IMG/VR virus record: IMGVR_UViG_3300045941_000175
From: a virus
Direction: 5' to 3' (one strand)
Length of the DNA: 48,968 nucleotides
Shown: positions 1 through 48,968 of the stretch, one piece after another
How positions within the stretch are numbered: the stretch's first letter is position 1
How the letters are laid out: every line of letters starts with the position of its first letter
Program-made: the position numbers and the translations under genes
Notes under the pieces: generated by a model
The model's input: the letters and a program-made list of their open reading frames with translations, nothing else
What the model was told of the DNA's origin: nothing
Database searches by the model: none

Positions 1-113
1 CGCCGCTGTCAAAAACGACCGGGATCCGCATGAAATTCGGCACAAAGCTTGTATCGAGGATGGCGTCATCGGTGAGGGCGAACACCTTGAATTGCGCCGG
101 CGTTGCATCTGAC
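1..113. repeat. Terminal overlap copy A (identical to 48856..48968); closure of a circular or circularly permuted phage genome
   Basis: The first 113 nt (cgccgctgtcaaaaacgacc...cgttgcatctgac) recur base-for-base as the last 113 nt of the window. The repeat lies inside an ORF. Confidence 0.95.
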
Positions 114-406
114 TGCAGCTTTATCTTGGCGTTTTTGCGCAGCACCGATTGCAGCACCGCGGTCGCGTCGTTGCCGGCTTGCGTGGTGCAACTGAGATAC
201 AAAAACGTCGACTCGTTTTGCTTGGTGTGATTGGCGCGGACCGTGCCGGTGAGCGGCGGCGGCGTTTGCGCCTGGGCGTTGAAATCCCAAGGCCCCTGAC
301 TGAGGAAAATATGCTGTGACGGGATGCCCGGTCCGCCGCCCGGCACTGGCGTAAGCACGTCCGGGTTTTTGATAGCGACGTCGGCTGGGCTATCCGGCAC
401 TGCCAT
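1..406 (-). CDS. Hypothetical protein, N-terminal part of a junction-spanning gene (216 aa after circularisation; continues at 48855..48611)
   Basis: ATG at 406 (MAVPDSPADVAIKNPDVL...). The frame stays open to base 1 and reads ...FALTDDAILDTSFVPNFMRIPVVFDSG, the peptide that heads ORF 48611..48940. Confidence 0.6.
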   Translation of the reverse strand, partial: MAVPDSPADVAIKNPDVLTPVPGGGPGIPSQHIFLSQGPWDFNAQAQTPPPLTGTVRANHTKQNESTFLYLSCTTQAGNDATAVLQSVLRKNAKIKLQSDATPAQFKVFALTDDAILDTSFVPNFMRIPVVFDSG

Positions 407-429
407 GATTTTGACCTCTCGCGTGGGGA

Positions 430-481
430 CCGCCGCCCGGATCAATGTGTTTGCGATGGATCGTCCGGGCGGCGGCTTTTT
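430..481 (+). terminator. Terminator-like hairpin (12-bp GC stem, about 22-nt loop, T5 tail) read on the plus strand
   Basis: ccgccgcccgga (430-441) pairs with tccgggcggcgg (464-475), followed by cttttt. It sits between two minus-strand genes, so its role is unclear. Confidence 0.35.
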
Positions 482-510
482 CCGGGAGATTGGGACCCCG
501 GAAAAATTCG

Positions 511-795
511 CTATTTTTTCGCCTTTGCCGGCGCTGCGGCCGGCTCATCGAGCGGCGGGGTGGATTGCAGCGGTTCGGTCGGATCGCCGCCGGTAAGGCC
601 GATTTGGTCGGTTCCCGGTCCTTCCGGGGCTGGCTGTTTGATGATGCCTTCCTCGGTTTCGTTCGGTCCGGTCGGGGATCCTGGCGCTCCCATTTGCGCG
701 CTTGGATTGGCCCCTTTTTGTCCTGCCCCTGCCGGGCCGCCGGATGGCCTGGTATCGCGGGAAGCCTGCGGTCGGTCCTGTGTCTGTTCAGCCAT
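511..795 (-). CDS. Hypothetical Pro/Gly-rich, probably disordered protein (94 aa)
   Basis: ATG at 795 preceded by GGAGGA (801-806 on plus). MAEQTQDRPQ... low-complexity sequence. Start trimmed from track ORF 511..828. Confidence 0.5.
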   Translation of the reverse strand: MAEQTQDRPQASRDTRPSGGPAGAGQKGANPSAQMGAPGSPTGPNETEEGIIKQPAPEGPGTDQIGLTGGDPTEPLQSTPPLDEPAAAPAKAKK

Positions 796-842
796 GGATT
801 TCCTCCTCTGAGGAGTTTGGTGTTGCAACGCTCAAGTCTTTA

Positions 843-1304
843 TCACGTCTTTTCGAGGAGCGCTTCCTTCGGCGCCGGCAGCATATTTTGCTCAAGCATT
901 CTTTCGACCAGGGGCTTTCCGTCGGCCATGAGCATGTAGGGCATGAAGACGGCTTCGAATGACAGGACGCCGGTTTCGACTGCCGTCACCTGACCTTTGA
1001 CCCAATCGCGCAGGATGGAATTGACCGCGATTTGCCCTTGGCGGAGCGCGTCCTGTTCGTAGGCGTGGCGGGTCCTTCGCCGGTGCGAATTGTATGGCTT
1101 GGCCTTCATGTGCATGGCGGCCCAGCCTTTGGCGGAGGCGCGCAACTGGATGGCACGGCCGCGGTGGGTGAAGGCGAGGATGATTTCGTGCGCTTCGTAA
1201 TCGTCCATGAATCCGATTGATTCGCAGCCGAAGCGGCGCAGGATTTTGGTGATTTCGCTCCGCGCATTCTCGCCGCTCGTTGCCGTTTCGTAGGGCGTGG
1301 TCAT
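843..1304 (-). CDS. Hypothetical protein (153 aa)
   Basis: MTTPYETATSGENARSEITKILRRFG... The ATG at 1304 overlaps the upstream stop in an ATGA arrangement. Protein-like composition. Confidence 0.6.
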   Translation of the reverse strand: MTTPYETATSGENARSEITKILRRFGCESIGFMDDYEAHEIILAFTHRGRAIQLRASAKGWAAMHMKAKPYNSHRRRTRHAYEQDALRQGQIAVNSILRDWVKGQVTAVETGVLSFEAVFMPYMLMADGKPLVERMLEQNMLPAPKEALLEKT

Positions 1305-1501
1305 TTCTTTTTCCGCTTCCCACGTTTGACTTCCTCGACCACACCTTTGAGGCATTTGACTTCCGAGAGCGTATAGACGCCGACGCCGGCGATCTCGCCA
1401 ACTTCAACGGTTGCATCCTTGTATTCGGTTGCGGAAAACCAATCCGGGCCGTTGGCTTCGGTCTCGCGTTTGACAAAGAGGACTTTCGGGAAGTTGCTCA
1501 T
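1301..1501 (-). CDS. Hypothetical protein (66 aa)
   Basis: 4-nt overlaps with both neighbouring genes. Lys-rich C-terminus. Confidence 0.55.
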   Translation of the reverse strand: MSNFPKVLFVKRETEANGPDWFSATEYKDATVEVGEIAGVGVYTLSEVKCLKGVVEEVKRGKRKKK

Positions 1502-1716
1502 CTAAAACCCTCGACAAAGCGCCGAGCTCCGGGCAGGTCGCGTTGCATGATGTAGAGCATGCCGACCTGCGCAAAGCCGGCTTCGCTCAAGCCCCTGGTT
1601 TCCGGGTGTTTGGAAAGGTCGGACAGCATTGAGGTGACGCCGTTCGCGATCTCGCCCTTGTCGAGATATTCACGCGCCCGGACCTTGCACCATTCCAGGT
1701 GCTCCTCGCGACTCAT
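1498..1716 (-). CDS. Hypothetical protein (72 aa)
   Basis: 4-nt start/stop overlaps on both sides (coupled operon). Confidence 0.55.
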   Translation of the reverse strand: MSREEHLEWCKVRAREYLDKGEIANGVTSMLSDLSKHPETRGLSEAGFAQVGMLYIMQRDLPGARRFVEGFR

Positions 1717-2006
1717 GCGTGGCCCTCCATTTCGGGCTGGCCTTCGAAGCGTTTGATTTGCTCTTTCATGAAGGCGACGACGTCGCGCCGATCGGCACCG
1801 TTGGAAATGTAATTGCAGCGGCCGCCTTGCGCGCCGAACGGGAACACCAGCAGCACAAAGCCGGTGAGCCGATCCTTGCCGCGGCGATCGCCGTTGAAGA
1901 CGGCATCGAGCGCTTGTGCCAGGGCGTTCATTTTTTCGCGGTATTCGTCAGAAATTTCCGCGTCCCCCAGCTTTTTGTCATCCGGCAATTTTTCGAATTC
2001 GCTCAT
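1713..2006 (-). CDS. Hypothetical protein (97 aa)
   Basis: 4-nt overlaps. MSEFEKLPDDKKLGDAEISDEYREKMNAL... Confidence 0.6.
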   Translation of the reverse strand: MSEFEKLPDDKKLGDAEISDEYREKMNALAQALDAVFNGDRRGKDRLTGFVLLVFPFGAQGGRCNYISNGADRRDVVAFMKEQIKRFEGQPEMEGHA

Positions 2007-2248
2007 TCCGCAAGCCTTTGTCTGCCATCGATGATGACGTTTTTGACGCCGGCCTGTTTGAGCAGCACCACGGCCAGCGACTCACAATCGCTGGCAGGCA
2101 GCGCCAGCCAAGTGACCGCCGTACCAAAATCAATAAACACCTGATCGCCCCGTCGTGAGACGGCGACCGCGAGCCCGCCTTTATCGTCGGGACGCAGCTT
2201 GCCTTGCGGGAATTGCCCGCTCGGTCCGGGCCTGTTCATATCGGCCAT
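2003..2248 (-). CDS. Hypothetical protein (81 aa)
   Basis: Operon packing. Overlaps the neighbouring ORFs by 4 and 13 nt. Confidence 0.5.
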   Translation of the reverse strand: MADMNRPGPSGQFPQGKLRPDDKGGLAVAVSRRGDQVFIDFGTAVTWLALPASDCESLAVVLLKQAGVKNVIIDGRQRLAE

Positions 2249-2457
2249 CGTCGCTCGACCTGTCTTTTCAGATCATTGTTTAATTTCTCGACGCCTGTCA
2301 TGGCGTCATCGCGGTCACGCGCAACCATGATGATGGCGGCGCCGAGAATGGCGGTTGTCACCAAAACCACTTCCCTGGTTGTCGCGTTCATGTCCTCGGC
2401 CGCCTGTTTCCAGGCTTTCGACAATTGCATTTCGCGATTGCTCAATGGCTCGCTCAT
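2236..2457 (-). CDS. Hypothetical protein with one central hydrophobic segment (73 aa)
   Basis: VVLVTTAILGAAIIMVA segment. 4-nt overlap with the upstream gene. Confidence 0.5.
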   Translation of the reverse strand: MSEPLSNREMQLSKAWKQAAEDMNATTREVVLVTTAILGAAIIMVARDRDDAMTGVEKLNNDLKRQVERRWPI

Positions 2458-2687
2458 TCAACCTTCTCATAGGTTGCCAGGAAGATCGCATTGTCGATGG
2501 CGTAGATCTCGCCGGCCGCGCCCTTGGCGATCCAATCGCCGCGCTTGCCGGTCATGACGCCTTCCATGGTGGCGATCAAAAAATGGTTGATGCGCTCCGT
2601 CACCTGTTCCCCTGCCCAGGCCGGCGCATCGCCGCGCTTGAACCACTGCACCGCCTCGATCGTCGTTTTCTTGCGGTACGTGCTCAC
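2454..2687 (-). CDS. Small conserved-looking phage protein (77 aa), function unknown
   Basis: MSTYRKKTTIEAVQW...GDWIAKGAAGEIYAIDNAIFLATYEKV resembles, from memory, a widespread small phage protein pattern (KKP..EA.Q...GDWI..G..GE.Y......F..TYE.V). Confidence 0.6.
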   Translation of the reverse strand: MSTYRKKTTIEAVQWFKRGDAPAWAGEQVTERINHFLIATMEGVMTGKRGDWIAKGAAGEIYAIDNAIFLATYEKVE

Positions 2688-2971
2688 AGCTTGACCCCGG
2701 CTTGGCGGAAGATCGCAACAATGTGCCGGACGATTTCCTCGCCCAGCACCATTTCATATTCGGCGCTGTTCTCGCGCTGGGTCGCAAAGCCAATCAGGTG
2801 CACGTGCGCTTTGTCACCCTCATGCCCGCAATCCTCGACCACGGTGCGCTCGGCCGACGGGATCCTGCGGCCGTAATAGTCCCGCGTCCGCCGGAGCTCG
2901 AAAACATTATTGCCATCGGCCATGCAAAACGTCTCTTGATACAGACCTTTGAGAAAATCCCGCATACTCAC
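2684..2971 (-). CDS. Hypothetical protein (95 aa; GTG start at 2971 or ATG at 2965)
   Basis: ORF in the coupled operon. The GTG overlaps the upstream stop. Confidence 0.55.
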   Translation of the reverse strand: MSMRDFLKGLYQETFCMADGNNVFELRRTRDYYGRRIPSAERTVVEDCGHEGDKAHVHLIGFATQRENSAEYEMVLGEEIVRHIVAIFRQAGVKL

Positions 2972-3069
2972 CAGAACAGCACCAGCAGAACGACCGCCGC
3001 AAACAAGACGCTGCCGACAAGAAGCCAGTTCGCCAGCAGCCAGCTTTTGAGAAAATCAAAGTGCTGCAT
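2968..3069 (-). CDS. Small single-pass membrane protein (33 aa), below the ORF-track size cutoff
   Basis: MQHFDFLKSWLLANWLLVGSVLFAAVVLLVLFW. The ATG shares 1 nt with the upstream TGA (TGATG), and its stop overlaps the next start. Confidence 0.45.
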   Translation of the reverse strand: MQHFDFLKSWLLANWLLVGSVLFAAVVLLVLFW

Positions 3070-3290
3070 CACGTCCGCGGGGCGCCATCCGCCTGCCGGC
3101 TGATCGCCACGTTCACCCACATGGCAACCTCGCGAAGTTTGCGCAAAATAAACGTCTTGTCCGGACCGTCCGGCACCAGAACGTCAATCGCATCGGCATA
3201 GGCCTTGGCCGCCTGCCGCATGGTCGCCATGTCGTCAGCCTGCGCATCGGAAGGCTTGAGATAGCCAAACGTCTCTGGATGCAAAGTCAT
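3069..3290 (-). CDS. Hypothetical protein (73 aa)
   Basis: GGAG lies 7 nt upstream of the ATG at 3290. MTLHPETFGYLKPSDAQADDMATMRQAAKAYADAIDVLVP... Confidence 0.6.
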   Translation of the reverse strand: MTLHPETFGYLKPSDAQADDMATMRQAAKAYADAIDVLVPDGPDKTFILRKLREVAMWVNVAISRQADGAPRT

Positions 3291-3848
3291 CGCAAAACTC
3301 CCAATAGGGTGGAGGGGGCCGGATTGGATACCGGGGCAATTTTAGCGCCAGGACGCGCCAAGACGGGCTTCGCCCTGTTGATGCGCGATCGTCTGCCTTC
3401 CCAGGTCAGCACTCACCCCTCCAAAACCGGTGGCCGGCAACTCAGGCTTCTGGTCGTCAGACTTACGCCGTTAAGGTCCCATCACCCGTCAAGGCCGATG
3501 GCTCACCTGTTGCCGGCCAACACCAAACAAACCCCGACCCTCAAACAATGTCAAGCGTAGGCTTGATGCGCTGTGAATAGCTTTTATTTTTTACCGGCGT
3601 CCACTGCCAGCGAACCCACAAACGATGCTTGCGTAACCAACTCGCACCCCTCACCAAAGACCCCCCGCGATCGTCCAACATGAAAAATATCGCACGACCA
3701 CGACCCCAGCGCGGAACGATCGCATGATGAGACAAGCGCATGCTTGACAGCCTTGCATATAGGGCCTTGGGCAGGTGAGGGAGGCTGCCTACCCCGGCAA
3801 CGAATTGAAAACCCCCTCCCCACCCCCCTCCACAAAAAGGGGACCCAA

Positions 3849-4568
3849 TCAAGCCTTGTCCTGCGCTTGGGCCGCGGCTGGGCTCACCGGCTTGGCCGGC
3901 GTGACGTCGATCGCCTGGGCCTCGATCAACCTGCGGGCATCGGGCAGGGATTGTGCGCTTACGATCGCCTGCCGCTGCAGGATGGTGGCGAGCGCTCTTG
4001 CCCGCTCATCGTCTGAGATCGTGTGGTGCACGGTCAAGGCGCCGCTTGTCACTGTTTCAACGCGGTCCGCGTACACCTTCGGCCGCAACTTGCTCGCCAT
4101 CCACTGCCGGGTATTGACGCGCAACTTGGCCGCATTCACCGCGGCCGGCTCGGCCTCGCCTTCCGCGTCGTCTGCAATTGCAATGCAATCATCGGCCAGA
4201 GCATCGGCGCCGGCTTCACGTGCCCGACTGTAGCACTCCGCGAAAGTCGGATCATCCCGCAACCAATTAAACCAGGCCATCCGTGCTGGGCCTTGCGGGA
4301 ATGCGCTGCAGAATGCGACCAGGGATTTACCTGCGGTCAACCATTCACAGAGGGCGGCTTGCCAATGGGCCTTTTCCTCCGGAGGCCATGCCCGCGGTTG
4401 TGTGACCATGGGCGGGGAGACTTTCGGCTTATGACCGTTGCGGTATTCCGCGGCTTTGCGCTGGGGCTTGTTTTTGCGCTTTTTGCGCACGTATTCGCGG
4501 TCCGCCTTGCGTTTACGGGCTTTGCGTTCGAGGCCGGCGAGGAATGCCGGCGCCTGTAGTCGTTTCAT
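3849..4568 (-). CDS. Terminase small subunit-like DNA-binding protein (239 aa)
   Basis: Core W..ALCEWLTAGKSLVAFC...WFNWLRDDPTFAECYSRAREAGADALADDCIAIADD...AKLRVNTRQWMASKLRPKVYADR matches the pattern I recall for Sf6-gp1-like small terminases. It is not adjacent to TerL. Confidence 0.5.
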   Translation of the reverse strand: MKRLQAPAFLAGLERKARKRKADREYVRKKRKNKPQRKAAEYRNGHKPKVSPPMVTQPRAWPPEEKAHWQAALCEWLTAGKSLVAFCSAFPQGPARMAWFNWLRDDPTFAECYSRAREAGADALADDCIAIADDAEGEAEPAAVNAAKLRVNTRQWMASKLRPKVYADRVETVTSGALTVHHTISDDERARALATILQRQAIVSAQSLPDARRLIEAQAIDVTPAKPVSPAAAQAQDKA

Positions 4569-4671
4569 GAGGCACCCTTTGCGAATGCTGCGCTGATTCG
4601 TTTGCGCCCTGGGGAAAACTATTCGCTTTCCCGAGGCGCATCAAAGCATTGCACCCCGATCGCTGGGCATT

Positions 4672-4690
4672 GACCTATATGTAGTAGGTC
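4672..4690. promoter_or_regulatory. Palindrome GACCTA-N7-TAGGTC in the divergent control region between the leftward and rightward early blocks
   Basis: gacctatatgtagtaggtc. It contains CTATATGTAG, the reverse complement of a 10-mer that recurs at 11603-11612. Confidence 0.3.
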
Positions 4691-4774
4691 CGCGGCCGGA
4701 CACATACAAGCCGAGCTCCTAAGCCAATGGTTTCATTGACACTAAAATAATTTGCGCAAAATACTGGCGCTAGG

Positions 4775-4803
4775 CTTGACAGGCTTCGCACCCCCCCTTA
4801 CGT
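4775..4803 (+). promoter_or_regulatory. Candidate rightward early promoter (CTTGAC-N17-TTACGT)
   Basis: CTTGAC at 4775-4780 and TTACGT at 4798-4803. Same architecture as 10608-10636. A second candidate is TTGACA at 4736-4741. Confidence 0.3.
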
Positions 4804-4945
4804 TCGGCTTGCTTTTCGGCCCCATCGCTACGGCAACCGCCGGCGCCAATGGCTCAAGCGGGGACTTCCGACGGCACACTTTAGCGGCAAGTGCCACGCT
4901 ATGGCGCACCGCTACCGGGTAGCCGCACTAATCACATGGTCAAGA

Positions 4946-5020
4946 ATGCAAGCCCATGCCGCGGGCAATTAAAGCGCGGCATGTTCGAGCATTCACGCTC
5001 GGCAACCAGGAGAGAAGACC
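4946..5020 (+). promoter_or_regulatory. Early-operon structured cassette, copy 1
   Basis: TGCAAGCC, then hairpin CATGCCGCG/CGCGGCATG, then hairpin CGAGC-attcac-GCTCG, then GCAAC, then GGAGAGAAGACC, then ATG at 5021. Confidence 0.7.
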
Positions 5021-5203
5021 ATGAAACTGAACAACCCATACAAGTGGACCGCAAAGGACCGCGCCGAATACGTGACCGAAGTCGAGACCGGCGAGGAAGT
5101 CTTTAGCTGCTGCCATGGCCATATCAATTGCGCGACATACCCGCACGGCCCTTGCGTTAACGAAGTCATGATTTGCATGGAAGAAAAAGGCGAAAGCGAA
5201 TGA
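5021..5203 (+). CDS. Hypothetical Cys/His-rich protein (60 aa)
   Basis: SD plus ATG directly after cassette 1. ...FSCCHGHINCATYPHGPC... Confidence 0.6.
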   Translation: MKLNNPYKWTAKDRAEYVTEVETGEEVFSCCHGHINCATYPHGPCVNEVMICMEEKGESE

Positions 5204-5391
5204 AAACCCCGCAAGTGCCGGCCCTGCCCGGCATGACCCCGCTCGGCATCAAGCCCTATGCCCAAATTCTGGCAGAGGCGCCGTTAAAGCCTAAGGCCAA
5301 CCAGGAGGCTTGCGACGTCGGCCTATTCGGGGACGACGCAAAGCAATTGGACCTCATCGACATAAGGGCGAAGCCCGTCTCATGCCCATAA
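5200..5391 (+). CDS. Hypothetical protein (63 aa)
   Basis: The ATG at 5200 forms an ATGA overlap with the upstream stop. Trimmed from track ORF 5173..5391. Confidence 0.5.
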   Translation: MKTPQVPALPGMTPLGIKPYAQILAEAPLKPKANQEACDVGLFGDDAKQLDLIDIRAKPVSCP

Positions 5392-5460
5392 GTGCAAGCC
5401 ATAGAGCCCCGCGGGGCTCTATTTCGTGCACTCAAGCACGGCAACGAAAACGGAGAGACC
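5392..5460 (+). promoter_or_regulatory. Early-operon structured cassette, copy 2
   Basis: GTGCAAGCC, then ATAGAGCC/GGCTCTAT hairpin, then TTCGTGC-actcaa-GCACG, then GCAAC, then GGAGAGACC, then ATG at 5461. Confidence 0.7.
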
Positions 5461-5685
5461 ATGACAGACCTGCGCATAGCCCTGGTTATCAAAGGCACCC
5501 CAGGAGAAGCAGCCGCCGCGGCCGCAGCCCGCGGAATTCCGCTTTTATTCAAACGCGAGGCTTTGGGCGAAACCATTGGCGAAACCAGCGAAGACTACCG
5601 CGACAAGGTGGGCGCCTGGTTTGCCGAACAGCCGGCCAGCGCACCATTCCCAGCCGGGACCTTGCTGCTCTACCAGGACGCCTAA
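5461..5685 (+). CDS. Hypothetical protein (74 aa)
   Basis: MTDLRIALVIKGTPGE... The start is placed at the ATG that follows the cassette SD. The track ORF 5392..5685 would read through the cassette. Confidence 0.6.
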   Translation: MTDLRIALVIKGTPGEAAAAAAARGIPLLFKREALGETIGETSEDYRDKVGAWFAEQPASAPFPAGTLLLYQDA

Positions 5686-5698
5686 GCCATCCTCGCGA

Positions 5699-5768
5699 TT
5701 GCAAGCCCAAGGCGCCGCAACACGGCGCCTTGTTCGTGCAATCCCGCACGGCAACAGGAGACTAGACC
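5699..5768 (+). promoter_or_regulatory. Early-operon structured cassette, copy 3
   Basis: TTGCAAGCC, then AAGGCGCCG/CGGCGCCTT hairpin, then TTCGTGC-aatccc-GCACG, then GCAAC, then AGGAGACTAGACC, then ATG at 5769. Confidence 0.7.
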
Positions 5769-6830
5769 ATGAAGACCGGATTAAGCCTTTCAGAATTGGC
5801 CGCCAAGATCGAAGGCAATAAAGCCCTGAAACAGGATTTTATTGCAGACACCGCGGCGACCACGATGCAAGTGCAAGCCGATAAAACGATCGTGCTTGAA
5901 ATCCCGCAGCCTGGGACCGCTATCCCGAATAGCTTTCCCATCCTGCCAATCGCGCACGATCAAATCGGCGCACGGCTGAACATTCCGGCCAAATACTACG
6001 ACCGGATGCAGGCCGAGGCGCCCGATTTGCTGGCGACAAACGTAAATGCTTGGTTCCGCAAGAACCCCGAAAAGCGGATGATAAGAACGCTCGGCGGCGA
6101 CGCCCGCGCCTTCCTGTCAAACCGCTACAATCGCATCGAAAACGAGGAAATTGCAGAGGTTGTTTTGCCAATCCTGGCAGACATCCCCGGCGTTCGAATC
6201 CTTTCGAGCGAAATCACGGACCGGCGAATGTATATCCAAGCCCTGACCCCGCGCACCGAAGGCGAGGTAAAAAAGGGCGACGTCGTACAGGCCGGAGTCG
6301 TGATCTCCAACTCAGAGACCGGACACGGCGCCGTCAGCATTTCCCCGCTGGTTTATCGCCTGGTCTGCCTCAATGGCATGATCGCCAACGATGGACGCCT
6401 GCGGGCAAACCACGTCGGCGGCCGTATCGAGGAGACGGAAGCGCTCTACCAGGACGACACCAGGAAAGCGGACGACCGGGCAATCTTGCTCAAGGTCCGC
6501 GACCACGTCCGCAATGCGGTCGACTCGGTGGCGTTTGCTGCCCGCGTCGAAGCCATGGCCGGCCTTGTGCGCCAGCCGATCGCCGGCGATCCGGTGGCGG
6601 CCGTCGAAGTGCTGGCCAAAAAAGTCGGCGCCACCGACGGCGAGCGGGGCGGGATCCTGCGCTCGCTGATCGAGGGCGGCGACCTGTCCGCCTGGGGATT
6701 GCTGAACGCAGTCACCGCGCAAGCCCACGCGGCGCCCGACTATGACCGCTCAATCGATTTTGAGCGCATGGGCGGCGCCTTGCTTGAGCTCCCCCGCAAC
6801 GAATGGACGCGAGTCCTTGAGGCGGCCTAA
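5769..6830 (+). CDS. DUF932-like (phage/plasmid-like) protein (353 aa)
   Basis: ...RAFLSNRYNRIENEEIAEVVLPIL...GDVVQAGVVISNSETGHGAVSISPLVYRLVCLNGMI... matches my recollection of the DUF932 core (..S.rY..i.N..l......G..i.NSe.G.....v.....RLvC.NGm). Confidence 0.65.
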   Translation: MKTGLSLSELAAKIEGNKALKQDFIADTAATTMQVQADKTIVLEIPQPGTAIPNSFPILPIAHDQIGARLNIPAKYYDRMQAEAPDLLATNVNAWFRKNPEKRMIRTLGGDARAFLSNRYNRIENEEIAEVVLPILADIPGVRILSSEITDRRMYIQALTPRTEGEVKKGDVVQAGVVISNSETGHGAVSISPLVYRLVCLNGMIANDGRLRANHVGGRIEETEALYQDDTRKADDRAILLKVRDHVRNAVDSVAFAARVEAMAGLVRQPIAGDPVAAVEVLAKKVGATDGERGGILRSLIEGGDLSAWGLLNAVTAQAHAAPDYDRSIDFERMGGALLELPRNEWTRVLEAA

Positions 6831-6833
6831 CGA

Positions 6834-6907
6834 TGCAAGCCCAGGCGGCCGGCTTCACAAGCCGGCCGCCTGATCGTGCACCGCACGGCAACAGAGGAGA
6901 AAGAACG
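6834..6907 (+). promoter_or_regulatory. Early-operon structured cassette, copy 4
   Basis: TGCAAGCC, then 13-bp hairpin AGGCGGCCGGCTT/AAGCCGGCCGCCT, then ATCGTGC-acc-GCACG, then GCAAC, then AGAGGAGAAAGAACG, then ATG at 6908. Confidence 0.7.
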
Positions 6908-7060
6908 ATGTCCGACCATGATGCAATGCTCGCCATCCAAGAATGCTTGGACGGCACCGAATGGAATTCGAACACGCTTGAGGAGGTTGCGGCGATCATG
7001 ACCGCGGCCGGCTACAAAATCCGCGACCTCGACGACGTCGAACGCGAGGCCACACCATGA
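6908..7060 (+). CDS. Hypothetical acidic protein (50 aa)
   Basis: MSDHDAMLAIQECLDGTEWNSNTLEEV... begins right after the cassette SD. Trimmed from track ORF 6833..7060. Confidence 0.55.
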   Translation: MSDHDAMLAIQECLDGTEWNSNTLEEVAAIMTAAGYKIRDLDDVEREATP

Positions 7061-7311
7061 ACCCGCTAACAATCGGAGCGCTCATGCTGGCCGGCTTTGC
7101 GTTCCTAACCTGGGCAACCGCGCCGGCAAAATACGGCGCCGAGCCGCGGCTAACACCGAATGCCGAAGACTCTGACTTTTGCATGCCGGCCGAAGTCACA
7201 GGCGGAGCCGCGATCGCCTACCACTGCCACGCCGGCGAGATCGGTTGCAAAACGCACCCCGTAACGGATTGCGAGGCCGACGATCGCGACGACTTTGCAG
7301 AAGATGATTAG
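7057..7311 (+). CDS. Hypothetical protein with N-terminal hydrophobic segment and Cys-rich acidic C-terminus (84 aa)
   Basis: ATGA overlap with the upstream gene. MNPLTIGALMLAGFAFLTWATAPA... Confidence 0.55.
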   Translation: MNPLTIGALMLAGFAFLTWATAPAKYGAEPRLTPNAEDSDFCMPAEVTGGAAIAYHCHAGEIGCKTHPVTDCEADDRDDFAEDD

Positions 7312-7386
7312 TGCAAGCCCAAGGCGCTGCGGACCCCGCGGCGCTTTGTTCGTGCACTTTCGCACGGCAACAGAGGAGATAAGACC
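7311..7386 (+). promoter_or_regulatory. Early-operon structured cassette, copy 5
   Basis: GTGCAAGCC, then a 12-bp hairpin with two G.U pairs (AAGGCGCTGCGG/CCGCGGCGCTTT), then TTCGTGC-actttc-GCACG, then GCAAC, then AGAGGAGATAAGACC, then ATG at 7387. Confidence 0.7.
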
Positions 7387-7890
7387 ATGAGCACCTTTAT
7401 TGAGCCGGCCGAGATCCTGGCCGGCCACGTCTCACCGGAGACCGCGTACGTTGTCGCGGATTACCCGTATGGCTATACGCTGCGCTGCAAAATCCGCTAT
7501 TGGCTGGAATTCAAATCGGGCAAGGGAGTCCGATTCTGGTCGCAAACGACAAACCCCAAGCGACCCGGCGAAGTCTGGAACAAGCCGAAGTCTTCCACTT
7601 ACTGCCGTTTCGGCGGCGCCATGTACCTGGACGAAAACGGCCACTGCAAATGGAGCGGACTCACCGAATACAGCACGGCCGCCGAGGCGCAAGCCTGGGC
7701 GAGCAAATGGCGCGAAGGCGTCCCACCGGAAGCCCTGCCCGACCTTGACCGCTGGATTGCGGGCAAGGTTGCGTATGAGCAAGCCCGCGCCAAGGCGGCC
7801 GGCGAGGAGCCCACCCATACCCTGCCGCTCGCCGTCGGCCTGGTCGAGGCTCACCAGGCGATGGCCGCGGCCGACAAGACCGAGAAATAG
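7387..7890 (+). CDS. Hypothetical protein (167 aa)
   Basis: ...VVADYPYGYTLRCKIRYWLEFKSGKGVRFWSQTTNPKRPGEVWNKPKSSTY... looks like a conserved globular family. I cannot name it reliably. Confidence 0.65.
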   Translation: MSTFIEPAEILAGHVSPETAYVVADYPYGYTLRCKIRYWLEFKSGKGVRFWSQTTNPKRPGEVWNKPKSSTYCRFGGAMYLDENGHCKWSGLTEYSTAAEAQAWASKWREGVPPEALPDLDRWIAGKVAYEQARAKAAGEEPTHTLPLAVGLVEAHQAMAAADKTEK

Positions 7891-7970
7891 CGCAAGCCCA
7901 GGCGGCCGGCTTTTTGGAGCTCGGCCGCCTGATCGTGCGCTTAAGCACGGCAACGAAAGGAGCGAAGACC
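7890..7970 (+). promoter_or_regulatory. Early-operon structured cassette, copy 6
   Basis: GCGCAAGCC, then AGGCGGCCG/CGGCCGCCT hairpin, then ATCGTGC-gcttaa-GCACG, then GCAAC, then GAAAGGAGCGAAGACC, then ATG at 7971. Confidence 0.7.
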
Positions 7971-8207
7971 ATGCCTATTGATTGGGACGACCCGGCCGCC
8001 CGCGGCCGGTTGATCGAAAGAGTCGGCGCCGAGGAATACAGCCGACTCCTTGCAATCCACTTCAAGCAAAGCACCCTTGCGACCATCAACGGCCACGCAA
8101 TTCGGCCGGTTATGTCGCGCTTCGGGCGCCTGTTTTCGGTGGGAAACACTAACCGCGCTTTTGCCACCCTGGGCGAGGCGGCCGCCTTTGCGAGGGCAAC
8201 GCCATGA
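7971..8207 (+). CDS. Hypothetical protein (78 aa)
   Basis: MPIDWDDPAARGRLIERVGAEEYSRLL... starts after the cassette SD. Trimmed from track ORF 7914..8207. Confidence 0.6.
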   Translation: MPIDWDDPAARGRLIERVGAEEYSRLLAIHFKQSTLATINGHAIRPVMSRFGRLFSVGNTNRAFATLGEAAAFARATP

Positions 8208-8527
8208 GCATCGACGGCAAAGCAATCGCCTACGGCGCCCTTTTCCTGGCGGCCGTAGCGGTGGCCCTGGCCGGCCACCTCATAACCCCGCCGGCCGCAA
8301 CCCCGCCGCGACCTATCCCAGCGATTAAGCCGATGGACATGGGCCGGCACCTTGAGGAAATGATCGACCGGCAACAGAGTCGGGACCTTAACAGCCTGGG
8401 CAAGATCGGCCCCGAGCACGATGCCTGGATCCTGAAACGCTACCAGAAGCCGGCACCGGCGCCGCAACCTGCAAAACCACCGGACACCCGAGTCCGGCCG
8501 CGGCCCTTGATATTTCAGACGACCTAA
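8204..8527 (+). CDS. Hypothetical membrane-anchored Pro-rich protein (107 aa)
   Basis: ATGA overlap with the upstream gene. N-terminal TM segment AIAYGALFLAAVAVALAGHLI. Confidence 0.55.
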   Translation: MSIDGKAIAYGALFLAAVAVALAGHLITPPAATPPRPIPAIKPMDMGRHLEEMIDRQQSRDLNSLGKIGPEHDAWILKRYQKPAPAPQPAKPPDTRVRPRPLIFQTT

Positions 8528-8578
8528 CGAAACCGGCCGCGAGCGATCGCGGCCGGCCACTCCCCCGCCCGCCCGGCA

Positions 8579-8600
8579 CCCGCCGCGGCGGGCTTTTTTT
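8579..8600 (+). terminator. Rho-independent terminator ending the rightward early operon
   Basis: Palindromic stem cccgccgcggcggg (8579-8592) followed by c plus T7. It is preceded by a second perfect 10-bp hairpin, ccggccgcga/tcgcggccgg, at 8533-8556. Confidence 0.8.
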
Positions 8601-8627
8601 GCGCCGACCGGCGCCGGCCGGCCCAAG

Positions 8628-8679
8628 CCTGGACGGGCAGCCCGATTCAACAAAACCTGGACGGGCAGCCCGATTCAAC
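8628..8679. repeat. Perfect 24-bp direct repeat x2 separated by AAAA (28-bp period)
   Basis: cctggacgggcagcccgattcaac at 8628-8651 and again at 8656-8679, in the non-coding gap between the early-operon terminator and the moron island. Confidence 0.9.
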
Positions 8680-8688
8680 GTGGGCCGG

Positions 8689-9012
8689 TTATTTTTGCCG
8701 CATCGCATTGCCCTTGGCGTCGAGAACGACGCGAAGGCAAGAGAACCGGACGCGAGCATCGGGTTCGATAAATTTTTCGTGCACCCGGCGCATCCAGAGA
8801 CAATGGCCAGGCCCGCCGGAGCCGACAAAGACCAGCGCATCGGCCGGAAACCGTGGCGAGCGCGGGTTAGGCACAGGAACGGCAAGCCCCGAGCGCTCAC
8901 GCATCAAGACGCTCGCCTCCGTGGACGCCAAGAGCTTAGGCGCAGGCGCAGCCTTAGGCTGGGGCGCGAGGGTGGCGATCGCGATGACGGAAACCAGAAA
9001 GACCCAGCGCAA
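8689..9012 (-). CDS. Secreted hypothetical protein (about 107 aa; TTG start proposed)
   Basis: A TTG start at 9012 gives MRWVFLVSVIAIATLAPQPKAAP..., which is signal-peptide-like. The track ATG at 9138 would add an Arg/His-rich extension that looks non-coding. Confidence 0.45.
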   Translation of the reverse strand: MRWVFLVSVIAIATLAPQPKAAPAPKLLASTEASVLMRERSGLAVPVPNPRSPRFPADALVFVGSGGPGHCLWMRRVHEKFIEPDARVRFSCLRVVLDAKGNAMRQK

Positions 9013-9178
9013 AGGCTCGATCAGATGATCCCGAGCAAGTATGCGATGGCGAGCGGCGGGCCAAGTATCGCGGTCAATGCGAGACACGCGAGCCAGCAGG
9101 CGCCGATTGTGAAGCAAATTCCGATGGTCGCGCTGCACAGGTAGCCTCTAACGCGCTGCAAGCAAATCCTCCGCAATG

Positions 9179-9209
9179 AAAAAGGCCGGACGGGGGCGCC
9201 CGTCCGGCC
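9179..9209 (-). terminator. Rho-independent terminator after the PEP-CTERM gene pair
   Basis: 11-bp stem ggccggacggg/cccgtccggcc with loop ggcg. On the minus strand it is followed by TTTTT (plus-strand A-run 9179-9183). Confidence 0.75.
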
Positions 9210-9217
9210 TGGATGGT

Positions 9218-9787
9218 TCAAGCGGTTGCGAGACGACCGCGGGTAAAGAACGCCCGGATCTTTTCGCGATTGCTTACACCGAACAGCGCAGCCAAGCCGC
9301 TGAGAAACAGCCACACGGCGGCAGGCAGCGGCACCGGCGGCGGGACGGTGGCAAGGTTGCCGCCGTAGCCGGACGTGCCGTTGGCAAAGCCCGCTATGTT
9401 GAGGAAGTAATCCCCCGCAAGCAGGAAAGCCGAGCCGGCCATACCCTGACAATTCGGGATGGGTCCGCAGCCGAGTACGGCAAGGACCGGCCCGATGACG
9501 GTTGCGCCAGGAATTGCCGGCGTTCCCGCAATCACCGACGCATTAAAGCCGGTGATGAAGTCAGAGGCTTGCGCAAAGACGTTGGTCACGGACGCGATGG
9601 TCAGTGTCGCGTTTTGCGTCAGGTGGAAGGTGTATTGATCCGAAAACGCGCCGACGAGTGCGCCCAACGAGTGATTGAAGGCACCAGCCGCCGATGTCGG
9701 ATCATCACCGAAGCTAGTGATGGTTGCCGCCTTGAGTGGCGTTGCAAGCGCCACCAATGCAGCAATAGCAAAGACAACTCTCCTCAT
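9218..9787 (-). CDS. Secreted protein with VPLPA-CTERM/PEP-CTERM-type C-terminal sorting signal (189 aa)
   Basis: N-terminal signal peptide MRRVVFAIAALVALATPLKA. C-terminus is VPPPVPLPAAVWLFLSGLAALFGVSNREK, which is motif, TM helix and basic tail. Confidence 0.75.
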   Translation of the reverse strand: MRRVVFAIAALVALATPLKAATITSFGDDPTSAAGAFNHSLGALVGAFSDQYTFHLTQNATLTIASVTNVFAQASDFITGFNASVIAGTPAIPGATVIGPVLAVLGCGPIPNCQGMAGSAFLLAGDYFLNIAGFANGTSGYGGNLATVPPPVPLPAAVWLFLSGLAALFGVSNREKIRAFFTRGRLATA

Positions 9788-9802
9788 GAGAAGGTCCTTT
9801 CG

Positions 9803-10507
9803 TTATGCCCGCTGAGATCGTCCCGCATCGGGCGACGGGTCGTTGTTTTTGCGGCGTCTGTTCAGCAGGTACAAACCAACGAGACCTGTGCCGAACAACC
9901 AAACGGCGCCCGGAATTGGCACTTCCGGAACACTGAAAGGCGTGGGACCGCCGCTAAGATCGACAAAGCCAGTGCGGCCATTCGTGCCGCTCAAAATGTC
10001 GAGCACCATGAACGCCAAGGTATCCCCCGGCGGAGTGGTTGACAGTTCAGCGAAGCTCGCCAGCGTGAGACCGGCGCCGCTGATTGAGAACGACGCAGAG
10101 GTGGGACCATTGCCCCCGCTCCATGTCCCCTCGATGCCGTATTCAAAGTTGCCGAAGCCATCGGCGGCAAGAACCCCGGCGTTTTGCTGGTTGACCGGGA
10201 TCACACCGGGAATCGAGAACGATGCCGATAGGCCGGAGTAGGTGATCGTTGGATTGCCGACCAGGTTGAAACCAAAGACGACGTCCTGCCCGCCATTGGC
10301 AAAATTGTTGCCATTGAGAAAGGCGATCGCAATATCGATGGTGCCATTTTCATGATCGGTTGCGGTGATGGTGGCAAAGCCGTTGGCTTGCGGGCCGCAC
10401 AGATTGGTACAGTGATCGGAGAAAAAAGTGCCCGTCGCGACCGTGACACCCTTGGCCGGCAGCGTTGTGGCGGCGAGCAGCGCCGCGAGCAGCAGGATTT
10501 TTCGCAT
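9803..10507 (-). CDS. Secreted protein with PEP-CTERM-type C-terminal sorting signal (234 aa)
   Basis: Signal peptide MRKILLLAALLAATTLPAKG. C-terminus is VPEVPIPGAVWLFGTGLVGLYLLNRRRK. AAGGAGG SD upstream of the ATG at 10507. Confidence 0.75.
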   Translation of the reverse strand: MRKILLLAALLAATTLPAKGVTVATGTFFSDHCTNLCGPQANGFATITATDHENGTIDIAIAFLNGNNFANGGQDVVFGFNLVGNPTITYSGLSASFSIPGVIPVNQQNAGVLAADGFGNFEYGIEGTWSGGNGPTSASFSISGAGLTLASFAELSTTPPGDTLAFMVLDILSGTNGRTGFVDLSGGPTPFSVPEVPIPGAVWLFGTGLVGLYLLNRRRKNNDPSPDAGRSQRA

Positions 10508-10606
10508 GGGGCCTCCTTTGTAAGGGTAGCGTTAAGCAAAAGCTTGACACACACGCCGGCACCTCCGCAAGGGGGGAGGTATAAATTTGGGGAAAAGAAC
10601 CATTAA

Positions 10607-10636
10607 CCTTGACAGGCGTCAAGGCCACACTTAACA
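10607..10636 (+). promoter_or_regulatory. Operator palindrome CCTTGAC-aggc-GTCAAGG overlapping a candidate promoter (CTTGAC-N17-TTAACA)
   Basis: Palindrome at 10607-10624. The same TAACCTTGAC-N4-GTCAAG unit recurs at 47395-47413. It lies upstream of the XRE operon. Confidence 0.45.
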
Positions 10637-10770
10637 AGGACCTATCACGCCGGCCGGATTTGTATGGTCTCCTTCCGGTGTTTTGCATCATGCGCCCGGC
10701 CGGTTTCCCAAATCCCATCGCCGCTGCGGGCGACCGGACCGGGCGCATGTTCGCATGTAGGATAAACCGC

Positions 10771-10992
10771 ATGCCACACCCCAAAAGCAAAAAGCCGATC
10801 GACCCGATCATCCGGAAATTGCGGGAAAGGCGCATCGCTAAAGGCTTGAGCCAATACGAATTGGCCCGCCGGCTTGGCTACACCGATGGCCTGGTTTGCC
10901 TGTGGGAGACCGGCCGCTATCGTCCGCGCCGGCAAGCCCTGGTCGATTGGTGCACAGGCCTGGGCGTCGAACCGCCTCGCGACGGCACATGA
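10771..10992 (+). CDS. XRE/Cro-CI family helix-turn-helix regulator (73 aa)
   Basis: ...IRKLRERRIAKGLSQYELARRLGYTDGLVCLWETGRYRP... is a classic HTH_3 pattern. Start trimmed to the ATG at 10771. Confidence 0.75.
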   Translation: MPHPKSKKPIDPIIRKLRERRIAKGLSQYELARRLGYTDGLVCLWETGRYRPRRQALVDWCTGLGVEPPRDGT

Positions 10993-11093
10993 AAACAGAC
11001 CGCATCAAGCTTTGGATGGCGATTTCCGCGCTGGCCTTGCTCGCCTATGTCGCTTTCGTGATCTGGTACATCGGCCTTGTCGTGGTCCGATGA
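10989..11093 (+). CDS. Small membrane protein (34 aa)
   Basis: MKTDRIKLWMAISALALLAYVAFVIWYIGLVVVR. ATGA overlaps on both sides. Confidence 0.45.
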   Translation: MKTDRIKLWMAISALALLAYVAFVIWYIGLVVVR

Positions 11094-11353
11094 AACGTAA
11101 GCGGCCGCATACCGGCATGAGCGCCGACGACGTCAAGATCGCGGTCGCAGCGCTCGGCCTGTCAGTCAAGGCGATCGCCGCGTCATTCGGCGTGCATGAG
11201 CGAACCGTCTGGACCTGGATGGCGTGGGGAGCTCCCGGCCATATCGCGATTGCGCTCGAGACCTGGCTTGCCGGAGACATCACCGGCAAACAGGTCAAGA
11301 AATTCCTGCGCAAAATCGGCAAGTCTCGCGATGACGGAGACCGTTACCGATGA
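11090..11353 (+). CDS. Putative HTH DNA-binding protein (87 aa)
   Basis: ...LSVKAIAASFGVHERTVWTWMAWG... is HTH-like. ATGA-coupled to both neighbours. Confidence 0.55.
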   Translation: MKRKRPHTGMSADDVKIAVAALGLSVKAIAASFGVHERTVWTWMAWGAPGHIAIALETWLAGDITGKQVKKFLRKIGKSRDDGDRYR

Positions 11354-11556
11354 CCGAGGAGGAGGCCACCAAACGCGGCTGGAAGCGGGAGCGGTGCTTT
11401 TGTTGCCACGGCACCGGTCAGGTCAGTGACTATGGCCCTTTCGGTATGGATTTTGAGGGACCCAAGGAATGCGATATGTGCGCCGGCGGCGGGTCCTATT
11501 GGGTCACGCCCAGCGGCCGAGCTCATGCCCAATGGCCAGGCGGTCCGTTCTGTTGA
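11350..11556 (+). CDS. DnaJ-type zinc-finger (CxxCxGxG x2) protein (68 aa)
   Basis: CFCCHGTGQV...CDMCAGGG. ATGA overlap with the upstream gene. Confidence 0.6.
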   Translation: MTEEEATKRGWKRERCFCCHGTGQVSDYGPFGMDFEGPKECDMCAGGGSYWVTPSGRAHAQWPGGPFC

Positions 11557-11673
11557 CATAGATCAACATATAGCGTGAACGGACGTAGAACGCCGATTCG
11601 ATCTACATATAGTACCATACCCTAATACCGTCTTCGCATGCGCGAGATCTTGGAAATTCCGGAATGCAGGGTT

Positions 11674-11880
11674 TCAGCGGCGATGCTCTGCGCGGTGACA
11701 AGGCCGGCACAGCCATACGACCTCGAGCGGCTTTGAATAGTTGGGGTGATGTTTCTCGACGAACCTTTCCCCGCCGCATTGCCGGCATGGCTCCGGGGTC
11801 AGCTTGCCGCGCCGCTGATAAACCTTTGCAATTCCTCTAGCTCTAACCTTTTGGGTGTATTCGTCTGGATGCGTCCGCAT
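11674..11880 (-). CDS. Small HNH-like zinc-binding protein (68 aa)
   Basis: CRQCGG...EKHHPNYSKPLEVVWLCRPCHRAEH resembles a recurrent small phage HNH/zinc-ribbon motif (recalled from memory). Confidence 0.55.
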   Translation of the reverse strand: MRTHPDEYTQKVRARGIAKVYQRRGKLTPEPCRQCGGERFVEKHHPNYSKPLEVVWLCRPCHRAEHRR

Positions 11881-12024
11881 ATCACCCTTGGGGTGAAAGG
11901 GTGACAGGGCACATGGCTGCGTCAGATTCGGACGTAGCCCTCACCAAAGTTTCTGCGACCACTTGACCCACGCAGGTGCGCGAGGCCATAAAGGAACACA
12001 AGGAAGAGATCGAGAGGTTGCGCG

Positions 12025-12135
12025 GTGGCACTCACTGATCGCCAACAGATCGCCCGCCGAGGCAAGCTGACGGCCGGCGACCCGTCATTCGTCCCGAAAG
12101 ACTTCTCCGACAACTGGGCCGTCCAACTTGCGCCA
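12025..12135 (+). pseudogene. Remnant of a YqaJ-like exonuclease 5' end (internally deleted copy of the start of gene 14814..15635)
   Basis: (GTG)ALTDRQQIARRGKLT-AGDPSFVPKDFSDNWAVQL aligns with MALSERQEIARKGKMT[22 aa]GDPSFKPPDYSNNFAVQL. Shared nt strings include gccgtccaact. There is no exonuclease body downstream. Confidence 0.6.
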
Positions 12136-12222
12136 GGTCCGCATGTAGGCGTTGTGGCAAAGCCGGCAGTATCGTTGTCCCTTCATTGGCTCGGCGGCAC
12201 GGCATTTGCTGCAGTCTGCCAT
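12085..12222 (-). CDS. Small zinc-ribbon protein (45 aa), below the ORF-track cutoff
   Basis: MADCSKCRAAEPMKGQRYCRLCHNAYMRTWRKL... The ATG shares 1 nt with the upstream TGA (TGATG). Its 3' end is antisense to the exonuclease remnant. Confidence 0.5.
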   Translation of the reverse strand: MADCSKCRAAEPMKGQRYCRLCHNAYMRTWRKLDGPVVGEVFRDE

Positions 12223-12659
12223 CAAAGCCTCCGCAGCCGGCATAGGGTCCGCGTCTTCTCCCAAGCGACAAACGCCGGGCTTGGGTTCCTTGCTCCTTCG
12301 AATTCAATTCGATCCCTTCTTAGGGTTTCAGTGGGTTTAAGTAAGGTTTCATGCTTGTCAGAGAGCAGACAAGGGTCCCTTGTCAGAGTGTGACAAGGGT
12401 CCTTGTCAGCAGTGACAAGGGTCAGCTTCGACGTCCTGCCCGACCTCTCCTGCCGTATGACAAGACCTTTTTCGATCAGCCGGCGAAGGGTCCGGTTGAT
12501 TTCGCTGCGTGAGATCCCCAGGCGCCGGCTTACAAAGGTCAGCGACGGGAAACATTCATGCGGTGGCTTGATGGCATGGTCGGCCAGAGCAACCAGCACC
12601 AGCTTGTCGAGCGGTCGTAGTTTTTGGTCGAGAGCCCAGCGAACAGGGTGGATCGGCAT
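12222..12659 (-). CDS. Winged-helix DNA-binding protein, candidate replication initiator (145 aa)
   Basis: N-terminal ...LDKLVLVALADHA...FPSLTFVSRRLGISRSEINRTLRRLIEKGLVIRQ is wHTH-like. GGGAGGA SD. Codons 79-102 are encoded by the repeat array at 12354-12423. Confidence 0.6.
   Translation of the reverse strand: MPIHPVRWALDQKLRPLDKLVLVALADHAIKPPHECFPSLTFVSRRLGISRSEINRTLRRLIEKGLVIRQERSGRTSKLTLVTADKDPCHTLTRDPCLLSDKHETLLKPTETLRRDRIEFEGARNPSPAFVAWEKTRTLCRLRRL
12354..12423. repeat. Iteron-like array: three about 23-bp units of alternating CTTGTC / GACAAG(GGTC) dyads inside the wHTH gene
   Basis: CTTGTC at 12354, 12379 and 12402. GACAAGGGTC at 12368, 12392 and 12414. Palindromes at 12368-12384 and 12392-12407. 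Flanked at 12300-12350 by an AT-richer stretch. Confidence 0.8.
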
Positions 12660-12823
12660 GGCTTTTCCTCCCGGAAATGCCGGTTAAAGGGGTGGCTTGA
12701 CAGATTTTGTGGGGTGTTTAGTTTGCTGGGCGATTGACCTCCTGACTCCGGCTGAACCTGCCGGTTTTGTTTGGTCTTTCTCCGGAGGGCGGTCCCACAA
12801 GGGCCGCCCTCGTTGCATTCCGG

Positions 12824-13021
12824 TCAGGCTACGTCGTCAGGCTGAAACTTGTCGAGCTGATTTTCAATGTTTCCTCGGCCAACAACTTCGGCTGTTCGCT
12901 CACAAAGCTCTAAGGCTTCTTCGAGGCTCAATTCACGCTTGGGCCGCGTGTGCCAGATAAAGCGACACAGCAGCAGTTTTTCCTCTTTGCGAATCTCGTC
13001 GGCCCAATTCGTCAGCGCCAC
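12824..13021 (-). CDS. Hypothetical protein (65 aa, GTG start)
   Basis: GGAGGG SD 4-5 nt upstream of the GTG at 13021. Confidence 0.5.
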   Translation of the reverse strand: MALTNWADEIRKEEKLLLCRFIWHTRPKRELSLEEALELCERTAEVVGRGNIENQLDKFQPDDVA

Positions 13022-13045
13022 AATTCCCTCCGTGGTTACGCCAGT

Positions 13046-13339
13046 CTAGCCATTAACGGGCCACCGCAGCGTTTCGTAAGCCTCCACTGCATCGGCCAAA
13101 CTGTTTACTTCTATTGCTTCCTGGGTGTCCGGCTGAGCGTCCGTGAGTTTATCAATCCTGGCGAGACACAGTTCGTTAAGCCGATCCGCCTTCTCAATCT
13201 GAGCCGCCGCATCCCATAGGTCTTCCTTGAGGCGGTCTGGTAAACCGAGAAGGCGCTGACCCTTCATCATGTCAGCCCACCCCCTAAGCCTTTCGAGCAA
13301 ATCCGTCGCCATTACTGTTATCCTCTCCGTTCTAGCCAT
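13046..13339 (-). CDS. Hypothetical coiled-coil protein (97 aa; an alternative start at 13312 has a better SD)
   Basis: GGAGAGG lies upstream of the internal ATG at 13312 (MATDLLERLRGW...). Confidence 0.55.
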   Translation of the reverse strand: MARTERITVMATDLLERLRGWADMMKGQRLLGLPDRLKEDLWDAAAQIEKADRLNELCLARIDKLTDAQPDTQEAIEVNSLADAVEAYETLRWPVNG

Positions 13340-13345
13340 AAACAG

Positions 13346-13783
13346 TCATGGCGAACCGAATGGGTCCGACATAACCCATAAATCATGCCACGTTACATTG
13401 AGACAGCCGGATATTGGAGTTTGCTGTTCGCCAAGCCACGGGGCGGCGTCGAATAGCTCGCGCAGATGTTTCCGCGCCACATGCTTCCGGCAGTCTGTGA
13501 GCGCAAATTTCTGCGGACATGGGACTGGCGGGTGATCGTCGGGATGGCAGGTGCAGGGCCATGTCTTTGGCTCCGCTGCCGCAGTTGCCTTATCCATTCC
13601 TGTTATCCTCTCCTTCCTTCGGAATCGGTTTTTCCTCATCGTGTTTTCGATATGGGCGTCTTTCAGGCATTTCCAACACGGCTCGCCGTAGTCCCAGCCG
13701 GAGCCGCCACATACAGGACAGTGCCCTTGGGTCAATTCGGGTGGCTTTGGGTCGGCTTGGGTCGATTTGGGTAAAACTCTCAT
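13346..13783 (-). CDS. Cys-rich zinc-finger protein (145 aa)
   Basis: ATGA overlap with the methyltransferase stop. CPVCGGSGWDYGEPCWKC, then CTCHPDDHPPVPCPQKFALTDC. Confidence 0.55.
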   Translation of the reverse strand: MRVLPKSTQADPKPPELTQGHCPVCGGSGWDYGEPCWKCLKDAHIENTMRKNRFRRKERITGMDKATAAAEPKTWPCTCHPDDHPPVPCPQKFALTDCRKHVARKHLRELFDAAPWLGEQQTPISGCLNVTWHDLWVMSDPFGSP

Positions 13784-14364
13784 ATGCCGTCCAATTGGTT
13801 GCCGAAACAAACCCATTCCTTCGACTTCGGTGTTGCCGGCCGGCGCCGAGCAAAGAGCTCGAGCCGCGGGCCGGCACAGAATTCCTCGATGCGCCGATGC
13901 GCTTCTATCGGCTTGCGCGAATGCTCCGAGACCGGCGCGACAATCAATTCGGCCACAGACTTGGACCTGCGCACAGGCGAGCCCCGCCTTCCGACCAGGC
14001 AAAACTCCGCATTGTGCCGGCTGTTATAGCCAAGCCCGTAGAACCATCCGAGATCGTTCTCGGTGCGCTTGGCCCAGGTGAACATGACCCCCGACGGCTT
14101 GAACCCCCAGGCCATCATCACGTCGACGTGAGCACCGATCGTAAGGAAGGGACCTGTTACCCATAGGAATAGGAAGGCGTCCCGCTTGCACAGATCGGCA
14201 ACGGGGAAGGCGCGAATGTCTTTCAGCGTTAGCGTCGGATAGTAGCGCTCGGCCGACCGGCCCAGGCCTTTGTCGGACCAGACCTTGAAGCGCCAGGGTG
14301 GATCCGCGAGCACACAGGCAAAATGGTCCCGCGGTAGTTTCTCAAAGACTCGCGTGGCTTGCAC
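13780..14364 (-). CDS. MT-A70 family N6-adenine DNA methyltransferase (about 194 aa; start uncertain, GTG at 14364 proposed)
   Basis: Catalytic DPPW motif in ACVLADPPWRF. Downstream ...FLFLWVT...MAWGFK...HSRKP... is typical of MT-A70 enzymes. The track start at 14478 would overlap the Cro-like gene by 137 nt. Confidence 0.8.
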   Translation of the reverse strand: MQATRVFEKLPRDHFACVLADPPWRFKVWSDKGLGRSAERYYPTLTLKDIRAFPVADLCKRDAFLFLWVTGPFLTIGAHVDVMMAWGFKPSGVMFTWAKRTENDLGWFYGLGYNSRHNAEFCLVGRRGSPVRRSKSVAELIVAPVSEHSRKPIEAHRRIEEFCAGPRLELFARRRPATPKSKEWVCFGNQLDGI

Positions 14365-14608
14365 TTGATCGTTTGCCTTTGCGCCGCTTTTTCGGACGGG
14401 TGAAAATATCAGGGCGCAAATCGGCGCGGTCGATGCCTGTGAATTCCTCGACCTCACCAAGGCGATTGATAGGGACAACCGGCCAATCCGAAATAGCCTG
14501 CCGTGTCACTCCGAGGTGACGGGCTAGTTTCGATTGCATGCCAAGGGTTTCCCGGATCTTGCTAAGGCCTGGACTAACGGCCTGCTTTTCGCGCTTTATG
14601 CGGGGCAT
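14342..14608 (-). CDS. Cro/YdaS-like HTH regulator (88 aa)
   Basis: ...SKLARHLGVTRQAISDWPVVPINRLGEVEEFTGIDRADLRPDIF... It is the first gene of the leftward operon, next to an operator-like palindrome. Confidence 0.7.
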   Translation of the reverse strand: MPRIKREKQAVSPGLSKIRETLGMQSKLARHLGVTRQAISDWPVVPINRLGEVEEFTGIDRADLRPDIFTRPKKRRKGKRSSASHASL

Positions 14609-14624
14609 GTTCTACACTTCCATT

Positions 14625-14642
14625 GTCAAGCGAACACTTGAC
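14625..14642. promoter_or_regulatory. Operator-like palindrome GTCAAG-cgaaca-CTTGAC in the divergent region
   Basis: Perfect 6-6-6 dyad between the Cro-like gene (ATG 14608) and the rightward recombination operon. The same dyad type occurs at 46249-46266. Confidence 0.5.
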
Positions 14643-14644
14643 TA

Positions 14645-14672
14645 TCAATAGACCATAGGGCATTTTTGTCAA
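14645..14672 (-). promoter_or_regulatory. Candidate leftward promoter for the Cro-like operon (TTGACA-N16-TATTGA)
   Basis: Minus-strand TTGACA (14672-14667) and TATTGA (14650-14645). The operator dyad lies just downstream, around the expected +1. Confidence 0.45.
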
Positions 14673-14692
14673 CCAGACCAAAGGGAAATGCA

Positions 14693-14899
14693 ATGCCGAA
14701 CCTCGACAAGGCTAGGGCCTGCATTCAATCAATCCTCAACTTGCCCTTTGTCAATAAGAACGTCCGTTACTACGCGGAGGTGGCGCTGTCCCACCTGCAA
14801 CCGGAGAAAGATTATGGCACTGAGCGAGAGACAGGAGATCGCCCGCAAGGGCAAGATGACAGGGAGCCGGATCGGAACGCTGGTAAGCGGGAGCTCTGA
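14693..14899 (+). CDS. Possible small protein (68 aa) overlapping the exonuclease start
   Basis: AAGGGA SD. MPNLDKARACIQSILNLPFVNKNVRYYAEVALSHLQPEKD looks protein-like, but the last 28 aa are read out of frame over gene 14814. Confidence 0.3.
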   Translation: MPNLDKARACIQSILNLPFVNKNVRYYAEVALSHLQPEKDYGTERETGDRPQGQDDREPDRNAGKREL

Positions 14900-15635
14900 G
14901 GATCTTTACAATCTATGGCTAGAGCTCACCGGCGATCCATCGTTTAAGCCGCCCGACTACAGCAACAATTTCGCCGTCCAACTCGGCAACGCCACCGAGA
15001 AATTCCACCTCGATTGGATTGAGCGGGCGCTCGGCACCATCGATTGCCGCGGCGATAGCCTGCAGCACCCCAAGGTGGAATGGGCGGCCGTCACGCTCGA
15101 CGGCTGGGCAAAACGCGACGGGGTCCCGGTCGAAGCCAAGCACACCGGCGGCTTTGAAAGCATGGATACCATTATCGATCGCTACATGCCGCAGATGCAA
15201 TGGACCATGTTTTGCGCCGGCGTGAAGGAGGTCGCCTTCTCGGTCATTCAGGGCGCCAAAGAGCCAAAGCCGCTTTTCATCGGCTACGACTCCGAATACG
15301 TCGACGACCTGGTAGACGAAGCCGAAGCGTTCATGAAATGCGTTCGCGAATTGCGCGAGCCGATTCCAAACCCCTTCATTAAACCACCCAAGCCGGTCTT
15401 CACTCGTATCGTTGACATGACCGGCAATAATGAATGGGGCTTTCACGCCAGCGCATGGTTAAGCAATCGCGTGGCGTTCCAGAAATACAACGAGTCCGCC
15501 AAAGCCATCAAAAACCTAATGCCATCCGATGCCAAAGAGGGCTGGGGTCACGGCATTATCGTGAAGCGCAGTAAGGCCGGAGCGCTCACAATCAAATTGG
15601 AGAACGACGATGACGAAGCAAAAGCCGAAGACTAA
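14814..15635 (+). CDS. YqaJ/lambda-exonuclease-like recombination exonuclease (273 aa)
   Basis: GGAGAAAG SD plus ATG at 14814. PD-(D/E)xK-type signature ...VTLDGW...VPVEAKH..., with YqaJ-like N-terminal ...GSRIGTLV... Confidence 0.8.
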   Translation: MALSERQEIARKGKMTGSRIGTLVSGSSEDLYNLWLELTGDPSFKPPDYSNNFAVQLGNATEKFHLDWIERALGTIDCRGDSLQHPKVEWAAVTLDGWAKRDGVPVEAKHTGGFESMDTIIDRYMPQMQWTMFCAGVKEVAFSVIQGAKEPKPLFIGYDSEYVDDLVDEAEAFMKCVRELREPIPNPFIKPPKPVFTRIVDMTGNNEWGFHASAWLSNRVAFQKYNESAKAIKNLMPSDAKEGWGHGIIVKRSKAGALTIKLENDDDEAKAED

Positions 15636-16503
15636 AGCCCTGGTCAAAGCCGAGCCCCGGCCGCCGGCGCTGTCTCCCACCCTGGCGCTGATCGAGCGGG
15701 CCGCCCGCGATAAGAAAATTGACATCGCCAAGATGCGCGAGCTCCTGGCAATGCAAAGCGAGGAGGAGAAGCGGATCGCGGCTCGCATTTTCGAAGCGCA
15801 GATGAATGAGGTGCAGACGAAGATCGAGCCGGTGCGCAAGGATGCCGATAACCCGCACACTAAATCCAGGTTTGCGACATATCACGCGCTCGATGCCGCC
15901 ATCCGGCCGATCTATGTCGAGCATGGATTCTCGGTCTCATTCGACACCGAGGAAACCGACAAGCCCGACACCGTTGTCGTGCTCTGCTACGTCGGGCACC
16001 GGGCCGGACACAATCGCGTCTATCGGATTGCCATGCCGGCGGAGGGCAAAGGCGCCAAGGGTGGCGACGTGATGAGCAAGACCCACGCCACCGGTTCGGC
16101 CGTCACCTACGGTCGACGTTATCTGTTGTCGATGATTTTCAATATCGCCACCCTGCAGGACGACGATGGCAATGCCGCCGGCCGCTATCGGCCAGCCGAG
16201 CGGCGCCAGGAAACCAGGCCGGCCGGCAATGGCGGCGAGCAACCAGCACCGCCGCCACAGGAGCAAGCCAAGCCGGCCGAGAAGCAAGCCCCGCATGCGA
16301 TCGAGCGGCCAGCCGGTATCAGTGCCGCGGCCTGGGGCGGCAAGGTGATTGAGCAAGTGTTGTTATGCGAGACCGTGCCGGAGGTGGACGCCTGGACAAA
16401 AGCGAATGACCAATCGCTGGCGGATCTCGAGAAGGCGGCGCCGGCAATTTACGAGAAGGTCAAGAGGACGATCGACGATCGCATCAAATGGATTACGAAA
16501 TGA
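15610..16503 (+). CDS. erf: ERF-family single-strand annealing protein (297 aa)
   Basis: ...SRFATYHALDAAIRPIYVEHGFSVSF...HRAGH...GSAVTYGRRYLLSMIFNIATLQDDDGNA matches the ERF pattern as I recall it. It is paired with the exonuclease. Confidence 0.75.
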   Translation: MTKQKPKTKALVKAEPRPPALSPTLALIERAARDKKIDIAKMRELLAMQSEEEKRIAARIFEAQMNEVQTKIEPVRKDADNPHTKSRFATYHALDAAIRPIYVEHGFSVSFDTEETDKPDTVVVLCYVGHRAGHNRVYRIAMPAEGKGAKGGDVMSKTHATGSAVTYGRRYLLSMIFNIATLQDDDGNAAGRYRPAERRQETRPAGNGGEQPAPPPQEQAKPAEKQAPHAIERPAGISAAAWGGKVIEQVLLCETVPEVDAWTKANDQSLADLEKAAPAIYEKVKRTIDDRIKWITK

Positions 16504-16934
16504 AGCAACGCGGATTATTCCGCGCTGCCAACTCGGCGCCGCCATGCCTTGTACCGATCGACAAGCGGGCACAGGAGATCATGGCGGAGCTCGGGGCCGA
16601 CAAGAAGGCGTTGGTCTCGGTGCACACGCCACGCTACCCCGAGCATCACGGCTTTGTGTTCATGGTGCTGGGGAAGATCGCGAAGGCAACAGACCATGAT
16701 GTGCGCAGCGTCTTGCTTTCGCTTCTCTACGAGACCGGCCGCTTCGACTACGTGCGCTTGCTCGACAATACCGTCGTGCCGGATCCGCAATCGCTATCGC
16801 CGGAGAGCATGACCCAGCCAGAATTTCAAAAGTTTTGGGATGAGGCGAGGGGAATCATCCGCACCAAATGGCAGAGGTTCATGAGCCCGCAAGACTTTGC
16901 AGAGATCGACAAACTAATCGGAGAAAGACAATGA
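16500..16934 (+). CDS. Hypothetical protein (144 aa), possibly DUF1367-like
   Basis: The ATG at 16500 forms an ATGA overlap with the ERF stop. The track start at 16488 is in the same frame. The family call is a weak recollection. Confidence 0.55.
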   Translation: MKQRGLFRAANSAPPCLVPIDKRAQEIMAELGADKKALVSVHTPRYPEHHGFVFMVLGKIAKATDHDVRSVLLSLLYETGRFDYVRLLDNTVVPDPQSLSPESMTQPEFQKFWDEARGIIRTKWQRFMSPQDFAEIDKLIGERQ

Positions 16935-17164
16935 CCAGGTTCAGATTGGTTCCAAAGGAAAGAGCCACCGAGGTAAGCCAAGGTCTCGAACAGACCTTTA
17001 CGGACCTGCTTAAGGCCCGCACCGAATTGGAGGCCGCAGTCACACTGGCGAATGCCGCCCTCAAAAGGGTGGATGCGTCAATCACAACGATTGAAGCACT
17101 GTGCGGCAATTTCGATCCGCGTAAGCCGTACGCAAACCCCGACTACAGGGGAACCGGCAAATGA
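16931..17164 (+). CDS. Hypothetical protein (77 aa)
   Basis: ATGA overlap. MTRFRLVPKERATEVSQGLEQTF... Trimmed from track ORF 16868..17164. Confidence 0.5.
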   Translation: MTRFRLVPKERATEVSQGLEQTFTDLLKARTELEAAVTLANAALKRVDASITTIEALCGNFDPRKPYANPDYRGTGK

Positions 17165-17361
17165 CATCACCATTCGCCAAGCTTGCTGCCGAAGCTGCCT
17201 TCGGGCCTGACGCCGGCGAACGCCTGGAACGTGGCGCCTGCCCCATGTGCGGGAACCCGGACCCGAAGGCGACGATCGAGGATTTAATGAGCGAACGCGA
17301 ATTCAAATTGAGCGGCCTGTGCCAGGACTGTCAGGACAAATGTTTCGGAGACCAGAAATGA
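17161..17361 (+). CDS. Zinc-ribbon protein (66 aa)
   Basis: CPMCGN...CQDCQDKC. ATGA overlaps on both sides. Confidence 0.55.
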   Translation: MTSPFAKLAAEAAFGPDAGERLERGACPMCGNPDPKATIEDLMSEREFKLSGLCQDCQDKCFGDQK

Positions 17362-17624
17362 GGCGCATTCCCTTTGACTTCTACGACGACGGAACCACGA
17401 TCGTTAATGGTCAGTCGTTGCCTTGGCGCTACCGCCATAGAGTCGGGCTCATTCTGTACGAGAGCACCGAAACGTGGGGCGCCGATATGCTTGGCAAGGA
17501 TGCCCGCCATTCCCTGCACGACATCAAGCGGATCCTAAGACACAAATTTCAGATGGGAGCGATCGCGGAGTCGCGGCGCAAATATGTCGAAACCATTGGC
17601 ACCGGGGAGAAGATAAGTGCGTGA
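17358..17624 (+). CDS. Hypothetical protein (88 aa)
   Basis: ATGA overlap. MRRIPFDFYDDGTTIVNGQSLPWRY... Confidence 0.5.
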   Translation: MRRIPFDFYDDGTTIVNGQSLPWRYRHRVGLILYESTETWGADMLGKDARHSLHDIKRILRHKFQMGAIAESRRKYVETIGTGEKISA

Positions 17625-18000
17625 TCGACCGACTGACAAAGTCGAGCGCGGCCGCTTCCTCGGTGGCCGGCTGGGGTCGCCGGCCGGCATGCGTTACGGC
17701 GCCTTCAAGGTCAACGGCCCATGCGACCGAGAGCTTGTCATCATTGCGGACGATGGCAACGAAACCGCATGGGAGCATGTATCGGTCTCGGTCGACGCCA
17801 AGCATCCACCGAACTGGCAGGAAATGTCCTGGGTCAAAGACCAATTCTGGCGCGACGACGAGACCGTGCTGCAATTCCACCCGCGCAAATCTGAATATGT
17901 GAATTGTCATCCAAGCTGTTTGCACCTCTGGCGCAACATCGGACTAGATCACCCGTTGCCGCCCTCAATTTTGGTCGGGCCGAAGCTTGGGCCGCAATGA
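17617..18000 (+). CDS. Conserved-looking phage protein (127 aa), function unknown
   Basis: GTG start after GGGGAGAAG. ...WEHVSVSVDAKHPPNWQEMSWVKDQFW...LQFHPRKSEYVNCHPSCLHLW is a motif I recall from many prophages. Confidence 0.6.
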   Translation: MRDRPTDKVERGRFLGGRLGSPAGMRYGAFKVNGPCDRELVIIADDGNETAWEHVSVSVDAKHPPNWQEMSWVKDQFWRDDETVLQFHPRKSEYVNCHPSCLHLWRNIGLDHPLPPSILVGPKLGPQ

Positions 18001-18189
18001 CTTCTACGATCGTAGAAAGAAAACTGACTCGGTTTGAGTCAATGTTTATCGTGTCAAGAAAAATTATTTTTGCCTGTCAAGCGCAGGCATGACGCACACT
18101 TTTGCAACGCCGACTCCAATGGAATCGAAAAATCCGGAATCGCGATTTGCTATGGTGGCTCCGTTGACTGCAACAAACGGAGAAAGATC

Positions 18190-18621
18190 ATGAAGACGAG
18201 AGACGAGAAGCTTGCCGACATCGACGCCAGCATCAAGCGTTGGCTGTCACGGATCCGGCGGGCAACCAACGCAATCCACAAACTGGAACAGCGTAGGGTG
18301 CGTTTGCTTAAGCCGCGTGACCCCATGCGCGTCGGCAAAATGTCGCCGGCCATGGCGAAGGCATTGGAGATTGCCGACCAGCATGTCGCGGACAACCCGC
18401 CGGTCTATGTCGAGCCGGTCGTCACACGCAAGCAGGTCGAGGAGGATCCGCTCAAGATCCCGGATGAGTTCAGGCGTGACCCGAATGCCGATGCGCTCAA
18501 GAAAATGAACGAGCGCATTGAGAAGCGGGCCGGTCAGCGCAGGAAGGAAAAGCCGGTTAAATCTCCCTTGCTTGCCAAGGCAATTGCTGACAACAATCGT
18601 CGCAATTCCCCGAAGACATAG
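18190..18621 (+). CDS. Hypothetical basic coiled-coil protein (143 aa)
   Basis: GGAGAAAG SD plus ATG at 18190, after a 190-bp AT-richer gap. Trimmed from track ORF 18034..18621. Confidence 0.55.
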   Translation: MKTRDEKLADIDASIKRWLSRIRRATNAIHKLEQRRVRLLKPRDPMRVGKMSPAMAKALEIADQHVADNPPVYVEPVVTRKQVEEDPLKIPDEFRRDPNADALKKMNERIEKRAGQRRKEKPVKSPLLAKAIADNNRRNSPKT

Positions 18622-18640
18622 CTTGTGATGAACCCCACCC

Positions 18641-18671
18641 CCCCCCGCACTGCCCGGTGCGGGGGGTTTTT
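18641..18671 (+). terminator. Rho-independent terminator
   Basis: ccccccgcac / gtgcgggggg 10-bp stem, 6-nt loop, then TTTTT. Confidence 0.8.
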
Positions 18672-18686
18672 GCTATAAGGCGACTC

Positions 18687-18989
18687 ATGAAATACACGAC
18701 CGAGAAAGAGATCTCTCGCTACCCATCGGCCAGGGCAACCGGCCGAACCATGACCGTTGATGGCGTTCTCTTTCAGGACTACCGGCTTTTGAACCGCAAC
18801 CTTTGGCGGACCCCCGACCAATTCAGCATTGAGGTCGGCCGGCATGGCGCCGAAAACACCAATTATTACGTCAAGATCCACAATCTGATTCTTGAAGTCA
18901 GCTATCCCAAAGCGCGAAGCGCGGCCCAGGCCGGCATCAAGACGCTCGCTAAATACATTGGCCCACGCGCTACGGCATTCGGCATTTGA
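18687..18989 (+). CDS. Hypothetical protein directly upstream of, and ATGA-coupled to, TerL (100 aa); alternative small-terminase candidate by position only
   Basis: MKYTTEKEISRYPSARATGRTMTVDGVLFQDYRLL... No motif recognised. The stop overlaps the TerL ATG. Confidence 0.5.
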   Translation: MKYTTEKEISRYPSARATGRTMTVDGVLFQDYRLLNRNLWRTPDQFSIEVGRHGAENTNYYVKIHNLILEVSYPKARSAAQAGIKTLAKYIGPRATAFGI

Positions 18990-20572
18990 TGCAGCCCAGC
19001 CAATCAGATCCGCTCGAGCCCTATCGCGCCATGCTGGCGACGATGGACCCGAAGGCGAAAGCCGAACTAGACCGCATCATCAAAAAGGAAATGTCGGCGC
19101 TATGGTCCCCGGATCCGCGCAACATTCCGCAGATGGTCGCCTACGAAAGCCGGGCCGACCTGTTGCTCTACGGCGGCGCCGCCGGCGGCGGTAAGACCGA
19201 CCTGTTATGCGGCACTGCACTCACCCGGCACCAACGCTCGGTGATCTTTCGCGCCCAATACAAGGATCTCCGCGCCGTCGAGGAGCGCGTCCTGCAGCTT
19301 GCCAATAAAGGCGGCCGCGAGGGCTACAACGGCCAGGACATGGTCCTCAAGAAGGACGGCATGGTGATCGAATTCGGCGCGATCGGCGGCGCCGGCCAGG
19401 AAATGGATTGGCAGGGCCGGCCGCACGACTTCTACGGCTTCGACGAGGGCGCCCAGCTATCCGCGCAAAAGGTGAATTTCGTCACCGCCTGGAAACGCAC
19501 CACGATAAAGGGCCAGCGCACACGAATCATCATCGCCAGTAACCCGCCAATAGGGGGAGAGGGTGAATGGCTGATCGAATGGTTCGCTCCCTGGCTGGAC
19601 CCGATGTATTCCAACCCGGCACAGCCGGGAGAGCTCCGGTGGGCATTTGTGGGGCCGGACGGTCATACCGTTTGGTGTGAGAACGGTGACGTCGTGATGG
19701 TCGGCACCGAAGAATACACGCCGATGACGCGGACCTTCATCCCCGCGCACCTCGAGGATAACCCCTACCTCGATCCCAGCTATAAGGCGCAAATCCAATC
19801 TCTGCCCGAGCCGCTGCGCTCCAAGCTATGGAAGGGCGACTTCCTCGCCGGTCGCGAAGACCACGCCTGGCAGGTGATCCCCACCGAATGGGTGCGCCAG
19901 GCGCAAGCCCGCTGGAAACCAGGCGCCCCGGAAGGCCTGCGCATGCTGTGCATGGGTGTTGATATTAGCGGGGGCGGTTCGAACGATCCGCATTGTATTG
20001 CAAAGCTTTACGGCAATTGGTTCGACCGATTGACCGTGTTGAATGGCGTCGACGCCAAGAACGGCCAGCAGCTTGCCGGCCAAATCATTGCCCACCAGCA
20101 GGATAGCGCCCTGATCGTGCTAGACATGACCGGCGGCTGGGGAGGGTCGGCTCGCGATCACCTCGCCAGTAACCGCATCCAGGTCGAATCCTGCATTTTC
20201 AACGCCAAGTCGGCCGAGCGAACCAAGGACGACAAATTCCGCTTCTCCAATCAGCGGGCGGAAATGCTTTGGCGGTTTCGGGAAGCGCTCGACCCAGCGA
20301 GCGGCGACAATGTCGCCTTGCCGCCGGACGAGCGGCTGACCGCGGAACTGACAGCGGCCCGATGGCGTCCGAAGATGGACACCATCCAGGTCGAAGACAA
20401 AGACGAGATCCGGCATCGGCTCGGCGGCTCACCCGATCGCGCCGACGCTGTGATGATGGCCTGGCATTATCGGCGCCGCGCCATGCGCGCCGGCCTGTTT
20501 GCCGATGCGGAGGTCAGGGAAGCCGTCGAGATCGACGATCCCTTTAAGCTTTTGACCGAGTTAGAGAATTAA
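18986..20572 (+). CDS. terL: Terminase large subunit (528 aa)
   Basis: Walker A LLLYGGAAGGGKTD, Walker B-like HDFYGFDEGAQ, ...IIIASNPP..., and a C-terminal nuclease region with conserved acidic residues. Confidence 0.9.
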   Translation: MMQPSQSDPLEPYRAMLATMDPKAKAELDRIIKKEMSALWSPDPRNIPQMVAYESRADLLLYGGAAGGGKTDLLCGTALTRHQRSVIFRAQYKDLRAVEERVLQLANKGGREGYNGQDMVLKKDGMVIEFGAIGGAGQEMDWQGRPHDFYGFDEGAQLSAQKVNFVTAWKRTTIKGQRTRIIIASNPPIGGEGEWLIEWFAPWLDPMYSNPAQPGELRWAFVGPDGHTVWCENGDVVMVGTEEYTPMTRTFIPAHLEDNPYLDPSYKAQIQSLPEPLRSKLWKGDFLAGREDHAWQVIPTEWVRQAQARWKPGAPEGLRMLCMGVDISGGGSNDPHCIAKLYGNWFDRLTVLNGVDAKNGQQLAGQIIAHQQDSALIVLDMTGGWGGSARDHLASNRIQVESCIFNAKSAERTKDDKFRFSNQRAEMLWRFREALDPASGDNVALPPDERLTAELTAARWRPKMDTIQVEDKDEIRHRLGGSPDRADAVMMAWHYRRRAMRAGLFADAEVREAVEIDDPFKLLTELEN

Positions 20573-20679
20573 CAGGTCTTTTGCGCCTTGCTCGGCGCTG
20601 GCAGATTGACCGGCGTGGTCATATCCGCGGCCTCCTCAAGGTCCTGATCCGTCGGCAGATCTTGTTCGAACGGGGTCAT
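20569..20679 (-). CDS. Possible small acidic peptide (36 aa) at the end of the leftward late operon
   Basis: ATGA overlap with the DPBB gene stop. MTPFEQDLPTDQDLEEAADMTTPVNLPAPSKAQKTC. Its stop overlaps the convergent TerL stop. Confidence 0.3.
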   Translation of the reverse strand: MTPFEQDLPTDQDLEEAADMTTPVNLPAPSKAQKTC

Positions 20680-21095
20680 ACGATGATCTCCTCTTGTTGA
20701 AACCGGAAGGGAAAGGCGACTTCGATAATGTCGTCTGTTGCTACGCCGAGCGCCTGCATCAAGGCAGGGCTTATGTCGGCAACGCGACCGGTGTCTTCAT
20801 GAGGTCCCCAATCGGCGGGGAAAGCAAGTAGGACTCTCCCGGTCTCGGGAGAGCGGACGAGCGCGAAATTCGACAAAAGCATAGCCGGCGGAGTTTCGTC
20901 GTAATCCCAGCGACATGCGATATACGGCATGTCAGGGTTCAATCGCCGCGCCAGGCCCGTTGTCCCCTCCGGTTGCTCATCGAGAAACAGGTACGGCGCC
21001 TCATCGTAGTCGTAGATAAAGGCCAGCCCTTCGTCGGGCGCTACGCCTTCATCGTCCGGACCGCCGAACCAACTAACCCGCCCCTCGACGTGCAT
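20676..21095 (-). CDS. RlpA/DPBB (double-psi beta-barrel)-like protein, endolysin candidate (139 aa)
   Basis: GRVSWFGGPDDEGVAPDEGLA... and ...ADWGPHEDTGRVADISPALMQALG echo the RlpA-type ASWYG...DRGP...DLS...LG layout. Confidence 0.45.
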   Translation of the reverse strand: MHVEGRVSWFGGPDDEGVAPDEGLAFIYDYDEAPYLFLDEQPEGTTGLARRLNPDMPYIACRWDYDETPPAMLLSNFALVRSPETGRVLLAFPADWGPHEDTGRVADISPALMQALGVATDDIIEVAFPFRFQQEEIIV

Positions 21096-21096
21096 G

Positions 21097-21414
21097 TCAC
21101 CTCGGTTGCGGCCTTGTCGCGCACCGTTCCCAAATCGCCGGTATCAGGAAATTGCCTGTTTTCGGCCCGTTGACCAGGTCAAAGCCTGGATCGCCCTTGC
21201 CGGTGCTGACTGCAATGCGCGGATCGCAGGACGTTCGCCGTATCAGGTCGAAGGCGACGGCTGCCGGCGGCACGGCGATCAACGGGATGGTCGCCGGCTG
21301 TTGTGCCGGCGCCGGCGGCGAGGGCTTGTAGATCCGCACATGCTTACGCTTGGCCGCGTCAGCCACCGAACAGGCGAGCACGACGATCGCGCCGGCAATC
21401 AGTAATCGCTTCAT
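21097..21414 (-). CDS. Pro-rich lipoprotein, o-spanin-like candidate (105 aa)
   Basis: MKRLLIAGAIVVLAC has a lipobox-like VLAC, followed by PSPPAPAQQPATIP. Confidence 0.5.
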   Translation of the reverse strand: MKRLLIAGAIVVLACSVADAAKRKHVRIYKPSPPAPAQQPATIPLIAVPPAAVAFDLIRRTSCDPRIAVSTGKGDPGFDLVNGPKTGNFLIPAIWERCATRPQPR

Positions 21415-21644
21415 TTTTTCCCCCTGTTATTGGAGCTCTCGATCTTTTCTCGCACCTGGTCGGCACTTTCCTTCACGCACAATGTCGTCTGCAGCACCCG
21501 GATCACAGCCTTGGCCGTCGGACCGCACTCATTGGCGCGTATTTTAATGACCTGCACTTGAGTCGATTCGACCCACACCGGACTGCCATCCAGTTGGGTC
21601 AGCATAATCAACGCGAACGCGATCGCCTCATGAGTCGGGCGCAT
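21411..21644 (-). CDS. Hypothetical protein (77 aa)
   Basis: 4-nt overlap with the downstream lipoprotein gene. Confidence 0.5.
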   Translation of the reverse strand: MRPTHEAIAFALIMLTQLDGSPVWVESTQVQVIKIRANECGPTAKAVIRVLQTTLCVKESADQVREKIESSNNRGKK

Positions 21645-21816
21645 GGTGATAGTGGTAGCGCCGGTAGTTTTGATGGCGCGTGTGATAGCGCCTCACCATA
21701 TCGGACGTCTCATTCGGCACTATGCACTGCGGCGCGAGGCCGGTCGAACCGCTTTCGCCACCCCAGCCGGAGCCAAACGGGCTGACTTGCTGGTCTTCGG
21801 ATCCTGATTGCTGCAT
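21628..21816 (-). CDS. Hypothetical protein (62 aa)
   Basis: GGAGAG SD. It exactly fills the gap between the holin-like gene and the 77-aa gene. His/Tyr/Arg-rich tail. Confidence 0.4.
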   Translation of the reverse strand: MQQSGSEDQQVSPFGSGWGGESGSTGLAPQCIVPNETSDMVRRYHTRHQNYRRYHYHHAPDS

Positions 21817-21825
21817 TTCACTCTC

Positions 21826-21999
21826 CTACCGATGTAAAGGCGGGCCAAATATCTGCCAGCCGAGCAAGGCGAACAGGACAAACAACAGCACCGTGTTCGT
21901 GCCGAGCGCATACGCACCGCCGACAAAGCCGAAATGAACCAGCAAACCGAAGACGGCCCAAATCAGCATGAGTACCCAAAAGGCTAAACCCAACGTCAT
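21826..21999 (-). CDS. Two-TM small membrane protein, holin candidate (57 aa)
   Basis: GGGAGGA SD. MTLGLAFWVLMLIWAVFGLLVHFGFVGGAYALGTNTVLLFVLFALLGWQIFGPPLHR. Trimmed from track ORF 21826..22170. Confidence 0.45.
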   Translation of the reverse strand: MTLGLAFWVLMLIWAVFGLLVHFGFVGGAYALGTNTVLLFVLFALLGWQIFGPPLHR

Positions 22000-22009
22000 G
22001 ATTTCCTCC

Positions 22010-25000
22010 CTACGGGATACACGCATCCGAAAGTGTCCAATTATACGGGAAGGCTTCCACCCACGCCGACACCGTTTCGTCTTCGTCCCAAGCAGTTTCG
22101 CCGTTTCCTGTTGGGACATCGCTCCCCATGACAAGCATGGTGCCATCCGACAGCGCGACCATGACGACACACTCTGAGCCGGAGCTTGAGGTGCTTTTGC
22201 CGTAGGACATCACCTTGCTGATGGTCACGCCGGAGCCGCGAGTTACCGGAACTTCTACCGGGTTGGCAGTGTTGCTTTCCGACTGCGATGCGCCGTCGAG
22301 GAAGTCATTTCCCCAAGCGAGCAGCTTGTCGCTGGCGAGCAGCGCGTAGATTGCATACTCGCCCTGCGTCGTGGTGCAGCATGGACCGCAGGTAGACATG
22401 ATCTGTGCGGGTGTCCCGCTCAACAAACCTTGTGCTTGTGTCGGCGTCGAGATATTGCCGTCAGCCGTCGTGATCGGCAGGTTGTTGCCGCTTTTCTGTC
22501 CCCAGCAGTAGACCGCGCCGCTGGTTAGCTGACAGATAAAAGCGCCAACGTCAGAGCGGGAATGAGAATTAAAAATCCGCTCGACCGTGCCGTTGAGCGT
22601 CGATGCAACAGCGGTGCCAACGCCAACCTTGAGCGGATTGTTCTTGCTGACAATCGTGCCGTCGCCCATCTGGCCCTGTGCGCCATAGCCCCAAGCGTAG
22701 GCGCACTTGTCGGCGCACCGGAGGACGATGGTGTCCTGCGCTTGGATGAGAACGTCGATGCCTTGGTAATCGGACGGCAAGGTGCCGAAGCCGTCGGCAA
22801 CGGTATAGACCGGACGAAAGACGTTCTGTGAGCCGGTGCCTGTGTTGCGTCCGACCGCGCCAGCCCGCAACGCGCCAGCCAGCCGCAGCTTGCCGCTGGC
22901 GTCGAGGTAGGCGACGGAGCCTTGATTGCCGCCCGCCGCGACCACCTTCTTGCAGTCGGCCACTGCAACATTGCCCGCGCCGTCGTTTTTCAGGCATTGG
23001 GTCGGCACCAGCAGTTGCGTGGTGTTGCCCTGTGCCAGTTGGCCGAAGCCGTTGTAGCCGCAAGCCCAAAGCGTGTCGTCAGCGCAACGGAAATAAACCG
23101 ATGCAGCCGTCGCGCCAAATGCAGTGCCCTGACCGGTGTGAGCAATCTCGACCACTGCACGGCTTGCCCCGCCCGCAGAGCGCGGTGAGATGTTCGCGGC
23201 GGAGATCAGCGTCATCACCTGGATCGCGGTGCCTGCCGCGCCGCCAGTCGCACATTCACCTGTGATGTTCTTGCCGGAGACGCAAACGTCACCTTGGTCT
23301 GTCAGCACGTAGAGGTCGAAGCCGTTGTAAAAAAGCGAGACAGGCGTTCCCAGCAGACCGTTGGGCATTGCGATACTTGTAAGTTCAAAATTGGCGTACC
23401 CGTTTCGTGTTAGCCCCTGACCTTTCGCGGCGACCGTATTTGCGGCGGCAGAATTGACCGCAAACGGCACTCCGCTGGTGCGGACCTTTCCGTCCGCTGT
23501 GATGGCTGCCCAGAGGGAGTGGTCCTCATTCACATGCGACGTGAAGACAGACGGCATGGTGCTGTTGGGGAGCGCAGTCACGCGCTTGAACGCTGGAAGT
23601 TCGCTTCCAACTCCGGCTGCGGCAATAGCCGCCGTCACAAAGGCCGTCGTCGCAAGGGAGGTGTCATTGTCGCCAGCCGTCGGCGTCGGCGCTTGCGGAT
23701 TGCCGGTAAAGACCGGCGAGGCGAGCGGTGCCTTCGGGGCGAGGCCAGCGGTGAGGGAATTATCGACGTACTGCTTGGTGGCAACGCCGAGCGCGGCAGT
23801 CGGGTCGCCTTGAATGGTGATAAGGCCACTCTGCCGGTTAATGCTGAACGGCGACTCCGCTATGATCGCGCCAGCGTCGTCGTAGCGATAGATCACAAAA
23901 TTAGAACCGGCATTGCCGCCACTCTCAGCCGCGTTGTTGCCGGGGATGACAACCCAACGGTCTAAATCGTCCTTCTGACCGAAAAGATAACAAGCCTCAT
24001 CATCCGTCCTGTTCAACGTCAGTGCTGGCGACGCCTTGCTGATCGTCAAGTCACCCGTCATCGTGTCGCCGGACTTGGCAACCTTGTCGGCGGCCAATGC
24101 AGCAAAGCGGGCATCATCGCCAGCCGCAACGGTGCCTGCCGCCGTGCCGACGTCCTTGACCGCAGCGTCACCCAGCCCGAGGTTGTCACGCGAGGTTGAT
24201 ATGCTCGCCACGTCGGACAGATTGTTCGCGGCCAGCATGTCGCCGCCGCCGCCGCCGGGTCCGCCTGTGCCGTCGTTGCCCTTTTGCGCCAGAAGGTCCC
24301 AATCGGCCGGGTTCGCCGCCGGCGATTTGTTCGTGTTGCTGGTCTTTGCGATGTACGAGGTGCCGCCATCCTGGACGGCATCGTTCGGCGCATAGGCCGT
24401 CGCGCTATTCCACGGCCCTTGCCATTCGATTTTGGCAACCTCTGCCGCGCTCGCGGACGCTGCCGCCGCGCTGGCTGAACCAGCCGCCGCAACCGCCGCG
24501 GTTTCGGCATCCTCCGCATAGCCGGCCGCCAGCATGGACGAATTGGTCGCCGCCGCTTGTGCCGCCTGGGCCACATTGGCAGACGCCGCCGCGCCGGAAG
24601 CAGAATTGGCGGAATCATTCGCCGCTTGTTGCGCGGCATCGACGAGGCCGACCAAGGTTTCGGCGTCGGGAACCTCATCCTCCGGCGTGTAATCGGGAGC
24701 TCGCACGGCCCGCGAAATTCGATCATCGAGCCGCTGGCAGATTTTGGTCAGGCGATCGAGCGCTTGCTCATGGCTATCGGCCGGGAAATCATCGGCGTTG
24801 ATGTAGTGCGTTTGCTGAGTGATGTCGGGCGAATTGATGATGATAACGGTCACGCCGACCGGCGGCGCCACTGCAAAGGCGACTGTGCCGCCCGTCGGGT
24901 TCATGACCCCGGTCACGGTGTAGTCTGTGCCGATTATCTGCAGGGTGCCGTTGCTGGTTGCGTCATCGAACAACCAAACCTCGAGATCGTTCGACTGATA

Positions 25001-25081
25001 GAATTGGTACGGGTAGGAAAATTCCGTAACGACGCCATTGCCGGCGTATTCTTTCCTGGCTTCGGCTGCGGTGACGGTCAA
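22010..25081 (-). CDS. Tail fibre / receptor-binding protein (1023 aa) with RCC1-like repeats at the C-terminus
   Basis: Conserved fibre N-terminus (Y.GNG..TEF..P.......L.V.L...). Ala-rich coiled region, Gly run, GDTMTGDL, and PVFTGNPQAPTPTAGDNDTSLATTAFV. C-terminal WACGYNGFGQLAQG, YAWGYGAQGQMGDG, YCWGQ and LAWGND repeats. Confidence 0.8.
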   Translation of the reverse strand: MTVTAAEARKEYAGNGVVTEFSYPYQFYQSNDLEVWLFDDATSNGTLQIIGTDYTVTGVMNPTGGTVAFAVAPPVGVTVIIINSPDITQQTHYINADDFPADSHEQALDRLTKICQRLDDRISRAVRAPDYTPEDEVPDAETLVGLVDAAQQAANDSANSASGAAASANVAQAAQAAATNSSMLAAGYAEDAETAAVAAAGSASAAAASASAAEVAKIEWQGPWNSATAYAPNDAVQDGGTSYIAKTSNTNKSPAANPADWDLLAQKGNDGTGGPGGGGGDMLAANNLSDVASISTSRDNLGLGDAAVKDVGTAAGTVAAGDDARFAALAADKVAKSGDTMTGDLTISKASPALTLNRTDDEACYLFGQKDDLDRWVVIPGNNAAESGGNAGSNFVIYRYDDAGAIIAESPFSINRQSGLITIQGDPTAALGVATKQYVDNSLTAGLAPKAPLASPVFTGNPQAPTPTAGDNDTSLATTAFVTAAIAAAGVGSELPAFKRVTALPNSTMPSVFTSHVNEDHSLWAAITADGKVRTSGVPFAVNSAAANTVAAKGQGLTRNGYANFELTSIAMPNGLLGTPVSLFYNGFDLYVLTDQGDVCVSGKNITGECATGGAAGTAIQVMTLISAANISPRSAGGASRAVVEIAHTGQGTAFGATAASVYFRCADDTLWACGYNGFGQLAQGNTTQLLVPTQCLKNDGAGNVAVADCKKVVAAGGNQGSVAYLDASGKLRLAGALRAGAVGRNTGTGSQNVFRPVYTVADGFGTLPSDYQGIDVLIQAQDTIVLRCADKCAYAWGYGAQGQMGDGTIVSKNNPLKVGVGTAVASTLNGTVERIFNSHSRSDVGAFICQLTSGAVYCWGQKSGNNLPITTADGNISTPTQAQGLLSGTPAQIMSTCGPCCTTTQGEYAIYALLASDKLLAWGNDFLDGASQSESNTANPVEVPVTRGSGVTISKVMSYGKSTSSSGSECVVMVALSDGTMLVMGSDVPTGNGETAWDEDETVSAWVEAFPYNWTLSDACIP

Positions 25082-25099
25082 TGTTGCCTCCTATGTTCC

Positions 25100-28000
25100 T
25101 TACCGCCCTGCTTCGGCCGGCAGAGACAATGGCGCTGCTTTGCCTTTCTTGACAGTCACGCCGCCGGCGTCGACGGCGCCGCGGCCGCTTCGCCTGCCGC
25201 CGCCCTCATAACCCTGTGAGGCGGCCTGCAGGCTTATCGTCTTTAGCTGGTTTGCAAGCTGATTGGGATTAACAGATTCGCCGGCCCGCAGGATACGCTG
25301 GGCTTTCGGCCAATAGGTTTGAATGCTGCTAATCGGCATGACCTTGTTACGAGCCAATTGACCGCTCAATTCTCGCCCCACCTCCGGCGAGACCTTGTTG
25401 ATGACGTCGAGATAGGGCTGGGTGTCGACGATCGGCAGATATTTGTAGCCCGGAAGCCCTTGCACGATATTGGAATTGCGCGCCTCAATCGCGGTGTATT
25501 CGTTAAGCGCCTGCACCAGAATGTCGACCTTGCCCTTTTCGACCTTGATGCGAATGCTGGGATCGCGAAGCGTGGCCAGGCCGCCCTCCGCCAAAAGCCC
25601 GTTTTTCAGAGACCGCGTCACCGATGCGAGCGCAGAGGCGCGATCGAGCGGATGCAGTACCTTGGAAAGCGGCCCGCCCGCCGTTTGGTGAACACGCACA
25701 TAGTCGCGCTGTGCATCGTCGAGCGTGTTGAAATACGTGGTGGCGGCAACGGTGTCGCCATCCTTGACCAATTTGCTCATCGATTTATTGGCAACCGTCA
25801 GCCGGCCGCCGTTCTGCCCAATCTGATTATAGAGTTCGTTCATGGGCTCGCCCATGGCCATGCGATCTTTGACGAAAGCGCGCAACGCCGGCACGTCGCT
25901 GATCTTGAAATTGGCTTCCTGGCCAGAGAGCCCATTTATGAGGGACCGGCCAATTCCACCAATGCCGCCGAGCTCCCGCGGCCAATCCCCGAACATGCCC
26001 TGCATGAGATATTGCGCTTCCATCGGGGACCAGGCGGCCCCGATCATGGCGCCGACAACCGGAATGTTTTTGCGGAACCAATCACGCGCATCCTCCGAAT
26101 TCCAAATCATGTTCATGCCCTGGGCCAGGGCAACGTAGAATTTGTTGGTGTATTCATTGGCTTGCAGATGCGGCGCCACGCCCTGCAGGCTTTGCGACAC
26201 GATCGGCCGCTGAAAGAAACTATCGTAATTCGACGCCAGGCCGGTTGCCGTCTTGATCGCCGGCAATTCGAACGGGTTAGGAACGCTGAATGTGTAGCGC
26301 ATCGAGGCGAGGAATTTTACCGCTTGCTGCGGATCGCCGGAGTGCAGGAATTCAACCGCCTTCTCCGCCAGGTTGAAGGCAGTGCCAGGCTCCCAGGGCT
26401 TCGGAATGAAGATCCAGGCGCCTTGCATCCCCTCCGGCAAATTCACTGTGCCGCCGCCGAGCATGTCGTACACGCCTGCTTTGAGGAACGGCAGGCGGAA
26501 GATCCAGTTTTGCGAGCGCTGTTGCACCGAAAGCCGCTGATAGACCGGATCGTCTTGCCAGGCATAGGTGATGCCGGCCGAGATCGCCGCGAGTGCGCCG
26601 ATGCGGGGAATGAGAGTTTGCCGCAAGGCCTGTTGATACTCGGCCTGTTGCTTGGTGAAGGGCTTGAAGAACATGCCAGGCGAATTCGGGGTGCCGGAAT
26701 AGGTGCGGATGAACTTGTCGAGACCCTGAATGTTTGCGTTCATGAACGGCACCAGGCGCGACCACATTTCCATCTTTGAGCCCATGCGGCCGTAATCGAT
26801 GAAATCCCGCGCCTTCATTGCCGCATCAAACATGGCGTAACGCGGATCCCGATTGGCGGCGATATTGGCCTCATAGACCGCACGAAACAGCCCGACGCGA
26901 CCGGCGGTTTCCGATATTTCCATGCGCGACATAAGTTCCTTGACGTTGCCGATCCAAATTTGCTTGTGCGGTTCGACGCCGGCCACGCCCAGGGTCTTCG
27001 CCATTTCGACGCGGGACGCCTGCAGGGCGGATGGATTGAATTTGCTTTTCCCGATCGCCGGCGTCGTCTCGGTTGCTTCCTCGGTGAAGCGCTTAATCTG
27101 CCGTTCGAATTCGACCTGTTGCGTACTGCGGGAAAGACCTGAGGCGCCGACACCGCCGCGAATGCCGCCGGTCGACAAATACATGCGGTAAAAATCATCG
27201 CCCAAAAGATACGAGCGGCCGCCGCGGACAGCGTTCGCCAGGGCAAGCGTAGAAGCGTCAGCTTCCGGCACCAAAAGAAACTGCATGAAAGCGTCACGCA
27301 GCAGGTTTTTCGCCATGAAGGTCGGCGTCCCCGTTGCGCCGGTGCGCAGGGTTTGCGAGGTGAAGGTGAGCGTGTCCATCATAAGACCGCCGGCCTGTGC
27401 CCAGGTCGCCATGCCCTTCGGCCCGAGCGAATCCATCACCTCGACTAGGTGCTGCCCGAACAATCCATCCGGCAATCGCATGGCAAAGCGTTCGCCATTT
27501 TCCCAGCCGAAGATGATCGGCCGGCTGCCGGCCTTGATGGCTTCCTGGCGATAAAGCTTGGTGCGAATATCGGGACCGAGTTCGTGCTGCAGATTACGCA
27601 CAAGGCCCTTGGCGTCTTCCGGCATCCAGCCCGCGGCAGTCGCGGCCTTATAAACCGCCTCCTCGACGTTGATGTCCATTGCGCGCAATTCATTGCTCGG
27701 AATCATTTCGGCAATGCGAGCGCCTTCCTTGCCGCCGACCAGGTTCACCAGGTCACGCAATGCCCGGACGATCATATTCTGATGTGCTTGGTTGTTGATG
27801 TCGGCCAGGCGAACCATGAGGCTTTCGGTCGGGGAAAGAATGTCGCGGCCGGAACCGGTGCGCTTAAAGCGGCCAAGCTCCTCGAGCGGCTTGTCGCCAC
27901 GGAATGAACCGCCGACACCGAGCGATTCTGTGATACCGCTCATATCGCGATAGAGGTGCACAAATCGGTGATTCCGGTCGTGCATGATGTCGTTATAGGA

Positions 28001-31000
28001 CTCGGTCGTGCGCAGGCCATTCTCATGTTCAAGCTTGGCGACAAGCTTGTGGACGCCGTAGATCTCCTCGGCGTAACCACTCCACTCCGGATGCAACTTT
28101 TCAACTTGCGCAATCTTTTGCGCGGCTTCGCCATCGGTCAGCCCTGTGGGCATGCGCGTGAGATCAATCTCGCCATTCGACATTTGCCGGCGCAATTCGA
28201 TATGCCAGCGAGCCGTCAGATAGCCGTCAAAGGACTTGCGGCGGGCAAGATATTCCGCGGCGGTCGACACCTCCTTGCCGGTCAGAGGGTCGCTTGTGAC
28301 CTTGCGCAGGATACTAAAAACGGATGCGCCCTCCGGCGTCAGGTCGCGCATGCTTTGAATGCCGTAGGTGAGATCCATCACCGTCTTCTGGAAACCGGCG
28401 TCCCCGAGCACTTGCGCCAAAAGCCGCGGGTCCTGGTCCGGCCGCAGGTCGAGAAGCTTGCCGTGCTTCTTTTCGTATTCCTGGGCCAGGTAGCGGAACG
28501 CCACCGTTAGCGGATGCTGCTTGTTGACGTAGTTCCAATAGAAATTGGACATGGCTCGCGCCAGCGGACCGCGTTGCAGCGGATCGCCGGGGATTGGCGC
28601 CGGCACTTCGCCGTGTGTTCTGATAATCGCATCAACCGCTTGATCGGACGGCGCCGCATTCCAGCGTTCGAATGAGGCATGCGCATCATCGAGCGTTGCC
28701 AACAATTCCGGGTTCTCGCGGGCCATGGTCTCGCGAAAATCCTTCACGAATTTCGGGTCAATGCGCTCGAGACGTGCCCGATTGGTGACGTAGCCGGCCA
28801 TGAATTCGGCAAAGCCTTCCGAGCGCAATTCGGCGCCTTCCAGGCCTTCGCCCATCACGCCGGCAAAGGCGCGCATGCTTTCATCCTTGTTCTCAATCAA
28901 GGTCGTAATCGCGGGGACCCTGTCTTCGACCGCATGGCCAACTTCATGCGACCAGGTCGTAACCGCATCCGGACCGTCTTCTTTGATGCGAACGATTTTG
29001 GTGTCGTAGTTATAGGTCCCGAGTGCACCGCGTTCATGCACCCCCTTGCGCACAATCAGATCCAGCTTGTCGGAAATGCGCCGCATCATCTGGCGCAGGT
29101 TTTCAATCGGCGTTAGCGGGCCATGGAAATTGGCGCTCGCCACGCCTTCCCCTGGGCGGGTTTGGCCGGGTGGGCGACCAATGCCCTGCCCAGCCATCCC
29201 CTTCAATCGCTTGGCAATTCTGACTTCCTCTGCCGACGGAGCGACCCCTCCGCCGCCCTCCGGTGCAGCCGCGCCAGGGGCGCGTTCCCCTCCGGGTCCC
29301 ACTTCTCCAATTGCGCCGCCCTCGCCAGGTGTTGCTCTGGCGAAAGCACCTTCCTCGAAGCCTGGGAGGACGTCGCCTGGGTCGTGGGCGGTGCCGGTGA
29401 ACTTTTGTTCGGCAATGGCGGCGGCATGCTGATCGTACTCCCTCATAGCCCGGTCAAACGCGACCTCGGGGGTGATGTCCTTTTCGGTGTAGGCAATCTC
29501 GATTGCACGGTTGCGTATGTCCTTGGCGACTTTCTTGTCGACGCCCTTGAGTTGGCTGGGATGCTGGTTGACTTCCCGCAGGTGGACGTCGATCTCGTCC
29601 ATCGTCTGAATAAGCTTCGGATCGCGCCGCGCTTCGGCGGCCTGGGCCTTCGCCGTCTCGCCGGGATGGTAGTGCTTAACGCCCTTGTTTTCGTCGGCCA
29701 GGCGCTTGAGCACGTCATTGGGTGTCGACGTCGCCATGCCACCTGACTCAAGGCCTTCGTCCGGGATCCAGCCCTGTTGAACGGCCGCCTCGCGAATCTC
29801 ATCCAGCGACTTGCCGCCCTTCGCCCTTTTGCGCACCAGGTCGCTTTTGGTGTAGCCGTAGATTGCCTTGAGCTCCGGACCTGGCTCGATGCCGCCTTGC
29901 GAGCGGACCCATTGCGTGAAGGTTTGCGGCTCCTCGCCCTTGCGGGTCGCCTTGTCAAAATCGGTCAGGTTTTCGAAGACGCTTCTTTCCGCCGGCGCGG
30001 ATAGAATTTGCTGCGCTTCCGCCGGCGTCATTGTCTTGATTTGCTCCGGCGTATAGCCGCGCTCCGCCAGTTGCGCCCTCATGTCCTGCGTAATCATGAA
30101 GGGGATGCCTTCGGCGGTCGTTCGAATGTCCGGCGGGATTTCTTGCGCGGCCCTGGCAAACTCGGCCGGCAAAGACACGCGATCGCCCTTCGCCTCCGCG
30201 GCCGCAAAGGCTTCCGGCACATCGATGAAATGCGTGGCACCGGGGAATTCGTGGGTCGTGAACTGCAGCGCTTTGACGGCGTCGTCACCTTCGCCGGCGG
30301 CACGGAACAGCCGCACCGTACCCTCGGCGCCTTCCGGCATAGTGCCGACGGATACGCCACGATTGGCCGGCACCCCAGGAACCTCTTGCGCTGCACCAAC
30401 CTCGAATGTGTCGGCCGGCGCCCGCGGCGGCTCCGCCGGAATGTGCGGTTTGACCTCCGGCGTCAATTGCGGGCCGACCATGACACCGTCGATCATGTAG
30501 CGCTCGAGCGCCCTGGATCCGTAACGGAATAGCGCAGCGCCGCCATGACTTAGCGCGGCCAGGCCGCCGCCGAAGGCAAAGCCTTCCGGATAGGCCAGCA
30601 TTGCCTCGACCGGATCGAACTTCTTTCGCAGCCCGGCCTTGATTTGCTGATCCTGAATAACCGGATTGGCGGCGCCCTGAATTGCCGCCTGGCCAAAGCC
30701 GAAGGAAATCACACTCGACATGAGCGGATGCGCCGCCTGCCAGGCGGCATTGCCCCATTTGATCTCCGGGAAGACCAGGCCTTCGGGCGAGGCCATACCG
30801 CCCGCAAATTGGCCGGCCAGCGAATAGGCGCCTTCGACCAGGCCCTTCCAGGCCGGCATATTTTTATAGGCCAGATCGTCAGCCTGGATCTTGATGAGGT
30901 GATCCTTGGCGTCATTCTGGATGGCGTCGAAATTCACGTCCTTCGCGCCGGAAAGATCGACCGGCAATTCCGCGCCGGATGCGATGACGCCCTGCTCGAC

Positions 31001-31297
31001 GTCTTTCTGGAAGGCGGCGCGTTGCTCCGGCGTCATGTCCTTGGCTTGCTGCGCTGCACCTGCAGCAGCAGTCGCGCCGAGCAACGTCTTGCGGTGCATG
31101 TCCTGGAAATTCAGCCGGACGCGCTCCTCGCGCTCCTCGCCTGGCGTCAGTGGCGTGAATGGATCCGGTTTTTCGCCGGGCTTGGCGGCGACCTTGTTCG
31201 CCATCGTTTCGGAAAAATCGCCCGGCGCCGGCGGGACCGCGAAGCTGTCCGGCGTTCCTGGTAGCGACGGATCGACCTGATATGAGTCTTCCGCCAT
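25100..31297 (-). CDS. Giant virion-associated (internal/ejected, polyvalent-type) protein (2065 aa) with an embedded HExxH metallopeptidase-like motif
   Basis: Uninterrupted 6.2-kb ORF between the gp16-like gene and the tail fibre. ...TTWSHEVGHAVEDR... is encoded at 28934-28948. Confidence 0.75.
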   Translation of the reverse strand: MAEDSYQVDPSLPGTPDSFAVPPAPGDFSETMANKVAAKPGEKPDPFTPLTPGEEREERVRLNFQDMHRKTLLGATAAAGAAQQAKDMTPEQRAAFQKDVEQGVIASGAELPVDLSGAKDVNFDAIQNDAKDHLIKIQADDLAYKNMPAWKGLVEGAYSLAGQFAGGMASPEGLVFPEIKWGNAAWQAAHPLMSSVISFGFGQAAIQGAANPVIQDQQIKAGLRKKFDPVEAMLAYPEGFAFGGGLAALSHGGAALFRYGSRALERYMIDGVMVGPQLTPEVKPHIPAEPPRAPADTFEVGAAQEVPGVPANRGVSVGTMPEGAEGTVRLFRAAGEGDDAVKALQFTTHEFPGATHFIDVPEAFAAAEAKGDRVSLPAEFARAAQEIPPDIRTTAEGIPFMITQDMRAQLAERGYTPEQIKTMTPAEAQQILSAPAERSVFENLTDFDKATRKGEEPQTFTQWVRSQGGIEPGPELKAIYGYTKSDLVRKRAKGGKSLDEIREAAVQQGWIPDEGLESGGMATSTPNDVLKRLADENKGVKHYHPGETAKAQAAEARRDPKLIQTMDEIDVHLREVNQHPSQLKGVDKKVAKDIRNRAIEIAYTEKDITPEVAFDRAMREYDQHAAAIAEQKFTGTAHDPGDVLPGFEEGAFARATPGEGGAIGEVGPGGERAPGAAAPEGGGGVAPSAEEVRIAKRLKGMAGQGIGRPPGQTRPGEGVASANFHGPLTPIENLRQMMRRISDKLDLIVRKGVHERGALGTYNYDTKIVRIKEDGPDAVTTWSHEVGHAVEDRVPAITTLIENKDESMRAFAGVMGEGLEGAELRSEGFAEFMAGYVTNRARLERIDPKFVKDFRETMARENPELLATLDDAHASFERWNAAPSDQAVDAIIRTHGEVPAPIPGDPLQRGPLARAMSNFYWNYVNKQHPLTVAFRYLAQEYEKKHGKLLDLRPDQDPRLLAQVLGDAGFQKTVMDLTYGIQSMRDLTPEGASVFSILRKVTSDPLTGKEVSTAAEYLARRKSFDGYLTARWHIELRRQMSNGEIDLTRMPTGLTDGEAAQKIAQVEKLHPEWSGYAEEIYGVHKLVAKLEHENGLRTTESYNDIMHDRNHRFVHLYRDMSGITESLGVGGSFRGDKPLEELGRFKRTGSGRDILSPTESLMVRLADINNQAHQNMIVRALRDLVNLVGGKEGARIAEMIPSNELRAMDINVEEAVYKAATAAGWMPEDAKGLVRNLQHELGPDIRTKLYRQEAIKAGSRPIIFGWENGERFAMRLPDGLFGQHLVEVMDSLGPKGMATWAQAGGLMMDTLTFTSQTLRTGATGTPTFMAKNLLRDAFMQFLLVPEADASTLALANAVRGGRSYLLGDDFYRMYLSTGGIRGGVGASGLSRSTQQVEFERQIKRFTEEATETTPAIGKSKFNPSALQASRVEMAKTLGVAGVEPHKQIWIGNVKELMSRMEISETAGRVGLFRAVYEANIAANRDPRYAMFDAAMKARDFIDYGRMGSKMEMWSRLVPFMNANIQGLDKFIRTYSGTPNSPGMFFKPFTKQQAEYQQALRQTLIPRIGALAAISAGITYAWQDDPVYQRLSVQQRSQNWIFRLPFLKAGVYDMLGGGTVNLPEGMQGAWIFIPKPWEPGTAFNLAEKAVEFLHSGDPQQAVKFLASMRYTFSVPNPFELPAIKTATGLASNYDSFFQRPIVSQSLQGVAPHLQANEYTNKFYVALAQGMNMIWNSEDARDWFRKNIPVVGAMIGAAWSPMEAQYLMQGMFGDWPRELGGIGGIGRSLINGLSGQEANFKISDVPALRAFVKDRMAMGEPMNELYNQIGQNGGRLTVANKSMSKLVKDGDTVAATTYFNTLDDAQRDYVRVHQTAGGPLSKVLHPLDRASALASVTRSLKNGLLAEGGLATLRDPSIRIKVEKGKVDILVQALNEYTAIEARNSNIVQGLPGYKYLPIVDTQPYLDVINKVSPEVGRELSGQLARNKVMPISSIQTYWPKAQRILRAGESVNPNQLANQLKTISLQAASQGYEGGGRRSGRGAVDAGGVTVKKGKAAPLSLPAEAGR

Positions 31298-34200
31298 TTA
31301 TTGCGCCCCTTCCTCGGTCGTCTCCTCCTCGGGGACTGTCACGGTCGGCGGTTGCGTCAGGACGTCCGGTTGTGCGGGTAGCGGGATAGGCGAATCGAAA
31401 ATGTCCTGTTTTTCCTGTTCCGGCGTGGGGGTCGAAAGCGGCGAAATGGTCGGCACATTCTTGCCGCCCTCGAGGAAATACTTAGCCGCGCCAGGGCCAT
31501 AGCCGGGCCGGGTCGAACTGCCTTCATCGAACACGGTCGCCAGGGTCGGGTCCTTGAGCAATTGCTCGATGTGCTTGGCAGGAATGAACTTGGTGCCAGG
31601 CTGGAAGCTTGCGGCTTCCGCGAAGGGCGGATCGGCATAATCGGCTGACGGCTCATCCTGCCGGCCAATGTAGGCCGGCAATTCGGGCGAGTAGCCGAAG
31701 AAATACCCGTCCTTCGACATATAGCTGAGATCGTAATTTTTCGGCTTGCCATCGTTGGGCGTTAGCGGCGACGGCGCCGGATGCTGCGCTTGCACCAACG
31801 CATCGGCCGTTGCAGCGGCTTGGTCATTGGTGATTTTCTTTTCTTTCAATACCGTCTGCAGCGCCCGTTGCGCTAGATCGGGGATGCCTTCGGCCGTCGC
31901 CTTGCCGACAAATTCAACCACTGATTTTGCGACCTCGGTGCCGGCGGTGTCACGGTTCGGCCTGGCGCGATCGAGCAGCGGTTGCGCCAAGATCCTGGCT
32001 TGCTCATTGGAGATCGGAGTGCGCAGCGCCGGGTCGATTTGCAAGTGCTCTTGACGGCTCATGCGCGCCGTAATCAAGGCCTGGATTTTCTCCGGATTGC
32101 GTGGATCCTTGCGGGCTTCCTCGAGCGCGGCGGCAACGGCAGGATGCTTGTCGGCATAGCCGGCCGGATCGGCATTGCGGTCATTGTTGATCTTTTGCGC
32201 CTTTTTCAGCACCTCGTTATAGACCTTGGCTTGCTCCGGATAATACGGCGAATTTTCGTCCGGCTTGATGCTTTTCAGCCGCTCGACAATGCCCGCTCGC
32301 GTCATGTCCTCCATGTTCGCGCCGCCGTTATAGATTTTTTGCGCGTAATCCTTTTCCTGTTGCCACTTGATCGCGGTCGCGGTGCCAAGCTTGGAAGCGA
32401 TAAGGTCAAAAGAGAGCTCGGGCGTCGGATGCTTGTAATAGTCCTGCAACTCCTTCGGCATGGTGATGCCCTTGCCGTTGAGTTGCGTGGTGACGATGTC
32501 GGCGCGAACGCGGCCCTCCAATGACGTCTTGAAATCGTGCGCCTGTGAGGCGGCCTTCATGGTGCTGCCGTCCAAACGATTGTTTATCGTCACGCCAAGC
32601 TGTTCCCAGCGTGAGAGCGGAACGCCGCCCGGCGTGGTCGGACCGGTCGGAGCGCCAGGGCCGGCAACCTGTACGGTCCCAGCGCGGCCACCGACAAAGG
32701 CCGGCGCCGGGGTCCCGGAGCGCACCAGGTTCACCAATTCGATGGCTTCGTCTGGATGGCGGGATCCGCCCTGGATTTGGCCGTGACCGACCACGTTCTC
32801 GGCCGGAATGTTGTAGCGCTGTTGCAGGTGGGCCGTGAGCGCATGCGCCGATTGCAATTGCTCCGGAGTTGGCTTGCCGGTGCCGACAAAGGAAACGCCG
32901 ATCGCATTGTTATTGCTAATGTCGGGCCGTGCCGTTCGCGTCGACTCGCCAGGCGAGCGTACGTGATTGGTCCGCGCATCGAGTGGGGCGCCCTGCACAA
33001 CCGTACCGTCTTTGTCGATATAGAAATGATAGCCGAATGACTTGCCGCCGCGGGACGGGTCGCCTTTGAGCGTCGACAAGGCGGAATCGAGGCTATCGCC
33101 GCCGGTGTAGTGCGCAACGATCGCCCGGAAGGGCTGGGCGCCCGCAGTTGCCGATCGCCCGAAGGTTTGCCCAGGCACATGCGCCTGGCGCACCCCCGCA
33201 ATCACGCGATCGTCAGTCGGCGCTCCGCCGACATTCATACCGCCGAGATAGGTCGGCGGCCGGGTGTCCGAGATCACGCTGCCGTCGGCCGAAGCGACCA
33301 CCACTTGCCTTGCCATGGCCGGGTGCACTTCCGGCGGCTGCATGCGCGCCGTCGTGACGGCTTCGTCGATGCCGCCGCCGGAGACCTGGGTCCCCTTGAT
33401 CGCAACGAAATCGGCGGAGGAGACGCGGGTCGCATCGCCGTCATACAGGCGCTTAAGCACGTCCGCGGGGACATTGCCTTTGACGGCGGCCTTGGCCCAG
33501 GCCTCGCCTTTTTCCTTGCCCTCGGTCGTGGCCAGCAATGTCTTCCAAGCCGGCTGATTAGGGTTCTGGATATGCGCGACGGTGCCGCCCACTCCCTGGT
33601 TATGGGAGAGATAGAGCTCCTGATTGGTCGGCGGCCGGCCGAGCGCATTGGTCAGCAGGGGCTCATTACGCTTGAGCACTCCCACAAAGGCGCGGGCATT
33701 GGCTTCCGGATCGGTGCGATCGCCGCCACCGTGCATACCCTGTTCGGCCGTCGTCAATTGGAATAGGCCGACGTGGTCGCCGCTTTTTGATTTTGCCTTG
33801 GGATTGCCGCTCGATTCGATCGAGGCGGCGACCTTGAGCATGTTCGCATCCATGCCGGTCTCGGCCGCCACCTTTTCGATCGCCGCCTTGATTTGCGGCT
33901 TGCCATCGATCTCGGCAATGCGGCTTTGATTAAGCGCATCCTGCGGCCTGGCCGGCGGCTCCGTACCGCCGGCGGCCGCCGGCAACGGCCGGGTCCCGGT
34001 TTCCTCGGGCGTAAAACGACTTTGCGGTCCAGGACCGGTCGGAGCGGCTGGCTGGCCGGTCTTCGGCTCCTCGCCTGGCTTGCGGGCGCCTGGCGCGGCC
34101 GGCGCGGTTGACGGCACACCGGGCGCCGGCACTCGCTGCGCTTTCTCCTCGGCCACGCGATCCTTGATAAATTGATCGAGGATGACCTTGCCTTGCTCTT

Positions 34201-34852
34201 GTCTTCCCTGCCTCTCGAATCCCTCGGTGGCGGCCTTCGCCAATTGGTTCAAATAGGCTTCATCCATGATGCGCTTTTGCGCATCGGTGTGGCCGCTCAC
34301 CGGACCAATATCGACCATCGCCTTGCGGATTTGCGCAACCGCCTGGTTGATGCTGTCCGGATTCTTTTTGACGCTATCGACAAGCTGGCTGTTGATTTGA
34401 TCTAGCTGTTTCTTGCCGTACTCATTGCGTTTCATGTTCTCCGCATGAGCCGACCCTTGCGAGGCCGATTGCTGGGCGCTGTTGCCATACATTTTATAGT
34501 CGTCTGCCAGGTGCGCCGGCGCCTGGGCCTGAAACTGTGCAACCGCCTGACCAACGCGGGCATTGATCCGCTCATGCAATGCGCCGAGCGAATCCTTGGC
34601 CGGGTCGAACTTGGTCAATTCCTCCGCTTCGATAATTTGGATTTGCTGCAGCAGAAGCCCACGCTGTTGGTGCATGTTCAGCCGATCGTGGCTGTCCTGC
34701 TTGGCCCGCCAATGCGCCGCGACTTGCGCCAAGGCGCTGCCGGCTTCTTTCAGGCCCTTACCGATCGAGAGATCGGCGCTAAAGCGGGGGAGTGTTTGCG
34801 CGCCAGCGTCTAATTGAACGCGCCGCTCATAGGTTGGGATGCGGACGGCCAT
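31298..34852 (-). CDS. Internal virion protein with lytic transglycosylase (SLT) and N-acetylmuramoyl-L-alanine amidase (Amidase_2/PGRP) domains (1184 aa)
   Basis: SLT: ...LKVAASIESSGNPKAKSKSGDHVGLFQL... (about 33600-33880). Amidase: ...AIVAHYTGG...GYHFYIDKDGTVVQG...NNNAIGVSF...VVGHGQI... (about 32740-33130). Confidence 0.8.
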   Translation of the reverse strand: MAVRIPTYERRVQLDAGAQTLPRFSADLSIGKGLKEAGSALAQVAAHWRAKQDSHDRLNMHQQRGLLLQQIQIIEAEELTKFDPAKDSLGALHERINARVGQAVAQFQAQAPAHLADDYKMYGNSAQQSASQGSAHAENMKRNEYGKKQLDQINSQLVDSVKKNPDSINQAVAQIRKAMVDIGPVSGHTDAQKRIMDEAYLNQLAKAATEGFERQGRQEQGKVILDQFIKDRVAEEKAQRVPAPGVPSTAPAAPGARKPGEEPKTGQPAAPTGPGPQSRFTPEETGTRPLPAAAGGTEPPARPQDALNQSRIAEIDGKPQIKAAIEKVAAETGMDANMLKVAASIESSGNPKAKSKSGDHVGLFQLTTAEQGMHGGGDRTDPEANARAFVGVLKRNEPLLTNALGRPPTNQELYLSHNQGVGGTVAHIQNPNQPAWKTLLATTEGKEKGEAWAKAAVKGNVPADVLKRLYDGDATRVSSADFVAIKGTQVSGGGIDEAVTTARMQPPEVHPAMARQVVVASADGSVISDTRPPTYLGGMNVGGAPTDDRVIAGVRQAHVPGQTFGRSATAGAQPFRAIVAHYTGGDSLDSALSTLKGDPSRGGKSFGYHFYIDKDGTVVQGAPLDARTNHVRSPGESTRTARPDISNNNAIGVSFVGTGKPTPEQLQSAHALTAHLQQRYNIPAENVVGHGQIQGGSRHPDEAIELVNLVRSGTPAPAFVGGRAGTVQVAGPGAPTGPTTPGGVPLSRWEQLGVTINNRLDGSTMKAASQAHDFKTSLEGRVRADIVTTQLNGKGITMPKELQDYYKHPTPELSFDLIASKLGTATAIKWQQEKDYAQKIYNGGANMEDMTRAGIVERLKSIKPDENSPYYPEQAKVYNEVLKKAQKINNDRNADPAGYADKHPAVAAALEEARKDPRNPEKIQALITARMSRQEHLQIDPALRTPISNEQARILAQPLLDRARPNRDTAGTEVAKSVVEFVGKATAEGIPDLAQRALQTVLKEKKITNDQAAATADALVQAQHPAPSPLTPNDGKPKNYDLSYMSKDGYFFGYSPELPAYIGRQDEPSADYADPPFAEAASFQPGTKFIPAKHIEQLLKDPTLATVFDEGSSTRPGYGPGAAKYFLEGGKNVPTISPLSTPTPEQEKQDIFDSPIPLPAQPDVLTQPPTVTVPEEETTEEGAQ

Positions 34853-34854
34853 GG

Positions 34855-35331
34855 TCAGGCCTCATCGACGTTGGTCGATCCGCCGAAAGAAAAATTGCCT
34901 CCGGACAGGCCGCTTGCGCCCTTTATCAGCGGCGATAGCGCTCCGAAAAGACCGCCGATTTGTTGCCCCTCTGCCTTCGTCCGCAAGGCTCGCGCCTGCA
35001 TTTCGAAGTTTTGCGCTTTTATCTCACCGTTGTATTTGATCGCCTGCACGTCGAGATCGGTTTGTTGCGTCGTGTCGACGATGACGTCGCTCGGTGTACC
35101 GGCCAGCGAAACGCCGGCCGATAGGAAGGCCGCCCGCTGGCTTGAGATTAGTTTGATCGCCTTGTGCTGTTGCTGTTCGGCGTTATAGGCGGCCTGTTGA
35201 CGCTCGAGTGCCGCCTGCCGCTCATAGGCTTGAGCCTGTTGCTGGGAAGCCTGCGCTGCCATCATGCCGGACATAACCGAGCCGGCCGCCCCTACGACCG
35301 CGCCGATGATTCCGAGCGCCATGACACACAT
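34855..35331 (-). CDS. T7 gp14-like internal virion protein (158 aa)
   Basis: MCVMALGIIGAVVGAAGSVMSGMMAAQASQQQAQ... has an N-terminal Met-Cys, a Gly/Ala hydrophobic stretch and a Gln-rich helix, as I recall for T7 gp14. The position fits. Confidence 0.6.
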   Translation of the reverse strand: MCVMALGIIGAVVGAAGSVMSGMMAAQASQQQAQAYERQAALERQQAAYNAEQQQHKAIKLISSQRAAFLSAGVSLAGTPSDVIVDTTQQTDLDVQAIKYNGEIKAQNFEMQARALRTKAEGQQIGGLFGALSPLIKGASGLSGGNFSFGGSTNVDEA

Positions 35332-35333
35332 CG

Positions 35334-37670
35334 CTATGGCTCCGACTCAAAAACAGGCGTGATGGACCGGATCGTAGCAGGCAATGGTTTATCGGTCTGC
35401 ATTACGACTTGTCCACCGTCCCGCCAAGACCGGTCAAAGCGATACGCATGAATGCCGGAGAACAGCGGCGGCGCGGTATCCATTGGATCGCCTACGTGAC
35501 GCAAACCGATCTTGACCTGCAATTCCCTGGCCGACGGTGAGCCAGCCTCGAGGTAGCCGGTCTCCATCACGTCTATGTTTGCCGCGATGATATTTTTGCG
35601 CCGGCCGATACCGGTGCCATCCGGTTGACCCTGCGCAATCGGCAACGTCATTGCCCGCGAGGTGTAATTGAACCCGAAAGTGATCTTTTCGGCCGTCTTA
35701 CCATTGGCGAGCGTAAAGCGGCCGGTCTCATCCATTTCCCGCACCGGCACGACGGCGCCGTCGGCCAAGATCGAGACGATTTCATTACTCAGCCAATTGG
35801 CGCCTGCAATGGCGTTTGTTGCGGTGCCGTCATAGGAATAGCTGGCGTCCACAAAGACCGCGTCTTCCTTTTTCATGTTTTCGAAGGTGACGGTCATGCG
35901 CTCGATATGCCGGACGTCGGCGCCGTTTATCGTCCGCCGGCAACTCATCCAGACTTCGGAGCGATTGGCGCCAGGGATCGATGCAACGCTTTCCACAATG
36001 GCGAAGGGGGTATTGGGATCGTCCGGATCGTCCGGATTGGTGACACCGAGAACCTGGCCGCCAATGCGGTGCCGCTGGCAAGCGACGATTTGCTGGTCAC
36101 GATCGTAGGTGACACCGACCAATTCGCCATTGCCCATGGCGTTCCAGATGATCGAATCCTTATCCTGGGCATAGGTGAATGATTTGACGCCGGACGTCAG
36201 CATGTGCTCGGACAGGATGGTGAGCTCCGGCGAGGTGTAGCCGTTGACCTGGAAATTGAACATAAACTCACGCAGCGAGAGCCCGTAATAGCTGGCATAG
36301 ATCGCCACCTCGCCCACCTGCACAGGCTGCAGATCGATTGAGCCAAAGGTCGATTGCCGCTTCTGCATGAAGTTGTCCGGCCCGAAATTCTTGCCGGTGT
36401 CTGCCGGCCCAACGGTGCGCATGGCTCCATTGGTCCCGATAAGAAGATCGGCGCCCTCTGCCAGCCAGGAAATTGCGTTGACCTGGCCGGCGAGGATGGT
36501 GAGCGTGATCGCATCATCGGCCTGCAGCGGCGAGGTAGTGGCGAAATTGTCGAGGACGCCGGCCTTGCTCATCCACAAGGTTTGCGGTTGCGTATCGGTA
36601 CGCGCCCACACAAGCCGCTGTTGATAAAACGAAACGCAGCCAGGCCAGCCGGTAATCACGTTCCAGGCGCCAAGCCGCCAGCCACCGGTCGCGCCGGTGC
36701 CGGGCAGGGTCGTAATCACGTCGCCATCGTCTTCAACCAGACCGAAGACTTCCGCCTGCACATGCGTCGTATCGGTGACGCTTGTGATCTTGAGGTAGTA
36801 CCATTTGCTCGAGTATTTCAACGACAAGGCGCGGCCGACGTCCGTTGCCTGGAAGCCGGTGTTGCCATTGATGCCGGTAACGGCGGAAGCGGTGACGGTG
36901 ACGGTGCCGGACGTGGCGCTCGGGTCCATCGTGGTTGTCGTGGTGTTGTCCGGCAAATAGGGTCCGTCGTAGCCGCTATAGGTGAGCAACGAGAAGGTCG
37001 ACCCCGAGAAGCGTGAGAGCATTCGCTGTTGGTGCTCGGTCGAGGCGATGTAAAGCACGTCCGCGCTTTGCGCGAATTGCAGCTTCCAGACTTCATCGAG
37101 AGTGTAGGGCGTAGCGACTTCAACCGGCGCCAAGCCGCCATTCGTGCCGTCGCCGGTTGTGGTCCAGGCGATCGCCGTCCCGCCGGGCGTGTCTGAAATG
37201 CGAAAGCGATCGGCGTTCGGCACTGAGACGATGTAATAGGTTTTGCCGACAAGCAGCGGCTCCGGCAGATGCCCGGTTGTCGAGAACGTGACCGGATCGC
37301 CCACTGCCAGGCCGTGCGCCGTCCAAGTCACAAGGTCGGGCGGATCGAAATAAATGAAGGTCGCAGCGTTTTTATTGACGACGCCGCCATTGGCGTAAAA
37401 GCGAATGTATTGCTCGCCAAATTCGAGCACGTAGGCCTGCAGCGTCGAGAACACAAACGGCACAAGGCGAACGCGCTTGGTCGGATCCTTGGCGAAATTG
37501 ATCCATTCGGTGCCCGGCCGGCGGCGGAGGCCGCCTTGCTTCATCACCATCCAATTGACGCATTGCGCCAGGCCCATGCGCCAATGATCGATGTCCACCC
37601 GCGAGAACAAACGGGGGGAGAGTTCGCCGCGAACGAAAGTCGGCTGGATCGGGTAAAGCGGGCCAGCCAT
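35334..37670 (-). CDS. Tail tubular protein B / nozzle-like protein (778 aa)
   Basis: Size and position match T7 gp12. The N-terminus ...LYPIQPTFVRGELSPRLFSRVDIDHWRMGL..C.NW.V...GG..RRPG is a pattern I recall from podovirus nozzle proteins. Confidence 0.65.
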   Translation of the reverse strand: MAGPLYPIQPTFVRGELSPRLFSRVDIDHWRMGLAQCVNWMVMKQGGLRRRPGTEWINFAKDPTKRVRLVPFVFSTLQAYVLEFGEQYIRFYANGGVVNKNAATFIYFDPPDLVTWTAHGLAVGDPVTFSTTGHLPEPLLVGKTYYIVSVPNADRFRISDTPGGTAIAWTTTGDGTNGGLAPVEVATPYTLDEVWKLQFAQSADVLYIASTEHQQRMLSRFSGSTFSLLTYSGYDGPYLPDNTTTTTMDPSATSGTVTVTASAVTGINGNTGFQATDVGRALSLKYSSKWYYLKITSVTDTTHVQAEVFGLVEDDGDVITTLPGTGATGGWRLGAWNVITGWPGCVSFYQQRLVWARTDTQPQTLWMSKAGVLDNFATTSPLQADDAITLTILAGQVNAISWLAEGADLLIGTNGAMRTVGPADTGKNFGPDNFMQKRQSTFGSIDLQPVQVGEVAIYASYYGLSLREFMFNFQVNGYTSPELTILSEHMLTSGVKSFTYAQDKDSIIWNAMGNGELVGVTYDRDQQIVACQRHRIGGQVLGVTNPDDPDDPNTPFAIVESVASIPGANRSEVWMSCRRTINGADVRHIERMTVTFENMKKEDAVFVDASYSYDGTATNAIAGANWLSNEIVSILADGAVVPVREMDETGRFTLANGKTAEKITFGFNYTSRAMTLPIAQGQPDGTGIGRRKNIIAANIDVMETGYLEAGSPSARELQVKIGLRHVGDPMDTAPPLFSGIHAYRFDRSWRDGGQVVMQTDKPLPATIRSITPVFESEP

Positions 37671-37674
37671 GGCC

Positions 37675-38259
37675 TCACCTCACCATTATGATTTCGGAAT
37701 CGTCGGGCTCCTCGGGAAATCCCTCGAGACTGTCAATGCGGACGGCTTCCAGGAACGAGACATTGGCAACGTCGAGCAATTGCTTGGAAAACGACGCCTT
37801 GCCTGTAATCCAGAAAGCATAGTTTGCGGCCAGGATTTGCGATAGCAGGTCGACAAAGATCGGCGTGAACAGCGCACTATTTTCCTGCCGAAAGATATAG
37901 CGCACCGGCAGCGGCGCCGGCTTATCGGTCAGGATCTTGGTGCCTTCGACGATGTAGGGAATTTGCGGAGAGTTGCGCCGGCCGTCTGCCGTGAGCGGCA
38001 GGATGCGCAGGGAATCGTCGGGCACCTGGTACTGATAGCGCCATTCGAAGGCGGGCTTTTCCGTATCCGTGGCCAGCAATTTGCGACTGAGCGCAAAATT
38101 CCAGGTGTGCCGCTGCAGCAGGACGTCGCGCTGCAGCGGGTAATTGCGGTTAAGCCAGCGGGCAACCGCCTTTTCGTCCGTTGTGGAGAGGACCGACTCC
38201 TCCGCCAGTTTATCGAGCACAGCGTTGAATATCTGTGTCTCCGAAAACCCGGAAGGCAT
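37675..38259 (-). CDS. Tail tubular protein A / adaptor-like protein (194 aa)
   Basis: Size and position match T7 gp11. ...RWLNRNYPLQRDVLLQRHTWNFA... motif. Confidence 0.6.
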   Translation of the reverse strand: MPSGFSETQIFNAVLDKLAEESVLSTTDEKAVARWLNRNYPLQRDVLLQRHTWNFALSRKLLATDTEKPAFEWRYQYQVPDDSLRILPLTADGRRNSPQIPYIVEGTKILTDKPAPLPVRYIFRQENSALFTPIFVDLLSQILAANYAFWITGKASFSKQLLDVANVSFLEAVRIDSLEGFPEEPDDSEIIMVR

Positions 38260-38268
38260 GCGTCCCCC

Positions 38269-38463
38269 TTACGGCAGCGACGGTTGTGGCACTACGCCGA
38301 GACGTTGCCGACGCGCCTTGCGCGATTCGTATAGCGCCGCCTGTTGTGGATTGGTGAAACCGGTCGGCGTCCCCGGCCGGAAGGGCGGCGGATCGTCTTC
38401 GATTGGCACCTTTTTCGATGCCTCGACAATCATGCTCCGATCGATGGTGCGCGGATCCGTCAA
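38269..38463 (-). CDS. Hypothetical protein (64 aa)
   Basis: 4-nt overlap with the upstream ORF, inside the structural operon. Confidence 0.45.
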   Translation of the reverse strand: MTDPRTIDRSMIVEASKKVPIEDDPPPFRPGTPTGFTNPQQAALYESRKARRQRLGVVPQPSLP

Positions 38464-38699
38464 CCGCCACTCTCCTCTTGCGGAACAGCGCGAAGCGCCT
38501 TTTGGCTACGAATCGCCCGGCCGCGCAGGCCCACCTTACCAAAGGCGATGTCGATAGCGCGATGGGCCGCCCGTTCGGCGCCTCCCATTTGGCTCTCGAC
38601 CTCTTTTTGCTCCTCGAGATATTTGCGATTGGCTTCCGCCAGCGTGACGGTCCCGTCGGGCTCTCTCTTTGCCATGGTCGGCTCCCTGGCTTTCGGCAT
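38460..38699 (-). CDS. Hypothetical protein (79 aa; start may be the internal ATG at 38675)
   Basis: ORF downstream of the capsid gene. Charged, helical-looking sequence. Confidence 0.45.
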   Translation of the reverse strand: MPKAREPTMAKREPDGTVTLAEANRKYLEEQKEVESQMGGAERAAHRAIDIAFGKVGLRGRAIRSQKALRAVPQEESGG

Positions 38700-38766
38700 G
38701 GGAAGATGGACGGGCGGCGAATGCCGAGTTCGCCACCCGTCCAGACTCGCGAGTCAAACTACCACG

Positions 38767-39780
38767 TCAGCCGTTACTCTGCAGGCAGGCGATCGGGATT
38801 TGCTTGCGCTCGGGATAGACGCGCAGCCAGTTCGCCGCGGCCCGCAGTTCGGTATCGGTCGGGGAGCGCCCGGCCATGGACGACGAGGTCCACTTGATGC
38901 CGTACGGGTGCATGCAGTATTGGCGCCGCGTCCACAATTCCTCTACGCCAGCACCATTGCCCTGGGCCGGATAGCGGAACGTCTCCACCGGCACGTCGGG
39001 CGGCACTTCCGCCCAGCCAAAGGCATTCTTACCGACCAGGTAGGTGTGATACATGAGGCGATTGGTGCCGGCGATCGCCGGGCAACCGTCATCCTTCACG
39101 ACCTGATAGCCGAGATAGGTAGGAAAGCGGACCTTGCCTTCGCTATCCGGAATGAAGTCGATCAGGTTTTGCTTGGCGAGGTTCGTATAGACGACCGAGT
39201 GCATGAGGATGGTGTCGAGCACGTCGGACGCATCGCCCATGGTCTGTGCCGCGTCGAGGATGGCGTTGGCCGAGACCTTTTCCGCCGCCGTTGGGGCGCC
39301 GGCCGCATCGGTGCCGATGATGGTGGAGAAATCGCCACCGTTCGAGGCGGTATTTGAGGCAATGACCCCGCGCAGTGTCGAGACCAGGTGCCGCTGGAAT
39401 TCACGCGCCCACCAGGCGGAGACGCGGGAAGAAATGCGTTTCATCGGATCGTCGCCGGCGAGCTCCGAGACCAGGTCGGCGTCGGACCAGGCCTTGTTCC
39501 GGTTCTGCCGGATGGCGATGTCAGTTGCCGCCGCGATCTTGTCGGGCGTGGCCAGCACTGCCGGATCGTCGGACGAGATATTGGCAGTCGAGGCGTCTGC
39601 CAGGTCATTCCAGAATGGCACGTTGACGGTTTGCCCGCCGCCACTCAGGAAGGACGAAAGTTGGGCGTCCTGCCGCAGGATGCCGGATTGAAAGATGGCC
39701 GTTTTGGTCATCGTTTCTTTCAGCATGTAGGGCACGAAGACGGCCGGGATGACGGCGTCGGAGAGTCGGGTAACAGCCAT
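38767..39780 (-). CDS. Major capsid protein (337 aa), presumably HK97-fold
   Basis: Positioned after the scaffold gene. Its size and MAVTRLSDAVIPAVFVPYMLKETMTKTAIFQSGILRQD... resemble capsid proteins of BPP-1/epsilon15-type podoviruses (recollection). Confidence 0.7.
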   Translation of the reverse strand: MAVTRLSDAVIPAVFVPYMLKETMTKTAIFQSGILRQDAQLSSFLSGGGQTVNVPFWNDLADASTANISSDDPAVLATPDKIAAATDIAIRQNRNKAWSDADLVSELAGDDPMKRISSRVSAWWAREFQRHLVSTLRGVIASNTASNGGDFSTIIGTDAAGAPTAAEKVSANAILDAAQTMGDASDVLDTILMHSVVYTNLAKQNLIDFIPDSEGKVRFPTYLGYQVVKDDGCPAIAGTNRLMYHTYLVGKNAFGWAEVPPDVPVETFRYPAQGNGAGVEELWTRRQYCMHPYGIKWTSSSMAGRSPTDTELRAAANWLRVYPERKQIPIACLQSNG

Positions 39781-39821
39781 GAGCGGTCTCCATCGGGTTA
39801 TGGCCGCTCATGGCCTTGAGG

Positions 39822-40712
39822 TTATTGATCCTTTCCGAAGCGGTTTTTGAACAGCGCTTTTTCAGGGTCTTTGCCTGCGGCTTTGATGAGCGACCGGGCT
39901 AGGTCCGGATTCTCGCGGGCGATGCGACCTTGCTCGGTGAGGTTTTCCTGGCCGTCCTTCCACGGATTGGCATTCGTGAAATGGCCTGGGCCGCCGCCGT
40001 GCATGCGGTCCTCCTGGAAAAGGCCTTCACCGACCGTTGCGAGCGCGAACGCCAATTTGGAGTCCGCGATATTGCCGCCGGCGTCGATTAGTCCTGCCGC
40101 CTTGAAGGTCTCAGCGAGACCTAACCCCCGGAGCCCTGCTTTCGCATGACCGATATTCTTGATGTAGCCTTCGCCATCGGTCGGACCCCACTTTGCCAGG
40201 ATCTCCTGGTGAGCACTGCCCACCCGACGCTTCATGCCTTCCTGCGCTTCATCCATTTGCTTGGCGAAGCGCTGCACAAATTTGTCGTGAAGATGCTGGG
40301 CCTGCCTGGGGGACAAGTCAGCCTCATGCGACCAATTCTTGTATTCGGTCGCGAAGGCATCATCGTACGGGAAATTTTCCGGGACCCCCTGCGGCAACTT
40401 GAAAGCGTAGTCGCCGGGAGTCTTCGGTTTCCCTAAGGCGGTATAGACCTTGTCGTAGTCTTCCCGCGGCGCGTTTGCCTCGGGAATGACAATGGCCTTA
40501 CCGAGACGACCCTCCAATTCCCTGTACGAGTTTATCACTACGTCCGGGGTATTGGATTTGTCCCATCCCTTTTTCGTGACGAGATCACGGTTGCCTGCAT
40601 CCTGCAGACCGGAAAGCCACGACGAGTCGCCAACGACGGGCGAGGCCGGCGTTGACGGTTGCTGACCTTGGGGTTGCCCGCTTTGCGCGGACCCGCTCGG
40701 TGCATCTGGCAT
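39822..40712 (-). CDS. Scaffolding protein (296 aa)
   Basis: Lies between the portal region and the capsid gene. Low-complexity N-terminus and a charged helical body. Confidence 0.6.
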   Translation of the reverse strand: MPDAPSGSAQSGQPQGQQPSTPASPVVGDSSWLSGLQDAGNRDLVTKKGWDKSNTPDVVINSYRELEGRLGKAIVIPEANAPREDYDKVYTALGKPKTPGDYAFKLPQGVPENFPYDDAFATEYKNWSHEADLSPRQAQHLHDKFVQRFAKQMDEAQEGMKRRVGSAHQEILAKWGPTDGEGYIKNIGHAKAGLRGLGLAETFKAAGLIDAGGNIADSKLAFALATVGEGLFQEDRMHGGGPGHFTNANPWKDGQENLTEQGRIARENPDLARSLIKAAGKDPEKALFKNRFGKDQ

Positions 40713-40715
40713 CTT

Positions 40716-41069
40716 TTATCCCTCCAATGGATTTGGCGCAATCCCGGTTGTACCTGCGGCCGTTTGTCGAGCGGCTAATTCCAATGAAAGGATTTCTGCG
40801 TCCGACATTCGCAGGTATTGAAAGATGCGCCCGTAAGCTGCTCGCATCCCTTCATTGAAAACGATGGTGTCGCGATCGCCGGTCTCCGGCGGCGTCACCC
40901 GATAAAATCCTGTGTAATTCGCAAGATCGACCAGGACCAGGCCTTGGTCCTCGCCATCCGGTGTCCCCGTAAAAACGCGCTGATAGGCGAGCGCGATACG
41001 CGCTTCGGCTTCAAAGCGCGAAGCCGGCTGACCTGACAAAAGCCTTATCAGGCTTTGGAAGAAGGGCAT
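40716..41069 (-). CDS. Bbp19-like protein (117 aa)
   Basis: MPFFQSLIRLLSGQ...AYQRVFTGTPDGEDQGLVLVDLANYTGFY...FNEGMRAAYGRIFQYL follows the portal, as in Bordetella phage BPP-1 (recollection). Trimmed from the track ORF. Confidence 0.45.
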   Translation of the reverse strand: MPFFQSLIRLLSGQPASRFEAEARIALAYQRVFTGTPDGEDQGLVLVDLANYTGFYRVTPPETGDRDTIVFNEGMRAAYGRIFQYLRMSDAEILSLELAARQTAAGTTGIAPNPLEG

Positions 41070-41290
41070 GGGATCTTTCGCGCATAAAGAATGCCTTTGA
41101 TGGTTCGGTAGGCATAGCCGTCCTGGGTCGGACCCGGACACGGACAATCGGCATAATCAATGTCACAGTTCGGGCAAATACCGAAGGCGCCGCAATCAGC
41201 GGCGAAGACGACGCGGATCCACTTACGCGCCGGACGGGAAGCCCGACGACGGCGGGACCGGGGCCTTTCCGAATTGGCTAAGGAGTGCAT
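41048..41290 (-). CDS. Possible Cys-rich small protein (80 aa) overlapping the portal 3' end
   Basis: ...CGAFGICPNCDIDYADCPCPGP... is a zinc-ribbon-like cluster. The only canonical start (41290) lies 68 nt inside the portal gene and has no clear SD. Confidence 0.3.
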   Translation of the reverse strand: MHSLANSERPRSRRRRASRPARKWIRVVFAADCGAFGICPNCDIDYADCPCPGPTQDGYAYRTIKGILYARKIPCPSSKA

Positions 41291-43124
41291 TTGTTGACTG
41301 CATTGCTTGGTCCGTTGCCGTCGGATTGTTGGTCATTCCGCCCTTCATGCGATCGAGCAAGCCGCCCATGGCGTCGGCAATCGCCGGAGCGGTTTGCGCA
41401 GTTTCACCGACATTGCGGCCGGCAATCGAGGCGTCTTTCGCCATTTCGGCGCCTTGTTTGCCCATGGCCATGGCCTTCATCATGTTCTGTTGCTGCATCG
41501 TGGCCTGACGATTTTGCGCCATGACCGTCTCGGGCACGATCACGTCGGCCGGCGCTCCAAAGATCTCGCGCAACAGGCGCACGGTCTTATCGAGATCGAA
41601 ATTGTCGAGAATGTCCGGCTTCACCTTCACCATTGGCAGGGCGACATTGAGCAATTGCGTGGTGCCGACACCTTCATTGGCCCGCCGCATGCGGTCCAAT
41701 GGCGAGGTCATCTTGACCGAGATCGGCATGCCGCGCAGCGATTCGGGCGGCGCCAGCGGCGAATTCGGACGGAAAATCCCGCGCCGGCTCAGAATGCCGA
41801 GCTCGCGATCGCACATGACAGACAGGGCGCCTTGGATCTTGCCGCCGGCCGGACCGAGCAATTCGCCCTTTTCGTTCGACCGAATCATCGCCTCGGTCGC
41901 GGTCATTTCCGGGTTTTTAATGAGTGTTTGGAACAGGTTAATGTAGAGGGTTTCCTTGACCTGGGTGCGCCGCACCTCCATGACTTTCTCGGCAAAGTCG
42001 GGCGATTGCGCCGTAATCAGCGGCTTGACCCGCAGCGAGCCGTCGGCGCCGACCGCGCCCAAATTGACGGCGCGGGGATTGAGGTTCGGCCGGTTCATCA
42101 CCCCGTCATTGGGCATTCCGAGCGGCGGATCGGTCCACTGCCCGAAGGCGCGGAGCTCGCCCTTGCCCATGAGTTGCAGCGATTTGATTTCCGAGAGCGC
42201 CAGCATGATCGGGCTTTCGGCATAAGGCCCGTTGTCTTGCTGCAGCCAGTGATAGACGGAGAAGGGGAATTCGTGAAAGCCGCCGTCGCCCAGCATGTGC
42301 TCGGTGTCGATCTCACAATAGTAGGAAGCGATTTGGCTTCCCCGCATTGTGCCCTCGAGATTGGCGCTTCCCATTTCCATGCGCGGGCAGACAGCGTGAA
42401 TAACCGGCACGATCACATCGTATTCGCCGTTATCCCAAGCTTGCTGCACCCTGGTTGAGACGCGCTTACGCTCGAACTTCTGCACCAATTGCTTCACGGT
42501 GAAGCGTCGGATCCGGAAATTGGTATCGACGTTGCCGTAGTCGTTGGTCGCCAGCAGGTTTTCGGTGAGCGGACAGTATTGATAGCGGTAGGGCGTCGGC
42601 ACGTCGCCTGGCCGGATGCGCATGTCGTCTTGCTCGATATACATAACGCCGGTCCCGAAGGCGACACACGATCGCATGGCTTTTTGGTGTGACGGGATAA
42701 AGCCGGCGCGGGGATCGTAGCGCAGCGCAAATTGGAAATTGCGTAGCCGTTCCAGGTAAATGTTTTCCTCATCCGTGGTCTTGTCGTGCATGATGTCGGC
42801 AACGCTCAAGCCGTGCCACTTTTCCGATTGCGGCGTGACGAGCGATTCCATGCCGGACGCCAGCCGGTCGCAGGCCATCATGCCGGTATTGTCGTAGATC
42901 GATTTCACGCGATTGGTGGAATTCGGGCCAGGCATGGTGCTGCCGCTAATGCGACCGCTGCCATAACCACTGACGCCGCCGCCGTACATCATGTACGAGA
43001 ATGCGGTCTCCACCGATTCGGTCGGCATCACCAGCTTGGCAATGTCGAGCCAGATCGTGACCCAATTCACGCGATCGGAAGACATGACATTGGCGCGATC
43101 AATAATGTCTGCCGCTATGCCCAC
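41223..43124 (-). CDS. Portal (head-to-tail connector) protein (633 aa)
   Basis: The size, its position upstream of scaffold and capsid, and the N-terminal ...SSDRVNWVTIWLDIAKLVMP... pattern are typical of T7-gp8-like connectors (recollection). Confidence 0.8.
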   Translation of the reverse strand: MGIAADIIDRANVMSSDRVNWVTIWLDIAKLVMPTESVETAFSYMMYGGGVSGYGSGRISGSTMPGPNSTNRVKSIYDNTGMMACDRLASGMESLVTPQSEKWHGLSVADIMHDKTTDEENIYLERLRNFQFALRYDPRAGFIPSHQKAMRSCVAFGTGVMYIEQDDMRIRPGDVPTPYRYQYCPLTENLLATNDYGNVDTNFRIRRFTVKQLVQKFERKRVSTRVQQAWDNGEYDVIVPVIHAVCPRMEMGSANLEGTMRGSQIASYYCEIDTEHMLGDGGFHEFPFSVYHWLQQDNGPYAESPIMLALSEIKSLQLMGKGELRAFGQWTDPPLGMPNDGVMNRPNLNPRAVNLGAVGADGSLRVKPLITAQSPDFAEKVMEVRRTQVKETLYINLFQTLIKNPEMTATEAMIRSNEKGELLGPAGGKIQGALSVMCDRELGILSRRGIFRPNSPLAPPESLRGMPISVKMTSPLDRMRRANEGVGTTQLLNVALPMVKVKPDILDNFDLDKTVRLLREIFGAPADVIVPETVMAQNRQATMQQQNMMKAMAMGKQGAEMAKDASIAGRNVGETAQTAPAIADAMGGLLDRMKGGMTNNPTATDQAMQSTNALLSQFGKAPVPPSSGFPSGA

Positions 43125-43127
43125 GAT

Positions 43128-43436
43128 CTAGCCTCCGTACCGGTTATAGGCTTCGATCTCGTACGGATTTTTGCGGTAGCCTACGCGCAACAAAAACCAA
43201 AAATACTTAAGGTGCCAGCGGATCAATCCTTCGCGTTCCATCTGTTCGTAGTGCACCCGCTCATGCTGGCGTAGCACCTCGAGTTGGCCGCGGGCATAAA
43301 TGTCGCGCCGGACGTGAACGCAACGCCATGGCATCGGGATTGCCCACATATCGAACGGCCGCAGGAAGCAGTGTTCCCACAGCCAATTGGCCGGCCTAAA
43401 CCATGGTTCCCAATACAGCTTGGCGGGCGGTCCCAT
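43128..43436 (-). CDS. Small Trp-rich protein with an HExxH motif (102 aa)
   Basis: ...LRQHERVHYEQMEREG...EIEAY... HERVH is encoded at 43251-43265. Confidence 0.5.
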   Translation of the reverse strand: MGPPAKLYWEPWFRPANWLWEHCFLRPFDMWAIPMPWRCVHVRRDIYARGQLEVLRQHERVHYEQMEREGLIRWHLKYFWFLLRVGYRKNPYEIEAYNRYGG

Positions 43437-43630
43437 TACGTAACCTGTGAAGCGGCGCGGCTCGCGCCCAGCACGACCGGCGGGTTATCCTGAATTTTTT
43501 GCGTCAATTGTTTGTCGGACTCGTCCAACCGGTTCAGACGATCACGCTGTTCCTGGTCAGTTTGCGACGGCCCCGTCGAAGACGACGGATAAGGCACGTA
43601 CTGCGTTTGGCCGCTGGAAAAGCACATCAT
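43436..43630 (-). CDS. gp6.7-like small virion protein paralog 4 (64 aa)
   Basis: MMCFSSGQTQYVPYP...DNPPVVLGASRAASQVT. Its start overlaps the upstream gene by 4 nt, and its stop shares 1 nt with the next start. Confidence 0.6.
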   Translation of the reverse strand: MMCFSSGQTQYVPYPSSSTGPSQTDQEQRDRLNRLDESDKQLTQKIQDNPPVVLGASRAASQVT

Positions 43631-43839
43631 GTCACCCCTGACACTGCGGAGCCCTTGGCGGTCCCGCCCAGCGTGTCGGCCGGCGGATTGTCAATCAATT
43701 GCGTTTGCCCGGAGAGCAAGCCGGCGCGGATCTCCTGAAAGCGCTGGAATGAATCGGAACCGGGCGGCGCCGGCGTGTCTTTTGGCGCCTGCGGTTGTGG
43801 CATGTATTGCGGTGAACTTCCTCCCCCGAAGCACATCAC
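43627..43839 (-). CDS. gp6.7-like small virion protein paralog 3 (70 aa)
   Basis: MMCFGGGSSPQYMPQP...DNPPADTLGGTAKGSAVSGVT. Confidence 0.6.
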   Translation of the reverse strand: MMCFGGGSSPQYMPQPQAPKDTPAPPGSDSFQRFQEIRAGLLSGQTQLIDNPPADTLGGTAKGSAVSGVT

Positions 43840-44042
43840 TCGTTTCCTCGCTGTTTTCTATCAGGCTCGGAAATTTTGGTTGCGTTCGATCCGTACTTAT
43901 CGATCGCCTGCGCATTCTTGGCGGCATCATCGCCAAGCGCTGCATGCAATCGCGCCAATCGCGCCACCTCGGCCTGGCTGGCGCCGCCCGGATCGGGCGG
44001 AGTGTAGTATTGAACTTGATTGCCGCCGCCGCCCATGCACAT
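43836..44042 (-). CDS. gp6.7-like small virion protein paralog 2 (68 aa)
   Basis: MCMGGGGNQVQYYTPPDPGG... Confidence 0.6.
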   Translation of the reverse strand: MCMGGGGNQVQYYTPPDPGGASQAEVARLARLHAALGDDAAKNAQAIDKYGSNATKISEPDRKQRGNE

Positions 44043-44051
44043 GGCGGTCTC

Positions 44052-44258
44052 CTATGCGACGTTTGATTGACCGAGTTTGACGGCTTGCGAAGTCGTGCCG
44101 TAGTCGGATGCACCAAGGCCGCCGGTGAGAACGGTTGACCCCAGGCCGGCCGCGGCGATCGCCTTTTGCCGTTCCTGTTGCACTCGCGTCAAAGCTTCTT
44201 GTTTGTCAGTTGACGGTGGCTGGGGCGGAGGGGGCGGAGGCGGGCTTCCCATGCACAT
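44052..44258 (-). CDS. gp6.7-like small virion protein paralog 1 (68 aa)
   Basis: MCMGSPPPPPPPQPP...GSTVLTGGLGASDYGTTSQ... Start trimmed from track ORF 44052..44465. It shares the ATGTGCATGGG start with paralog 2. Confidence 0.55.
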   Translation of the reverse strand: MCMGSPPPPPPPQPPSTDKQEALTRVQQERQKAIAAAGLGSTVLTGGLGASDYGTTSQAVKLGQSNVA

Positions 44259-44805
44259 GGTCTTTGTCTCCGAAGGTGGCGTTGCCGTGCTTCCCGAATC
44301 CGGCAAATTCGGAACGTAGCCAGCTATACTGCAGGAATCGCTCTTTGTCTTTACCCCACTGCGGGAGCTCGCAATCCTGCCGGAAACCAAGCCATTCCAG
44401 CCAGCGGTGTGCTTGATGGTGCGTGGCGATTGAACGCGCCTCGATGCGGATGGCGCCGAGCGCATCGAGTCGATCGATCAATGATGGTTTGGCTTTTGCC
44501 CAGCGGGCTATCTCGGCCATGCACAGGTTCTTTTTGGGCGACCCCCAGGCCCAGGCCGACAACAGGTGCGGCATCAAAAGATGCTGCGGGGTAAATCCAA
44601 ACGCGAATTCCGGATTGTCGTTAAGCCAGGCGCACCAGGCAATTCCGCCGTAGGCATCGAGCGCTTCCCAGGTCAGATAGCCGCATTCGGTCATGTTACG
44701 CGGACCTGAGGCTAAGATTTCCTGCTTATCCTCTGCGGTCGCGTTGGCGGCGACGTAACAAAGGTCACGTCGGGTTGCCAGGCGGATCTCCACCTTCACT
44801 GCCAT
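44206..44805 (-). CDS. GNAT-fold (acetyltransferase-like, possibly T7 gp13-like) protein (199 aa)
   Basis: IRLATRRDLCYVAAN... start and ...HHQAHRWLEWLGF... near the C-terminus fit the GNAT pattern. The last 53 nt overlap paralog 1. Confidence 0.45.
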   Translation of the reverse strand: MAVKVEIRLATRRDLCYVAANATAEDKQEILASGPRNMTECGYLTWEALDAYGGIAWCAWLNDNPEFAFGFTPQHLLMPHLLSAWAWGSPKKNLCMAEIARWAKAKPSLIDRLDALGAIRIEARSIATHHQAHRWLEWLGFRQDCELPQWGKDKERFLQYSWLRSEFAGFGKHGNATFGDKDHVHGKPASAPSAPATVN

Positions 44806-45148
44806 TGCCTTTTTTGCCTTTTTGTTCGTCGCCGTAGGACGGTTCGCGCACCATGATAATGGCCGGTTGCTGGCGCTTTGCTTTGCAGGCGATATAGAAC
44901 AAGGCCCGCCCTGGCCCCGTCGCTTTGACGACGGTCTCGGGCGGGCCGTGATCGTGATAGCCGTTTTCGCGCAACAGCTTTAGAAAATGCCGGGACGCCG
45001 ATAGCGCGGCGGATTTCATTTCGTCTTCCGGCGAAAAATCCCCCGCCGCGATGAACAGCATTTCGACCGAGAACACCTGCAGCTTGGGGTCGTAGATCAC
45101 GCTACCAATTTGCAGGGTCCCCGCGCTGCGCGGTTGCAAAGGTTTCAT
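44765..45148 (-). CDS. Hypothetical protein (127 aa)
   Basis: ORF within the leftward operon. Its 3' end overlaps the next gene by 41 nt. Confidence 0.5.
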   Translation of the reverse strand: MKPLQPRSAGTLQIGSVIYDPKLQVFSVEMLFIAAGDFSPEDEMKSAALSASRHFLKLLRENGYHDHGPPETVVKATGPGRALFYIACKAKRQQPAIIMVREPSYGDEQKGKKGNGSEGGDPPGNPT

Positions 45149-45157
45149 CCGTTCGCG

Positions 45158-45457
45158 TCACGTAGATGCGGCGGCCACATTGGTAGCGCCGCCGGCCGGC
45201 GGCGGCGACTTTCCCAGGTCAACGTCCTCGATCTTGACGCTTTGCATGTTGACCATAAACGGAGGCTGACCAAACCGATGCACGATTATCTGGTCAGGGT
45301 TGTTGTCGTGAATGGCGGAACTGCCGCCCATGCGATCGACAAGCGCCAGGATGAGCGGGCGTATCCGCTCCTCCTCGGCGGACTTTTTCGCCGCCTTGCG
45401 GACGCGCTTCTTGGCCCTTTTCTTGGCGGCTTTTTTCGTCTTTTTACCCTTCGGCAT
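45158..45457 (-). CDS. Protein with histone-H1-like Lys/Ala-rich N-terminal tail (99 aa)
   Basis: GGGAGA SD. MPKGKKTKKAAKKRAKKRVRKAAKKSAEEE, then a globular part. Confidence 0.55.
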   Translation of the reverse strand: MPKGKKTKKAAKKRAKKRVRKAAKKSAEEERIRPLILALVDRMGGSSAIHDNNPDQIIVHRFGQPPFMVNMQSVKIEDVDLGKSPPPAGGATNVAAAST

Positions 45458-45653
45458 TTTCGATTCTCCCTGTTGACAGGTCGACCACAATGGCCGGCCC
45501 CCGCGGTCTCTCAATCACGACGATGTCGGAGTCGTAGATTGTGTACCGAAGATCGAGACGCATGAGTAGGCGATAGAAGGCGGAACGAGCGCAACGATTT
45601 TGCTCGGCCAGCTTCATGTAGGGGACGCGATCGAGCGCCAGGTCAAGCGACAC
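45444..45653 (-). CDS. Possible small HTH protein (about 69 aa; GTG start proposed)
   Basis: ...LDRVPYMKLAEQNRCARSAFYRLLMRL... is HTH-like. AAGGTG lies upstream of the GTG at 45653. The track ATG at 45824 gives a Pro/Arg-rich extension. Confidence 0.4.
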   Translation of the reverse strand: MSLDLALDRVPYMKLAEQNRCARSAFYRLLMRLDLRYTIYDSDIVVIERPRGPAIVVDLSTGRIENAEG

Positions 45654-45909
45654 TGAATGCACCTTTGCGTTCACGCATTTCGAGCGAGGCCTTGAGCACA
45701 TCGTCCTCGCGCTGGGCCAGGTCGCGGGCTCGGGCATCCAGGCACACCGCGGCGAATTCAATCTCTGCGCACAGCCGGTCGAGGGTGGCGGCGCGGCGGA
45801 TGAGATCGGCGGCCATGCTGTCAAGCATTTGCGCGTCGATAAGGCTGGCGTTCACCTTTGCCGGCGCAAGGCTTGGCGCGTCATGTTTATTGCCGAACAT
45901 TTCCATCAT
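45643..45909 (-). CDS. Hypothetical coiled-coil protein (88 aa)
   Basis: ATGA overlap with the upstream stop. MMEMFGNKHDAPSLAPAKVN... Confidence 0.5.
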   Translation of the reverse strand: MMEMFGNKHDAPSLAPAKVNASLIDAQMLDSMAADLIRRAATLDRLCAEIEFAAVCLDARARDLAQREDDVLKASLEMRERKGAFSVA

Positions 45910-46217
45910 CCTATTGTCGGCGGGCCGGCCTGCGGATGCTCCGGTCCGTACAATCGCAGCACCTCCGCTTTGGTCTTGTCCGCGACGTATTGCTTGAATC
46001 GGAACAGGATCAGGTCGGCAATCTGGTAGTCGTCCATGCCGCCCTTGCGGCATTCCTTCATCCATTCGACGATTTTCTCCGCCGCCATCGAATAGGCGGC
46101 GTTTGCCAGGGCCTCGCGCACAGGTCGCGGCAGCATGTCGAAATAGTCAAAATGATTGGCCTCAAGGACGATCTTTTCGCCCTTGATGTTTCCGTGCTTC
46201 GAATCAGTCGTGCTCAT
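45906..46217 (-). CDS. Hypothetical protein (103 aa), apparently leaderless
   Basis: MSTTDSKHGNIKGEKIVLEANHFDYFDMLPRPVREALANAAY... The ATG lies 8 nt downstream of a GATTAT -10 box, with no SD. Confidence 0.55.
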   Translation of the reverse strand: MSTTDSKHGNIKGEKIVLEANHFDYFDMLPRPVREALANAAYSMAAEKIVEWMKECRKGGMDDYQIADLILFRFKQYVADKTKAEVLRLYGPEHPQAGPPTIG

Positions 46218-46225
46218 GGCAGCGA

Positions 46226-46266
46226 ATAATCCTCGATTTTTGCCGGAGGTCAAGAGTGGCCTTGAC
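46226..46266 (-). promoter_or_regulatory. Promoter CTTGAC-N17-GATTAT (leftward) embedded in the palindrome GTCAAG-agtggc-CTTGAC
   Basis: Minus-strand -35 at 46254-46249 and -10 at 46231-46226. ATG at 46217. The dyad spans 46249-46266. Confidence 0.5.
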
Positions 46267-46278
46267 AGGTCCACAGAC

Positions 46279-46617
46279 TTAAAAGGTCCCCGCAATGCGC
46301 AGGTCCCATGGCAGAAAACGCAGCAGAATATCAAGCGGGACCGGCGTTATGAGAAGCGGCCCCCGCGGGGCAAGCGCCACGGCAGCGACCGGGAGGCGAA
46401 CCGCGCCATAGGCCGGAACGGGCGGCTTTTTGCCCATCCTGTGCCGGGTGCGGCCGCGCTGGTTATCCCAGCATCGCGCCGGCCCATGCCAATATAGATG
46501 GTCCCGCGGGTACTTAGCGCGGGCTTCCCGCATCGTCATGCAGGATGGCGAGGCATCCACCCGCACGATCGCAATGGCAAGCGCGATGGCCAGGCTACTT
46601 AAGAGCAACGCCCGCAT
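46279..46617 (-). CDS. Secreted/signal-peptide protein (112 aa)
   Basis: MRALLLSSLAIALAIAIVRVDASPS... Confidence 0.5.
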   Translation of the reverse strand: MRALLLSSLAIALAIAIVRVDASPSCMTMREARAKYPRDHLYWHGPARCWDNQRGRTRHRMGKKPPVPAYGAVRLPVAAVALAPRGPLLITPVPLDILLRFLPWDLRIAGTF

Positions 46618-46999
46618 TCTCGCCCCCGTTGACCGGCAAGCGTCGAATCAGGTTTTCCAGCCTGGCAGTATCAACCGCCGCAGGTTCCGGCTTGGGCTGT
46701 GGCACGGCCGCCGGGGCAAAGGCTGCAGCCTTGGCGGCGCGCATGGCCTCATCGATGGTCATGCGGACGGTGTTCAGATTGGTGACGAGCTCCGTTGAGA
46801 AGCGCATGTAGTGGTCACGCTCGGCCATGGCCTGGGCCAGGCGACTTTCGAGTTGCGATGATTTTTCGCGGAACAGCGCCAGGTCGACCCGCAGGCGATC
46901 GTTCTCGGCCTGCAATTGGTCGCGATGGATCACGATTTGATTGAGCGCTTCCACCCCCTTGGCCGCTGTTTCCTGCAGCGTCGGCGTTTTCGGTGTCAT
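46595..46999 (-). CDS. Coiled-coil protein (134 aa)
   Basis: AGGAGAAAG SD plus ATG at 46999. ...DQLQAENDRLRVDLALFREKSSQLESRLAQAMAERD... Confidence 0.55.
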   Translation of the reverse strand: MTPKTPTLQETAAKGVEALNQIVIHRDQLQAENDRLRVDLALFREKSSQLESRLAQAMAERDHYMRFSTELVTNLNTVRMTIDEAMRAAKAAAFAPAAVPQPKPEPAAVDTARLENLIRRLPVNGGENAGVALK

Positions 47000-47015
47000 G
47001 GCTTTCTCCTGTTGC

Positions 47016-47339
47016 TTAAACACGGCGATAGATCCGCACGACTGACGCATGCCGTGACTTGGTCCGCGCCATCCGGTAGCGACCGGTGAATTTGAGAACG
47101 CCCTCGCGTTCCGCCTTTTTGGTGAGGGGACCCCATATATTGGTCGAATGCGGGTACGGGCACCCGGCCTGCAGGATGATGACCCGAATGTCCTCGCAGG
47201 CGACGTCGATCCCCCAAGGGGTTAATTTCCTGAGGTACGCATAGGCGAGATCGAACCACTCGCCGGAATTGGCGGTCACTTTCTCCATGCCGGCGTCCCG
47301 CAATGCCATGCCGGCAAACAGGTCAAATTGGCTCGACAT
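47016..47339 (-). CDS. Conserved-looking prophage protein (107 aa), function unknown
   Basis: AAGGTGGAG SD. MSSQFDLFAGMALRDAGMEKVTANSGEW... is a pattern I recall from many prophages. Confidence 0.6.
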   Translation of the reverse strand: MSSQFDLFAGMALRDAGMEKVTANSGEWFDLAYAYLRKLTPWGIDVACEDIRVIILQAGCPYPHSTNIWGPLTKKAEREGVLKFTGRYRMARTKSRHASVVRIYRRV

Positions 47340-47394
47340 TGCTCCACCTTTCCCCAGCTTTCCCGTCGTTGCTGGCGCGAATCAGCGCAAGGCT

Positions 47395-47426
47395 AACCTT
47401 GACGACTGTCAAGCCGGACGTCTAGC
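47395..47426 (+). promoter_or_regulatory. Operator palindrome TAACCTTGAC-gact-GTCAAG overlapping a candidate rightward promoter
   Basis: Dyad at 47398-47413, near-identical to 10608-10623 including the TAAC flank. TAGCAT lies 19 nt after the -35. Confidence 0.45.
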
Positions 47427-47463
47427 ATGCCGAATCGCTTATCAACAGCTACGGAGAGAGCCA

Positions 47464-48072
47464 ATGAAGCGCAAATCGGTGTTTGCAAAGACCCGGCATA
47501 AATTCCTCCTCAAATACGAGGATGGCGAGGGCCGTGAGCACAAGATCGTGGCCTGGGCCAGAGTGCGGCCGGCCAAGCGGGCGGTTGACCTTGTGCTCGA
47601 GGACAAGCACGTCAGAAAGTCGATCAAGCTTGGTGGCGTTGGTTCCACCTCATCGTGTGCGGTCGCGGTGTGCGGCTCCAATCACAAGGACGCCTTCCCG
47701 CACAAGGTCACAGGTTTGATTGACATAAGCCCGACGCGGGCCTGGGTCGCATCCAAGCTTGACCGCTTCGGCCTGCCGGCCGAGTGCGTTCAGTATGACC
47801 ATCATCATGGCGACATTGTCTATTTGAACGACACCCATGGCGGCCAGGAAAAGTTGCTCGCCCAAATCGAGCGCGACGGTCCGATGACCATTTCGCTTTT
47901 GCCCAAGCGGGTGCGGTCCAAGGCTGGCCGCTCCGGCAAGGGGCGGGTGAAGCGCGGCACCCGCGATGCCGACGTGCTTCTCGGTAAGCGCGGTGGCAAA
48001 AGGCGTTATGCGTTTGCGCAATTGTCGAGTGAGCAGGCCAAGATTGCCGCGGCCGCGAACGGCGTCACCTGA
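47464..48072 (+). CDS. Hypothetical basic protein (202 aa); lone rightward gene inside leftward blocks
   Basis: GGAGAGAG SD plus ATG at 47464 (trimmed from 47269). MKRKSVFAKTRHKFLLKYEDGEGREHKIVAW... No domain recognised. Confidence 0.6.
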   Translation: MKRKSVFAKTRHKFLLKYEDGEGREHKIVAWARVRPAKRAVDLVLEDKHVRKSIKLGGVGSTSSCAVAVCGSNHKDAFPHKVTGLIDISPTRAWVASKLDRFGLPAECVQYDHHHGDIVYLNDTHGGQEKLLAQIERDGPMTISLLPKRVRSKAGRSGKGRVKRGTRDADVLLGKRGGKRRYAFAQLSSEQAKIAAAANGVT

Positions 48073-48077
48073 GAGCG

Positions 48078-48113
48078 AAAAGGCCGCCGGCGTTGCCTCA
48101 CTTGCCGGCGGCC
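48078..48113 (-). terminator. Hairpin between convergent genes; terminator-like on the minus strand
   Basis: ggccgccggc / gccggcggcc 10-bp stem (48082-48091 and 48104-48113). It has a T-tract only on the minus strand (plus-strand AAAA at 48078-48081). Confidence 0.5.
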
Positions 48114-48120
48114 CTCCCCA

Positions 48121-48417
48121 CTAGCGCAGAAGCTTGGCGCGGTGCACTCGGTACACCGCATTCCTTATCATTTGGACGCGATCGTCTTTCGACACATCGC
48201 GCTCCTCGGCGGGCGTCAATTTCCGCAATTGCAAATTCTCATCGAAGGCCAGCACGTTTCCGCAAGCGATGCAGACGGTGAAGTCGCCGGGTGAAGGGGT
48301 AGGGACACCCTCGGTTTTATCGGCAACAACACCGGCTGCACCGGTGCATTGTAATCCGCATGATGGGCATTGCGAGCCCGGTTTGACCTTGACTGATTCC
48401 GTAATGTGCATGCTCAT
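48121..48417 (-). CDS. Zinc-ribbon protein (98 aa)
   Basis: ATGA overlap with the upstream stop. MSMHITESVKVKPGSQCPSCG...FTVCIACGN... Trimmed from track ORF 48121..48579. Confidence 0.55.
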   Translation of the reverse strand: MSMHITESVKVKPGSQCPSCGLQCTGAAGVVADKTEGVPTPSPGDFTVCIACGNVLAFDENLQLRKLTPAEERDVSKDDRVQMIRNAVYRVHRAKLLR

Positions 48418-48614
48418 AGCGGCAACCGCGGTTCGTCCTGTTCGGCCAATTTTCGATAGTCTTCGACGATTGCCGCCATCACCGCGATTTGGCGATCGGC
48501 CACTTCCTGGCTTAACTGATTTTCCGCGACCCAGCGCGGATAGACCTTGCGGCGCATTCGGAGCTCGCGCTCGGCGCATTTAAGTTTCGTCCGTGCATCG
48601 ATCGGCGTCGTCAT
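48414..48614 (-). CDS. Hypothetical protein (66 aa)
   Basis: 4-nt overlaps with both neighbours. MTTPIDARTKLKCAERELRMRRKVYPRWV... Confidence 0.5.
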   Translation of the reverse strand: MTTPIDARTKLKCAERELRMRRKVYPRWVAENQLSQEVADRQIAVMAAIVEDYRKLAEQDEPRLPL

Positions 48615-48968
48615 GTCGGCGTCGGCGGCAGCAGCGGATTGGCAACCGGGTAGAACACCATTTCGCGCACAAAGCCCCTCGGATCGACGCGATAGACGTT
48701 ATCGCCGGTTGCGATGTAGAGCGCGTCCTCGCCTTCGAATTTTCCGAAAGCCATGGCGGTAACGACATTGCCGCGGGTAAAGGAGGCGAAGGTCACGCCT
48801 AAAACCGGCGCTTCCACCGAGACCGTCAAGAGGGCTTGGTGTGCGATCTCCTGGTCGCCGCTGTCAAAAACGACCGGGATCCGCATGAAATTCGGCACAA
48901 AGCTTGTATCGAGGATGGCGTCATCGGTGAGGGCGAACACCTTGAATTGCGCCGGCGTTGCATCTGAC
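48611..48968 (-). CDS. C-terminal part of the same junction-spanning hypothetical gene
   Basis: The ORF is open to the window end. 406 nt plus 245 nt gives 651 nt, which is 217 codons, so the frame is consistent across the overlap. No domain recognised. Confidence 0.6.
   Translation of the reverse strand, partial: SDATPAQFKVFALTDDAILDTSFVPNFMRIPVVFDSGDQEIAHQALLTVSVEAPVLGVTFASFTRGNVVTAMAFGKFEGEDALYIATGDNVYRVDPRGFVREMVFYPVANPLLPPTPT
48856..48968. repeat. Terminal overlap copy B (identical to 1..113)
   Basis: Exact 113-nt identity with the window start. Confidence 0.95.

Follow-up and report, generated by a model that had tools for sequence, protein, structure and literature searches.

A repeated RNA element with two competing folds in a soil phage operon, possibly an intercistronic processing signal

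Results and Discussion

The operon and its six elements

The window (the whole stretch of DNA analyzed, 49 kb) belongs to an uncultured soil phage and carries a plus-strand operon of nine cistrons (5021..8527), between whose genes an RNA element of ~75 nt occurs six times. The cistrons lie at 5021-5203, 5200-5391, 5461-5685, 5769-6830, 6908-7060, 7057-7311, 7387-7890, 7971-8207, and 8204-8527. Only the fourth, a DUF932 gene, has a recognized family, and the other eight are of unknown function. Judging from its position, the operon is probably early. Consensus and conservation suggest a candidate promoter (4771..4804, plus strand) whose box TAGGCUUGACA (4771-4781) is identical in five related phages and is followed, 17 nt downstream, by a -10-like TACGTT. 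A second sigma-70-like site lies at 4736-4765, and a conserved leader of ~130 nt separates the promoter from copy 1. The operon end (8533..8600, plus strand) consists of a 10-bp, GC-rich hairpin lacking a U tract (8533-8556) and, after it, an intrinsic terminator with a stem at 8579-8592 and a run of seven thymidines. The neighboring minus-strand gene is an Sf6-type small terminase rather than a repressor. The virion module is T7-like, with a tail tube B protein, a gp14-like protein, and a fiber N-terminus.

All six units described from the sequence alone are present on the plus strand. Each stops directly before the ATG of a cistron that lacks ATGA coupling to its predecessor, and the three junctions without an element are the ATGA overlaps of the three coupled pairs (5200, 7057, and 8204), so the earlier claim that an element precedes every uncoupled cistron holds. 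We refined the unit limits to run from the first base of an outer helix to the base preceding the ATG. The outer helix (6 bp, ANNGCA/UGCN'N'U) closes a hairpin of variable sequence, hairpin A, across a 4x4 bubble, AGCC/(U/A)UCG, and shares nucleotides with a second, 5-bp hairpin, hairpin B.

Copy 1 (4945..5020) lies in the 5' leader without a real upstream cistron. Its outer helix (4945-4950 / 4988-4993, AAUGCA/AGCAUU) has an inner A.A mismatch and its bubble is AGCC/UUCG; hairpin A (4955-4983) and hairpin B (4986-4990 / 4997-5001) are followed by GCAAC (5002-5006), a Shine-Dalgarno sequence (SD), and the ATG at 5021. In copy 2 (5391..5460), the outer helix (5391-5396 / 5427-5432, AGUGCA/UGCACU) overlaps the upstream TAA stop by 1 nt, with hairpin A at 5401-5422, hairpin B at 5425-5429 / 5436-5440, GCAAC at 5441-5445, and the ATG at 5461. 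Copy 3 (5698..5768) precedes the DUF932 gene (ATG 5769) and has its outer helix at 5698-5703 / 5737-5742 (AUUGCA/UGCAAU), hairpin A at 5708-5732, hairpin B at 5735-5739 / 5746-5750, and GCAAC at 5751-5755. The outer helix of copy 4 (6832..6907) has one A.C mismatch (6832-6837 / 6877-6882, GAUGCA/UGCACC); a bubble of AGCC/AUCG, a 14-bp hairpin A (6842-6872), and a hairpin B with a 3-nt loop (6875-6879 / 6883-6887) accompany it, with GCAAC at 6888-6892 and the ATG at 6908. Copy 5 (7310..7386) begins with the last two bases of the upstream TAG stop, which are the first two of its outer helix (7310-7315 / 7353-7358, AGUGCA/UGCACU); its hairpin A (7320-7348) has 13 bp, including the two G.U pairs noted earlier, and hairpin B (7351-7355 / 7362-7366), GCAAC (7367-7371), and the ATG (7387) complete it. 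The TAG stop upstream of copy 6 (7889..7970) likewise overlaps the outer helix (7889-7894 / 7936-7941, AGCGCA/UGCGCU), and this copy has an AGCC/AUCG bubble, hairpin A at 7899-7931, hairpin B at 7934-7938 / 7945-7949, GCAAC at 7950-7954, and its ATG at 7971.

Scored with a covariance model derived from them, the six copies reach 81-93 bits (E 1e-22 to 1e-25). The plus strand of the window yields no additional copy, and all other matches of the model in the window are weak, on the reverse strand, and limited to the palindromic hairpin A. The operon contains five occurrences of the exact decamer GCACGGCAAC; a sixth, on the minus strand within an ORF at 44281, is a chance match. Rfam holds no match to the element, and we found no published description of it in the literature, in line with the earlier suggestion of an undescribed family.

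Short, palindromic, intergenic, and multicopy sequences could be a host-derived REP/BIME- or MITE-like dispersed repeat that colonized the operon, and REP/BIME stabilizers of mRNA 3' ends are likewise GC-rich intercistronic hairpins able to protect upstream mRNA. Those, however, are host-chromosomal, dispersed, present in both orientations, and not tied to ribosome-binding sites, whereas the copies here are confined to this operon, in one orientation, and fused to the ribosome-binding site. Scanned with a strict pattern, 185,579 species-representative genomes gave, among the matches listed, only single matches in unrelated taxa, equal to chance expectation, and no sign of the element as a REP. 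When 100 of the loci were re-scored, the highest value was 24.9 bits, whereas true copies score 60-93 bits, and PLSDB plasmids, GenBank phages, and IMG/VR contained no match. We regard such an origin as extremely improbable.

Covariation supports two mutually exclusive folds

At least six related phage contigs from soil or rhizosphere carry the element in their equivalent operon, with 1-7 copies each, and the covariation set comprised 35 distinct copies. All 35 share the orientation of the genes and end 3' in an SD and ATG. Covariation backs three helices: hairpin A, the outer helix, and hairpin B. Across the outer helix and hairpin A, 98.2% of positions are paired, compared with 22-45% when the partner column is slid, which bears out the earlier claim of RNA structure beyond sequence conservation. 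Double changes occur at 12 of the 16 pairs, and none of 500 shuffles reached the observed covariation score. The outer helix shows three pair types at one position (columns 7/94: GC 17, UA 10, AU 6) and two at each of two others (8/93: UA 28, CG 6; 6/95: AU 32, GC 2); its covariation had been recognized before (GUGCA/UGCAC, UUGCA/UGCAA, GCGCA/UGCGC), with a length given as 5 bp rather than 6. Hairpin A, which spans 9-14 bp or longer and accommodates branched insertions of 20-30 nt, contains 16 G.U pairs against 5 A.C mismatches. A candidate third helix, of a three-way junction, failed the covariation test and was rejected.

Hairpin B is kept in three forms. The double change already reported (CGAGC/GCUCG in copy 1, CGUGC/GCACG in the others) is joined among the relatives by CGGCA/UGCCG, a class in which the 5' strand has lost one A and an AUUGC/GCAAU pairing is preserved. 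These forms reflect two independent compensatory events, one of them coupled to a compensating base-pair loss in the outer helix. The hairpin B loop varies in sequence and in length (3-17 nt). Since they use common nucleotides, the outer helix and hairpin B exclude each other, as had been proposed, and in almost every copy the two folds lie within ~3 kcal/mol of each other in predicted energy. Both helices are preserved by covariation, and thus both folds are under selection.

One reading of these two folds is a translation-sensing switch without cleavage. A ribosome terminating at the upstream stop would cover the 5' strand of the outer helix, melting it and letting hairpin B form, and the outer helix would form when upstream translation is absent. 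What happens to the downstream cistron (e.g. re-initiation, standby binding, or protection from decay) would depend on the state, coupling its expression to translation of the preceding cistron. The upstream stop of most internal copies overlaps the outer helix or lies within -2 to +4 nt of it, and that of some copies falls inside hairpin A. Both folds are maintained by covariation, and they are so close in energy that a modest input could flip them. Against this, the first copy of each operon lies, in every relative, in the untranslated leader and keeps all features. The states are also predicted to leave the start site equally accessible (SD means 0.48 and 0.51, P = 0.18; AUG means 0.63 and 0.64, P = 0.48). 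The ribosome-binding site is thus predicted to be hidden by neither fold, and the implied control of the adjacent site by the switch found no support. In addition, the RNase III sites of phage T7 are equally close to stop codons, and a switch gives the invariant bubble no role. We consider a translation switch unlikely.

Invariant bases and the absence of transcription signals

While the stems vary, the bubble and GGCAAC are invariant. Presented by the hairpins, the single-stranded AGCC, UUCG, and GGCAAC may be what a phage or host protein reads, acting either as a translational repressor or activator of the gene set or in antitermination, as a nut/put-like signal on RNA polymerase. The lambda nut and HK022 put sites are likewise cis-acting structured RNAs downstream of early promoters, and put RNAs have two hairpins and a size similar to the phage element. 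Here too, the layout has two hairpins and one copy shortly follows the promoter. However, nut and put are single sites in their operons and influence distant terminators, whereas the six copies here far exceed what antitermination needs, lack a boxA-like motif, and share an operon in which no internal terminator was found. Since the terminator at its end faces convergent genes, read-through is presumably not wanted there. No RNA-binding protein was recognized among the proteins scanned, and the variable hairpin B loop also argues against a protein site, which we judge to be quite improbable.

The elements could also act at the DNA level, with hairpin A terminating transcription and hairpin B serving a virion-carried RNA polymerase as its hairpin promoter, as in N4. 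Hairpin B, whose 5-bp stem and short loop lie ~10-15 nt 5' of the SD, loosely resembles N4 early promoters, and the phage does encode a virion protein of 2065 aa, mostly of unknown function. That protein, however, has an LPD38 polyvalent-protein domain, no polymerase domain, and no PDB relative. Alternatively, each module could be its own transcription unit behind a terminator-promoter composite, as in the promoter-early stem-loop (PeSL) of T4-type phages, which combines a terminator and an early promoter at the level of DNA and transcription (PMC4122927). The elements contained no sigma-70 promoter and no U-tract terminator, and hairpin A is not followed by a U tract. The G.U bias and the covariation of an outer helix in competition with hairpin B are as expected of RNA, and the hairpin B loop is not fixed. 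We consider DNA-level signals very unlikely.

Exchange of gene cassettes at the elements

The earlier analogy with PeSL stands as far as cassette shuffling is concerned and fails for the terminator and promoter. In both systems, short conserved intergenic motifs flank variable small genes and close relatives differ in gene content with breakpoints at the motifs; unlike in PeSL, the conserved features here are covarying RNA helices. The elements are also joints where gene cassettes have reassorted between genomes. Unrelated genes flank the same hairpin A variant (L251:438 and L239:7821, hairpin A identity 0.96, flanks at the background of ~0.6), and homologous genes lie behind unrelated hairpins A (L238:7820 and L239:8669, downstream identity 0.81, hairpin A 0.60). 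The gene 2 homologue follows the DUF932 gene in contig L258 and precedes it in the window, and L239 has extra cassettes inserted between elements.

The elements might therefore be chiefly recombination joints, PeSL-like or integron-like, with RNA structure secondary. Their conserved arms of 30-40 nt would let an Erf/RecE-type system swap element-plus-gene cassettes among co-infecting relatives, and the phage encodes RecE-like and Erf-like proteins. Recombination needs sequence identity alone, however, and does not account for why three helices carry compensatory changes, why G.U pairs are favored, why all copies share one orientation, or why their position relative to the SD is fixed. No integrase-type gene was seen adjoining the array, where the neighbor is the small terminase. 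We find it rather unlikely that recombination is the main role. Because the conserved arms are common to all copies, they also act as joints for homologous exchange of gene cassettes between relatives, and recombination is better viewed as an effect that accompanies a function of the RNA.

A putative processing signal resembling the T7 RNase III sites

We propose, somewhat short of an even chance, that the unit is an intercistronic processing and stability signal acting in cis in the plus-strand polycistronic mRNA. In the nascent RNA, the 5' strand ANNGCA would be followed by hairpin A and then UGCN'N'U, giving an extended irregular hairpin in which the outer helix is a 6-bp lower stem, the invariant bubble an internal loop, and hairpin A the upper stem. 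The single cut, on the 3' side of the bubble, would be made by an endonuclease of the host that is specific for double strands, most likely RNase III. Hairpin A would stay at the 3' end of the upstream message as a guard against 3' exonucleases, and the first bases of the freed downstream strand would refold into hairpin B (CGUGC-loop-GCACG) at the extreme 5' end of the downstream RNA, ahead of single-stranded GCAAC, the SD, and the AUG. The outcome would be six discrete, stable mRNA modules, each translated independently, with the leader copy trimming the 5' untranslated region. Cleavage itself, its enzyme, the exact cut position, and stabilization of the products by the hairpins are all putative, as is the function of the element as a whole. 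Internal loops can limit RNase III to one cut, leaving a protective 3' hairpin (PMC1540722).

The RNase III sites of T7, to which the units had been likened, are a good fit in architecture and placement. R0.3, R0.5, R1, R1.1, and R1.3 fold into a 5-8-bp lower stem, a 4-6-nt bubble (4/5 nt in R1.1; PMC6121014), and a 9-13-bp upper stem. Like the phage elements, they are irregular hairpins of ~60-80 nt, similar to one another in sequence and repeated between early cistrons, with one copy in the leader (R0.3, after tandem promoters), in an operon transcribed by the host polymerase from upstream promoter(s) to a single terminator. In both, 25-45 nt separate the site from the next start codon and the upstream stop codon may fall in the lower stem, as does that of T7 gene 0.4 in R0.5. 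The T7-type virion module adds to the likeness. The T7 sites nevertheless have no significant sequence or model similarity to the element (R1.3 at 8.6 bits, E 0.19, and R0.5 at 4.7 bits, are at noise level). Here, the bubble is symmetric and invariant, the covariation-supported hairpin B takes its 5' arm from the 3' strand of the lower stem, the upper stem tolerates branched insertions, cleavage is putative, and no RNA polymerase was found among the phage's proteins.

Several features count against processing. The lower stem has only 6 bp, the model shows no significant similarity to the T7 sites, and hairpin B is without an equivalent in them. The closeness of the two folds in energy and of the stop codon to the outer helix would fit a switch operated by terminating ribosomes as well, and the invariant single-stranded motifs may instead mark a site of protein recognition.

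Engineered insulators (Csy4/Cas6 hairpins, RiboJ, and RNase III sites) differ from the phage element, which is natural, predicted to be bistable, and dependent on a putative nuclease. They follow the same design logic, placing a cleavable structured spacer before each ribosome-binding site, which gives each cistron a defined 5' end and expression independent of its neighbors.

Six elements in one operon

The six units recognized in the sequence-only reading lie exactly where it had placed them, on the plus strand between 4945 and 7970, and each extends to the start ATG of a cistron. They precede uncoupled cistrons only, as had been proposed: a unit is absent from just three junctions, at 5200, 7057, and 8204, all of them ATGA overlaps. 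The covariance model suggested at that stage was built from the six window copies (R1); it scores them at 81 to 93 bits, far beyond chance, and finds no further plus-strand copy in the whole window. The GCACGGCAAC decamer has one other exact match, which is isolated on the minus strand at 44281, inside an ORF. Only ~40 nt separate hairpin A from the ATG, and these are taken up by hairpin B, GCAAC, and the Shine-Dalgarno (SD) sequence.

The operon runs on the plus strand, divergent from an Sf6-type small terminase gene (3849-4568, minus strand). Its nine cistrons (5021-8527) encode one DUF932 protein and eight proteins without recognizable function. A single conserved promoter region (4736-4804) precedes the six copies and a single terminator (8579-8600) follows them, delimiting a predicted transcript; the promoter and terminator scans detected no internal promoters or terminators in the operon. 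The promoter region contains a predicted sigma-70-like promoter (4736-4765, plus strand) and a second promoter box, TAGGCTTGACA (4771-4781, plus strand), which is invariant in five related phages. Between promoter and first element, a leader of ~130 nt is conserved (TTTTCGGCCCCAT ... GGGAC(A/T)TCCGA; window 4771-4944 and the related phage contigs L238, L239, L251, and L258), and it may hold further regulatory RNA or an operator. At the other end, a canonical intrinsic terminator on the plus strand (stem 8579-8592 followed by seven T residues) faces convergent genes. Directly after the last stop codon and before this true terminator, there is a GC-rich 10-bp hairpin with no U tract (8533-8556, plus strand), which looks like a hairpin A standing alone and may stabilize the 3′ end. 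A perfect tandem repeat of CCTGGACGGGCAGCCCGATTCAAC with a period of 28 (8628-8651 and 8656-8679) follows directly after the operon terminator and could be a protein-binding iteron.

This arrangement bears on two known systems. The elements had been likened to the PeSL modules of T4-type phages, which consist of a terminator and an early promoter (PMC4122927). Because the elements have no sigma-70-like promoter (4736-4765 is the only site that the promoter scan finds) and hairpin A runs into UUCGUGC or AUCGUGC instead of a U tract, with 0 of 6 copies flagged by the terminator scan, they lack the defining features of a PeSL. The part of the analogy that stands is that breakpoints between close relatives fall at the elements; the promoter and terminator roles do not. 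Antitermination sites such as HK022 put or lambda nut, which occur once per operon ahead of terminators to be read through, were also considered; six copies, a lack of internal terminators, and a terminal terminator that faces convergent genes fit such a role poorly.

Covariation of two competing helices

In each element, hairpin A can be closed across a bubble by an outer helix (ANNGCA/UGCN′N′U), which overlaps the 5-bp hairpin B. We aligned 35 distinct copies (alignment A3), drawn from 36 matches below an E value of 1e-6 in the window and in related phages. The outer helix and hairpin A are 98.2% paired in this alignment, versus 22 to 45% when the 3′ partners are slid by 1 to 3 columns. Double changes occur in 12 of the 16 pairs of this extended hairpin, and the observed covariation was reached by none of 500 shuffles. 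The outer helix had been described as a covarying 5-bp helix that closes hairpin A; closure and covariation both hold, and the length is corrected to 6 bp. Its variable column pairs are 7/94 (GC in 17 copies, UA in 10, AU in 6, and one mismatch), 8/93 (UA in 28, CG in 6), and 6/95 (AU in 32, GC in 2). Since these columns are flanked by invariant, ungapped sequence, their signal cannot stem from a model-fitted alignment.

Neither the sequence nor the length of hairpin A is fixed: it ranges from 9 to 14 bp up to branched forms of 49 to 58 nt, and pairing is always kept. It contains 16 G.U pairs versus 5 A.C mismatches. This G.U bias, the single orientation, and the fusion to the ribosome-binding site (RBS) jointly point to plus-strand RNA rather than DNA, in agreement with the original proposal.

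Most copies have CGUGC/GCACG as the hairpin B stem and three have CGGCA/UGCCG, and the compensatory change reported for the first window copy (CGAGC/GCUCG) is indeed present. In the CGGCA/UGCCG class, the 5′ strand is also one A shorter (AUUGC-AGCC), and therefore the outer helix AUUGC/GCAAU is kept while hairpin B is rebuilt. This class is the strongest single argument for selection on both competing helices. The hairpin B loop ranges from 3 to 17 nt. The bubble AGCC/(U/A)UCG does not vary, nor does the single-stranded GGCAAC. The covariation of the competing helices in A3 thus supports the structural interpretation made from the six copies.

Constrained folding with and without the outer helix, as had been advised, places the two states ~3 kcal/mol or less apart in nearly all copies. 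To the state with hairpins A and B, RNAfold adds a three-way junction via UGC/GCA, which forms part of the minimum-energy structure for several copies. This junction fails the covariation comparison: the outer helix compensates the column-8 U-to-C change in every case, and GCAAC never does, leaving 5 unpaired cells. We also considered a riboswitch-like model in which the two states gate the RBS, and rejected it on finding that the unpaired probabilities of the SD and AUG are alike in both constrained states. ARAGORN identified no tRNA-like or tmRNA element, and no tRNA genes in the window.

Distribution of the element

Homologues of the DUF932 protein led to related contigs L238 (48 kb), L239, L240, L241, and L258, all of which have the same small-terminase and divergent-operon layout as the window. 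A pattern scan of metagenome contigs added L251, L253, L255, and L257, whose assemblies are from soil and rhizosphere. The related contigs carry 1 to 7 copies each. When called genes were compared junction by junction in L238 and L239, a copy was found at every non-overlapping junction up to the last element, plus one copy in the leader; in L239, the last element is followed by a copy-free gap of ~200 nt and then by two further plus-strand genes.

DUF932 homologues (up to 79% identity) and gene-7 homologues (62 to 67%) occur in other phage types without the element; a search of these with a covariance model from all copies (R2) returned no copy except a degenerate one in L259. In IMG/VR, a first, loose pattern gave chance matches only, a strict pattern gave no match, and R2 matched none of 100 loci that share the 3′ motif by chance. 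No close relative was found in plasmids (PLSDB, BLAST), GenBank phages, or IMG/VR. Rfam 15 has no match over the window at gathering thresholds and only unrelated sub-threshold matches in E-value mode, and the literature yielded nothing relevant on the motif or a described equivalent, consistent with the initial impression that the element is not a described family.

A dispersed host REP-like repeat had been named as the alternative identity, and REP/BIME and MITE repeats, which are scattered through bacterial chromosomes in both orientations, were considered. A pattern scan of species-representative bacterial genomes gave, among the matches listed, at least 120 single chance-level matches in unrelated taxa, and the best of 100 re-scored genome loci reached 24.9 bits. 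The elements themselves occur in one orientation and one operon, and on the matches listed an origin in a host chromosome is unlikely. The element represents a new cis-regulatory RNA family of narrow distribution, well supported by 35 distinct copies and by covariation for two competing folds; its source lineage is one of uncultured soil podoviruses with T7-like virion genes and no RNA polymerase of their own found.

An intergenic repeat of its own, ~80 nt long, stands just 5′ of two genes in L242 (L242:6013-6093 and L242:6894-6973), which is of a different phage type and has a DUF932 gene with 78% identity. The repeat consists of a closing helix GGCC/GGCC, two hairpins, and then AUCGAACCUAUGGAG, and its hairpin stems differ between copies by compensatory changes. 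The repeat is unrelated to the window element in sequence and matches it in design, which hints at a wider class. In L266, another phage with a gene-7 homologue, the intergenic repeat (L266:7481-7521 and L266:8938-8978) is promoter-like (TTGACC-N17-CATATAA plus an SD) and is not a hairpin cassette.

Comparison with T7 RNase III sites and a proposed mechanism

We retrieved the T7 early region and folded the intergenic regions that hold RNase III sites, whose positions we take to be those of Dunn and Studier 1983. As folded, the T7 sites have a lower stem of 5 to 8 bp, an internal loop of 4 to 6 nt, and an upper stem of 9 to 13 bp, often with AAGG/CCUU at the upper-stem base. Of these sites, one is in the leader, downstream of the A promoters; the rest are intercistronic. 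Processing signals of the T7 type are irregular hairpins, roughly two helical turns long, in a polycistronic RNA that the host polymerase transcribes; RNase III cleaves them at a defined bond within or close to the internal loop. The window element shares the hairpin architecture: in its extended hairpin, 6 bp of lower stem are separated by a 4x4 bubble, in which a G-C pair is possible, from an upper stem of 9 to 14 bp or longer. It also shares the placement, between cistrons and with a leader copy, within the span from promoter region to terminator. The T7 site R1.1 has a 4/5-nt internal loop and one primary cut site in vivo (PMC6121014), and internal loops limit RNase III to a single cut, leaving a protective 3′ hairpin (PMC1540722).

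The likeness does not extend to the profile. With filters off, the best R2 match on T7 bases 400-8000 scores 13.4 bits and lies within gene 0.7; at the sites themselves, the scores are 8.6 bits (E 0.19) for R1.3 and 4.7 bits for R0.5, with no significant profile similarity. The element is an analogue or very distant relative of the T7 sites, not a member of the same sequence family. It is best classed with phage intercistronic processing signals, as a bistable variant, and its putative function in RNA processing rests on this analogy.

We propose that the extended hairpin would fold first, during transcription, and that a host endonuclease, most likely RNase III, would then cut the 3′ side of the bubble. 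The upstream product would keep hairpin A as a 3′ cap, and the freed CGUGC... strand would pair with GCACG to form a 5′-terminal hairpin B before GCAAC, the SD, and the AUG. Such processing would account for the conservation of two competing helices, for their competing for exactly the nucleotides that adjoin the predicted cut, for a hairpin B whose stem matters and whose loop does not, for an RBS that is open in both states, and for the copy in the leader. It leaves the invariance of GGCAAC unexplained. The main rival is a switch worked by the terminating ribosome. Upstream stops lie −2 to +4 nt from the lower stem in most internal copies, and the T7 sites are similar in this respect: the lower stem of R0.5 contains the gene 0.4 stop codon.

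Should the processing model be right, T7-style cutting, by which early polycistronic RNA yields stable monocistronic messages, would be older, and found more widely, than the coliphage examples indicate. The refolding of the cleaved-off strand into a 5′-terminal hairpin would be a refinement undescribed for T7. As a compact natural insulator with a built-in RBS, the element might also find use in operon engineering in GC-rich bacteria.

Cassette exchange at the elements

Comparison of the operons reveals reassortment at the elements, where indel and replacement breakpoints between close relatives are located. For example, the gene 2 homologue of L258 lies downstream of DUF932, and L239 has an extra cassette. 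Identical hairpin-A variants are found between unrelated genes, and homologous genes are found behind hairpin A of unrelated sequence. The window phage encodes RecE-like and Erf-like recombination proteins. We regard cassette exchange as a consequence of the shared conserved arms and not as the selected function; recombination alone cannot explain the compensatory changes. An integron attC reading was set aside: the elements have no R/L box consensus, and no integrase adjoins them.

L238 carries duplicated 5′-arm fragments (GGGCGCAAGCCCGTCTCATG) within two of its elements or directly ahead of them (L238:4768-4875 and L238:7063-7090); they look like scars of recombination between copies.

A more inclusive reading, which we consider rather improbable, is that the element is a bistable RNA adaptor combining mRNA-level insulation, sensing of the terminating ribosome, and exchange of adaptor-gene units. 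Cleavage and new protective 3′ and 5′ hairpins may insulate each small accessory gene, and the conserved arms may let whole adaptor-plus-gene units move between genomes. If true, this would be a phage counterpart of integron cassettes that operates via RNA structure and homologous recombination.

Genome context

The 48,968-nt contig has a GC content of 60%, and positions 1-113 are identical to 48856-48968; it is therefore a complete phage genome, circularly permuted or terminally redundant. The shared 113 nt are either an overlap from circular assembly or a short direct repeat at the termini. DNA search found no close GenBank phage, and capsid identity is at most 44%.

A T7-type virion module occupies the minus strand. 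It encodes the portal (41223-43124), major capsid protein (38767-39780), tail tube B (35334-37670), a gp14-like internal protein (34855-35331), a lytic internal protein of 1184 aa, a tail fiber with a T7-type N-terminus, and a 2065-aa protein (25100-31297) with an LPD38 “large polyvalent protein” domain at residues 1583-1781. Beyond LPD38, this last protein has no recognizable domain, no polymerase domain, and no PDB relative, and no phage RNA polymerase was found in the window. These results bear on whether hairpin B could be an N4-type hairpin promoter, a kind that has a fixed short loop and serves a virion RNA polymerase: the large virion proteins have no polymerase domain, and the loop of hairpin B, at 3 to 17 nt, is not fixed. 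The polymerase was sought by sequence, which a very divergent one could escape.

In a small-gene cluster divergent from the operon, a 73-aa protein (3069-3290, minus strand) has an Acb2/Tad1 hairpin domain, and such a gene is likewise present in L238, L239, and L258. Acb2/Tad1 is a family of anti-CBASS/Thoeris nucleotide sponges. The gene suggests an anti-defense neighborhood around the operon, and given the DUF932 gene within it, the operon cassettes may therefore be counter-defense genes, whose even expression and rapid exchange the element could explain.

Two genes for signal-peptide proteins (9218-9787 and 9803-10507, minus strand) are convergent with the operon. The protein of 9803-10507 has a C-terminal PEP-CTERM-like sorting signal, VPIPGAVWLFGTGLVGLYLLNRRRK; its gene may be a moron of host origin and may hint at a host that has an exosortase.

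Follow-up and report, generated by a model that had tools for sequence, protein, structure and literature searches.

A two-gene cassette in a soil phage encodes secreted proteins with PEP-CTERM/VPLPA-CTERM-type tails, putative substrates of a host exosortase

The DNA analysed here, referred to below as the window, is a stretch of 48,968 nt from a soil phage with a genome of about 49 kb. Between the terminator of its rightward early operon and an XRE/Cro-type gene lie two leftward genes, ORF A and ORF B, and the features of this region are as follows.

8579 to 8592, plus strand: terminator that ends the rightward early operon and bounds the region on the left (terminator scan)
8689 to 9138, minus strand: ORF C, a doubtful ORFan downstream of the A-B terminator, 107 aa from TTG 9012 or 149 aa from GTG 9138
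9183 to 9210, minus strand: intrinsic terminator closing the A-B transcription unit (hairpin analysis and inverted repeat I5)
9218 to 9787, minus strand: ORF B, 189 aa, FxDxF-family PEP-CTERM protein; signal peptide aa 1-20, 11-strand beta-sandwich aa 21-148, tail at the C-terminus
9260 to 9334, minus strand: ORF B tail, aa 152-176, VPLPAAVWLFLSGLAALFGVSNREK (TIGR03370, 19.4 bits against a cutoff of 25.35)
9795 to 9800, minus strand: Shine-Dalgarno AAAGGA 5' of the ORF B ATG (read from sequence)
9803 to 10507, minus strand: ORF A, 234 aa; signal peptide aa 1-20, beta-rich domain aa 22-184, then a sorting-type tail at the C-terminus
9848 to 9931, minus strand: ORF A tail, aa 193-220, VPEVPIPGAVWLFGTGLVGLYLLNRRRK (subthreshold profile matches; homologue tails in the same columns)
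10512 to 10518, minus strand: Shine-Dalgarno AAGGAGG, 4 nt 5' of the ORF A ATG (read from sequence)
10604 to 10627, no strand assigned: palindrome TGGCCTTGACGCCTGTCAAGGTTA between the divergently oriented ORF A and XRE gene, with TTGAC hexamers in both directions

The coordinates that the initial annotation had given for ORF A and ORF B were exact, and its description of a pair with its own Shine-Dalgarno sequence and a strong terminator, lying beyond the early-operon terminator, was confirmed. The stop of ORF A is 15 nt from the start of ORF B, and the terminator that closes the unit is a hairpin whose 12-bp stem includes 10 GC pairs, followed by a T-run (dG -33.8 kcal/mol, z -4.5). The unit runs leftward, divergent from the XRE/Cro-type gene, and the palindrome between them is a candidate shared operator/promoter. 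A scan for promoters of the E. coli sigma-70 type gave none here and none at three related loci.

A third secreted protein had also been proposed at 8689-9012, and this part did not hold up. The 107-aa version of ORF C begins at a TTG without a Shine-Dalgarno sequence; gene callers split between this version, the 149-aa version from GTG 9138 and a 39-aa gene on the opposite strand; and codon-position GC does not separate ORF C from its antisense frame. Among 5.8 billion proteins ORF C matched only itself, and no curated family model matched it. A hydrophobic N-terminus is the sole feature that points to secretion, and it is doubtful that ORF C belongs to the A-B unit.

The window was confirmed to be a phage genome by its terminase, portal, capsid, T7-like tail and internal virion proteins, and by a 113-bp terminal direct repeat, which indicates a complete circular assembly. 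ORF A and ORF B are, as had been suggested, accessory and serve neither the virion nor replication. A role in the virion was ruled out, since a signal peptide together with a transmembrane (TM) anchor is incompatible with cytoplasmic assembly. Because a holin-like gene lies near the cassette in some relatives, a lysis or spanin role was also considered, and it was rejected: neither spanin type has this architecture, and the position of the cassette varies.

Comparison of the region, ORF A and ORF B with 50,697 GenBank phages and 72,556 plasmids (megablast, tblastn) gave no match. Relatives of ORF B were found on 46 IMG/VR viral contigs and at 125 JGI metagenome loci, with tandem pairs of tail-bearing genes in most complete loci. 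Their carriers are diverse phages, in which the cassette is flanked by genes that include tail sheath, DNA polymerase, helicases and HK97-type capsid, and it occupies at least three genome positions, variable among phages. In a scan of a genome collection (185,579 species), the matches were confined to two loci from uncultured alphaproteobacterial MAGs; each is frameshifted or partial, and one has a phage context. These data bear on whether the two ORFs are misassembled or passenger bacterial DNA, or are non-functional in the phage. Their GC3 of 0.68, slightly below the 0.72-0.80 of the structural genes, would suit such an origin. However, the identical proteins recur in the same setting on 16-17 independent contigs, which come from several samples and were assembled by two pipelines. 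This, together with the purifying selection (dN/dS ~0.1-0.3) on relatives present on many viral contigs, effectively refutes it. We therefore give this explanation hardly any credence.

The N-terminal signal peptides reported for both products were borne out by the sequence and by homologue cleavage sites. Signal peptides were judged from sequence and from AF2 models, in which the strands start at residues 21-22. Both N-termini have a positive n-region, a hydrophobic core of 11-13 residues and a small-residue cleavage site, and homologues of both proteins carry AxA at the equivalent position. The signal peptides, MRKILLLAALLAATTLPAKG cleaved before V in ORF A and MRRVVFAIAALVALATPLKA cleaved before A in ORF B, are of Sec type and have no lipobox Cys.

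The exported domain of ORF B is modelled as a confident beta-sandwich (pLDDT 83.5) whose fold resembles PPC/collagen-binding domains, C-CPE and CBM6/35. ORF B matches the curated FxDxF PEP-CTERM family model NF038126 at 51.6 bits, a narrow margin over the cutoff of 50 (E 1.2e-13), with residues 7-173 aligned to model positions 4-163 of 165. The same model matches all 28 aligned ORF B relatives at E<=0.01, some of them below 50 bits; ORF B homologues number 154 in total. ORF A is also modelled as a confident beta-sandwich (pLDDT 85.2), and an SDHCTxxCGPQ motif is conserved within its beta-rich domain. No significant fold match for ORF A, and hence no structural relative hinting at an activity, was found in PDB and BFVD, and no curated family scored above cutoff. 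Its relatives comprise 96 homologues and, at E<=1e-30, 287 clusters at 50% identity. ORF A is a member of a large family that has no curated model and most of whose members end in a canonical PEP-CTERM, as do 94 of the 143 distant representatives. One cellular homologue with a canonical PEP-CTERM is chromosomal and adjoins another PEP-CTERM protein, PilZ and a response regulator.

The C-terminal strings quoted for the two products in the initial annotation were correct, and motif, TM helix and basic cluster are present in both. ORF A proceeds from VPEVPIPG through AVWLFGTGLVGLYLL to NRRRK (AF2 helix 200-221), and ORF B from VPLPA through AVWLFLSGLAALFGV to NREK..R..R.R (AF2 helix 156-188). The basic cluster of ORF B is weak, and homologues have RRRK at the aligned site. 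ORF A continues for a 14-aa cytoplasmic extension whose last residue is Ala, and ORF B for the 13-aa extension IRAFFTRGRLATA. Since classic PEP-CTERM proteins end almost at the basic cluster, these 13-14 residues count against such an assignment.

Scoring the tails with sorting-domain models gave a divided result: the short models place both below cutoff, whereas ORF B passes the NF038126 family model. TIGR03370 scored 15.3 for ORF A and 19.4 for ORF B, in the latter case covering only model positions 1-17 of 25. The ORF A tail reached 14.2 both with TIGR02595 (cutoff 16) and with PF07589 (cutoff 20.7), and it also gave subthreshold matches to the C-termini of seven PEP-CTERM families. When 36 proteins were scanned, namely ORFs A and B of the window and 34 from related phage or metagenome contigs, 14 matched TIGR03370 at E<=0.01; related phage-borne copies scored far better than the window tails, the best at 5e-8.

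The homologues are more informative about the nature of the tails. In the B family the tails are VPLPA-like (54), VPGPxxGAGLPG (43) or PEP (9), and in the A family VPLPA-like (36), PEP (28), VPGPxxGAGLPG (17) or VPDSG (5). Each of the named tails TIGR02595, TIGR03370 (VPLPA-CTERM), NF035944 (PEPxxWA-CTERM) and TIGR03778 (VPDSG-CTERM) was found on homologues of ORF A or ORF B, and across both families PEP-CTERM, PEPxxWA, VPLPA or VPDSG tails stand at the equivalent position; for ORF A, PEP, VPDSG or VPLPA tails fall in the columns of its own tail. The VPGPxxGAGLPG tail is recognised by no NCBIfam model. A real sorting signal matched to the host would be expected to show just this exchange of tail types at one position while the domain is conserved.

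The same tails could be read in another way, as permanent inner-membrane anchors that no exosortase processes. ORF A and ORF B would then be plain membrane-anchored periplasmic proteins whose domains act in the periplasm, for instance against DNA entry or the cell-wall hydrolase of a superinfecting phage, like T4 Imm/Sp or a PliG-type lysozyme inhibitor. The subthreshold sorting-domain scores, the atypical basic cluster of ORF B and the long cytoplasmic extensions of both proteins would fit this. Of 90 VPLPA-type relatives, 67 end in Ala, compared with 7 of 56 window genes, an enrichment suggesting that the cytoplasmic end has a function of its own. In addition, the ejection protein of this phage bears SLT and amidase domains, and the periplasmic lysozyme inhibitor PliG appears in the ORF B fold list (E ~5e-4), although this is a generic beta-sandwich match like many others there, with low TM-scores. 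However, four sorting-signal types swapped at one position on conserved domains are hard to explain for a mere anchor, and ORF B exceeds the cutoff of a curated PEP-CTERM family model. We consider an unprocessed anchor unlikely.

The initial annotation had regarded the genes as morons that could mediate lysogenic conversion, and this became doubtful. Under such a scheme, a prophage would express the pair, governed by the XRE-type repressor next to it, like rexAB with cI in lambda, and this would change biofilm formation or flocculation of the lysogen. The layout is one that this would call for: the unit runs leftward, away from a divergent XRE/Cro-type gene, a palindrome lies in between, and the unit has a terminator of its own. 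Podophages resembling BPP-1, itself a temperate phage, are among the nearest TerL relatives, and one ORF B homologue sits with phage-like genes at one end of a 166-kb contig. Further, PEP-CTERM proteins are needed for Zoogloea flocculation, according to the statements in PMC12642866 that cite Gao et al. 2018. However, no integrase, excisionase or partition gene was detected across the complete circular genome (Pfam, PHROGs), whose only regulators are of the Cro/XRE HTH type, which makes lysogenic conversion doubtful. For three window proteins (ORF A, ORF B and the product of 44206-44805), 16-19 contigs apiece were read; all are phage-sized or smaller, and none has host flanks. As for the usual marks of a moron, the A-B terminator is present and the position varies among phages, but no promoter was found, and related phages have the cassette inside early or late operons, with no terminators at its flanks. 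Taken together, expression as a lysogenic-conversion moron seems to us quite improbable.

The proposed alphaproteobacterial host stands only as a lead. It agrees with the two alphaproteobacterial MAG matches and with GcrA in another cassette-bearing phage, but the closest TerL proteins belong to phages of Betaproteobacteria plus Caulobacter. Portal, TerL and capsid matches (26-45% identity) are spread over phages of Alpha-, Beta- and Gammaproteobacteria. A further point against it is that VPLPA-CTERM has also been found in a gammaproteobacterium (PMC12530212).

We favour the reading, with a probability of roughly 0.62, that ORF A and ORF B are Sec-exported proteins anchored by PEP/VPLPA-type tails, processed by a host exosortase, and that they change the surface of the infected cell. 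The two genes would form a two-gene accessory cassette. Judging from its signal peptide, each protein would be exported by Sec and then held in the inner membrane by the VPxP motif, TM helix and basic cluster of its PEP-CTERM/VPLPA-CTERM-type C-terminus. By analogy, cleavage of the tail by a host exosortase would then deliver the beta-sandwich to the cell surface or the exopolysaccharide (EPS) matrix. The window encodes no multi-pass membrane protein and hence no phage exosortase, so a host enzyme must be relied on; the variation of tail type on a constant domain agrees with tails that suit the sortases of different hosts. The cassette moves between phages and is kept by purifying selection, the most likely payoff being an altered surface of the infected cell. 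Since the ORF B fold resembles small domains that bind ligands or carbohydrates, one possibility is that the proteins attach to, or mask, a receptor in the envelope or EPS, which could lead to superinfection exclusion or to fewer progeny lost on infected cells and debris; changed aggregation may be an alternative payoff. This surface function, which the proteins may have, is the weakest part of the argument.

The occurrence of relatives in many uncultured phages suggests that phages use the host sorting pathway to alter the surface of infected cells. We put forward a wider version tentatively, with the odds somewhat against it: many uncultured soil phages of several morphotypes might share a mobile cassette with tails matched to the host exosortase, as a general and unrecognised strategy of surface decoration or masking. 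In this wider version the cassette comprises one or two secreted beta-sandwich proteins, and VPGPxxGAGLPG-CTERM is an undescribed signal.

PEP-CTERM/exosortase sorting is widespread in environmental bacteria, and its substrates, products and roles are poorly understood. Phage-borne substrates would be small, portable and selectable probes of this pathway, and the tail type could mark the host range of uncultured phages. Genes of the A-B type would be a new class among the known phage genes acting on the envelope of the host, with a bearing on superinfection exclusion, on biofilm and floc behaviour, and on phage-host dynamics in soil. The recurrent VPGPxxGAGLPG tail, for its part, points to a sorting-signal variant missed by current annotation models.

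Several phage envelope proteins are known to block superinfection or alter the cell surface, including T5 Llp, lambda Bor/Lom, P22 SieA and T4 Imm/Sp. Like ORF A and ORF B they are exported products of accessory genes, often in separate transcription units, and they are targeted as lipoproteins, beta-barrels or simple TM proteins. To our knowledge, none of them uses an exosortase-type C-terminal signal, and we know of no relation in sequence or fold to ORF A or ORF B. The supposition that phage-borne exosortase substrates are undescribed was upheld, as literature on PEP-CTERM/exosortase with phages, prophages or viruses yielded no description of phage-encoded ones. The only report found of a PEP-CTERM-annotated protein from a virus-like mobile element concerns HOG10 of the Dehalococcoides element IME1, a PEP-CTERM-domain protein that a single sentence there names as a putative virion or adhesion component (bioRxiv 10.64898/2026.09.15.751708); it differs from ORF A and ORF B in host phylum and in belonging to a non-tailed element, and no link to exosortase dependence or tailed phages is drawn there.

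Among cellular proteins, PepA of Zoogloea (NF033554) is a flocculation-associated PEP-CTERM protein, as given where PMC12642866 and PMC9012009 cite Gao et al. 2018. Like ORF A and ORF B it is a small secreted PEP-CTERM-type protein, but action at the surface or in the matrix belongs to PepA and is only proposed for the phage proteins, whose relatives match NF033554 weakly, largely through the tail and far below the 80-bit cutoff. With the PEP-CTERM/exosortase (EpsH/XrtA) system, ORF A and ORF B share a motif, TM helix and Arg/Lys cluster placed after a Sec-exported domain. They depart from it in that the window tails fall below every domain cutoff and the phage has no exosortase, and many phage-borne relatives carry the VPGPxxGAGLPG tail, unlike the PEP-CTERM-type tails modelled by NCBIfam. 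In comparison with the cellular FxDxF PEP-CTERM proteins of NF038126, ORF B is phage-encoded and has a VPLPA-like rather than a PEP tail, a degenerate basic cluster and a 13-aa extension, but it resembles them in size, signal peptide, beta-sandwich and the possession of a C-terminal sorting tail.

The two adjacent leftward genes that the initial annotation proposed as encoding exosortase-type surface proteins, ORF A and ORF B (together, the cassette), are real and lie exactly where it placed them, ORF A at 9803-10507 (-; 234 aa) and ORF B at 9218-9787 (-; 189 aa). Both have good Shine-Dalgarno sequences, and only 15 nt separate them. As that annotation had described, both proteins have an N-terminal signal peptide and a tail in which a Pro-rich motif precedes a hydrophobic helix and basic residues; the signal peptides are typical of Sec and lack a lipobox Cys. 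The strong terminator 3' of ORF B was also recovered, at 9183-9210 (a 12-bp stem, 10 of its pairs GC, and a T-run; dG -33.8 kcal/mol, z -4.5), while a terminator on the other strand at 8579-8592 closes the rightward early operon. Between these convergent terminators, at 8625-8679, the 27-nt unit AAGCCTGGACGGGCAGCCCGATTCAAC occurs in two tandem copies with a 28-nt period, found once in the genome, and each copy carries a small CGGGC-A-GCCCG hairpin. The divergent region separating ORF A from the Cro/XRE-type regulator gene (XRE gene) contains the palindrome TGGCCTTGACGCCTGTCAAGGTTA at 10604-10627, with a rightward TTGACA and a leftward TTGACG, a candidate operator common to back-to-back promoters.

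A third secreted protein gene (ORF C, 8689-9012, -) was not supported. Its start would be either a TTG without a Shine-Dalgarno sequence or a GTG 126 nt upstream (9138), three gene callers annotated the region in three different ways, and codon-position GC failed to separate its frame from the antisense. Among 5.8 billion proteins, ORF C had no homologue besides itself.

The assignment of the tails to PEP-CTERM or VPLPA-CTERM domains held only in part when judged by profile scores. Along its full length, ORF B matched NF038126 (FxDxF family PEP-CTERM protein) with 51.6 bits, narrowly above the cutoff of 50, and 28/28 aligned ORF B relatives gave a match to this model too. The short sorting-domain models, by contrast, stayed below cutoff on both tails: TIGR03370 gave 19.4 for ORF B and 15.3 for ORF A (cutoff 25.35), and the ORF A tail scored 14.2 with both TIGR02595 (cutoff 16) and PF07589 (cutoff 20.7). 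ORF A belonged to no curated family, its matches to many PEP-CTERM families being tail-driven and all subthreshold. A profile search with the ORF A family returned 287 clusters (50% identity) at E<=1e-30, mostly proteins of 205-250 aa. Of the 143 top representatives that were newly returned, 94 had a C-terminus made up of a canonical PEP motif, a TM helix and RRR.

In the homologues of ORF A and ORF B (A and B families), the tail type varies among members at the same alignment columns, after a conserved beta-rich domain.

Tail types in the two families, with counts over 90%-identity clusters.
VPLPA-like, [VT]P[LI]P[AG]A[VI]WLF: recognised by a named model in relatives; B family 54, A family 36
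PEPxxWA, VPEPxxWAM: recognised by a named model in relatives
PEP, VPEPxS: recognised by a named model in relatives; B family 9, A family 28
VPDSG, VPDGG: recognised by a named model in relatives; B family -, A family 5
VPGPxxGAGLPGL (counted as VPGPxxGAGLPG): without a matching NCBIfam sorting model; B family 43, A family 17

The main rival explanation sees the tail as an anchor that stays in the inner membrane permanently, with the domains acting in the periplasm. The subthreshold sorting-domain scores, the weak basic cluster in ORF B and the cytoplasmic extensions of 13-14 residues would all fit such an anchor, but switching among discrete signal classes is not expected of a mere membrane anchor. 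Because tail classes swap at homologous positions, we read the tails of the window as sorting signals despite their scores.

The VPGPxxGAGLPGL motif, after which come a hydrophobic stretch and RRR, stands in for PEP/VPLPA tails (for example L017 10001-10549; also the related loci L021, L056, L078 and L095 and the homologues P0092, P0076 and P0114), and may be an undescribed sorting-signal variant. Among the ORF A/ORF B homologues P0001-P0216 and loci L019-L153, most phage-type copies have, past the basic cluster, a variable 5-20-residue extension ending in Ala (often AA, VA or LA). The last residue was Ala in 67/90 VPLPA-type clusters versus 7/56 genes of the window phage, and these extensions are reminiscent of C-terminal degron or recognition tags. 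In nine contigs (L043, L117, L119-L123, L128 and one other) the tail of the ORF B homologue ends early (…AVPGPTVGSFNIASIVGLFK*) without the basic cluster, which could reflect decay or a frameshift, or an alternative ending. The ORF B-family gene of an alphaproteobacterial MAG (L016, 9890-10515; tail VPEPASWAMM…YRRR) is divided between two frames, probably reflecting a long-read indel error and not a true pseudogene.

The main new result is the spread of the cassette across uncultured phages. Contigs carrying both ORF A and ORF B in identical form numbered 16-17 and came from several samples, with the XRE gene adjoining every time. Relatives of ORF B were found on 46 IMG/VR viral contigs and at 125 JGI metagenome loci, 80 of which were retrieved. 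GenBank phages and PLSDB plasmids gave no matches to the cassette, and a scan of 185,579 species genomes gave only two matches, both in uncultured alphaproteobacterial MAGs and one in a phage context. On viral contigs, the ORF B homologue usually has a partner gene, before or after it, whose product ends in this kind of tail; in some cases the partner is an ORF A homologue, in others a member of another family. The cassette site differs between phages. In the window it is found between the early operon and the XRE gene; a 48,993-bp relative (L066) has it between Erf/DUF1367 and RusA/TerL, and in a third group (L044 type) it is close to a holin-like gene and the tail fibre. A further carrier is the 43-kb phage L067, which has a GcrA gene as well. 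In other carriers, the cassette is flanked by genes for tail sheath, DNA polymerase, helicases, Sak4 and an HK97-type protease-capsid fusion, among others, so the carriers represent several phage types. The cassette genes are under purifying selection, with pairwise dN/dS of about 0.1-0.3 among phage copies at saturated dS. Among cellular homologues, one relative of ORF A ends in a canonical PEP tail and has PilZ, a response regulator and a further PEP-CTERM protein as chromosomal neighbours, and another homologue sits among transposases.

The window is a complete phage genome. Positions 1-113 are identical to 48856-48968, and the assembly is therefore circular and complete, with 48,855 unique bases. 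PHROG and Pfam matches identified the following genes.

3849-4568, -, terminase small subunit (Sf6-type)
12222-12659, -, lambda O-like replication initiator
14688-16503, +, YqaJ exonuclease and Erf
18986-20572, +, terminase large subunit (TerL)
22010-25081, -, tail fibre
25100-37670, -, T7-like tail and internal virion proteins
38767-39780, -, major capsid protein
41223-43124, -, portal
Cro/XRE-type regulators

The small terminase lies about 14 kb from the large one on the opposite strand, an unusual arrangement. Among small leftward genes, a 73-aa gene at ~3069-3290 (-) has a precomputed Pfam match to Acb2_Tad1_hairpin (PF24729), making it a candidate anti-CBASS/Thoeris nucleotide sponge. In the tail fibre, which contains a WD40_RLD/RCC1-like propeller region, segments are 72-89% identical to fibres of otherwise distant cassette-bearing phages (L035, L038, L047, L048, L065), suggesting shared or related hosts together with fibre-module recombination.

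Neither integrase, excisionase nor partition gene was detected by Pfam or PHROG anywhere in this complete genome. The absence of an integrase, and the position of the relatives' cassette inside ordinary phage operons without flanking terminators, weaken the proposal of lysogenic conversion. The evidence on an alphaproteobacterial host, which had been considered plausible, is mixed. The two MAG matches and the GcrA gene of another cassette phage favour it, whereas the best TerL matches, 40-45% identical, are to phages of Betaproteobacteria as well as Caulobacter (Limnohabitans, Acidovorax, Bordetella (BPP-1), Caulobacter). The closest cultured relatives are distant; for the portal, identity to the best matches is 26-30%. 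Methylophaga, a gammaproteobacterium, has VPLPA-CTERM as well as PEP-CTERM genes (PMC12530212), which means that a VPLPA tail is not diagnostic of the host class.

AF2 models were confident for both proteins (pLDDT 83.5 for ORF B, 85.2 for ORF A). The ORF B model is an 11-strand beta-sandwich whose best PDB matches are pre-peptidase C-terminal and collagen-binding domains, CBM6/35 and the claudin-binding domain of C. perfringens enterotoxin (E 3e-6 to 1e-3, target-normalised TM-scores about 0.4-0.7), and we read the predicted fold as a generic small binding module. For ORF A, searches against PDB and BFVD returned nothing significant.

Both products would be exported by Sec, retained by the C-terminal tail, processed by a host exosortase and released to the surface or matrix. 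The window phage encodes no multi-pass membrane protein able to be the sortase, so any processing must be the host's. Given the binding-type fold of ORF B and the usual roles of phage envelope genes, the payoff might, speculatively, be binding or masking of a receptor or EPS, or altered aggregation.

We found no literature description of tailed-phage genes for exosortase-type substrates, in line with the novelty suggested initially; the only near precedent found was a Dehalococcoides virus-like element for which a PEP-CTERM-domain protein is mentioned in one line (bioRxiv 10.64898/2026.09.15.751708). Both kinds of protein are already known, the PEP-CTERM family on the one hand and phage accessory envelope genes on the other; what is new is their combination and its breadth across uncultured phages.
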